Shown here one piece after another: positions 1 through 32,000 of a DNA stretch of 32,000 nucleotides; the stretch's first letter is position 1; each line of letters begins with the position of its first letter. The DNA is from Alkanindiges sp. WGS2144. Its GTDB lineage: Bacteria > Pseudomonadota > Gammaproteobacteria > Pseudomonadales > Moraxellaceae. The notes beneath the pieces were generated by a model. The model did not search any database. It saw only the letters and a list, made by a program, of their open reading frames with translations, and had not been told where the DNA came from. Position numbers and translations under genes: made by a program. Location: assembly GCF_043950625.1 (NCBI RefSeq), contig NZ_CP171007.1; one strand, written 5' to 3'.

Positions 1-7990: not shown

Positions 7991-8754
7991 GATGTTTCGC
8001 TTTCTGGTAGTGGCTGGGGAGCAATGGCGATGGATGAAAGATCGGTGGCCTCGTCGATGACGTGGCCGGCCGCTTTCCGTTCGGAATAGCGGTCTGTCAG
8101 TGCTTCACGGTGCGGCCGTACCAGCGCCGTGAAGCGCACCAGTTCTTCCATCACATCGGCTATTCGGTCGTAGTACGGCGAGGGCTTCATGCGGCCCGCC
8201 GCGTCGAACTCTTGGAACGCTTTGGCGATACTCGACTGGTTCGGAATGGTGAACATTCGCATCCAGCGGCCGAGCAGACGCAAGGTGTTCACGGCGTTGA
8301 AGCTCTGCGAGCCGCCGGATACCTGCATCACGGCCAGGGTGCGGCCTTGGGTCGGCCGGATGCCGGCCATTTCAAGCGGCAGATGGTCAATCTGCGCCTT
8401 CATGACACTGGTAATCTGACCGTGGCGTTCCGGGCTGCACCAGACTTGTCCCTCTGACCACTCGGACAGGGCGCGCAGCTCCTTGACGGCCGGGTGATCG
8501 TCGCTTTGCACTTGATCGGGCAACGGCAAATCGGACGGGTCGAAGATGCGTGTTTCTGCGCCAAAGAATTGCAGCAGCCGGGCCGCTTCCTCGACGGCCA
8601 GCCGTGAGAACGAGCGGGCGCGCAGCGAGCCATACAGCAGCAGGATACGCACCGGCGGGGCGTCGGGTGCCAGCCCGAGCGCCGGGCGCTCGATGGCAAA
8701 GGATTTGTCCAAAGCGGGCAAAGAATCGGGGTCGGAAAGATGGCGAAGTCTCAT
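7987..8754 (-). CDS. arsH: ArsH, NADPH-dependent FMN reductase
   Basis: The sequence contains [19 protein letters not shown]...[17 protein letters not shown] typical of ArsH. I chose the start at 8754 because it forms an ATGA overlap with the arsR stop; the longer ORF to 8796 would overlap arsR by 46 nt. Confidence 0.85.
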
Positions 8755-9083
8755 GCCAACACCTTCCCGGCTTCCGTGGTGCAAGACAGGTTGCACACCT
8801 GGCCGCCGCAGCAGTTTTCCGTGAGAAAGGCCACCAGGTTAGTGGCCGTCGAAAAGTTCGCCTCGTAGATCACAAATCGGCCTTCTTGCCGCGACGTGAC
8901 CATGCCGGCGTGTGCCAGCTCTTTCAGGTGGAAGGATAGCGAAGACGGCGGGATGCCGGCCGCTTCGCTGATTTTTCCGGCGGCCATGCCGGCGGGGCCG
9001 GCCTGGACGAGAAGCCGGAACACCGCGAGGCGCGATTCTTGAGCGATGGCCGCCAGGGCGGCTACAGCATTTATCGTTTCCAT
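8751..9083 (-). CDS. arsR: ArsR/SmtB-family repressor with a C-terminal Cys cluster
   Basis: It has a winged-HTH core ([16 protein letters not shown]). It lacks the canonical ELCVCDL site and instead has ENCCGGQVC near the C-terminus, which resembles the Acidithiobacillus-type As(III) site. Confidence 0.85.
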
Positions 9084-9119
9084 GTTTCAATAATAGTCGA
9101 AATATGGAGTGTGCTCAAT

Positions 9120-9146
9120 AGCTCATTTAAGCTGTAAAAATGAGCT
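9120..9146. promoter_or_regulatory. Perfect 9-bp-arm inverted repeat in the arsR / recombinase divergent region (candidate operator)
   Basis: The repeat is agctcattt-aagctgtaa-aaatgagct, 37 bp upstream of the arsR start. Confidence 0.4.
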
Positions 9147-9230
9147 AGGCGCATTTAGATCGATATGTGATAAATTGGCCTGCCAGTTTAAGATGGGTGC
9201 ATTTGAGTATGCCCAAAGGAGCCCGCAAGT

Positions 9231-9968
9231 ATGCGCAGGACGAAGCCAGTAGCCGCGCCGATGGTGGCGCGGGTCTATCTGCGCGTCAGCACCGACGCGC
9301 AGGACTTGGAACGCCAAGAGGCGATCACTACGGCCGCGAAGGCCGCCGGCTACTACGTCGCCGGCATCTACCGTGAGAAGGCATCCGGCGCACGCGCCGA
9401 CCGGCCTGAGCTGCTGCGCATGATCGGCGACCTACAGCCCGGCGAGGTGGTCATTGCCGAGAAGATCGACCGCATCAGCCGCCTACCTTTGCCCGAGGCC
9501 GAGCGCCTGGTGGCCTCGATACAGGCCAAAGGCGCACGCCTGGCCGTCCCTGGCGTGGTCGATCTATCCGACCTGGCGGCCGAGGCCCAGGGCGTCGCCA
9601 AGATCGTGCTGGAAGCCGTGCAGATCATGCTTTTTCGCCTGGCCTTGCAGATGGCCCGCGACGACTACGAGGACAGGCGCGAACGCCAGCGCCAAGGCAT
9701 TGAGTTGGCCCGCCAGGCCGGGCGGTACAAGGGCCGCCGTGCTGATCCGAAGCGCCGCGCCCAAGTTGTCGCGCTGCGCAAGTCCGGCTACAGCATCAAC
9801 AAGACCGCCGAGCTGGCCGGGTACAGTGCGGCCCAGGTGAAACGGATATGGGCCGAGGTCAGCCAGGCCGAAGCGAAGCAGCACGGCGCGTTCGTGGAGG
9901 ACGCATTGACGGAAGCCGATGCCCTGGCCGCTGTCGGCCAGGATGAGCGCCAGGAGGAAAGGGCATGA
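9231..9968 (+). CDS. Small serine recombinase (resolvase/invertase family)
   Basis: It has the catalytic motif YLRVSTDAQDLERQ, then ADRPEL...GEVVIAEKIDRISR and a C-terminal HTH (GYSINKTAELAGYSAAQVKRI). An AAGGAG RBS precedes 9231. An alternative start is MVARVY at 9261. Confidence 0.85.
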   Translation: MRRTKPVAAPMVARVYLRVSTDAQDLERQEAITTAAKAAGYYVAGIYREKASGARADRPELLRMIGDLQPGEVVIAEKIDRISRLPLPEAERLVASIQAKGARLAVPGVVDLSDLAAEAQGVAKIVLEAVQIMLFRLALQMARDDYEDRRERQRQGIELARQAGRYKGRRADPKRRAQVVALRKSGYSINKTAELAGYSAAQVKRIWAEVSQAEAKQHGAFVEDALTEADALAAVGQDERQEERA

Positions 9969-10189
9969 AGAAGCCGAACCAAGACGACGAGCCGTTTTTC
10001 ATCACCGAGGAGATTGCGGCCGAAATGATCGCCGGCGGCTATGAGTTCGAGCTGCCGCCCATTCCTTGCACCATCCGCCTACGCGACGTGCTGGAGCGCA
10101 TGACCGATGCTGAGCTAGCATTGCAGCCGGGCGAGATCGCCGACCAGGAGCGTGAACGCTGCCGGCGCAAGCCGTGTTCAACCTCATGA
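9965..10189 (+). CDS. Hypothetical acidic protein (74 aa), translationally coupled to the recombinase gene
   Basis: It forms an ATGA overlap with the recombinase stop. I recognise no family. Confidence 0.45.
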   Translation: MKKPNQDDEPFFITEEIAAEMIAGGYEFELPPIPCTIRLRDVLERMTDAELALQPGEIADQERERCRRKPCSTS

Positions 10190-10195
10190 TCTGGT

Positions 10196-10288
10196 CATGG
10201 TATTTTTCATGGCACTGAGCCTGATAGTTCTTGCAAATTGTTGTCACTAAAGGGTTTTGTGTGCTTGTTTACAATCGAGTGGGAGTGA
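10196..10288 (+). other. Internal bipartite att-like site A (guaA 3'-end mimic)
   Basis: Block 1 is catggtatttttcatgg (10196-12). A 51-bp spacer follows. Block 2 is cttgtttacaatcgagtgggagtga (10264-88), which reads L-F-T-I-E-W-E-stop. Site B at 13488-13580 has the same architecture. Confidence 0.55.
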
Positions 10289-12126
10289 CGGGCACTGGCT
10301 GGCAATGTCTAGCAACGGCAGGCATTTCGGCTGAGGGTAAAAGAACTTTCCGCTAAGCGATAGACTGTATGTAAACACAGTATTGCAAGGACGCGGAACA
10401 TGCCTCATGTGGCGGCCAGGACGGCCAGCCGGGATCGGGATACTGGTCGTTACCAGAGCCACCGACCCGAGCAAACCCTTCTCTATCAGATCGTTGACGA
10501 GTATTACCCGGCATTCGCTGCGCTTATGGCAGAGCAGGGAAAGGAATTGCCGGGCTATGTGCAACGGGAATTTGAAGAATTTCTCCAATGCGGGCGGCTG
10601 GAGCATGGCTTTCTACGGGTTCGCTGCGAGTCTTGCCACGCCGAGCACCTGGTCGCTTTCAGCTGTAAGCGTCGCGGTTTCTGCCCGAGCTGTGGGGCGC
10701 GGCGGATGGCCGAAAGTGCCGCCTTGCTGGTTGATGAAGTACTGCCTGAACAACCCATGCGTCAGTGGGTGTTGAGCTTCCCGTTTCAGCTGCGTTTCCT
10801 GTTTGCCAGCCGGCCCGAGATCATGGGGTGGGTGCTGGGCATCGTTTACCGCGTCATTGCCACGCACCTGGTCAAGAAAGCGGGCCATACCCACCAAGTG
10901 GCCAAGACGGGCGCGGTCACCCTGATCCAGCGTTTTGGATCGGCGCTCAATCTGAATGTTCACTTCCACATGCTGTTTCTCGACGGTGTGTATGTCGAGC
11001 AATCCCACGGCTCAGCGCGTTTCCGCTGGGTCAAGGCGCCGACCAGCCCAGAGCTCACCCAGCTGACGCACACCATCGCCCACCGGGTGGGTCGCTATCT
11101 GGAACGGCAAGGCCTGCTGGAACGGGATGTCGAAAACAGCTATCTGGCCTCGGATGCGGTGGATGACGACCCGATGACACCCCTGCTGGGGCACTCGATC
11201 ACTTACCGTATCGCTGTCGGTTCACAGGCGGGGCGAAAGGTGTTCACTTTGCAAACTCTGCCGACCAGTGGTGATCCGTTCGGTGACGGGATTGGCAAGG
11301 TAGCCGGGTCCAGCCTGCACGCCGGCGTGGCGGCCAGGGCCGATGAACGCAAGAAGCTCGAACGGCTGTGCCGGTACATCAGCCGCCCGGCGGTATCCGA
11401 GAAGCGGCTGTCGTTAACACGAGGCGGCAACGTGCGCTACCAGCTCAAGACGCCGTACCGGGACGGCACCACGCACGTCATTTTCGAACCATTGGATTTC
11501 ATTGCAAGGCTGGCCGCCCTGGTACCGAAGCCCAGAGTCAACCTAACCCGCTTCCACGGGGTGTTCGCACCCAACAGTCGGCACCGGGCGTTGGTCACGC
11601 CGGCAAAACGGGGCAGGGGCAACAAGGTCAGGGTGGCTGATGAACCGGCAACACCAGCACAACGGCGAGCGTCGATGACATGGGCGCAACGGCTCAAGCG
11701 TGTTTTCAATATCGACATCGAGACCTGCAGCGGCTGCGGCGGCGCCATGAAAGTCATCGCCTGCATTGAAGACCCTATAGTGATCAAGCAGATCCTTGAT
11801 CACCTGAAGCACAAAGCCGAAACCAGCGGGACCAGGGCGTTACCCGAAAGCCGGGCGCCACCGGCTGAGCTGCTCCTGGGTCTGTTTGACTGACGAGCCT
11901 GAAGGCCAACGATACCAATCAAAATGCTGCGTTCACAGCGCCGCGGCAGGGATCCGCCGTGCTGGTTGTCGGAAAAGGAGCCGCTAGTGGGAAAGAGGAG
12001 GGTAAATTTTCAGCGTTGCTGGCTCCCCGTCAGCCGGATTGGGTTGCATCGCAGGGGTGTCGAAAGAGTCAACTGCGGTCCAAAGCTGTTGGACTTGGGT
12101 GAAAAGGGCGTTTATTCTTCCTATAC
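10289..12126 (+). mobile_element. ISCR2 (CR2), IS91-family rolling-circle element. The right (oriIS) end is placed at 12126; the left (terIS) end is only approximate.
   Basis: It contains the ISCR2 transposase gene. The right boundary ...gggcgtttattcttcctatac | gttg matches my recollection of IS91/ISCR oriIS ends and coincides with the point where glmM homology stops. The left boundary cannot be fixed from the sequence alone. Confidence 0.7.
10400..11893 (+). CDS. rcr2: ISCR2 rolling-circle transposase (IS91 family, 497 aa)
   Basis: It has an N-terminal zinc-binding region (CESCHAEHLVAFSCKRRGFCPSCGARR), the HUH-type motif NLNVHFHMLFLDGVY and a C-terminal CSGCGG. The length and sequence match ISCR2 as I remember it. 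Confidence 0.9.
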   Translation: MPHVAARTASRDRDTGRYQSHRPEQTLLYQIVDEYYPAFAALMAEQGKELPGYVQREFEEFLQCGRLEHGFLRVRCESCHAEHLVAFSCKRRGFCPSCGARRMAESAALLVDEVLPEQPMRQWVLSFPFQLRFLFASRPEIMGWVLGIVYRVIATHLVKKAGHTHQVAKTGAVTLIQRFGSALNLNVHFHMLFLDGVYVEQSHGSARFRWVKAPTSPELTQLTHTIAHRVGRYLERQGLLERDVENSYLASDAVDDDPMTPLLGHSITYRIAVGSQAGRKVFTLQTLPTSGDPFGDGIGKVAGSSLHAGVAARADERKKLERLCRYISRPAVSEKRLSLTRGGNVRYQLKTPYRDGTTHVIFEPLDFIARLAALVPKPRVNLTRFHGVFAPNSRHRALVTPAKRGRGNKVRVADEPATPAQRRASMTWAQRLKRVFNIDIETCSGCGGAMKVIACIEDPIVIKQILDHLKHKAETSGTRALPESRAPPAELLLGLFD

Positions 12127-12371
12127 GTTGTCGGCAGCGGGCCAAAAAGGAATACGTCCATGCCCATCGAGGTGAAACCGGCTGTGAGCGCGGGTTCAAG
12201 CATATAGCCCGACAGGCGCGTATCCTTGCCGATCACGACACGATGGCGGTGGTCACCGCGACGAAAGACACGGCCAGCCGCCATGCCGACGCGCAAGGCG
12301 GTTTCCGCCGTCATCGCGCCTTCGTTGGCTTTGCCACGAATACCGTCTGTGCCGAAATATTTGCGCACCAT
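12127..12371 (-). pseudogene. glmM: 5' fragment of phosphoglucosamine mutase gene (delta-glmM), truncated by the ISCR2 oriIS end
   Basis: [16 protein letters not shown]...[18 protein letters not shown]...GPLPT is collinear with the GlmM N-terminus and then runs into ISCR2 sequence. Only ~81 GlmM codons remain. Confidence 0.85.
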
Positions 12372-12457
12372 AAGGTCGATTATCCTGTCGTCGGGTCGCC
12401 CTCAAAGGGGACATGCCTGCTGAACCGCGAATATAGAGAAATATCCCGAATGTGCAG

Positions 12458-13273
12458 TTAACGAATTCTTGCGGTTTCTTTCAGCGCCGCCAATACCGCC
12501 AGCCCGTCGCGCAAGGGGCGCGGCTCGTGTGTGCGGATGAAGTCAGCTCCACCTGCGGCGGCGGCAAGCTCTGCAGCGAGTGTCGCGGCCCCGACATCCC
12601 CCGGACCACGGCCTGTGAGCGCGCGCAGAAAGGATTTGCGCGAAACAGACAGAAGCACCGGCAAATCGAAGCGCAGCCGCAATTCATCGAACCGCGCCAG
12701 CACCGAGAGCGAGGTTTCGGGAGCAGCCCCCAGAAAAAACCCCATGCCGGGATCAAGGACAAGGCGGTTGCGTTTGATACCGGCACCCGTCAGCGCCGCG
12801 ATGCGCGCGTCAAAGAACGCCGCAATGTGATCCATGATGTCGCCAGCGGGTGCCTCGCGCCGATCTGCCTGCCCGTCTTGCACCGAATGCATAACGACGA
12901 GTTTGGCAGATGATTTCGCCAATTGCGGATAGAACGCAGCGTCTGGAAAACCGCGAATATCATTGAGATAGGCCACACCACGCGACAAGGCATAGGCTTG
13001 CGTCGCGGGTTGATAACTGTCGAGCGAGACGGGAATGCCATCTGCCTTGAGCGCGTCCAGCACCGGCGCGATACGCGCGATTTCTGTGTCGGACGAAACA
13101 GGCGCGGCGTCGGGATTGCTGGATGCCGGACCGAGGTCGATCACATCTGCCCCCTCGGCCATCAGCTTACGCGCCTGCGCAATGGCTGCGTCTGGCGCCA
13201 GATACCGGCCTCCATCGGAGAAACTGTCCGAGGTTATGTTGACGATGCCGAAAATGATGAGCGATTTATTCAT
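12458..13273 (-). CDS. sul2: Sulfonamide-insensitive dihydropteroate synthase Sul2
   Basis: The 271-aa ORF begins MNKSLIIFGIVNITSDSFSDGGRY and ends LKETARIR, matching Sul2 as I recall it. It is adjacent to delta-glmM and ISCR2, the classical context. Confidence 0.95.
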   Translation of the reverse strand: MNKSLIIFGIVNITSDSFSDGGRYLAPDAAIAQARKLMAEGADVIDLGPASSNPDAAPVSSDTEIARIAPVLDALKADGIPVSLDSYQPATQAYALSRGVAYLNDIRGFPDAAFYPQLAKSSAKLVVMHSVQDGQADRREAPAGDIMDHIAAFFDARIAALTGAGIKRNRLVLDPGMGFFLGAAPETSLSVLARFDELRLRFDLPVLLSVSRKSFLRALTGRGPGDVGAATLAAELAAAAGGADFIRTHEPRPLRDGLAVLAALKETARIR

Positions 13274-13487
13274 GGGGGCTTCTATAATAATAATAATCGA
13301 GCATGAGTATCATACGGATGCTCGGGTCGAAAGGGAATCCCCAGGCGAGTAACCTGTTTGCGGTGATCCATTAGCTGCAGGAGCAGAAGAGCATACATCT
13401 GGAAGCAAAGCCAGGAAAGCGGCCTATGGAGCTGTGCGGCAGCGCTCAGTAGGCAATTTTTCAAAATATTGTTAAGCCTTTTCTGAG

Positions 13488-13580
13488 CATGGTATTTTTC
13501 ATGGTATTACCAATTAGCAGGAAAATAAGCCATTGAATATAAAAGATAAAAATGTCTTGTTTACAATAGAGTGGGAGTGA
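13488..13580 (+). other. Bipartite att-like site B, the probable attR / right end of the island
   Basis: Block 1 is catggtatttttcatgg (13488-504), with the CATGGTATT direct repeat at 12-bp spacing. A 51-bp spacer follows. Block 2 is cttgtttacaatagagtgggagtga (13556-80), which reads T-I-E-W-E-stop. The composition switches to host-like AT-rich DNA here. Confidence 0.6.
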
Positions 13581-13586
13581 TATTTG

Positions 13587-13620
13587 GCAGTGCTGCCTGC
13601 TAGAGTATGGCAGCACTTTG
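13587..13620 (+). terminator. Hairpin immediately after the guaA-like stop codon (candidate displaced guaA terminator)
   Basis: The stem agtgctgcc (13589-97) pairs with ggcagcact (13609-17) around an 11-nt loop. There is no strong T-run, so this is tentative. Confidence 0.3.
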
Positions 13621-13737
13621 CATAAATAAATATTAAGCCAAAATTTTCGTCTTTTATTGACGTGTGAGAATAAGGGTATTTACCATTTTTAAGCAAAACC
13701 AAATACAGAGCGGAAACTAGCTCCTTTCATCACGTTG

Positions 13738-14433
13738 TTAGGCACTTTTGGCCCATTGTTTCGCATGCCATTGGTAATATATTCTGCTATTTTTCCAGTT
13801 CTTGACTTGATTGCCATCTATTTTAGACAAAGCTTCTTCTAGTCTAATCGTAGTTCTTACATTCAAATTTCTGGTAACAAGTCCCTCCTTAATAAATACA
13901 TAGCCCTTTTCAAAAAAATCATCACAACCAAGTTTACACATCAATGATGCAATATTTGAAAAGTCTAATTTTTCGTGATTAGTACACTCTGACCTCTTCT
14001 TGATATGTGCAGCCACAAGCATATTTTCAGGGAGTTCATTATCACAGATTACGCACTTTCCAAATGGTTTCCCTTGAAGTAAAAAGGAACGTAAGAGTGT
14101 TTGCTCTATACGTCTTTTAGTTTTTGATTCGACATCAAGATTAGTATTTAAGATAGCCTTTTTTAACTCCTCTTCAACATTTGAAGAGCCGATGCAATCA
14201 ATATTTTTACTTACTATGAGAGATGGTGCGGAACCTATGCTTTTATTTGACATCCGTGCCCCATATCCCATGCGCACTAAAGCCTCTAATTGCTCTAATG
14301 TTTCAACTTTTACATAGTCAACTTCATAGCGCGTATGAGAAGCAATATATTTTTTATCCTTATGCAAGTGTGGATAAAGAGGTTTTCCAGCATTATTCTT
14401 ACTACGCTTATCCACGTATGCAACCAAGTTCAT
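13738..14433 (-). CDS. Solitary HNH-type (HNH_2/McrA-like) nuclease with an unrecognised ~120-aa N-terminal domain
   Basis: The C-terminal half, RRIEQTLLRSFLLQGKPFGKCVICDNELPENMLVAAHIKKRSEC...DFSNIASLMCKLGCDDFFEKGYVFI, follows the HNH_2 pattern (R.GQ..FR..LL....C.I.G......L.AAHI.P....D..N.L.LC...H..FD.G). It has a CxxC...CxxxC zinc pair. The last His is replaced (GCDDFF). The gene is very AT-rich relative to both flanks. Confidence 0.7.
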   Translation of the reverse strand: MNLVAYVDKRSKNNAGKPLYPHLHKDKKYIASHTRYEVDYVKVETLEQLEALVRMGYGARMSNKSIGSAPSLIVSKNIDCIGSSNVEEELKKAILNTNLDVESKTKRRIEQTLLRSFLLQGKPFGKCVICDNELPENMLVAAHIKKRSECTNHEKLDFSNIASLMCKLGCDDFFEKGYVFIKEGLVTRNLNVRTTIRLEEALSKIDGNQVKNWKNSRIYYQWHAKQWAKSA

Positions 14434-14655
14434 TTAATTTCCTTTAGTAAGCACTTTCAGAAATGCACAATACTTTAATACTGCGCAGGTTTGCATTTGA
14501 ATATAACAATAAATAATATTTTCAATTTAATATCATGATTAATGTAACTAGCTGAGTTGAAAAGCACAATTGGTCTGCACTATTGCTTATATTTATAAAA
14601 ATTAATTCAATCCACATTTGTATTTTCTAATTTGCGAACCTCACCAAATAAAGCT

Positions 14656-14665
14656 AGTATATACT
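14656..14665. promoter_or_regulatory. Perfect palindrome within the putative vapB promoter (candidate VapB operator)
   Basis: The palindrome agtatatact overlaps a TAGTAT/TATACT -10-like hexamer and lies ~30 bp upstream of the vapB start. TTGCGA lies about 17 bp further upstream. Confidence 0.35.
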
Positions 14666-14693
14666 TCACATATATAGCAAGATGAGGATAAAA

Positions 14694-14927
14694 ATGTCTA
14701 CTGGCTCAGTTTTTTTAAATAATCGCACGCAAGCAGTGCGCCTGCCTGCTGAAACTCGTTTTCCTGAGCATGTGCGGCAAGTCAATGTTCGGGTAAAAGG
14801 AAATGAACGTATTTTGTCACCTATAGAACACACGTGGGATAGCTTCTTTTTATCTACTACTCAAGTGCCTGATGACTTTTTACCAGAACGCGCTGAACAA
14901 ATAGATACTGAGCGTGAAAGCTTTTAG
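14694..14927 (+). CDS. vapB: VapB antitoxin (AbrB/SpoVT type; MvpA-like)
   Basis: VFLNNRTQAVRLPAETRFPEHVRQVNV...ERESF is collinear with Shigella/Salmonella VapB (MvpA). The GAGGAT RBS favours the ATG at 14694 over 14682. Confidence 0.85.
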   Translation: MSTGSVFLNNRTQAVRLPAETRFPEHVRQVNVRVKGNERILSPIEHTWDSFFLSTTQVPDDFLPERAEQIDTERESF

Positions 14928-14989
14928 TTATTTACGTTTCATTGTCCTATCTTCTTAAAATCTAAACCTATAATAATTCGGGCCGCCGC

Positions 14990-15388
14990 ATGCTGAAATA
15001 TATGCTGGATACCAATATTGCCATTTATGTGATTAAACGTCGGCCAATATCCGCACTAGAAAAATTTAACCAGCATGCCAGTCAAATGTGCGTGAGTAGC
15101 ATTACCGTGGCAGAGCTTATTCATGGTGCTGAAAAAAGCCAGAATAGTCAGCAGGCGTTTGCTGTGGTCGAGGATTTTCTATCGCGCTTAAGCATCTTGG
15201 ACTATGATTATTCCGCCGCAGGGCATTACGGTGATATACGTGCCGTTCTGGAGCGAAAAGGCACCCCGATTGGCGTAAATGACTTGCATATTGCTGGGCA
15301 TGCACGTAGCGCTGGCTTAATTTTAGTGACCAATAACCTGCGTGAGTTTGAGCGTGTCGAAGGGTTACGCCTAGATAATTGGGTTTAA
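14990..15388 (+). CDS. vapC: VapC PIN-domain toxin (MvpT-like, initiator-tRNA-cleaving subfamily by similarity)
   Basis: MLKYMLDTNIAIYVIKRRP...SSITVAELIHGAEKS...DLHIAGHARSAGLILVTNNLREFERVEGLRLDNW is collinear with the enterobacterial VapC MvpT. An alternative start is at 15002. Confidence 0.9.
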   Translation: MLKYMLDTNIAIYVIKRRPISALEKFNQHASQMCVSSITVAELIHGAEKSQNSQQAFAVVEDFLSRLSILDYDYSAAGHYGDIRAVLERKGTPIGVNDLHIAGHARSAGLILVTNNLREFERVEGLRLDNWV

Positions 15389-15414
15389 GCCATAAACATT
15401 TAAAAGGTTAAAAT

Positions 15415-15690
15415 ATGCCCGCCATCGTCCGCCACATTTTAGTTAAAACTCGCGAACAGGCCGAACAGCTAAAAAGCCAGCTAGCAAAGGGCGCAGATTT
15501 TGCCAAGCTGGCCAAACAACACTCCACCTGTAATTCGGCTAAGAAAGGTGGCGAGCTGGGTGAAGTTAAAAAAGGTCAGTTGGTCAAACCAATTGATACA
15601 GTGGTGTTTAGCAAGGCAGAGCGGGTGGTACATGGGCCGATCAAAAGCCAGTTTGGTTTTCATCTGGTGGAAATCAAGTTTCGCTATTAA
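15415..15690 (+). CDS. ppiC: Parvulin-type peptidyl-prolyl cis-trans isomerase C
   Basis: The 91-aa ORF has HILVKTREQAEQLK...GGELGEVKKGQLVKPIDTVVFS...GPIKSQFGFHLVEI, the PpiC pattern. Confidence 0.85.
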   Translation: MPAIVRHILVKTREQAEQLKSQLAKGADFAKLAKQHSTCNSAKKGGELGEVKKGQLVKPIDTVVFSKAERVVHGPIKSQFGFHLVEIKFRY

Positions 15691-15718
15691 TGCTTACTAT
15701 GTTTTTATCAATCAAAAT

Positions 15719-15749
15719 AAGAAGCATGAGTTTTTAACCCATGCTTCTT
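15719..15749. terminator. Bidirectional terminator hairpin between ppiC and the convergent small gene
   Basis: The 10-bp stem aagaagcatg / catgcttctt has an 11-nt loop and A/T-rich flanks. Confidence 0.6.
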
Positions 15750-15765
15750 ACAAAGAATAAACCAG

Positions 15766-15951
15766 CTAGCGTGATTGCTGATAGTTGTTATGGTTAGTCT
15801 GCCCACCTTCTGGGCCAAGACCTGAGTTACGGTTCTGGCGGGTGCTCTGGTTGCGGTTATCTTGATTGTTACCGCCATGATCCTGCACCAGCTGTCCATT
15901 GACTTCTTTCACATTATGACCACCAGCAGGCTGGTTTTGCTTATGAGACAT
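15766..15951 (-). CDS. Small (61 aa) highly hydrophilic Asn/Gln/Gly-rich protein, hydrophilin-like
   Basis: A strong GGAGG RBS lies 7 nt before the ATG and the terminator hairpin lies just downstream. The sequence MSHKQNQPAGGHNVKE...GGNNQDNRNQSTRQNRNSG has no hydrophobic core. Confidence 0.6.
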   Translation of the reverse strand: MSHKQNQPAGGHNVKEVNGQLVQDHGGNNQDNRNQSTRQNRNSGLGPEGGQTNHNNYQQSR

Positions 15952-16116
15952 AAGGTTCCTCCATTACTGAGCTGACACTTTTACCCTAAAGCAAACTGGC
16001 TTTGCTGGCTGTTAAGAAATGCTGTGTTTTTAATGTTTATGTAATAGTTTGCTTCTAACCGTAGCAAAAGCGACTACACTGTTTACATCTTAAAGCTGTC
16101 TGCCTGGGAACATCGT

Positions 16117-17118
16117 ATGTCTGGATTGTCATCATGCAAATATTCTATTCTGGATTTAGCGCCCATTCGGGATGATGGTGACGCAGCCACTGCATTAAAA
16201 AACTGCCTGAGCCTAGCACAGCATGCTGAACAATGGGGTTATACCCGTTTCTGGGTAGCAGAGCATCACAATATGGATGGTATTGCCAGCTCGGCTACAG
16301 CGGTACTGGTGGGTTATCTGGCAGCCAATACCAACAGTATTCGGGTAGGTTCAGGCGGGGTGATGCTACCCAATCATTCACCGCTGGTCGTGGCTGAACA
16401 ATTTGGGACGCTGGCAGCCTTGTATCCCAACCGTATTGATTTAGGGCTGGGGCGTGCACCGGGCGCAGATCAGTACACGGCGAGGGCGTTACGCCGTAAC
16501 CATCTGGAAACGGCTGAGGAATTTCCTGAAGATGTAAGCATGATTCAAACCCTGTTGGGGGATGAGCAGCCTAACCAGCGCATTAAAGCAGTGCCAGGAC
16601 AGGGCACGCATGTACCCATCTGGCTGTTGGGTTCCAGCCTGTTTAGTGCGCAACTGGCTGCTGCCAGGGGTTTGCCTTATGCTTTTGCATCGCATTTTGC
16701 GCCACGTTTCATGATGGATGCCATCCGTCTGTATCGGGAAAATTTTAAGCCATCCAATGTTCTGCACAAGCCCTACGTGATGCTGGGCGTGCCACTGATT
16801 GCTGCCGATACCGATGAGCAGGCGCATTATCTGGCTACCAGTCTGTACCAGCGTATTTTAAATTTAATGCAGGGTAAAAGTATTAAAAGCCAGCCGCCGG
16901 TTCAGCACATGCCGCCATTAAGCCTGCAGGAACAGGCTGGCCTGAACAGCTTTTTAGGCATGGCAGCCATTGGTTCAGCAACTACGGTACAGCAGCGGTT
17001 AACCCAGATTATTGAGCAAACACAAGCAGATGAGCTGATTTTTACTGGTGATTTATACGACTGGTCAGACCGTTTGCATAGCTTTGAAATTTTAGCGCAG
17101 ATTTTTAAAAATGCTTAA
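16117..17118 (+). CDS. LLM-class (luciferase-like) flavin-dependent oxidoreductase, YhbW-like
   Basis: [27 protein letters not shown]...[22 protein letters not shown]...[11 protein letters not shown] is typical of this family. Confidence 0.85.
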
Positions 17119-17226
17119 CCTAAACAGTGACAGATCAGTATAAATAAAAAGTCTAATAATCCCTTAATTTTTTTATGGAATTGTTATACTGCCTGCTTGA
17201 AAATTTGGGGTTGAAGGGCTTTTTTT

Positions 17227-18030
17227 ATGACATCACTGCAAAGAACATCATCGCATGTGCTGTTTGATAATGGCGTGCACAAATGTATTAGCTTTACCAG
17301 TCTGGTAAAGGGGGAAGGAGTTCAGGCCAATCAGTTTTTAATTATTGATGGTCAGGAAGCAGCCGTGATTGATCCGGGGGGTGATTTAACCTATACACCG
17401 CTTACCATTGAGCTGTCACGCTATGTACGGCTGGAAAATTTAAAATATGTCATGGCATCACATCAGGATCCGGACATTATTACCTCCATGCCGCGCTGGC
17501 TGGTACACACCAATGCCAAGATTGTAGCATCCAAGCTATGGGCACGTTTTTTGCCACACCTCAATTCGGCGTTTATGAGTGATCGTATCAAAGGCGGTAG
17601 CTGGCTGGATCGTTTGATTGAAGTGCCTGATCAGGGGCAAACCATTACTTTAGGCAATTCTTCTCTCAAGATCGTACCAGCCCACTTTTTACATTCAGTG
17701 GGTAACTTTCAGTTTTATGATCCGGTTGCCAAAATTTTGTTTTCCGGCGATATGGGGGCATCCATTGTGGATACTGCCAATGAGCCGGTGCAGGATTTTC
17801 TGGCGCACGTCCCAACCATGAGGGGCTTTCACCAGCGTTATATGACGTCCAGCCGGGTTATTCGCTTATGGGCCAATATGGTGCGTAATATGGATGTTGA
17901 GATGATGGTGCCACAACATGGTCGTCCGTTTTATGGCAAGGAGATGATCCACCAGTTTCTGGACTGGGTGGAAAGCCTGGAATGCGGGATTGATTTATTA
18001 ACACAGTCAAACTATCGCTGCCCAGACTAA
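17227..18030 (+). CDS. MBL-fold metallo-hydrolase / di-iron (flavodiiron-N-terminal-like) domain protein
   Basis: It has the metal motif ASHQDPDI (H-x-D-x-D) and later His/Asp ligands (SGDMG, VPQHG). The exact function is not assignable. Confidence 0.7.
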   Translation: MTSLQRTSSHVLFDNGVHKCISFTSLVKGEGVQANQFLIIDGQEAAVIDPGGDLTYTPLTIELSRYVRLENLKYVMASHQDPDIITSMPRWLVHTNAKIVASKLWARFLPHLNSAFMSDRIKGGSWLDRLIEVPDQGQTITLGNSSLKIVPAHFLHSVGNFQFYDPVAKILFSGDMGASIVDTANEPVQDFLAHVPTMRGFHQRYMTSSRVIRLWANMVRNMDVEMMVPQHGRPFYGKEMIHQFLDWVESLECGIDLLTQSNYRCPD

Positions 18031-18038
18031 AAAAACCT

Positions 18039-18071
18039 GCCTAATCCCTCTGGTATAAAGGGGGATTAGGC
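18039..18071. terminator. Bidirectional terminator hairpin between the MBL gene and argA
   Basis: The 10-bp stem is gcctaatccc / gggattaggc, preceded by an A-run. Confidence 0.6.
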
Positions 18072-18079
18072 CAATGTCT

Positions 18080-19426
18080 TCAAATATTTTTCATAAAGAT
18101 TTTGGAGTTACGCTGATAGTTGTATAGCGCCTGACGGGCATTAGGCATGGCTTCTACGGGAGCCGGTTCAAAGCCCTGTTCAATAAACCAGTGTGCGGTA
18201 CGGGTTGTCAGGACGAACAGGTGGTGAATGCCTTTGCTGCGTGCCTTGGCTTCCAGATAATCCAGTAACTCGGCACCCCGGTTACCACTGCGGTAATTGG
18301 GATGCACGGCTACACAGGCTATTTCGGCGGCTTGTGGCTCGTCATTACTGGTAGGAATAGGATACAGGGCAGCACAGCCCACAATCATGCCATCACGTTC
18401 AATCACGGCAAATTTGTCGATCTCGGTTTCCAGCCGCTCACGTGAGCGATATACCAAAATACCTTCTTCTTCCAGTGGGCGTAACAGTTCAATTAAGCCG
18501 ACCACGTCGTCAATATCAGCAATGCGGATTTCTTCATAGGGGTCATGGCTAATGAGGGTACCGGAACCATCACGGGTAAACAGTTCCTGCAATAATGCAC
18601 CATCTCGCGCGTAGGAGATAATATGCACCCGGCGCACCCCACCGCGGCAGGCTTCTGAGGCACCTTTCATATGTAGTAAGAGTTCAGAGTCCAGTGGTTT
18701 GTTTCTTAAATACTGATCCACTTCATTGGGAATCAATTCACGTAACAGGCGGTCATCGTCATCACTAATGCCTTCTTTTTCACCCAGGAAAATCAGCTTA
18801 TCGGCTTTTAGGGCAATGGCGGTTTTAACCGCGACTTCTTCGGCCAGCAGGTTAAACACTTCACCGGTAGTTGAGTAACCGGTTGGCCCCAGCACAATAA
18901 TATTGCGATTGGCCAGATTTTTTTGCAGGGCGTCCACATCCACCGAGCGCACCTCGCCGGTAAGCTGATAGTCCACGCCATCACGCACGCCATAGGGACG
19001 CGCAGTAACAAAGTTACCTGACACGGCATCAATGCGTGCGCCATACATGGGGGAGTTGGCTAGTCCCATGGATAACAGGGCTTCAATTTCCAGGCGAATA
19101 GAACCTACCGCGTCCAGTACACAGCGCAGGGCTTCACGGGTGGTAATGCGCAGGTCATTATGAAATGGGGTTTCCAGATGATATTCAATCAGGTTTTCAT
19201 TGATTTGCGGTCGGGCACCGTGCACCAGAATCAGCTTGATCCCCAGTGAATGCAGCAGGGCGATATCATGAATAATATTGCGAAAATTTTCATGGTTAAC
19301 CGCTTCACCGCCAAACATCAGCACAAAGGTTTTATCACGGTGGGCATTGATATAGGGTGCAGAATTACGAAACCAGTGAACATATTGTTCAGTCATGGTA
19401 TCCGGGCATAAAAATTCATCGGTCAT
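18080..19426 (-). CDS. argA: Amino-acid N-acetyltransferase (N-acetylglutamate synthase)
   Basis: FVHWFRNSAPYINAHRDKTFVLMFGGEAV marks the AAK domain, and a C-terminal GNAT domain is present (IACVAVHPNYRSGNRGAELL). An alternative start is at 19396. Confidence 0.9.
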   Translation of the reverse strand: MTDEFLCPDTMTEQYVHWFRNSAPYINAHRDKTFVLMFGGEAVNHENFRNIIHDIALLHSLGIKLILVHGARPQINENLIEYHLETPFHNDLRITTREALRCVLDAVGSIRLEIEALLSMGLANSPMYGARIDAVSGNFVTARPYGVRDGVDYQLTGEVRSVDVDALQKNLANRNIIVLGPTGYSTTGEVFNLLAEEVAVKTAIALKADKLIFLGEKEGISDDDDRLLRELIPNEVDQYLRNKPLDSELLLHMKGASEACRGGVRRVHIISYARDGALLQELFTRDGSGTLISHDPYEEIRIADIDDVVGLIELLRPLEEEGILVYRSRERLETEIDKFAVIERDGMIVGCAALYPIPTSNDEPQAAEIACVAVHPNYRSGNRGAELLDYLEAKARSKGIHHLFVLTTRTAHWFIEQGFEPAPVEAMPNARQALYNYQRNSKIFMKNI

Positions 19427-19504
19427 GATGCGTGTGGTCTACCTGTTAAGTGTATAAATTCTTTGGCCAGAGCAAGTGCTATCTTAAGGCAGGGCAGGCT
19501 CATT

Positions 19505-20671
19505 TTAAAAGCGGGCATGCCCTTGCACACAATAGTAATGAATGAGCTGATTAAGCAATAACACCATCGGTGAAATATTCTTGATTTCCAGATACTCGTC
19601 CGGCTGGTGTGCCTGTTCAATATTGCCTGGCCCCAAAATCACAGCGTCCATGCCTTGCGCTCTGAAATACGGCGCTTCTGTACCAAAAGCTACGGCACCG
19701 GCAGGCTCACCCAGCAGGCTTTCTATTTTTTGTACAAACGGTGAGCTGGCAGGGGTTTCTGCAGGCGCTGACCCGGCTGTGGCAGGTTCATACAGCATAC
19801 TCACCCCAAATTGCTGTTCAATACCCTGTAACAGCTGGTGAATATCGGCACGGATGTGCTCAATGTCCATACCCGGCAAGGGGCGTATATCAAACTGTAA
19901 TTCGCACAGGCCACAAATGCGGTTGGGGTTGTCACCGCCATGAATACAGCCCAGATTTAAAGTTGGATAGGGCACTGGAAAAATGGGCTGCTGGATTTTT
20001 TTGAGGTTGCTGCGAAATTGCTGCAAGCGTGAGATGACTTCATGCATGGCATCAATGGCATTACGGCCAAGCTCCGGATCACTGGAGTGCCCTGACTGGC
20101 CGGTAACCACTACTCGCTCCAGCATGACGCCTTTATGCAGGCGGGCAGGTTTAAGGCCGGTTGGTTCACCAATTAACACAAAACGCCCTTGTCCCTTGGC
20201 CTGTTCCATCAGGGCACGCGCACCCGCCATGGAAGTTTCTTCATCACAGGTGGCAATGACGATGAGCGGTGCCCGTAAAGGGGTTTTGGCATAGCTGGCA
20301 GCGGCTTCATGTACCAGGGCAAAAAAGCCTTTCATATCGGCCATACCCAAACCAAACAGCTTGCCATCACGCTCGACCATATTAAATGGATCGCTTTGCC
20401 ACAGGTTTTGGTCAAATGGAACGGTGTCAGAGTGACCCGCCAGAACCAGTCCGCCACGTGCTTCTGGATCAAGTCCCGGGCGCACGGCAATCAGGTTTGC
20501 CTTGCCTGGCGCAACCGGCATGATCTCACAGTTAAAACCGGCAGACTCAAACCAGTTAGCCAGTATTTCAATAACCGGCAGGTTGGACATATCCTGATCC
20601 GGCATGGTACAGGAAATGCTGGGGGTAGCGGTTAGTTGGGCAAGTTGCTGGCGCAAACGCGGCTTAAGCAT
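19505..20671 (-). CDS. argE: Acetylornithine deacetylase
   Basis: It is collinear with E. coli ArgE (LAGHSDTVPFD, GLGMADMKGFFA, ATCDEETSMAGAR, QSGHSSDP, YPTLNLGCIHGGDNPNRICG, NIEQAHQPDEYLE). Confidence 0.9.
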   Translation of the reverse strand: MLKPRLRQQLAQLTATPSISCTMPDQDMSNLPVIEILANWFESAGFNCEIMPVAPGKANLIAVRPGLDPEARGGLVLAGHSDTVPFDQNLWQSDPFNMVERDGKLFGLGMADMKGFFALVHEAAASYAKTPLRAPLIVIATCDEETSMAGARALMEQAKGQGRFVLIGEPTGLKPARLHKGVMLERVVVTGQSGHSSDPELGRNAIDAMHEVISRLQQFRSNLKKIQQPIFPVPYPTLNLGCIHGGDNPNRICGLCELQFDIRPLPGMDIEHIRADIHQLLQGIEQQFGVSMLYEPATAGSAPAETPASSPFVQKIESLLGEPAGAVAFGTEAPYFRAQGMDAVILGPGNIEQAHQPDEYLEIKNISPMVLLLNQLIHYYCVQGHARF

Positions 20672-20773
20672 ACGTAGTCCATATTCTAATGATTAAGTCT
20701 TTGGGCGCAGATTCCAGTCTGGCCAGTTGCACTCTACTGTGCCACAACCGGCTCATAAGATAAACCATAGGGT

Positions 20774-21541
20774 TTAACGCTGCTGGGCATCAAGGGATTG
20801 GCCGTTTATTCCCTTGCTGTCCGGGCCAATCAGATATAAATATGCTGGCATAATTTCATTCGGGGTGGGCAGCACCTGCGGGTTTTCGTTAGGATAAGCC
20901 TGTGCCCGCATTTCGGTACGGGTAGCACCTGGATTAATACAGTTAAAGCGAATATCCGGAAAATCAGCAAACTCTGCCGCAAAAATCTTGCTTAGCGCCT
21001 CAATGCCAAATTTGGAAACACTATAAGCGCCCCACTCAGCGCGGGCTGTACGGCCTACGCCGCTACTGGTAAAGACAACCGCAGCATCCTGCGAGGCTTT
21101 GAGTAGGGGCAGCAGTGCCTGAGTCAGCACAAATGGTGCGCGCAAGTTGACATTCATCACATCGTCCCAGACATGGGCATCGTACTGTTCCAGGGGCACG
21201 CGCTCGCCCAAAATACCGGCATTGTGCAAAATACCGTCCAGTCGGCCAAATTGCTGCTGTAAGGCAGCCAGCAACTGGGAGTACTCCAGTTCGGTGGCAC
21301 TGGACAGCTGTAGTGGCAAAATCGCGGGCTTGGCACCACCGGCCTGCTCAATCTGGTCATAGACTGCTTCCAGCTTGGAGATGGTACGCCCGTGCAACAC
21401 CACAGTGGCACCATGGCGGGCATAAGCCAAGGCGGCACTCTTGCCAATACCATCACCAGCACCGGTCACCAGAATCACCCGGTCTTTGAGCAGGTCTGCT
21501 TTAGGCTGGTAACTACTTGGATTGATCACTGAATTCGTCAT
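20774..21541 (-). CDS. yciK: YciK-family short-chain dehydrogenase/reductase
   Basis: YQPKADLLKDRVILVTGAGDGIG...LDGILHNAG...GAYSVSKF...RFNCINPGATRT is collinear with E. coli YciK. Confidence 0.85.
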   Translation of the reverse strand: MTNSVINPSSYQPKADLLKDRVILVTGAGDGIGKSAALAYARHGATVVLHGRTISKLEAVYDQIEQAGGAKPAILPLQLSSATELEYSQLLAALQQQFGRLDGILHNAGILGERVPLEQYDAHVWDDVMNVNLRAPFVLTQALLPLLKASQDAAVVFTSSGVGRTARAEWGAYSVSKFGIEALSKIFAAEFADFPDIRFNCINPGATRTEMRAQAYPNENPQVLPTPNEIMPAYLYLIGPDSKGINGQSLDAQQR

Positions 21542-21620
21542 ATTGCCCTCCTGGATTACCGCCCGATTGCGGCCAAGGCAGCCGCAAAATCAATTCATCG
21601 TTTTCATTAAACGGGTCTTA

Positions 21621-22355
21621 CTATAGCACTTGTTCTGTTAACGGTTGGTGGGTGCTTTGATGAATAAGCTTGATCAGCCCGGCAACATCATGAACGATAT
21701 GATCCGCGTTCCAGGCTTGCAGGTCGTCACAATAGGCTGGTGGCAAATAACCATAAGCGGCCAGTATGGTTGGCATGCCCGCAGCACGCCCGGCATCAAT
21801 ATCACGTGGATGATCGCCCACATACACAATATGTTCAGGTGCCAAGCCAAGCTGATGCGCTGCCAGATACATGGGTTCGGGATCAGGCTTGGTGTGTTTG
21901 ACATCATCCGGACAAACCAGCACGCTGCAACGCACGGTTAAATCAAGTGCCTTGAGTAGCAGCTCACTCAGTCCGCGTGGCTTGTTGGTGACAATGCCCC
22001 AGGGCAAGCCCAGCTCATCGAGTGTATCCAGCAAGGCATTCATATGGGGAAACAGGCAGGTATCCACGGCAATATTCTGCTGGTAAATATCCAGAAACTG
22101 CTGGCGAATCTGCAAAAGCTCAGGGCTGTTGGCAGTTAATTGCGGATAGATTAAATTGACCATGGCACGTGCGCCTTCGGAAACCTGGGCGCGAATCAAC
22201 TCATCGGCAGGAACCTCAAGCTGAGCCTGCTGGCACATCTGGCGAATAATACGAATAAAATCCGGTGCGGTATCAATGAGGGTGCCGTCGAGGTCAAACA
22301 GCACTGCCCGCACAGGCTGGCTAAAGACCGGTTGGCTGGACGTGGGTTTGGACAT
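21621..22355 (-). CDS. HAD-superfamily phosphatase, phosphoglycolate phosphatase / MupP-like
   Basis: It has the HAD motifs AVLFDLDGTLIDT, GIVTNKP and YVGDHPRDIDAG. Its position ubiG-HAD-yciK mirrors the Pseudomonas ubiG-mupP-yciK arrangement. The start at 22355 abuts the ubiG stop. Confidence 0.8.
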   Translation of the reverse strand: MSKPTSSQPVFSQPVRAVLFDLDGTLIDTAPDFIRIIRQMCQQAQLEVPADELIRAQVSEGARAMVNLIYPQLTANSPELLQIRQQFLDIYQQNIAVDTCLFPHMNALLDTLDELGLPWGIVTNKPRGLSELLLKALDLTVRCSVLVCPDDVKHTKPDPEPMYLAAHQLGLAPEHIVYVGDHPRDIDAGRAAGMPTILAAYGYLPPAYCDDLQAWNADHIVHDVAGLIKLIHQSTHQPLTEQVL

Positions 22356-22356
22356 C

Positions 22357-23076
22357 TCAGGCAGGCCTCCGTGCATGAACCATATAGTTCACATCTACAT
22401 TGGGCGCTAACCAGTAATACTTGGTGAGCGGGTTATAATGCAGGCCAGTAATATGTTCATAGCTTAGTCCGGCCTGACGAACATAACTGGCTAGCTCAGA
22501 CGGACGAATGAATTTTTTAAAGTCATGCGTACCGCGTGGTAACAGGCGTAACACGTACTCTGCACCAATAATGGCAAACAGATACGATTTTGGATTGCGG
22601 TTAATAGTGGATAAAAACACATGACCACCGGGTTTAACCAGATCAAAGCAGGCCTGTACAATGGCCGCAGGATCAGGCACATGCTCCAGCATTTCCATGC
22701 AGGTCACAATATCGTACTGGCCGGCTTGTTCAGCCGCCAGTTGCTCAGCCGGTACATGGCGATAGCTAATATTATCCACACTCTCCTGCTGGGCATGTAG
22801 TTGAGCCACGGCCAGTGGGGCTTCGGCCAGATCAATGCCCAGCACCTGTGCGCCGCGGCGTGCCATGGACTCGGCTAAAATTCCGCCGCCACAGCCCACA
22901 TCAACAATTTTTTTGCCACTGATGCCACCGCTATAATCGCTAATCCAGTTCAGGCGCAGCGGGTTAATCTGGTGCAGGGGATAAAACTCAGATTTTGGTG
23001 TGGTATCCCACCATTTATCCGCCAGTGCCTGAAACTTGGCAATTTCCTGTAAATCGACATTAGCAGAAGACGTCAT
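22357..23076 (-). CDS. ubiG: Bifunctional 3-demethylubiquinol / 2-polyprenyl-6-hydroxyphenol O-methyltransferase
   Basis: It has [14 protein letters not shown], the SAM motif [12 protein letters not shown], and [12 protein letters not shown]. Confidence 0.9.
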
Positions 23077-23327
23077 AGCAAAGTCCCAAACAAAAATTTA
23101 AAGGTCAACCATTTAAAAGGGTTGTGTCCAAAGGTTCAAGTTAAAAGGCGTGAAGCCAGCAGGGTGCAGGCCGGCATAGTTGTGCTTCAAGTGTAAAACA
23201 AAACACCAGATAAGACAGAAGAAAAACCGCAACAATGTGCAAAAATTCACAGAATCCTCATATACTACAGCGTATCTTGTACTAAGATTCACCACAAAAC
23301 CTTTATCGCACAGGAAGTAATATCAAG

Positions 23328-23972
23328 ATGAAACGCCTGGTTTTAAGTGCAATGACCGTATCTGTATTGGCGGTGTCCGGATTGGCAAATGCTGCAGAAC
23401 CCTTTGTGGCCGGTAAGGATTACACCGTGTTAACCACACCGGGTAAAGTCGAAAAACCGGGTAAGATCGAGGTGCGGGAATTTTTCTGGTATGGCTGCCC
23501 GCACTGCTATATTCTGGAGCCACACGTAGCAAACTGGCTAAAAACCAAACCAGCCGATGTTAATTTTGTGATGACACCAGCCGCCATGAACCCGGTATGG
23601 GAACAAAACGCCCGGGGTTTCTATGCAGTTGACCTGATGGGATTAACTGGCAAGGTGCATAAGCCGCTGTTTGATGCCATTCACCAAAAAAACCAGCGTT
23701 TGTTTGATCAGGCTTCTTTGGCCAATTTTTATAAAAACTATGGCGTAGACACCAACAAGTTTAACGGCATGTTTAACTCGTTTGCAGTATCTGGCAAGGT
23801 GGCTCAGGCCAAGCAGCTGGCGCAGGCTTATAAGCTGGACGGCGTGCCTGCAATGGTGGTAAACGGCAAATATGTGGTTAAAGGTGAAAACCAGAAAACC
23901 ATTCAGGTGGTCAATTACCTGATCAATAAAGAACGTGCGCTGGCCAAAAAACCTGCTCCAGCCAAAAAATAA
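23328..23972 (+). CDS. dsbA: Periplasmic thiol:disulfide oxidoreductase DsbA
   Basis: It has a signal peptide and the active site FFWYGCPHCY. Confidence 0.9.
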   Translation: MKRLVLSAMTVSVLAVSGLANAAEPFVAGKDYTVLTTPGKVEKPGKIEVREFFWYGCPHCYILEPHVANWLKTKPADVNFVMTPAAMNPVWEQNARGFYAVDLMGLTGKVHKPLFDAIHQKNQRLFDQASLANFYKNYGVDTNKFNGMFNSFAVSGKVAQAKQLAQAYKLDGVPAMVVNGKYVVKGENQKTIQVVNYLINKERALAKKPAPAKK

Positions 23973-24003
23973 ACTCGCTGTTGATCAGACAGTTATGTAC
24001 GCA

Positions 24004-24037
24004 AAAGCCTCAATGATTGATTTGAGGCTTTTTTTAT
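24004..24037 (+). terminator. Rho-independent terminator of dsbA
   Basis: The stem aaagcctcaa / ttgaggcttt is followed by a T-run. Confidence 0.7.
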
Positions 24038-24092
24038 GCGGTTGGCTATAGCTTGTGATGAGCAGCGGATTTTCTGTGGGGCTTATGCAGGG

Positions 24093-24743
24093 TTAATTGC
24101 CTGCTTCGCTGTTCCAGTTGGAAATCCCGCGAAACAGCAGCTGCGCCTGCCGGATAGTCGTCTGGATAAACTGCTCATGCTGCTCAGATAAGGCCGCAGG
24201 GTTGCTTTTATCCGGCAGGTTAAGCCAGCTCATCACCCACGAAAAAGCCAGATTAATTAAAATGGACGCCATCAGCTGTAAATCCTGACTGGTGCTGACA
24301 TGGGCAAAAGCTGGTAGTTTTTTAAAGTCTTCGGCCAGATCATCAATAAAAAAACGCACTTCACGCGCAATGGCATCACGTACCACGGGTGAGCCACCCC
24401 AGCGTTCAGCCACCAGAAATTGCCAGTCTCTGGGGCTTTGATCAACCGCAGCAAAAAACCGCTCAATACTGACCCGGGTTTTGGAGTCTGACTTGAGCGT
24501 ATAACCTTCGCGCAGGCTGCGTAGCAAGTAGTGCAGGCTAATAGCCACCTGATCAACCAGATCGCGCCCCAGCTCTTCCATATCCTGAAAATGACGGTAA
24601 AACGCAGTAGGTACCAGTCCTGCTTCACGCGCAACTTCACGTAGGCTAATCATGCTAAATGAGCGACCAGAGGTACTTAAGCTTAAGGCAGCGTCCAGTA
24701 AGGCCTGACGGCTTTGTTGTTTACGCTCATCTCTAATTGACAT
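24093..24743 (-). CDS. fabR: TetR-family regulator of unsaturated fatty-acid synthesis (FabR/DesT-like)
   Basis: SRQALLDAALSLS...SFSMISLREVAREAGLVPTAFYRHFQDMEELG is collinear with E. coli FabR. It is divergent from a reductase-desaturase pair, as with P. aeruginosa desT-desCB. I chose the start at MSIRDE (24743). Confidence 0.8.
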   Translation of the reverse strand: MSIRDERKQQSRQALLDAALSLSTSGRSFSMISLREVAREAGLVPTAFYRHFQDMEELGRDLVDQVAISLHYLLRSLREGYTLKSDSKTRVSIERFFAAVDQSPRDWQFLVAERWGGSPVVRDAIAREVRFFIDDLAEDFKKLPAFAHVSTSQDLQLMASILINLAFSWVMSWLNLPDKSNPAALSEQHEQFIQTTIRQAQLLFRGISNWNSEAGN

Positions 24744-24847
24744 GCACCATGCCCAAAAAAGTGACAAAAGCCAAGTTTAACAAAAAATTAAACAAAACTT
24801 AAAAAAATTCAGTGTACGGGTGTTGACTAAGCCTGAAAATCTTTTAT

Positions 24848-24865
24848 AGTGTACACATGTTCACA
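24848..24865. promoter_or_regulatory. FabR/DesT-type operator candidate
   Basis: AGTGTACACATGTTCACA closely resembles the E. coli FabR box AGCGTACACGTGTTAGCT as I recall it. It lies in the divergent intergenic region. Confidence 0.5.
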
Positions 24866-24940
24866 TAACTAACAGGCGTTCACTAACTTGTTGAGGCATG
24901 TCCTTAAAAATAAGTTAGTGAGAAAACAAGAGGCAATATC

Positions 24941-25972
24941 ATGTCATCAGCAGTTGCATATCGTCCCGAGTGGATCCGTCAGGATTTTGTAGATTTTGTA
25001 CTGGCCAAGATTGATCCGGTCTGGGCCTGGAAGCGTGTGCTAGCACGGGTAGAGCATATTGAATATCTAAATGATGGCATGGTTAAAGTGGTATTACGTC
25101 CTAACCGCCATTTTAAAACTTTCAAGCCAGGTCAGTTTATCCAGCTCAGCATCCGTATTGATGGGGTACTGCATCAGCGCTGCTATTCTATTATTAGCAA
25201 TCCGCAGGATAACGAACTGGCTATTGCAGTTAAACGTCAGGGTTTGGTGTCCAACTATCTGGCACAGCAGGCGCAGCGTGGTGACGTGGTTGAAATCAGC
25301 CAGGCTCAGGGAGAGTTCGTACTGCCAGCCATGGCGCAATCACTACTGTTTATTGCGTCTGGCAGTGGCATTACCCCCATGCTGCCCATGATTACGCAGG
25401 CCTTGCAGCAATCCAGTCAGCCTGTCAGCCTGATTTACTTTTCACGGGATCCGGCTTTTGGTCAGCTTTTTGAGCAGTTACAACAGCAGTATCCACATTT
25501 TGTATTGCATGTCATTAACACCACGGCAAGTACAGATCGCCTGAACGAAAGCACCCTGCAACATTACTGCGCTGACTATGTTTCACGTGAAACATTTGTG
25601 TGTGGTGCGCCTCTTTTAATGAAAAAAGCCCGGAAAATTTGGGGGGAGCAGCAGGCCAGTGAGCGCCTGCATCAGGAAAGCTTTTTGCCTGCCCAGCCTG
25701 ATGAAACCAGCACCAGTACGGAGCGTCAGCCGGTCAGATTTCGCCGTTCACAGCAGGACTTTGATGCGACTGGTAGCCTGCTGGTAAGTGCTGAGCAGGC
25801 CGGATTAAAGCCCGCTCACGGTTGCCGCATGGGTATTTGTAATACCTGTGTATGCACCAAGCTAAGTGGCACAGTGCGTAACCAGCTTACTGGCGAGATT
25901 AACGACCAGAGTAATGTACAAATTAAATTGTGTGTGAGCGAAGCCATAAGCCCGGTTGAAATTGACCTATAA
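24941..25972 (+). CDS. Ferredoxin-NAD(P) reductase-type oxidoreductase with C-terminal 2Fe-2S domain (DesC-like electron donor for the desaturase)
   Basis: It has the FAD-binding motif RCYSIIS, the NAD motif LFIASGSGITPM, and the plant-type ferredoxin motif CRMGICNTCVC. Confidence 0.85.
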   Translation: MSSAVAYRPEWIRQDFVDFVLAKIDPVWAWKRVLARVEHIEYLNDGMVKVVLRPNRHFKTFKPGQFIQLSIRIDGVLHQRCYSIISNPQDNELAIAVKRQGLVSNYLAQQAQRGDVVEISQAQGEFVLPAMAQSLLFIASGSGITPMLPMITQALQQSSQPVSLIYFSRDPAFGQLFEQLQQQYPHFVLHVINTTASTDRLNESTLQHYCADYVSRETFVCGAPLLMKKARKIWGEQQASERLHQESFLPAQPDETSTSTERQPVRFRRSQQDFDATGSLLVSAEQAGLKPAHGCRMGICNTCVCTKLSGTVRNQLTGEINDQSNVQIKLCVSEAISPVEIDL

Positions 25973-26022
25973 CCGCTTAGCGCCCTATATCGCAAGTAAA
26001 CCAACACATTGAGTATAATATT

Positions 26023-27186
26023 ATGAACATGATCAACTATGATGCAGTAACTGCCCCCACCGGTAAAAGCCGAAGCTTAAGTCCTGCTCAAATTGAAGAA
26101 TTTGGCCGTAAGATTGATGCCATTCGTGCAGAGACCATGGCTAAAATTGGCAAGGAAGATTCAGATTATATCTACAAGGTACGTAATTTTGTGCGTTATA
26201 CCGAAATTGCCTCACGCGCCATGCTGATGGTTGCTGGCTGGATTCCACCAGTCTGGTTGCTGGGTACTGCCATGCTGGGTGTATCCAAAATTGTTGAAAA
26301 CATGGAGCTGGGTCATAACGTGATGCATGGTCAGTTTGACTGGCTTAATGACCCCAGCCTAAATGGTGCCAATTATGACTGGGATACCATTGGCACGGGC
26401 GATGACTGGAAGTACACCCACAACTATATTCACCACACCTATACCAATGTAGTAGGCAAGGATCATGATGTGGGTTATGGCCTGATGCGGATGACCCGTG
26501 AGCAACAATGGGAACCCCGTTTTTTATTCAATATCCCGCTGGCCGCGCAATTGTTGCTGGCTTTTGAGTGGTATGTAGGGGTGCAAAATCTGCATCTGGA
26601 AGATGCCATTATTTATAAAACCAAAAGCTGGAAGCAAGTATGGAATGATGCGGCCAAATTTCGTAAAAAAGCCGTGCGCCAGATTGCCAAGGATTATGTA
26701 TTTTTTCCGCTCATTGCCGGGCCAAATGCCTTGCCGGTGCTGGCGGGTAATTTTACCGCAAATATTATTCGTAACCTGTGGGCCGGTTCAGTCATTTTCT
26801 GTGGTCACTTTACCGAAGATGCCGAAATGATGCCCGACAACACTGCCAATGAGACCAAGGCTGAATGGTATCTGCGTCAGATTCGCGGTTCCAGTAACTT
26901 TACCGGCGGCAAGATTATTCATTTTATGAGTGGTAACCTCAGTCACCAGATTGAACATCATCTGTTCCCGGATGTGCCTGCCAACCGCTATCAGGAAATG
27001 GCGCCAAAAGTGCGTGCCGTATGTGAAGAATATGGTCAGAACTATAACTCAGCCAGTTTTGCCAGGCAGTTTGCTACTGTGTGGGTACGCTTGGCAGAGC
27101 ATTCCCTGCCAGACCAGATGGTAGACAGAATCAAGGCGACTGGCAGCAGATTGTCCCTAAAAAAGCTGTTTAGCCGTACTGCTTAA
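26023..27186 (+). CDS. Membrane fatty-acid (acyl-CoA/acyl-lipid) desaturase, DesB-like
   Basis: It has three His boxes: HNVMHG, HNYIHHTYTN and HQIEHHLFP. Confidence 0.85.
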   Translation: MNMINYDAVTAPTGKSRSLSPAQIEEFGRKIDAIRAETMAKIGKEDSDYIYKVRNFVRYTEIASRAMLMVAGWIPPVWLLGTAMLGVSKIVENMELGHNVMHGQFDWLNDPSLNGANYDWDTIGTGDDWKYTHNYIHHTYTNVVGKDHDVGYGLMRMTREQQWEPRFLFNIPLAAQLLLAFEWYVGVQNLHLEDAIIYKTKSWKQVWNDAAKFRKKAVRQIAKDYVFFPLIAGPNALPVLAGNFTANIIRNLWAGSVIFCGHFTEDAEMMPDNTANETKAEWYLRQIRGSSNFTGGKIIHFMSGNLSHQIEHHLFPDVPANRYQEMAPKVRAVCEEYGQNYNSASFARQFATVWVRLAEHSLPDQMVDRIKATGSRLSLKKLFSRTA

Positions 27187-27423
27187 GCCGGTTAAGCAAC
27201 AATTATTAAGAAACAACTAGAACCAAAAAACTCTGTAGTCATAATGCTACAGGGTTTTAAGTTTAAAAATATTAGTCAATTAATTAAACAATTTAATTTC
27301 AAAGCATTAACTGTCAATAAAGGCAGAGTTTACAGGCGCAGATTGCCAATGCTGTTTTCTCCTCTTTGCTGGATGTGCTGCTATAATGCGCCTCAACATT
27401 TATAAGCAGCCAAGGAAACCCGC

Positions 27424-28140
27424 ATGCGCCTCGATCAACGCAGTAATGATCAATTAAGACCTGTGACGTTTACCCGTCAATATACCCGTTATGCTGAAGG
27501 CGCGGTGCTGGTAGAATTTGGCAATACCAAAGTGCTGTGTACTGCCAGTGTGGATAACAGCGTACCGCGCTTTTTAAAGGGAACTGGACAGGGCTGGGTG
27601 ACTGCCGAATACGGCATGTTACCGCGTTCCACCCATACCCGTAATGACCGCGAGGCTGCACGGGGCAAGCAGTCTGGCCGTACCCAGGAAATCCAGCGCC
27701 TGATTGGACGTAGCCTGCGTGCCATGGTGGACTTAAAAAAACTGGGTGAAAATACCATTACCATTGACTGTGATGTGCTGCAAGCCGATGGCGGCACCCG
27801 TACAGCAGCTATTACTGGCGGTGCCATTGCACTGGTTGATGCCCTTGCTGCGCTGCAAGCGCAAAAAAAACTCAAAAGTGATCCATTAAAAGGCCTGGTA
27901 GCCGCTATTTCAGTGGGCATGCATCAGGATAACGCTTTGCTGGATTTATGCTATGAGGAAGACTCTAACTGCGAAACTGACTTAAATGTGGTAATGACAC
28001 AAAATGGTGAGTTTATTGAGTTACAAGGTACGGCTGAAAGCAAGCCCTTTAACCGTGAACAATGCAACCAGATGCTGGAACTGGCTTCAAGCGGCATTGC
28101 TGAACTGATTGTGCTACAGCAAAAAGCCCTGGGCTGGTAA
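27424..28140 (+). CDS. rph: Ribonuclease PH
   Basis: [42 protein letters not shown]...[15 protein letters not shown]...[14 protein letters not shown] is canonical Rph. Confidence 0.95.
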
Positions 28141-28171
28141 GCGTACCCGGATAAACCTTAACCAGAAGTGA

Positions 28172-28199
28172 AAAAGACGAGAAAATTCTCGTCTTTTTT
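28172..28199 (+). terminator. Rho-independent terminator of rph
   Basis: The stem aagacgag / ctcgtctt is followed by a T-run. Confidence 0.75.
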
Positions 28200-28377
28200 A
28201 TGCGGTAAAATTTTGTGGCTAAATGATCACAAAACTGATGTAGACTGGAAAGAAAACTATTTTATAGTCAAATACATGAGATTTTATTTTTTTGATCTAA
28301 AATTAATACTGGTCATTTGAACTGGTGACCTAAAAACTGCACTGGCATTTAAGGCCAAAGTACGCAGGGAGAAACTC

Positions 28378-29547
28378 ATGCAACCGCATAAGAACTTAAC
28401 TATTTTGATGACTGGCTTGCTGAGCACTTTATTACCTGCCTGTAATAGCCCTTCAAGTAATTCATTATCGAATGGTTCAGCAGCAGAACCTGCACCAGTG
28501 GTAGATCATAAAACCGGTTTTAGCAGCCAGAAAATAGCCCGCTTTAATGAGCCTTGGGCTATGACATTTTTGCCAGATGGCCGCCTGCTGGTTACTGAAA
28601 AAAATGGCCAGTTAAAGTTGCATGATTTTAATACCAGAAAAACTGGCAATATCAGTGGCGTACCGCAAGTCGCCTACGGTGGGCAAGGGGGCCTGGGTGA
28701 TGTAGTATTGCACCCTGATTTTGATCAAAATGGTCTGATTTATTTAAGCTATGCCGAGAGTGGCGCTGGTGGTAAAGGTGCAGCAGTGGCACGCGCTAAA
28801 CTGGTACTGGATGATAAGGGTGATGGCCAGTTATCAGGGATACAGGTGATCTGGCGGCAAGTGCCAAAGGTATCAGGTGAGGGGCATTTTGGTCACCGCA
28901 TTGCCTTTGACCCGCAAGGTATGCTGTGGATTTCCTCTGGCGAGCGTCAGAAATTTGATCCGGCACAGGATATGAGCACCAACCTGGGCAAGATTATCCG
29001 CCTCAAGGATGATGGCAGCATTCCGGCCGACAACCCGTTTGTTAATCAGGGTGGTGTGGCCGCGCAGGTCTGGAGTTTGGGGCATCGTAATCCGTTGGGT
29101 CTGGCTTTTAATGCACAAGGCCAATTATGGGAAATTGAAATGGGGCCAAAAGGCGGAGATGAGCTGAACCTGATTGAAAAAGCCCAGAATTATGGTTACC
29201 CGCTGGTATCCAATGGTGTTCATTATGATGGCAAGCCAATTCCTAACCACAGTACCCGGCCAGAATTTAAAGCACCAGCCATTAGCTGGACGCCTGTGAT
29301 CTCCCCCTCAAGCTTGATATTCTATACGGGTAGTCAGTTTCCAGCCTGGGAAAATAACGCATTGGTGGGTGGTTTATCTTCGCAGGCACTTATCCGGCTT
29401 GAGTTTGATGGCAACCGTGCTCGCGAAGCTGAGCGCTTTGACATGGGTGCCCGCATCCGTGAAGTGGAGCAAGGGCCAAATGGGGCAGTCTGGGTGCTGG
29501 AAGATGGGCCAAATGCCAATTTGCTGCAACTGGTTCCCAACAAATAG
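28378..29547 (+). CDS. PQQ-dependent soluble sugar dehydrogenase (YliI/sorbosone dehydrogenase family), lipoprotein
   Basis: It has a lipobox (LLPAC) and beta-propeller motifs (PWAMTFLPDGRLLVTEK, HFGHRIAFDPQG, GHRNPLGLAF, GPKGGDELN). Confidence 0.85.
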   Translation: MQPHKNLTILMTGLLSTLLPACNSPSSNSLSNGSAAEPAPVVDHKTGFSSQKIARFNEPWAMTFLPDGRLLVTEKNGQLKLHDFNTRKTGNISGVPQVAYGGQGGLGDVVLHPDFDQNGLIYLSYAESGAGGKGAAVARAKLVLDDKGDGQLSGIQVIWRQVPKVSGEGHFGHRIAFDPQGMLWISSGERQKFDPAQDMSTNLGKIIRLKDDGSIPADNPFVNQGGVAAQVWSLGHRNPLGLAFNAQGQLWEIEMGPKGGDELNLIEKAQNYGYPLVSNGVHYDGKPIPNHSTRPEFKAPAISWTPVISPSSLIFYTGSQFPAWENNALVGGLSSQALIRLEFDGNRAREAERFDMGARIREVEQGPNGAVWVLEDGPNANLLQLVPNK

Positions 29548-29585
29548 CATAGCTTAGGAGTCATATGGGCTAGGCGAATTATTGA

Positions 29586-29610
29586 AGAGTTTTCTATGCT
29601 GGAAAACTCT
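29586..29610. terminator. Bidirectional hairpin between convergent genes
   Basis: The 9-bp stem agagttttc / gaaaactct has a 7-nt loop. Confidence 0.5.
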
Positions 29611-29630
29611 CCCAGCACTTTATACCTCGC

Positions 29631-30545
<915 letters not shown>

Positions 30546-30629
30546 TTATCCGACAGATAAAAGTTCGCCAAAACTGATCAAACAAGTATATAGTAAGCAA
30601 TCAAGGAACGATAACTGTTATTAGTGTGT

Positions 30630-32000
30630 ATGGCCATGAGTAGTCAAAATCAGATACCCAGCGGATCTGCAATATTGCTGCGCTTTACTGACATATTGCG
30701 CCCTCAAGTGCTTGCATATTTTCAATCGCGTTTTCAGGCATTTTTAACCGAGCTGCCATCCCATTTGATGACAGCTTGTGAGGGCTTACCAGATGGCCAG
30801 CAGCAGGCCTATCTGGATATTATTATATTATTGCGCCATCGCCGTGAGGAGATTGGGGCGCAGGTGGGGCAGTTATTTAATCAAAAATGGCAGAATTTTC
30901 AGCAGCTCTCTCATCAGTCGCCTGAGCAGGAACAAAAAACAGGTGGTTTGTCACTGGATTCCATTTCACTCATTGCGTCGGATGAGCTGGAACAGAATGT
31001 GGTTATTGAAACTTTATCCACTCGCTTACAGCATCAGATTGATGAGGTGATGAGTGATGCGTTTAATCGCCTACATGCACTCTTGCCAGCCTTAAAACAT
31101 ACCGACCAATTACCATTTCATCCCAAAGTGTTATTACAGTTAGTGCCTGAAAGCTTTGGTGATGCCAGTTTGAGCATTGTGCAAAATACTGTATTGCTCA
31201 AGCAGTTTGCTGCTATGCTGGATATGCGCGAAGTGGCAAATCAGGTCAAACACGCACTTGAGCAGGCACAGGTTCCCATCCCTGCGGTGGTGGCAAAAAC
31301 TAGCGATAGCAGCGAAATTGCTGCGGAAGAAGAACCCGATCTGGTTGATGTATTGCGTGATATTCGTGATTTAAACCAGAAAAATGCCGGTACCGGGCAG
31401 GGTGGCACTGCTGAGCCGGGCAGCAAGGCTGTGCTGGATACTGATCCCAACTCACCTTTGCTGCAAACCACCAGCTCAGGCGGCATTGTGGTTGATCCTG
31501 CCCGCTTGGTTGAGCAGGCAGCCCAATTTGCCCAGATTAGCCAGAGTGTAGCCAGTGTGCCGCTCATGCCACAAAATATTTTTCCACTGGCGCAGGAACA
31601 GCTGCTTGCTACTACTGAGCTGATGGATCGCCTGAGCAAATTGCAGGATGTACAGCCGCGTACTTCCATTGCAGAAAATGCTGATATCCAGTCGGTGGCA
31701 GAGGTGCGCGAGCATATTCGTGGACAATTGCAGAACGATGAGGATACGGTTGAGGTCATTGGGCAAAAAGATACCGATATTATTAATCTGGTATCGGCCA
31801 TGTTTGACTATATTCTGGACGATCAGGATTTGCCCACGGCCATGAAAGCACTGATTGGCCGCTTGCAGATTCCCATGCTCAAAGTGGCATTGCTGGATGA
31901 GCAGTTTTTCAAAACTGAAAAACATCCGGCGCGTTTATTGCTCAATAGTCTGGCCAAGGCTGGCGTAGGCTGGGATGAAAAAGCACAGGCGTCTGATGTT
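30630..32000 (+). CDS. DUF1631-family protein, 3' end beyond the window (ORF absent from the supplied track because it has no stop in the window)
   Basis: My own translation gives an open frame from the ATG at 30630 (or 30636) to the window end. It contains DTDIINLVSAMFDYILDDQDLPTAMKALIGRLQIPMLKVALLDEQFFKTEKHPARLLLN, the hallmark DUF1631 segment. Confidence 0.75.
   Translation, partial: MAMSSQNQIPSGSAILLRFTDILRPQVLAYFQSRFQAFLTELPSHLMTACEGLPDGQQQAYLDIIILLRHRREEIGAQVGQLFNQKWQNFQQLSHQSPEQEQKTGGLSLDSISLIASDELEQNVVIETLSTRLQHQIDEVMSDAFNRLHALLPALKHTDQLPFHPKVLLQLVPESFGDASLSIVQNTVLLKQFAAMLDMREVANQVKHALEQAQVPIPAVVAKTSDSSEIAAEEEPDLVDVLRDIRDLNQKNAGTGQGGTAEPGSKAVLDTDPNSPLLQTTSSGGIVVDPARLVEQAAQFAQISQSVASVPLMPQNIFPLAQEQLLATTELMDRLSKLQDVQPRTSIAENADIQSVAEVREHIRGQLQNDEDTVEVIGQKDTDIINLVSAMFDYILDDQDLPTAMKALIGRLQIPMLKVALLDEQFFKTEKHPARLLLNSLAKAGVGWDEKAQASDV

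Follow-up and report, generated by a model that had tools for sequence, protein, structure and literature searches.

The ISCR2-sul2 module of a GIsul2 island lies between two integrase attachment sites with candidate arm-type sites

The ISCR2-delta-glmM-sul2 module in the window (the whole stretch of 32,000 nucleotides analyzed in this study) is located between two att sites of the island that carries it, and the evidence supports its excision and insertion as a unit by the island integrase (Int), which can move the module in this way because it is flanked by two attachment sites. The three-att layout, the core GAGTGGGA, the position of attLR, and the Int-driven movement of the 3.3-kb unit are already published; the element is the same, at 99.98%, as GIsul2 with its attL, attLR, and attR sites and CR2-sul2 (Nigro & Hall 2011; Harmer et al. 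2017; Zhang et al. 2022, PMC9376610). The interpretation given in the preliminary description is thus supported but not new, since Int-dependent excision and integration were published in 2022. Added here to the account in PMC9376610 are candidate arm-type sites, a fixed distance of 64 bp between a conserved 17-mer and the core, and a separate ancestry of the two arms, and the host of the window is other than E. coli or A. baumannii.

The GIsul2 copy in guaA of E. coli 10R (L001, positions 4802-18382) corresponds to window positions 1-13581 without gaps, colinearly, and with 99.98% identity. GIsul2 has the order int-alpA-repA-repC-trbJKL-TA-ars-resG-CR2-delta-glmM-sul2 over about 15.4 kb, arranged in E. 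coli 10R as guaA-attL-int...sul2-attR, and the window matches this gene content and order. Positions 1-13580 are best explained, and with high confidence for the reading as a whole, as the right-hand 13.6 kb of this integrative mobilizable element, inserted in the 3' end of the host guaA. The attL site, int, alpA, and guaA are expected approximately 1.9 kb to the left of the window edge, outside the window. The genes of the island portion are as follows.

1..9230, + strand: GIsul2 backbone (annotation); the window opens inside repA, which is followed by repC, trbJ-K-L, the ptaRNA1 toxin, and arsR-H-C-B
9231..9968, + strand: resG, serine recombinase of the resolvase family (Pfam Resolvase and HTH_7)
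9965..10189, + strand: 74-aa ORF (WP_000743213.1), final gene of the 12-kb island GI12K (annotation); a Pfam search returned no family
10400..11893, + strand: rcr2, ISCR2 transposase of the IS91 family (Pfam Zn_Tnp_IS91 and Y2_Tnp, annotation)
12069..12371, - strand: truncated glmM, phosphoglucosamine mutase N-terminal domain (Pfam PGM_PMM_I; L001 positions 16870-17172)
12458..13273, - strand: sul2, sulfonamide-resistant dihydropteroate synthase (annotation, Pfam), with its ATG at 13273

The two sites flanking the module, site A and site B, are direct repeats of the same architecture, and the sequence check confirmed their anatomy as first described. The 17-mer CATGGTATTTTTCATGG occurs exactly twice in the 32 kb, at 10196-10212 (6 nt after the stop of the 74-aa ORF at 10189) and at 13488-13504, against a chance expectation of 0.15 matches even when three mismatches are permitted. 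The 25-mer CTTGTTTACAAT(C/A)GAGTGGGAGTGA, with a single mismatch between its copies, occupies 10264-10288 and 13556-13580, with 0 occurrences expected by chance, and the copies of both repeats are 3292 bp apart. The single-mismatch count is specific to this host, because the last four nucleotides of the site B 25-mer are host derived. The 51-bp spacers are identical at 15 of 51 positions, exactly the approximate number claimed earlier, and the flanks are likewise at the random level (21/60 in the 60 nt on the left and 16/60 in the 60 nt on the right). In site B, CATGGTAT is present twice with 12-bp spacing, at 13488 and 13500, while the second copy in site A has decayed to CATGGCAC. Both 25-mers end in aca-atN-gag-tgg-gag-tga, read as T-I-E-W-E-stop and taken in the preliminary description for the C-terminus of GuaA, and real guaA genes do end in this way (...ATIEWE* in E. 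coli and ...GTIEWE in a Rhizobium MAG). The parts of the two sites and the neighboring features are given below.

10196..10215, + strand: site A arm block CATGGTAT-tttt-CATGGCAC, candidate tandem arm-type Int sites, the second copy degenerate
10213..10263, + strand: site A spacer, 51 bp, unrelated to the site B spacer
10264..10288, + strand: site A 25-mer, which includes the published attLR; the core GAGTGGGA at 10277-10284 mimics the guaA 3' end
10281..10299, + strand: published terIS of CR2/ISCR2, GGGAGTGACGGGCACTGGC (quoted in PMC9376610), beginning inside the site A core
13488..13507, + strand: site B arm block CATGGTAT-tttt-CATGGTAT, candidate tandem arm-type Int sites with 12-bp spacing, both copies perfect
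13505..13555, + strand: site B spacer, 51 bp
13556..13580, + strand: site B 25-mer, attR of GIsul2; its core GAGTGGGA occupies 13569-13576
13590..13619, + strand: host hairpin GTGCTGCC...GGCAGCAC followed by TTT (read from the sequence)

Site B had been taken for attR because host-like AT-rich DNA appeared to begin directly after it, and both points hold: the GC content falls from approximately 0.6 to 0.35-0.44 past 13580, database matches to GIsul2 and CR2-sul2 end at 13575-13581, and all of the GIsul2 copies among these matches terminate in the site B core. The GTGA at 13577-13580 belongs to the host, as the stop region of its guaA, and the E. coli attR reads ATGA there; the hairpin to the right of these bases probably served as the native terminator of guaA before the island displaced it. 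The presumed insertion in guaA is represented in the window by the core, the host GTGA, and this terminator-like hairpin; guaA itself is outside the window, and the same island is in guaA of E. coli. An attL without the core of the 25-mer, which the preliminary description had considered, was not found in E. coli, the attL of which, compared with sites A and B, has the same core (accattGAGTGGGAATGA). The attR site is located approximately 304 bp upstream of sul2 (ATG at 13273, island end at 13576-13580), and in most of approximately 4,450 plasmid records the sequence upstream of sul2 reaches exactly the site B core; in RSF1010-like plasmids, the match ends approximately 200 bp short of it.

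The proposal that site A is a second, internal att site agrees with the published data, and the question of whether such a site had been reported has an answer: Zhang et al. named it attLR in 2022 and described it as 19 bp in length, 112-130 bp upstream of rcr2 (PMC9376610). With the rcr2 start at 10400, the published attLR is at window positions 10270-10288, within site A. The attLR x attR circle of CR2-sul2 was detected and its junction sequenced in Shigella flexneri, and the circle integrated into attB in recA- E. coli (PMC9376610), so the predicted gain and loss of the 3.3-kb module as a unit by site-specific recombination is borne out by experiment. Deletion of int or of an att site abolished recombination, deletion of rcr2 or resG left it unaffected, and overexpression of AlpA raised excision, which is rare in standard culture and required nested PCR for its detection; GI12K circles (attL x attLR) went undetected (PMC9376610). 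The adjacent serine recombinase takes no part in att recombination, because the resG deletion was without effect. The att sites were treated as 19 bp in that paper, which nowhere mentions arms or arm-type sites (PMC9376610).

The deletion product of sites A and B also occurs naturally, in that the exact predicted junction is present in 5 of 5,426 complete E. coli genomes. These genomes contain the GIsul2 relatives ending at site A without ISCR2-sul2 that the preliminary description had proposed to seek, and they place natural junctions beside the A x B products of the published experiments. In one of the carriers, strain VE-F5, the island protein accessions are identical to those of GIsul2. 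The 2022 paper raised the suspicion that faulty assembly accounted for GI12K in draft genomes of gammaproteobacteria (PMC9376610), whereas here it is found in complete genomes. It is possible that the E. coli GI12K is not a deletion product but a precursor. In the metagenome contig L069, an identical site A arm is followed by non-CR2 DNA.

Four other explanations of the two sites were weighed. Against the idea that a recent segmental duplication left A and B as its ends and that they serve only as substrates of RecA, which is scarcely credible even though they are direct repeats around a module that some genomes are known to have lost, stand the short identical stretches (17 and 12-13 nt), on which RecA recombination would not be efficient, the spacers at the random level of 15/51, and the Int-dependent excision and integration in recA- cells (PMC9376610). 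It is only slightly less improbable that the 17-mer is a gene start, read on the reverse strand as CC-ATG-AAA-AAT-ACC-ATG (MKNTM), or a promoter element of sul2. The ATG is always on the reverse strand, and a 108-aa ORF starts there in the Rhizobium MAG L002, but the reverse-strand ORFs in most loci are unrelated and 8-33 aa long (8 and 13 aa at sites A and B, respectively), the block is identical in nucleotides across elements of alpha-, beta-, and gammaproteobacteria while the flanks diverge, and a phage subgroup has ACGGTAT at the same positions, which destroys the ATG; site A has no downstream gene to serve. That site A is the terIS of ISCR2 and site B a fragment of a CR relative, with rolling-circle movement of the IS91 type and an incidental resemblance to guaA, is very unlikely. 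The published terIS does start inside the site A core, at which ISCR2 copies elsewhere begin, and in the metagenome contig L064, the transposase gene of an ISCR2 relative (63-85% amino acid identity) is preceded, at a distance of 119 nt, by the same GAGCGGGAGTGAC. ISCR2 copies outside GIsul2, however, lack the 17-mer, the spacer, and the left half of the 25-mer: the matches begin at query positions 219-233 (window 10268-10282), and the copies themselves at window positions 10277-10282, inside the core. The 17-mer and spacer are therefore not ISCR2 sequence; outside GIsul2, ISCR2 is accompanied only by the core and what lies to the right of it, and the 93 bp of site A are not an invariant part of every ISCR2 copy, a possibility that the preliminary description had raised against its own reading. 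Furthermore, site B adjoins no CR sequence and is an att arm with relatives in CR2-free elements, recombination was abolished by the int deletion and not affected by the rcr2 deletion (PMC9376610), and epsilon15-like phages, in which ISCR is absent, use the same core as attB/attP. The unit resembles ISCR2 and other IS91-family rolling-circle elements (Toleman et al. 2006, cited in PMC9376610) in its rcr2 Y2 transposase and in having terIS as its left end; it differs from IS91-type transposition in that its boundary is the att core of a tyrosine integrase and that rcr2 is dispensable for the observed movement (PMC9376610).

The strongest of the four, though still unlikely, is that a second, intact guaA-targeting island, itself a relative of GI12K, integrated downstream of it and that ISCR2-sul2 then replaced or deleted all but its right arm. 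Tandem arrays at guaA are common among the loci compared (L029, L045, L002, and L064), and the arm lineage of site B differs from that of site A; neither a left arm nor an int of such a second island is left, however, and the 412 bp that follow the site A core contain 0 arm motifs. In addition, the 63%-diverged ISCR2 relative has the same core joined to its left end at the same nucleotide, so that a CR end and core moving as a unit fits better than an ISCR2-mediated deletion stopping exactly at the core. The outcome of this accretion is functionally equal to that of movement of the module by the island integrase.

In the latter, preferred explanation, both sites share a layout of a right-arm block (a pair of GGTAT-type repeats 12 bp apart), a spacer of approximately 51 bp that is free to vary in sequence and may hold a site for a DNA-bending protein, and the core GAGTGGGA, which lies within a copy of the final guaA codons. 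The island tyrosine integrase, with its N-terminal arm-binding domain, exchanges strands within GAGTGGG(A). Recombination of attL with attR excises the whole island, and that of attLR with attR releases a 3.3-kb ISCR2-delta-glmM-sul2 circle, in which the arm of site B, the core, and the left end of ISCR2 form attP; this circle can re-integrate at any guaA-type core. Capture of such a circle at the attR of the 12-kb precursor GI12K accounts best for the present structure, as it would leave the right arm of the precursor as site A and the arm of the circle as site B; we infer this order of historical events.

The arm block is a candidate for recognition by Int. The GIsul2 Int has arm-binding N-terminal, central, and catalytic domains, with residues 2-88 matching PF13356 (Arm-DNA-bind_3; E = 1.1e-19, Pfam), and alpA is downstream of int. 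The 17-mer is a tandem GGTAT pair at -81 and -69 bp from the core, and in 32 representative arms of guaA-targeting relatives, obtained by scans without selection for the 17-mer and including epsilon15-like phages, the pair is present at -81 to -83 and -69 to -71 in all but one (31/32). The information content across the family arms peaks only at the GGTAT pair and the core. In the int-proximal arm (304 bp), the degenerate motif A[TC]GG[TC]A[TC] is present 6 times, relative to a background of 0.66 per kb per strand, and there are 0 copies of it in the 412 bp that follow the site A core on the CR2 side; in left arms, ATGGTA is found at about +141/153, +190 (reverse strand), +217, and +285. A motif distinct from the core thus recurs in both arms at positions conserved among relatives. 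These comparative data favor the earlier reading of each site as an arm site plus core and suggest that Int binds the tandem GGTAT pair as arm-type sites.

Lambda-type heterobivalent tyrosine integrases act on arm-type and core-type sites, with bending by IHF and directionality provided by Xis or AlpA. The GIsul2 system is similar in the domains of its Int, in the non-core repeats of both arms, and in the downstream alpA, although its arm sites are candidates derived from sequence comparison. Unlike lambda-type systems, the CR2-sul2 circle is single-armed, without the entire int-proximal arm, yet it integrates; therefore, either the circle integrates inefficiently or recombination has no strict need of the full arm architecture.

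The closest phage counterparts are the epsilon15-like phages (Uetakevirus: epsilon15, phiV10, SPN1S, and vB_EcoP_ZX5), which also target the guaA 3' end, with the core attGAGTGGGAATGAtt, and the Int of which is 54% identical to that of GIsul2 in the case of epsilon15. Their attP has the same geometry (pair at -81/-69, spacer with annotated IHF sites, core, terminator, and an int-proximal arm with more repeats), and in the GenBank record of epsilon15, GGTGACGGTA, at the same position as the pair, carries the label of a binding site for integrase, and IHF sites are marked within the spacer. In the phages, the arm repeat reads GACGGTAT/AACGGTAT, versus CATGGTAT in GIsul2, and the former elements are phages while GIsul2 is a mobilizable island. 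We know of no internal third att site or int-less resistance module in epsilon15-like phages.

The arms of sites A and B appear, from sequence similarity, to come from different lineages. The site B arm (about 13478-13580) has its own relatives, being approximately 90% identical to an arm in L064 and approximately 80% identical to one in Nitrosomonas sp. Nm51 (L003), and the spacer of site A recurs unchanged in the metagenome contig L069 and in diverged form in L066 and L068.

Segments bounded by att sites, lacking int, and moved by the integrase of a neighbor are known as CIMEs, with tandem accretion, from ICESt1/ICESt3 of Streptococcus thermophilus. The module resembles CIMEs as an int-less, att-bounded unit with a neighboring integrase and in the accumulation of arrays at one attB. 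It is unlike ICESt1/ICESt3 in integrase family, host phylum, and target gene, and unlike CIMEs in that the int-less unit holds an IS91-family element, the supposed terminus of which is half of an att core. A tentative extension, which we regard as possible rather than probable when taken as a whole, is that the GGTAT pair approximately 81/69 bp before a guaA-mimicking core marks a wide family of att sites, used by int-bearing islands and phages and also by int-less cassettes moved in trans, and that the supposed terIS of ISCR2-type elements is half of an att core. The range of this reading may cover alpha-, beta-, and gammaproteobacteria and their phages, with cassettes piling up in arrays behind guaA. 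If it is true, the cassettes would form a system that loosely resembles an integron but depends on a heterobivalent integrase, and the spread of ISCR2-linked sul2, floR, and tet(X) would in good part be integrase driven rather than due to rolling-circle transposition. In two of the tandem arrays at guaA, L029 and L045, an epsilon15-like right arm adjoins, with nothing between, the left arm of an island of the GIsul2 type. Candidate int-less cassettes are two tandem cassettes of 2.6 kb each in the Rhizobium MAG L002 and the toxin-antitoxin cassettes of L064, which contains three successive cores.

The first 13,581 nucleotides of the window aligned without gaps to GIsul2 in the guaA gene of Escherichia coli 10R, with 99.98% identity and three mismatches in all, and the left edge of the window falls inside repA; attL, int, and alpA are placed approximately 1.9 kb beyond that edge. 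In E. coli, attL consists of accattGAGTGGGAATGA followed by the int-proximal arm of the island, and attR consists of acaataGAGTGGGAATGA followed by E. coli DNA. One mismatch is located at 13577, directly after the core, where the window has G and E. coli has A; because this position differs between hosts, the last four bases of site B, the attR of the island, are host guaA. Strand exchange must be confined to GAGTGGG(A), which in E. coli attB is flanked by a short inverted repeat, CATT...AATG, as a direct reading of the sequence shows; these repeats are candidate core-type sites. The remaining two mismatches (13309 and 13389) lie upstream of sul2, in the stretch that separates its start codon from site B. 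The GC content is lower to the right of 13580, where the host flank carries argA, argE, yciK, and nadC. The best nucleotide match of this flank is approximately 69%, to Acinetobacter baumannii chromosomes, and no exact protein matches on record were found for its genes.

Sites A and B bracket CR2-sul2, the 3.3-kb unit of ISCR2, delta-glmM, and sul2, and are composed of the following elements:

10196-10212, 17-mer of site A, CATGGTATTTTTCATGG
10264-10288, 25-mer of site A, CTTGTTTACAAT(C/A)GAGTGGGAGTGA
10270-10288, published attLR, within site A
13488-13504, 17-mer of site B, identical to that of site A
13556-13580, 25-mer of site B

The 17-mer has no third copy in the window at up to three mismatches (0.15 expected by chance), and the chance expectation for the 25-mer is 0. 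The spacers, 51 bp each, agree at 15 of 51 positions, and the 60-nt flanks outside the two sites agree at 21/60 and 16/60 positions, which is random. The repeat CATGGTAT occurs twice in site B, spaced 12 bp; the first copy in site A is perfect, and the second is the degenerate CATGGCAC. Both 25-mers close with T-I-E-W-E-stop, the same ending as in real guaA genes. The sequence features of the two sites given in the preliminary description were thus reproduced by motif scans, spacer counts, and the GuaA-like ends.

Site A, previously taken for an internal att-like site, is the published third att site attLR, which is located 112-130 bp upstream of the ISCR2 transposase gene rcr2 (Zhang et al. 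2022, Front Microbiol 13:905865, PMC9376610). The core GAGTGGGA is common to attL, attLR, and attR (PMC9376610). In Shigella flexneri, the attLR x attR junction of the excised CR2-sul2 circle was detected by nested PCR and sequencing, as was the attL x attR junction of excised GIsul2; i.e., the search for a circle or an A x B product that the preliminary description had proposed was already carried out in 2022, with a positive outcome (PMC9376610). A cloned attB in recA-deficient E. coli received both GIsul2 and CR2-sul2; integration was abolished by deletion of int or of the three att sites and was unaffected by deletion of rcr2, the serine recombinase gene resG, or the rep region (PMC9376610). 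These Int-dependent assays show the gain and loss of the resistance module as a unit by site-specific recombination, as had been proposed (PMC9376610). The observation is therefore confirmed and its interpretation supported; since attLR and the movement of CR2-sul2 were published in 2022, the interpretation is correct and the finding was already known. In that study, the att sites are treated as 19 bp, and arms are nowhere mentioned (PMC9376610).

Site A is not an invariant part of ISCR2. With site A at the centre of the query, matches were obtained in 4,495 plasmid records, and those with GIsul2 context extended over the whole query. ISCR2 copies elsewhere start at query positions 219-233, corresponding to 10268-10282 in the window and thus within the 25-mer/core; therefore, the 17-mer and spacer are not ISCR2 sequence. 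The number of plasmid records with matches to ISCR2/sul2 sequence was at least 5,000. As for sul2 in other contexts, its upstream sequence ends exactly at 13575/13576, in the site B core, in most of 4,451 plasmid records; in small RSF1010-like plasmids, it stops at 13368-13373, without site B.

Relatives that end at site A without the module do exist. The name GI12K has been given to the module-less island, which is carried by three complete betaproteobacterial genomes (PMC9376610). A synthetic A x B junction, in which the site A arm and core run into the E. coli DNA that follows guaA, was used as a BLAST query and was found at full length in 5 of 5,426 complete E. coli genomes, with 100% identity in four. 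The gene order on the chromosome of strain VE-F5 is guaA-int-...-resG-orf-site A-yfgI, and its island proteins have accession numbers identical to those of GIsul2. Unrelated DNA follows an identical site A arm in the metagenome contig L069, and in contigs L066 and L068 the site A arms are diverged and CR2 is absent. GI12K was found by the synthetic-junction BLAST search and by a metagenome scan for 25-mers whose next base is not C; when the 74-aa ORF, the last gene of GI12K, was looked up as an exact protein, only contexts in which ISCR2 follows were obtained, with no GI12K among them. A lone CR2-sul2 at guaA was found in 0 of the 5,426 complete E. coli genomes.

Comparison of the arms indicates that those of sites A and B are of different ancestry. 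Between -90 and the core, the site B arm has approximately 90% identity to an arm in a metagenome contig (L064); its identity to an arm in Nitrosomonas sp. Nm51 is approximately 80%. The site A arm has a separate set of diverged relatives, which adjoin homologues of the 74-aa ORF. A second complete island that accreted in tandem and then decayed is a possible alternative and would leave the identical structure; tandem arrays are often seen at guaA in these data (loci L002, L029, L045, and L064). The simplest history of the A/B structure is capture, in which a circle of the site B arm, the core, and ISCR2-delta-glmM-sul2 would have integrated at the attR of GI12K.

The int-proximal arm (304 bp) contains six copies of the motif A[TC]GG[TC]A[TC] (background, 0.66 per kb per strand); there are two in each of sites A and B, and none in the 412-bp stretch from site A towards CR2. 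As representatives of the family, 32 right arms were taken from two scans that did not select on the 17-mer, i.e., core plus left-arm terminator in IMG/VR and, in metagenomes, the 25-mer with any following base except C. The best repeat-pair match is at -81 to -83 from the core start in 31/32 arms. The pair takes the form CATGGTAT-tttt-CATGGTAT in GIsul2-like elements and GACGGTAT-ataaa-ACGGTAy in epsilon15-like prophages. In an alignment of 35 sequences, including sites A and B, information content peaks only at the pair and the core, and the middle is weakly A/T-rich. The integrase of epsilon15, which belongs to a cluster known to target guaA, has 54% identity to GIsul2 Int, and its GenBank record annotates GGTGACGGTA as integrase binding, both at the position of the pair and in the int-proximal arm. 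The GGTAT pair is thus a well-supported candidate for arm-type Int sites on comparative grounds (pair position, information content, and the epsilon15 parallel), as the earlier reading of an arm site plus core had suggested. In the epsilon15 record, IHF sites are marked in the spacer as well; such a site in GIsul2 is conjecture because the exact consensus WATCAANNNNTTR is absent from the spacers of sites A and B. Reading the 17-mer as a reverse-strand gene start (MKNTM) was rejected, as most loci have ORFs of 8-33 aa that are not related to one another.

A scan of species-genome contigs with a gap of N{40,62}, a range that does not include the GIsul2-type distance of 64 from the 17-mer to GAGTGGGA, gave four relatives with shorter spacing.

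The genes linked to ISCR2 (floR, tet(X), and strAB), together with sul2, are among the most widespread resistance genes. That CR2-sul2 is bounded by integrase att sites explains its movement without demonstrable ISCR2 transposition, an argument already made in 2022 (PMC9376610). The remaining novelty is modest: the family-wide arm-repeat signature, although Harmer et al. 2017 may already have described arm-type repeats of GIsul2; the presence of GI12K in complete E. coli genomes and the separate lineage of the site B arm; and a diverged ISCR2 relative with an identical core/left-end fusion. The increment is practical rather than conceptual. The signature (GGTAT pair, approximately 64 bp, GAGTGGGA) locates such att sites and int-less cassettes in genomes, and natural deletion products are now known from complete genomes. 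We hypothesize that the second repeat (two perfect repeats in attR vs one perfect and one degenerate in attLR) is a testable reason for the efficiency gap in the published assay, in which attR recombined 10-100 times more often than attLR (cointegrate reads, 1,741-34,155 vs 5-471; PMC9376610).

Further arrays and unusual junctions were observed at guaA-type sites. The L064 contig (Ga0209347_1007053, 3727-8331) contains an array in which cores of the guaA type occur three times. The first, at 3807, has a site-B-like arm, and an AbiE-like toxin-antitoxin cassette lies behind it; the core at 5781 has a second GGTAT pair and precedes a ParE-type cassette. The last core, at 6574, is degenerate (GAGCGGGAGTGAC), and 119 nt separate it from a downstream, frameshifted ISCR2-like transposase whose amino-acid identity to Rcr2 is 63-85%. 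The core-transposase distance and the junction are those of ISCR2, and the link between the ISCR2 left end and the att core is therefore old. In Nitrosomonas sp. Nm51 (L003, 1680-2519, minus strand), the gene that adjoins the site-B-like arm codes for the N-terminal domain of an AAA_15 (OLD/Gabija-like) ATPase; together with the L064 toxin-antitoxin genes, this suggests that defence or addiction genes are frequent cargo of guaA-site cassettes.

In a Rhizobium sp. MAG (L002, DASWOH010000226.1, reverse strand, 1630-6820), two cassettes of approximately 2.6 kb lie in tandem behind guaA. Each opens with CATGGTAT motifs at +92, +129 (reverse strand), and +156 from the core, ends with the 17-mer and core, and contains one large ORF (478 and 520 aa) and no integrase; a Pfam search of these ORFs gave no family. 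The final core is present twice, at a distance of 18 bp. Both cassettes have the appearance of int-less units mobilized in trans.

In two IMG/VR proviral contigs from isolate genomes (L045, 12852; L029, 9607), an epsilon15-like right arm (Rz gene, ACGGTAT pair, core) is joined directly to a GIsul2-type left arm, identical to that of GIsul2 in L045, which shows phage and island in tandem at a single guaA site. In the Klebsiella pneumoniae plasmid pBSI047-KPC2 (L006, NZ_MT269830.1, 4226-4300) and several Klebsiella and Citrobacter plasmids (also hits H110-H114), the site A core is fused, as GAGTGGG|TATCGGAGACG, at a point 27 bp ahead of the int start codon of GIsul2 and within the arm repeat CATGG|TATCGG. 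This junction looks like the product of recombination of attLR with a secondary (TGG) site in the int-proximal arm and recalls the reduced 'TGGG' specificity described by Zhang et al. (PMC9376610). Metagenome contig Ga0316193_10112466 (L071) has a second 17-mer-like block, AATGGTATTTTTCATG, at its end (approximately 1860-1880), starting only approximately 70 nt past the match to the core-containing 25-mer, and may represent a nearly empty slot in an att array.

What the first reader, a model, noticed from the sequence alone, without database searches (positions are those of the whole stretch)
13581..14693. Very AT-rich islet at the integration hotspot encoding an orphan HNH nuclease with an unknown N-terminal domain
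Gene 13738-14433 (231 aa, minus strand) is clearly more AT-rich than both the island and the neighbouring housekeeping genes, so it is probably itself horizontally acquired. Its C-terminal ~100 aa follow the HNH_2/McrA-like pattern, with a CxxC...CxxxC zinc pair and the AAHI catalytic His. The last canonical His is replaced, giving GCDDFFEKG instead of CH..FD.G. The N-terminal ~120 aa (YPHLHKDKKYIASHTRYEVDYVKVETLEQLEALVRMGYGARMS...) match nothing I recognise. No methyltransferase or other partner ORF is adjacent. About 260 bp of ORF-free AT-rich DNA lies upstream, and a vapBC module lies next door. A solitary sensor-plus-HNH protein next to a TA module and an integration hotspot is the typical layout of a modification-dependent (type IV) restriction enzyme or a single-gene anti-phage or anti-MGE defence. 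The N-terminal domain would be the specificity determinant. This is the best candidate in the window for an uncharacterised system.
Basis: partly seen in the sequence, partly recalled or inferred. Interest (0 to 1): 0.65.

Follow-up and report, generated by a model that had tools for sequence, protein, structure and literature searches.

The report
Solitary HNH nuclease with new sensor domain
A rare, horizontally acquired single gene encodes a DNA-cutting enzyme whose nuclease half matches a known modified-DNA restriction enzyme, while its front half is an undescribed small domain that other bacteria attach to several defence-type enzymes, so it is probably a one-gene anti-phage or anti-plasmid nuclease with a new kind of sensor.

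Summary
ORF 13738-14433 (minus strand, 231 aa) is intact and strongly AT-rich (GC 0.356, against a 0.402 minimum for same-size windows in the chromosomal part). It starts just past the attR core (13569-13576) of a 100%-identical GIsul2 island. No methyltransferase is adjacent, and a vapBC module lies next door.

Residues ~86-231 (two linker helices plus the HNH domain) are homologous to the nuclease module of VcaM4I, a characterised EVE-HNH modification-dependent restriction enzyme. The VcaM4I catalytic residues map to H143, N160, D171 and E175. The 'missing last His' is the same Asp substitution that VcaM4I has, so it is not a defect.

Residues 1-82 form a confidently modelled small beta-barrel with no Pfam, PDB or viral-structure match. 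It is nevertheless a widespread independent module. Elsewhere it is fused to a second HNH family, to UDG-superfamily domains (also found split into adjacent genes), to ASCH and weakly to TIR, and it is common as a stand-alone ~80-aa protein.

The full-length family is rare and patchy, has no conserved neighbour, and in Vibrio parahaemolyticus is a single-gene integron cassette.

Best reading: a type IV-like, single-protein defence nuclease with a new sensor domain. What that domain binds is unknown. The host is probably Alkanindiges, not Acinetobacter.

The parts
13738..14433 (-). Complete gene, 231 aa plus stop: small-barrel domain, helical linker, HNH nuclease
   Evidence: ORF listing and sequence. 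There are ~75 full-length homologues at 43-82% identity. The AF2 model has pLDDT 94.4 and pTM 0.87.
14188..14433 (-). Residues 1-82: new small beta-barrel domain (six or seven strands and one helix), the putative sensor or targeting module
   Evidence: The domain-only model has pLDDT 89.3. No Pfam or NCBIfam hit. Best PDB Foldseek E is 0.38 (SH3/PWWP-like); best BFVD E is 0.029. The profile finds 227 representative clusters in several architectures.
14074..14187 (-). Residues 83-120: two linker helices (H86-99, H104-119) carrying invariant R108, E110, Q111, L114 and R115
   Evidence: Secondary structure. The segment aligns to the end of the linker helices and the start of the HNH domain of VcaM4I, residues 171-204. 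In VcaM4I the linker (residues 148-178) auto-inhibits the nuclease (PMC7897488).
13738..14073 (-). Residues 121-231: beta-beta-alpha-Me (HNH) nuclease with a predicted Cys4 zinc site (C127, C130, C166, C170), catalytic H143 (codon 14005-14007), N160, D171 and E175, plus C-terminal helices
   Evidence: Family profile vs PDB: 6yex VcaM4I, E 8.4e-7. Foldseek: 6yex E 8.5e-5, probability 1.0. Pfam HNH_2 scores 16.1 bits, below the curated cut-off of 21. PADLOC 'HNH' 4.5e-5. Residue invariance.
13707..13724 (-). Terminator-like hairpin 14 nt after the stop codon
   Evidence: Consensus scan: 3 terminator-like sites found in the region against 0.4 expected.
14434..14681 (.). 248-bp spacer at 27% GC between the gene and the divergent vapB. 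It contains the Shine-Dalgarno AAGGA (14440-14444) and presumably both promoters.
   Evidence: Sequence; GC. Promoter-like sites are not enriched over shuffles. No Rfam match.
13569..13576 (+). attR core (GAGTGGGA) of GIsul2, the junction that defines the left edge of the islet (context, not part of the system)
   Evidence: PMC9376610 gives the core sequence and places the end of attR 304 bp upstream of sul2. Identity to plasmid-borne copies ends at 13575-13584.
14682..15388 (+). Neighbouring vapB (14682-14927) and vapC (14990-15388) toxin-antitoxin module (context; not conserved next to homologues)
   Evidence: NCBIfam VapB 1.2e-29 and VapC 2.4e-54; Pfam PIN. It is absent from the neighbourhoods of the other 20 loci.

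Best explanation
The gene encodes a self-contained defence nuclease of the type IV (modification-dependent) restriction kind, built from a known nuclease module and a new sensor module.

Shown:
- The C-terminal two-thirds is a VcaM4I-type helical linker plus HNH domain, with all catalytic equivalents intact.
- The N-terminal 80 aa is an autonomous small beta-barrel domain that evolution has repeatedly joined to effector enzymes.
- The gene is solitary, mobile and rare.

Inferred by analogy with VcaM4I:
- The protein dimerises through its HNH domains.
- The linker helices hold the nuclease in an auto-inhibited state.
- When the small barrel binds a feature of incoming DNA that the host genome lacks, inhibition is released and the HNH dimer makes a double-strand break nearby. 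The most likely feature is a modified base.
- Because host DNA lacks the mark, no protective methyltransferase is needed.

The ligand of the barrel domain is not known.
For: 1. Nuclease module. The family profile hits only VcaM4I in the PDB (E 8.4e-7, query residues 90-230 against chain residues 171-305). Foldseek with the pLDDT-94 model also hits only VcaM4I (E 8.5e-5, probability 1.0). VcaM4I catalytic residues H224, N241, D250 and D254 (mutants inactive, PMC7897488) align to H143, N160, D171 and E175. These are conserved in 68/68, 56/68, 68/68 and 66/68 family members.

2. Sensor swapping on the same nuclease. The closest HNH-half relatives (35-53% identity in the table) carry other N-termini, including MrcB_N/PF12102 at 1.1e-28 in P0099. 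About 327-aa forms occur in 37 viral or prophage contigs and in Firmicutes.

3. The small barrel is a shuffled module:
- 227 representative clusters in total;
- 14 HNH fusions of this type among the top 150;
- one fusion to a different, classical HNH (PF01844, 2.1e-11) in the opposite domain order;
- 15 fusions to a UDG-superfamily domain (Pfam UDG in 5 of 10 members, best E 3.5e-4);
- one split version with the two genes 36 bp apart (hhalign E 3.3e-56);
- ASCH (3.4e-4, just above the curated cut-off);
- TIR (2.7e-4, below the curated cut-off).

4. The barrel is basic on average (+5.2 in stand-alone and UDG-fused forms; +5 in the window copy).

5. Autonomy and mobility. No neighbour is conserved across 21 loci. 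The V. parahaemolyticus homologue is a single-gene cassette bracketed by attC-type repeats, in an array with ccdAB, TIR, HEPN_AbiV and toxSAS-like genes. Other copies lie next to integrases, IS91, AIPR and ccdAB. Here the gene is a GC outlier at the GIsul2 junction.

6. Integron cassettes and AT-rich islands are documented reservoirs of single-gene defences, including UDG-like glycosylases that act on modified phage DNA (10.1101/2025.10.29.685425; 10.1101/2024.07.02.601686).
Against: - There are no functional data for any family member.
- The barrel matches no known modified-base reader (PUA/SRA/EVE/YTH, MrcB_N, winged helix, SBD). Its best structural neighbours are insignificant SH3/PWWP-type barrels, so 'reads a modification' is inference only.
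- UDG enzymes recognise their base themselves, and TIR does not act on DNA. These fusions fit a general DNA-tethering domain or a non-DNA sensor equally well.
- The HNH-fused copies are less basic (+1.3 to +1.8).
- Three of the four stand-alone copies examined have no obvious effector neighbour.
- Pfam HNH_2 and PADLOC scores are weak.
- The Cys4 zinc site has no counterpart in VcaM4I, so regulation and dimerisation may differ.
- No promoter was identified.
Confidence: 0.5

Rival explanations
1. It is a defence nuclease, but the small barrel does not read DNA modification. It senses another infection cue (a phage protein, a DNA end or structure, or a small molecule) and switches on whichever effector it is attached to.
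For: The same domain is joined to mechanistically unrelated effectors: two HNH families, UDG-like domains, ASCH and, weakly, TIR. It has no fold match to any known base-flipping reader. Many copies are free-standing, one on a phage-like contig with Bro-N, T7_gp14-like and resolvase genes.
Against: Most identified partners act on DNA or on bases. The TIR hit is below the curated cut-off. The nuclease scaffold and its nearest relatives are those of modification-dependent enzymes. The domain is basic on average.
Confidence: 0.2
2. The small barrel is a non-specific double-stranded-DNA-binding tether, like the Sso7d or chromo-type SH3 barrels. The protein would then be a DNA-processing or repair accessory nuclease, or a selfish addiction or homing-type nuclease of mobile elements, and not an immune sensor.
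For: Weak SH3/chromo-barrel/KOW-like structural neighbours. Positive charge. Attachment through long flexible linkers to UDG-like domains. Location in mobile DNA.
Against: An unregulated non-specific HNH with no immunity partner would be toxic, yet no partner is conserved. The gene is not in an intron, intein or phage genome: there is no full-length hit in 50,697 phage genomes, in IMG/VR or in 72,556 plasmids. It is far too rare and patchy for a repair function. The linker residues shared with the VcaM4I nuclease module are invariant.
Confidence: 0.15
3. It is the nuclease subunit of a multi-gene system (for example a Septu PtuB-like effector) whose partner was lost or lies elsewhere, so it is inactive or a remnant here.
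For: Weak PADLOC PtuB hit (E 0.0036). Weak Foldseek hit to PtuB of retron Ec78 (E 1.6).
Against: No ATPase or any other recurrent neighbour in 21 loci. It occurs as a single-gene integron cassette. All 27 columns that are invariant across the 68-member family alignment, including the catalytic and cysteine residues, are retained in the window copy.
Confidence: 0.05

Closest known systems
VcaM4I / TspA15I-group EVE-HNH modification-dependent restriction endonucleases (PDB 6YEX; PMC7897488, PMC6765204)
   Same: Single polypeptide ordered N-terminal sensor, helical linker, C-terminal HNH. The linker-plus-HNH module is homologous (profile E 8.4e-7; Foldseek probability 1.0). The catalytic set is the same, with Asp replacing the last His. 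No methyltransferase partner.
   Different: The N-terminal domain here is an ~80-aa small barrel, not a ~147-aa EVE/PUA domain, and has no detectable similarity to it. This family also has an invariant CxxC...CxxxC set. The aligned VcaM4I segment has a single Cys, and the word 'zinc' does not occur in the VcaM4I paper's text. The protein is ~80 residues shorter.
MrcB_N (DUF3578, PF12102)-HNH proteins and the ~327-aa Firmicutes/prophage HNH proteins (P0099; alignment A7)
   Same: Closest sequence relatives of the nuclease half (35-53% identity in the table). They have the same CxxC / AAHIKKRS-C / MCK-GCD motifs and the same sensor-then-nuclease order.
   Different: Their N-termini are different: a McrB-type domain in P0099, and an unassigned ~190-aa domain in the others. 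They occur mainly in Gram-positive bacteria and prophages, whereas the full-length family is in Gammaproteobacteria.
EcoKMcrA, ScoMcrA and TagI (HNH type IV restriction enzymes)
   Same: General logic: a reader domain plus a beta-beta-alpha-Me nuclease, solitary genes in mobile DNA, with zinc-stabilised HNH domains in some. This comparison rests on the literature as cited in PMC7897488 and PMC7461809.
   Different: No sequence-level match to them was found here. Their readers (NEco, SBD, SRA) are unrelated to the small barrel.
Brig1/Brig2-type UDG-family defence glycosylases (PMC11078745; 10.1101/2025.10.29.685425)
   Same: In other proteins the small barrel is fused to, or encoded next to, a UDG-superfamily domain. 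Like Brig2 homologues, these genes are compact, AT-rich, associated with mobile elements and found in integrons.
   Different: The window protein has no glycosylase domain. Whether the barrel-linked UDG-like proteins are Brig homologues was not tested, because no Brig sequences were at hand.
Septu PtuB HNH effector
   Same: HNH_2-like nuclease with a weak PADLOC hit (E 0.0036).
   Different: There is no PtuA ATPase partner, the match covers only ~65 residues, and the architecture differs.

Membership tests
HNH / beta-beta-alpha-Me nuclease superfamily | Sequence or structure match to an HNH family | tested here: met
   Profile vs PDB: VcaM4I HNH, E 8.4e-7. Foldseek E 8.5e-5, probability 1.0. 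PADLOC 'HNH' 4.5e-5.
HNH / beta-beta-alpha-Me nuclease superfamily | Pfam HNH_2 (PF13391) curated cut-off reached | tested here: not met
   16.1 bits against a cut-off of 21, and only the first 28 of 66 profile positions matched. This is a divergent subfamily.
HNH / beta-beta-alpha-Me nuclease superfamily | General-base His and metal ligands present | tested here: met
   H143, N160, D171 and E175 align to VcaM4I H224, N241, D250 and D254. They are conserved in 68/68, 56/68, 68/68 and 66/68 members.
[quoted passage not shown] | Nuclease domain fused to a separate domain from a recognised modified-DNA reader family | tested here: not met
   The N-domain has no Pfam, NCBIfam, PDB or BFVD match. 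It is a separate, autonomous domain, but not a known reader.
[quoted passage not shown] | No cognate methyltransferase; acts as a solitary gene | tested here: met
   The window neighbours are sul2 and vapBC. No neighbour is conserved in 21 loci. It occurs as a single-gene integron cassette.
[quoted passage not shown] | Cleavage requires modified DNA; restricts modified phage or plasmid DNA | not testable with these tools
   This needs biochemistry and plating assays.
VcaM4I/TspA15I EVE-HNH family | N-terminal EVE (PUA-superfamily) domain | tested here: not met
   The domain-only model gives no PUA, EVE, SRA, YTH or ASCH hit among the 50 listed PDB matches, and none of the 524 matches reaches E 0.001. 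The profile match to 6yex covers only the linker and HNH.
Septu (PtuA-PtuB) | Adjacent PtuA ATPase gene | tested here: not met
   No ATPase in the window flanks and no recurrent neighbour.
Type II toxin-antitoxin or nuclease-immunity pair | Conserved adjacent small partner gene | tested here: not met
   Neighbour clustering over 21 loci found none. vapBC is a complete, separate module.
Integron gene cassette | Gene bounded by attC recombination sites inside a cassette array | tested here: inconclusive
   Met for the V. parahaemolyticus homologue: repeats at L055 9840-9976 and 10699-10820 flank the gene at 10001-10702. Not met in the window, where no attC-like repeats occur in 13300-15000.
HNH homing endonuclease / phage HNH | Located in an intron, intein or phage genome | tested here: not met
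   No tblastn hit in 50,697 phage genomes. No full-length copy in IMG/VR. The contexts are chromosomal islands and cassettes.

The most novel reading that the evidence does not exclude
The ~80-aa barrel (signature RG..G..L.PH...DG.YVVS.TRF..DY..V ... G...RMS ... PSLI.P.SI) is a previously undescribed, widely shuffled sensor domain of prokaryotic immunity. It would be a new class of reader for modified or otherwise foreign DNA.

On this reading it arms at least four effector types: two unrelated HNH families, UDG-like glycosylases, ASCH and possibly TIR. The window gene would be one member of a new family of single-protein restriction enzymes.

The abundant free-standing copies, some on phage-like contigs, could be trans-acting partners of the effectors. 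They could instead be phage decoys that shield the recognised mark.
Probability: 0.3. Interest if true: 0.75.

Novelty: new variant of a known kind. Interest (0 to 1): 0.6.

Why it matters
Modification-dependent nucleases are both a layer of bacterial immunity and practical tools for mapping DNA modifications. Each new reader domain has opened a new specificity. This locus gives a compact (231 aa), confidently modelled enzyme that pairs a validated nuclease scaffold with an uncharacterised reader-like domain. The same domain recurs with nuclease, UDG-like glycosylase and ASCH partners, and weakly with TIR.

Finding its ligand would explain a whole set of unannotated defence-island and integron-cassette genes. 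It could also yield a new reagent for detecting a DNA modification.

The locus also shows that the guaA/GIsul2 integration junction carries accessory defence-type cargo next to a resistance island.

Tried and rejected
1. Pfam, NCBIfam and PADLOC on the whole protein gave only sub-threshold HNH-type hits and nothing for residues 1-90.
2. Foldseek of the N-domain-only model against PDB and BFVD gave nothing significant: best E 0.38 (SH3/PWWP) and 0.029 (an uncharacterised phage 7-11 protein). I rejected a PUA/EVE assignment.
3. The UDG idea for the barrel's main fusion partner gave mixed results. PDB hmmsearch was negative. hhalign against E. coli Mug aligned only motif A, with probability 29%. 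A per-member Pfam scan then gave UDG in 5 of 10 members, best E 3.5e-4. I accepted it as a sub-threshold superfamily assignment.
4. The search for a conserved partner gene was negative, so the toxin-antitoxin and Septu-like readings were rejected.
5. attC sites, repeats and RNA elements in the window flanks: none found. Promoter-like sites are not enriched.
6. A pattern scan of viral and metagenome contigs with the stand-alone-domain alignment failed because the alignment was too diverse.
7. Stand-alone domain contexts: only 1 of 4 has a UDG-like neighbour, so 'always a split two-gene system' was rejected.
8. Phage and plasmid collections contain no full-length relative, so the phage-gene, homing-endonuclease and plasmid-gene readings were rejected.
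9. The literature contains no description of this domain or family. The Sirona and Nemetona HNH-like integron cassettes could not be compared because no sequences were at hand.
Full report
**1. The observation**

The ORF at 13738-14433 (minus strand) is real. An AAGGA Shine-Dalgarno motif lies 6 nt before the ATG (read). A terminator-like hairpin (13724-13707) follows the stop codon by 14 nt.

The AT-richness is a genuine outlier:

| Region | GC |
|---|---|
| Gene 13738-14433 | 0.356 (GC3 0.306) |
| Upstream spacer 14434-14681 (248 bp) | 0.27 |
| Whole islet 13582-14693 | 0.338 |
| Island, 1-13581 | 0.581 |
| Chromosomal part, 15389-32000 | 0.482 |
| Lowest 696-bp window in the chromosomal part | 0.402 |

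The left boundary is a true recombination junction.
- Positions 1 to ~13576 are 100% identical to GIsul2 (RepA, RepC, TrbL, arsB, ISVsa3/ISCR2, sul2) in many plasmids and chromosomes.
- The GIsul2 att core GAGTGGGA lies at 13569-13576. A second copy lies at 10277-10284, about 119 bp upstream of the ISCR2 gene. This is the layout described for attR and attLR in PMC9376610.
- That paper also documents the 3' end of guaA as the island's preferred site. guaA itself lies outside the window, so the 'downstream of guaA' statement is plausible but not verifiable here.

On the right, vapB and vapC are confirmed: NCBIfam 1.2e-29 and 2.4e-54, Pfam PIN 5.9e-20. No methyltransferase is nearby.

Flanking housekeeping proteins fall in >=90%-identity clusters with Alkanindiges illinoisensis and A. 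hydrocarboniclasticus proteins. The host is therefore most likely Alkanindiges (Moraxellaceae), not Acinetobacter.

**2. The protein family**

A search of 5.8 billion proteins returned 104 relatives.
- About 75 are full-length (227-247 aa, 43-82% identity). They come from Pseudomonas, Vibrio, Brenneria, Neptunomonas, Shewanella, Alteromonas, Photobacterium and metagenomes. Sources name them only 'hypothetical protein' or 'HNH endonuclease'.
- The window's exact protein is a singleton.
- Both halves are conserved. Invariant residues include P21, A31, D39 and G56 in the N-domain; R108, E110, Q111, L114 and R115 in the linker; and C127, C130, A141, A142, H143, K145, R147, C150, E154, C166, G169, C170 and D171 in the nuclease.
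- Among 185,579 species-representative genomes, only about 18 carry a near-full-length copy, and none of these is from Moraxellaceae.
- No full-length copy exists in 50,697 phage genomes, IMG/VR viral contigs or 72,556 plasmids.

The gene is a rare, patchily distributed accessory gene.

**3. The nuclease half**

Pfam HNH_2 is only sub-threshold (16.1 bits against 21). PADLOC gives a generic 'HNH' model at 4.5e-5 and PtuB at 0.0036.

The decisive match is to VcaM4I.
- The 68-sequence family profile hits one real PDB entry, 6yex (E 8.4e-7), aligning residues 90-230 to chain residues 171-305.
- The AlphaFold2 model (pLDDT 94.4, pTM 0.87) also finds only 6yex by Foldseek (E 8.5e-5, probability 1.0).
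- VcaM4I is an EVE-HNH, 5mC/5hmC-dependent restriction enzyme. It dimerises through its HNH domains, and its linker helix auto-inhibits the nuclease. Its catalytic residues H224, N241, D250 and D254 were validated by mutagenesis, and D250 stands in for the last His of the HNH motif (PMC7897488).
- In the alignment these residues correspond to H143, N160, D171 and E175.

It is the normal state of this nuclease clade and not a sign of decay.

This family additionally has an invariant CxxC...CxxxC set (C127, C130, C166, C170), which from general knowledge of HNH enzymes I interpret as a structural zinc site. The aligned VcaM4I segment lacks it. This interpretation is an inference, because I could not inspect model coordinates.

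**4. Sensor swapping on the same nuclease**

The nearest relatives of the nuclease half (35-53% identity in the table) are ~320-aa proteins with different N-termini.
- One of them, P0099, carries MrcB_N/PF12102 at 1.1e-28.
- A large set of ~327-aa proteins in Firmicutes genomes, Gram-positive plasmids and 37 viral or prophage contigs carries an unassigned ~190-aa N-domain.
- Their profile again matches only the VcaM4I linker plus HNH (E 8.5e-9).

A constant nuclease with interchangeable N-terminal domains is the architecture described for modification-dependent restriction enzymes (PMC6765204, PMC7897488).

**5. The N-terminal domain**

Residues 1-82 fold into a small beta-rich domain: strands at 3-6, 18-21, 29-32, 41-43, 58-62 and 71-73, plus a further strand at 78-80 in the domain-only model, and a helix at 46-54. 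It models equally well alone (pLDDT 89.3).

It has no Pfam, NCBIfam or PADLOC family. It has no significant structural neighbour. The best PDB E is 0.38, among SH3, PWWP, chromo-barrel and KOW-type barrels, and the best viral E is 0.029. I therefore describe it as a small barrel of SH3-like appearance whose relationships are unknown.

It is not an orphan. A profile of the domain finds 227 clusters (at 50% identity) among 1.84 billion representatives, 101 of them at E <= 1e-10. I classified the top 150 with my own HMMs:

| Architecture | Count |
|---|---|
| Stand-alone ~80-aa proteins or fragments | 109 |
| Barrel followed by this HNH (4 with an extra N-terminal extension) | 14 |
| Fusion to a ~260-aa domain, usually with the barrel C-terminal after a low-complexity linker | 15 |
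| Other N-terminal partners | 9 |
| Barrel followed by an unassigned C-terminal extension of more than 60 aa | 2 |
| Tandem duplication | 1 |

The ~260-aa partner carries invariant 'GITPG..Q', 'H.TS' and 'PH.S' motifs. The UDG assignment was tested as follows:
- PDB hmmsearch was negative.
- hhalign against E. coli Mug aligned motif A only, with probability 29%.
- Pfam UDG was the only recurrent family when members were scanned individually: 5 of 10 members, best E 3.5e-4, spanning both motifs.

I accept a UDG-superfamily assignment at sub-threshold confidence. On one metagenomic contig the same two modules are separate genes 36 bp apart (hhalign E 3.3e-56), so that pairing is functional and not accidental.

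Other partners:
- ASCH (3.4e-4, just above the curated cut-off);
- a classical HNH of a different family, in the opposite domain order (PF01844, 2.1e-11);
- TIR_2, weakly (2.7e-4, below the curated cut-off).

The domain is basic on average: +5.2 in stand-alone and UDG-fused forms, +5 in the window copy, but only +1.3 to +1.8 across the HNH-fused family.

Three of the four stand-alone copies I could inspect have no obvious effector neighbour, and one lies on a phage-like contig.

**6. Genomic context of homologues**

Clustering all ORFs within +/-8 kb of 21 family loci found no recurrent neighbour.

| Organism | Context |
|---|---|
| Brenneria | Directly after an integrase, next to an AIPR abortive-infection gene |
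| Neptunomonas, Vibrio sp. MA40-2 | Integrase-bounded blocks of unannotated genes |
| Shewanella, V. breoganii | Next to an IS91 transposase and a XerC-like integrase |
| Sediminihaliea | Next to ccdAB |
| V. parahaemolyticus | Inside a chromosomal integron cassette array with ccdAB, barstar, TIR, HEPN_AbiV, RelA/SpoT-like and PAAR-nuclease genes |

In V. parahaemolyticus the gene (L055 10001-10702) is bracketed by attC-type repeats at 9840-9976 and 10699-10820, so it is a single-gene cassette.

Integron cassettes and AT-rich islands are documented reservoirs of compact single-gene defences, including UDG-like glycosylases that attack modified phage DNA (10.1101/2024.07.02.601686; 10.1101/2025.10.29.685425). 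The window copy has no attC-like repeats.

**7. Mechanism**

Shown:
- an intact VcaM4I-type linker-plus-HNH module;
- an autonomous N-terminal module that is repeatedly recombined with effector enzymes;
- solitary, mobile, rare genes.

Inferred:
- HNH-mediated dimerisation and linker auto-inhibition, as in VcaM4I;
- release of inhibition when the barrel engages a feature of foreign DNA, followed by a double-strand break;
- self-tolerance without a methyltransferase, because the host lacks the feature.

The most probable feature is a base modification, given the nuclease lineage and the UDG and ASCH partners. I put the whole reading at about 0.5.

Rivals:
- The barrel senses a non-modification cue (0.2).
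- The barrel is a generic DNA tether on a non-immune or selfish nuclease (0.15).
- The gene is a remnant of a multi-gene system (0.05).

**8. Comparison and novelty**

It works like a type IV restriction enzyme and shares its nuclease module with VcaM4I. It is not a member of the EVE-HNH family, because the EVE domain was tested and is absent. It also cannot yet be filed as a type IV enzyme: its sensor is not a recognised reader, and modification dependence is untested.

I found no paper describing the barrel domain or this family. The HNH-like integron systems Sirona and Nemetona could not be compared.

I rate it a new variant of a known kind, with interest 0.6. The nuclease is ordinary. The sensor domain and its network of effector fusions are not, and the claim is directly testable with a 231-aa protein.

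Noticed in passing
window 1-13576: The left 13.6 kb is 100% identical to GIsul2 (RepA, RepC, TrbL, arsB, ISVsa3/ISCR2, truncated glmM, sul2), with att cores GAGTGGGA at 10277-10284 (attLR) and 13569-13576 (attR). The island looks site-specifically integrated and potentially excisable, here in what is probably an Alkanindiges chromosome.
   Followed up: partly
window 13586-13616 (+): A perfect 9-bp stem (AGTGCTGCC / GGCAGCACT) with an 11-nt loop, followed by TTTG, lies immediately after attR. It is probably the original guaA terminator, now separated from guaA by the island.
   Followed up: no
window 14682-15388: The vapBC module (VapC of the tRNA-fMet-cleaving subfamily) has intermediate GC (0.42-0.46, vapB GC3 0.32), and VapC is a singleton at 90% clustering. 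It may have arrived with the HNH gene as part of one older islet at the guaA site.
   Followed up: partly
window 15415-20671 (host identity): The parvulin and ArgA proteins cluster at >=90% identity with Alkanindiges illinoisensis and A. hydrocarboniclasticus. The chromosomal GC of ~0.48 is also higher than the ~0.39-0.42 I recall as typical for Acinetobacter.
   Followed up: partly
L054 1084-2219: On a 2.6-kb metagenomic contig of small co-oriented genes, a 285-aa UDG-like gene is followed 36 bp later by an 80-aa stand-alone barrel gene. This is the split form of the ~370-aa fusion proteins.
   Followed up: yes
P0161, P0268, P0144, P0164: Further architectures of the small barrel: classical HNH (PF01844) plus barrel; TIR_2 (weak) plus barrel; tandem barrel-barrel; ASCH plus barrel. 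P0185 and P0218 look by eye like a second UDG-like variant (GFSKG..Q / HPSGANG).
   Followed up: partly
L061-L097 and L023-L048 (alignment A7): A large family of ~327-aa proteins in Firmicutes genomes and in 37 IMG/VR prophage-like contigs shares this HNH module. Its conserved ~190-aa N-domain is unassigned (consensus WGVTPGK...KIQ.GDVTLFS...IFASGVV) and by eye is reminiscent of PUA/EVE-like barrels. No Pfam or PDB hit.
   Followed up: partly
L011 vs L013: Two MAGs labelled as different taxa (Sediminihaliea sp. and Rhodospirillaceae bacterium) share the same gene order for >8 kb around the family gene. This points to recent transfer or to a binning or labelling error.
   Followed up: no
L055 / L056 (V. 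parahaemolyticus integron array): The cassette array around the homologue is dense in defence-type genes: CAP12-PCTIR TIR, HEPN_AbiV, RelA_SpoT-like pair, PAAR-Endonuclease_NS_2 with a YezG-like immunity gene, a protein kinase, MazG, ccdAB and barstar. Many unannotated cassettes lie between them.
   Followed up: no
L059 1337-1600: A stand-alone barrel gene sits on a phage-like contig (Bro-N, T7_gp14-like, resolvase). This raises the possibility that phages carry the domain, for example as a decoy or anti-restriction factor.
   Followed up: no
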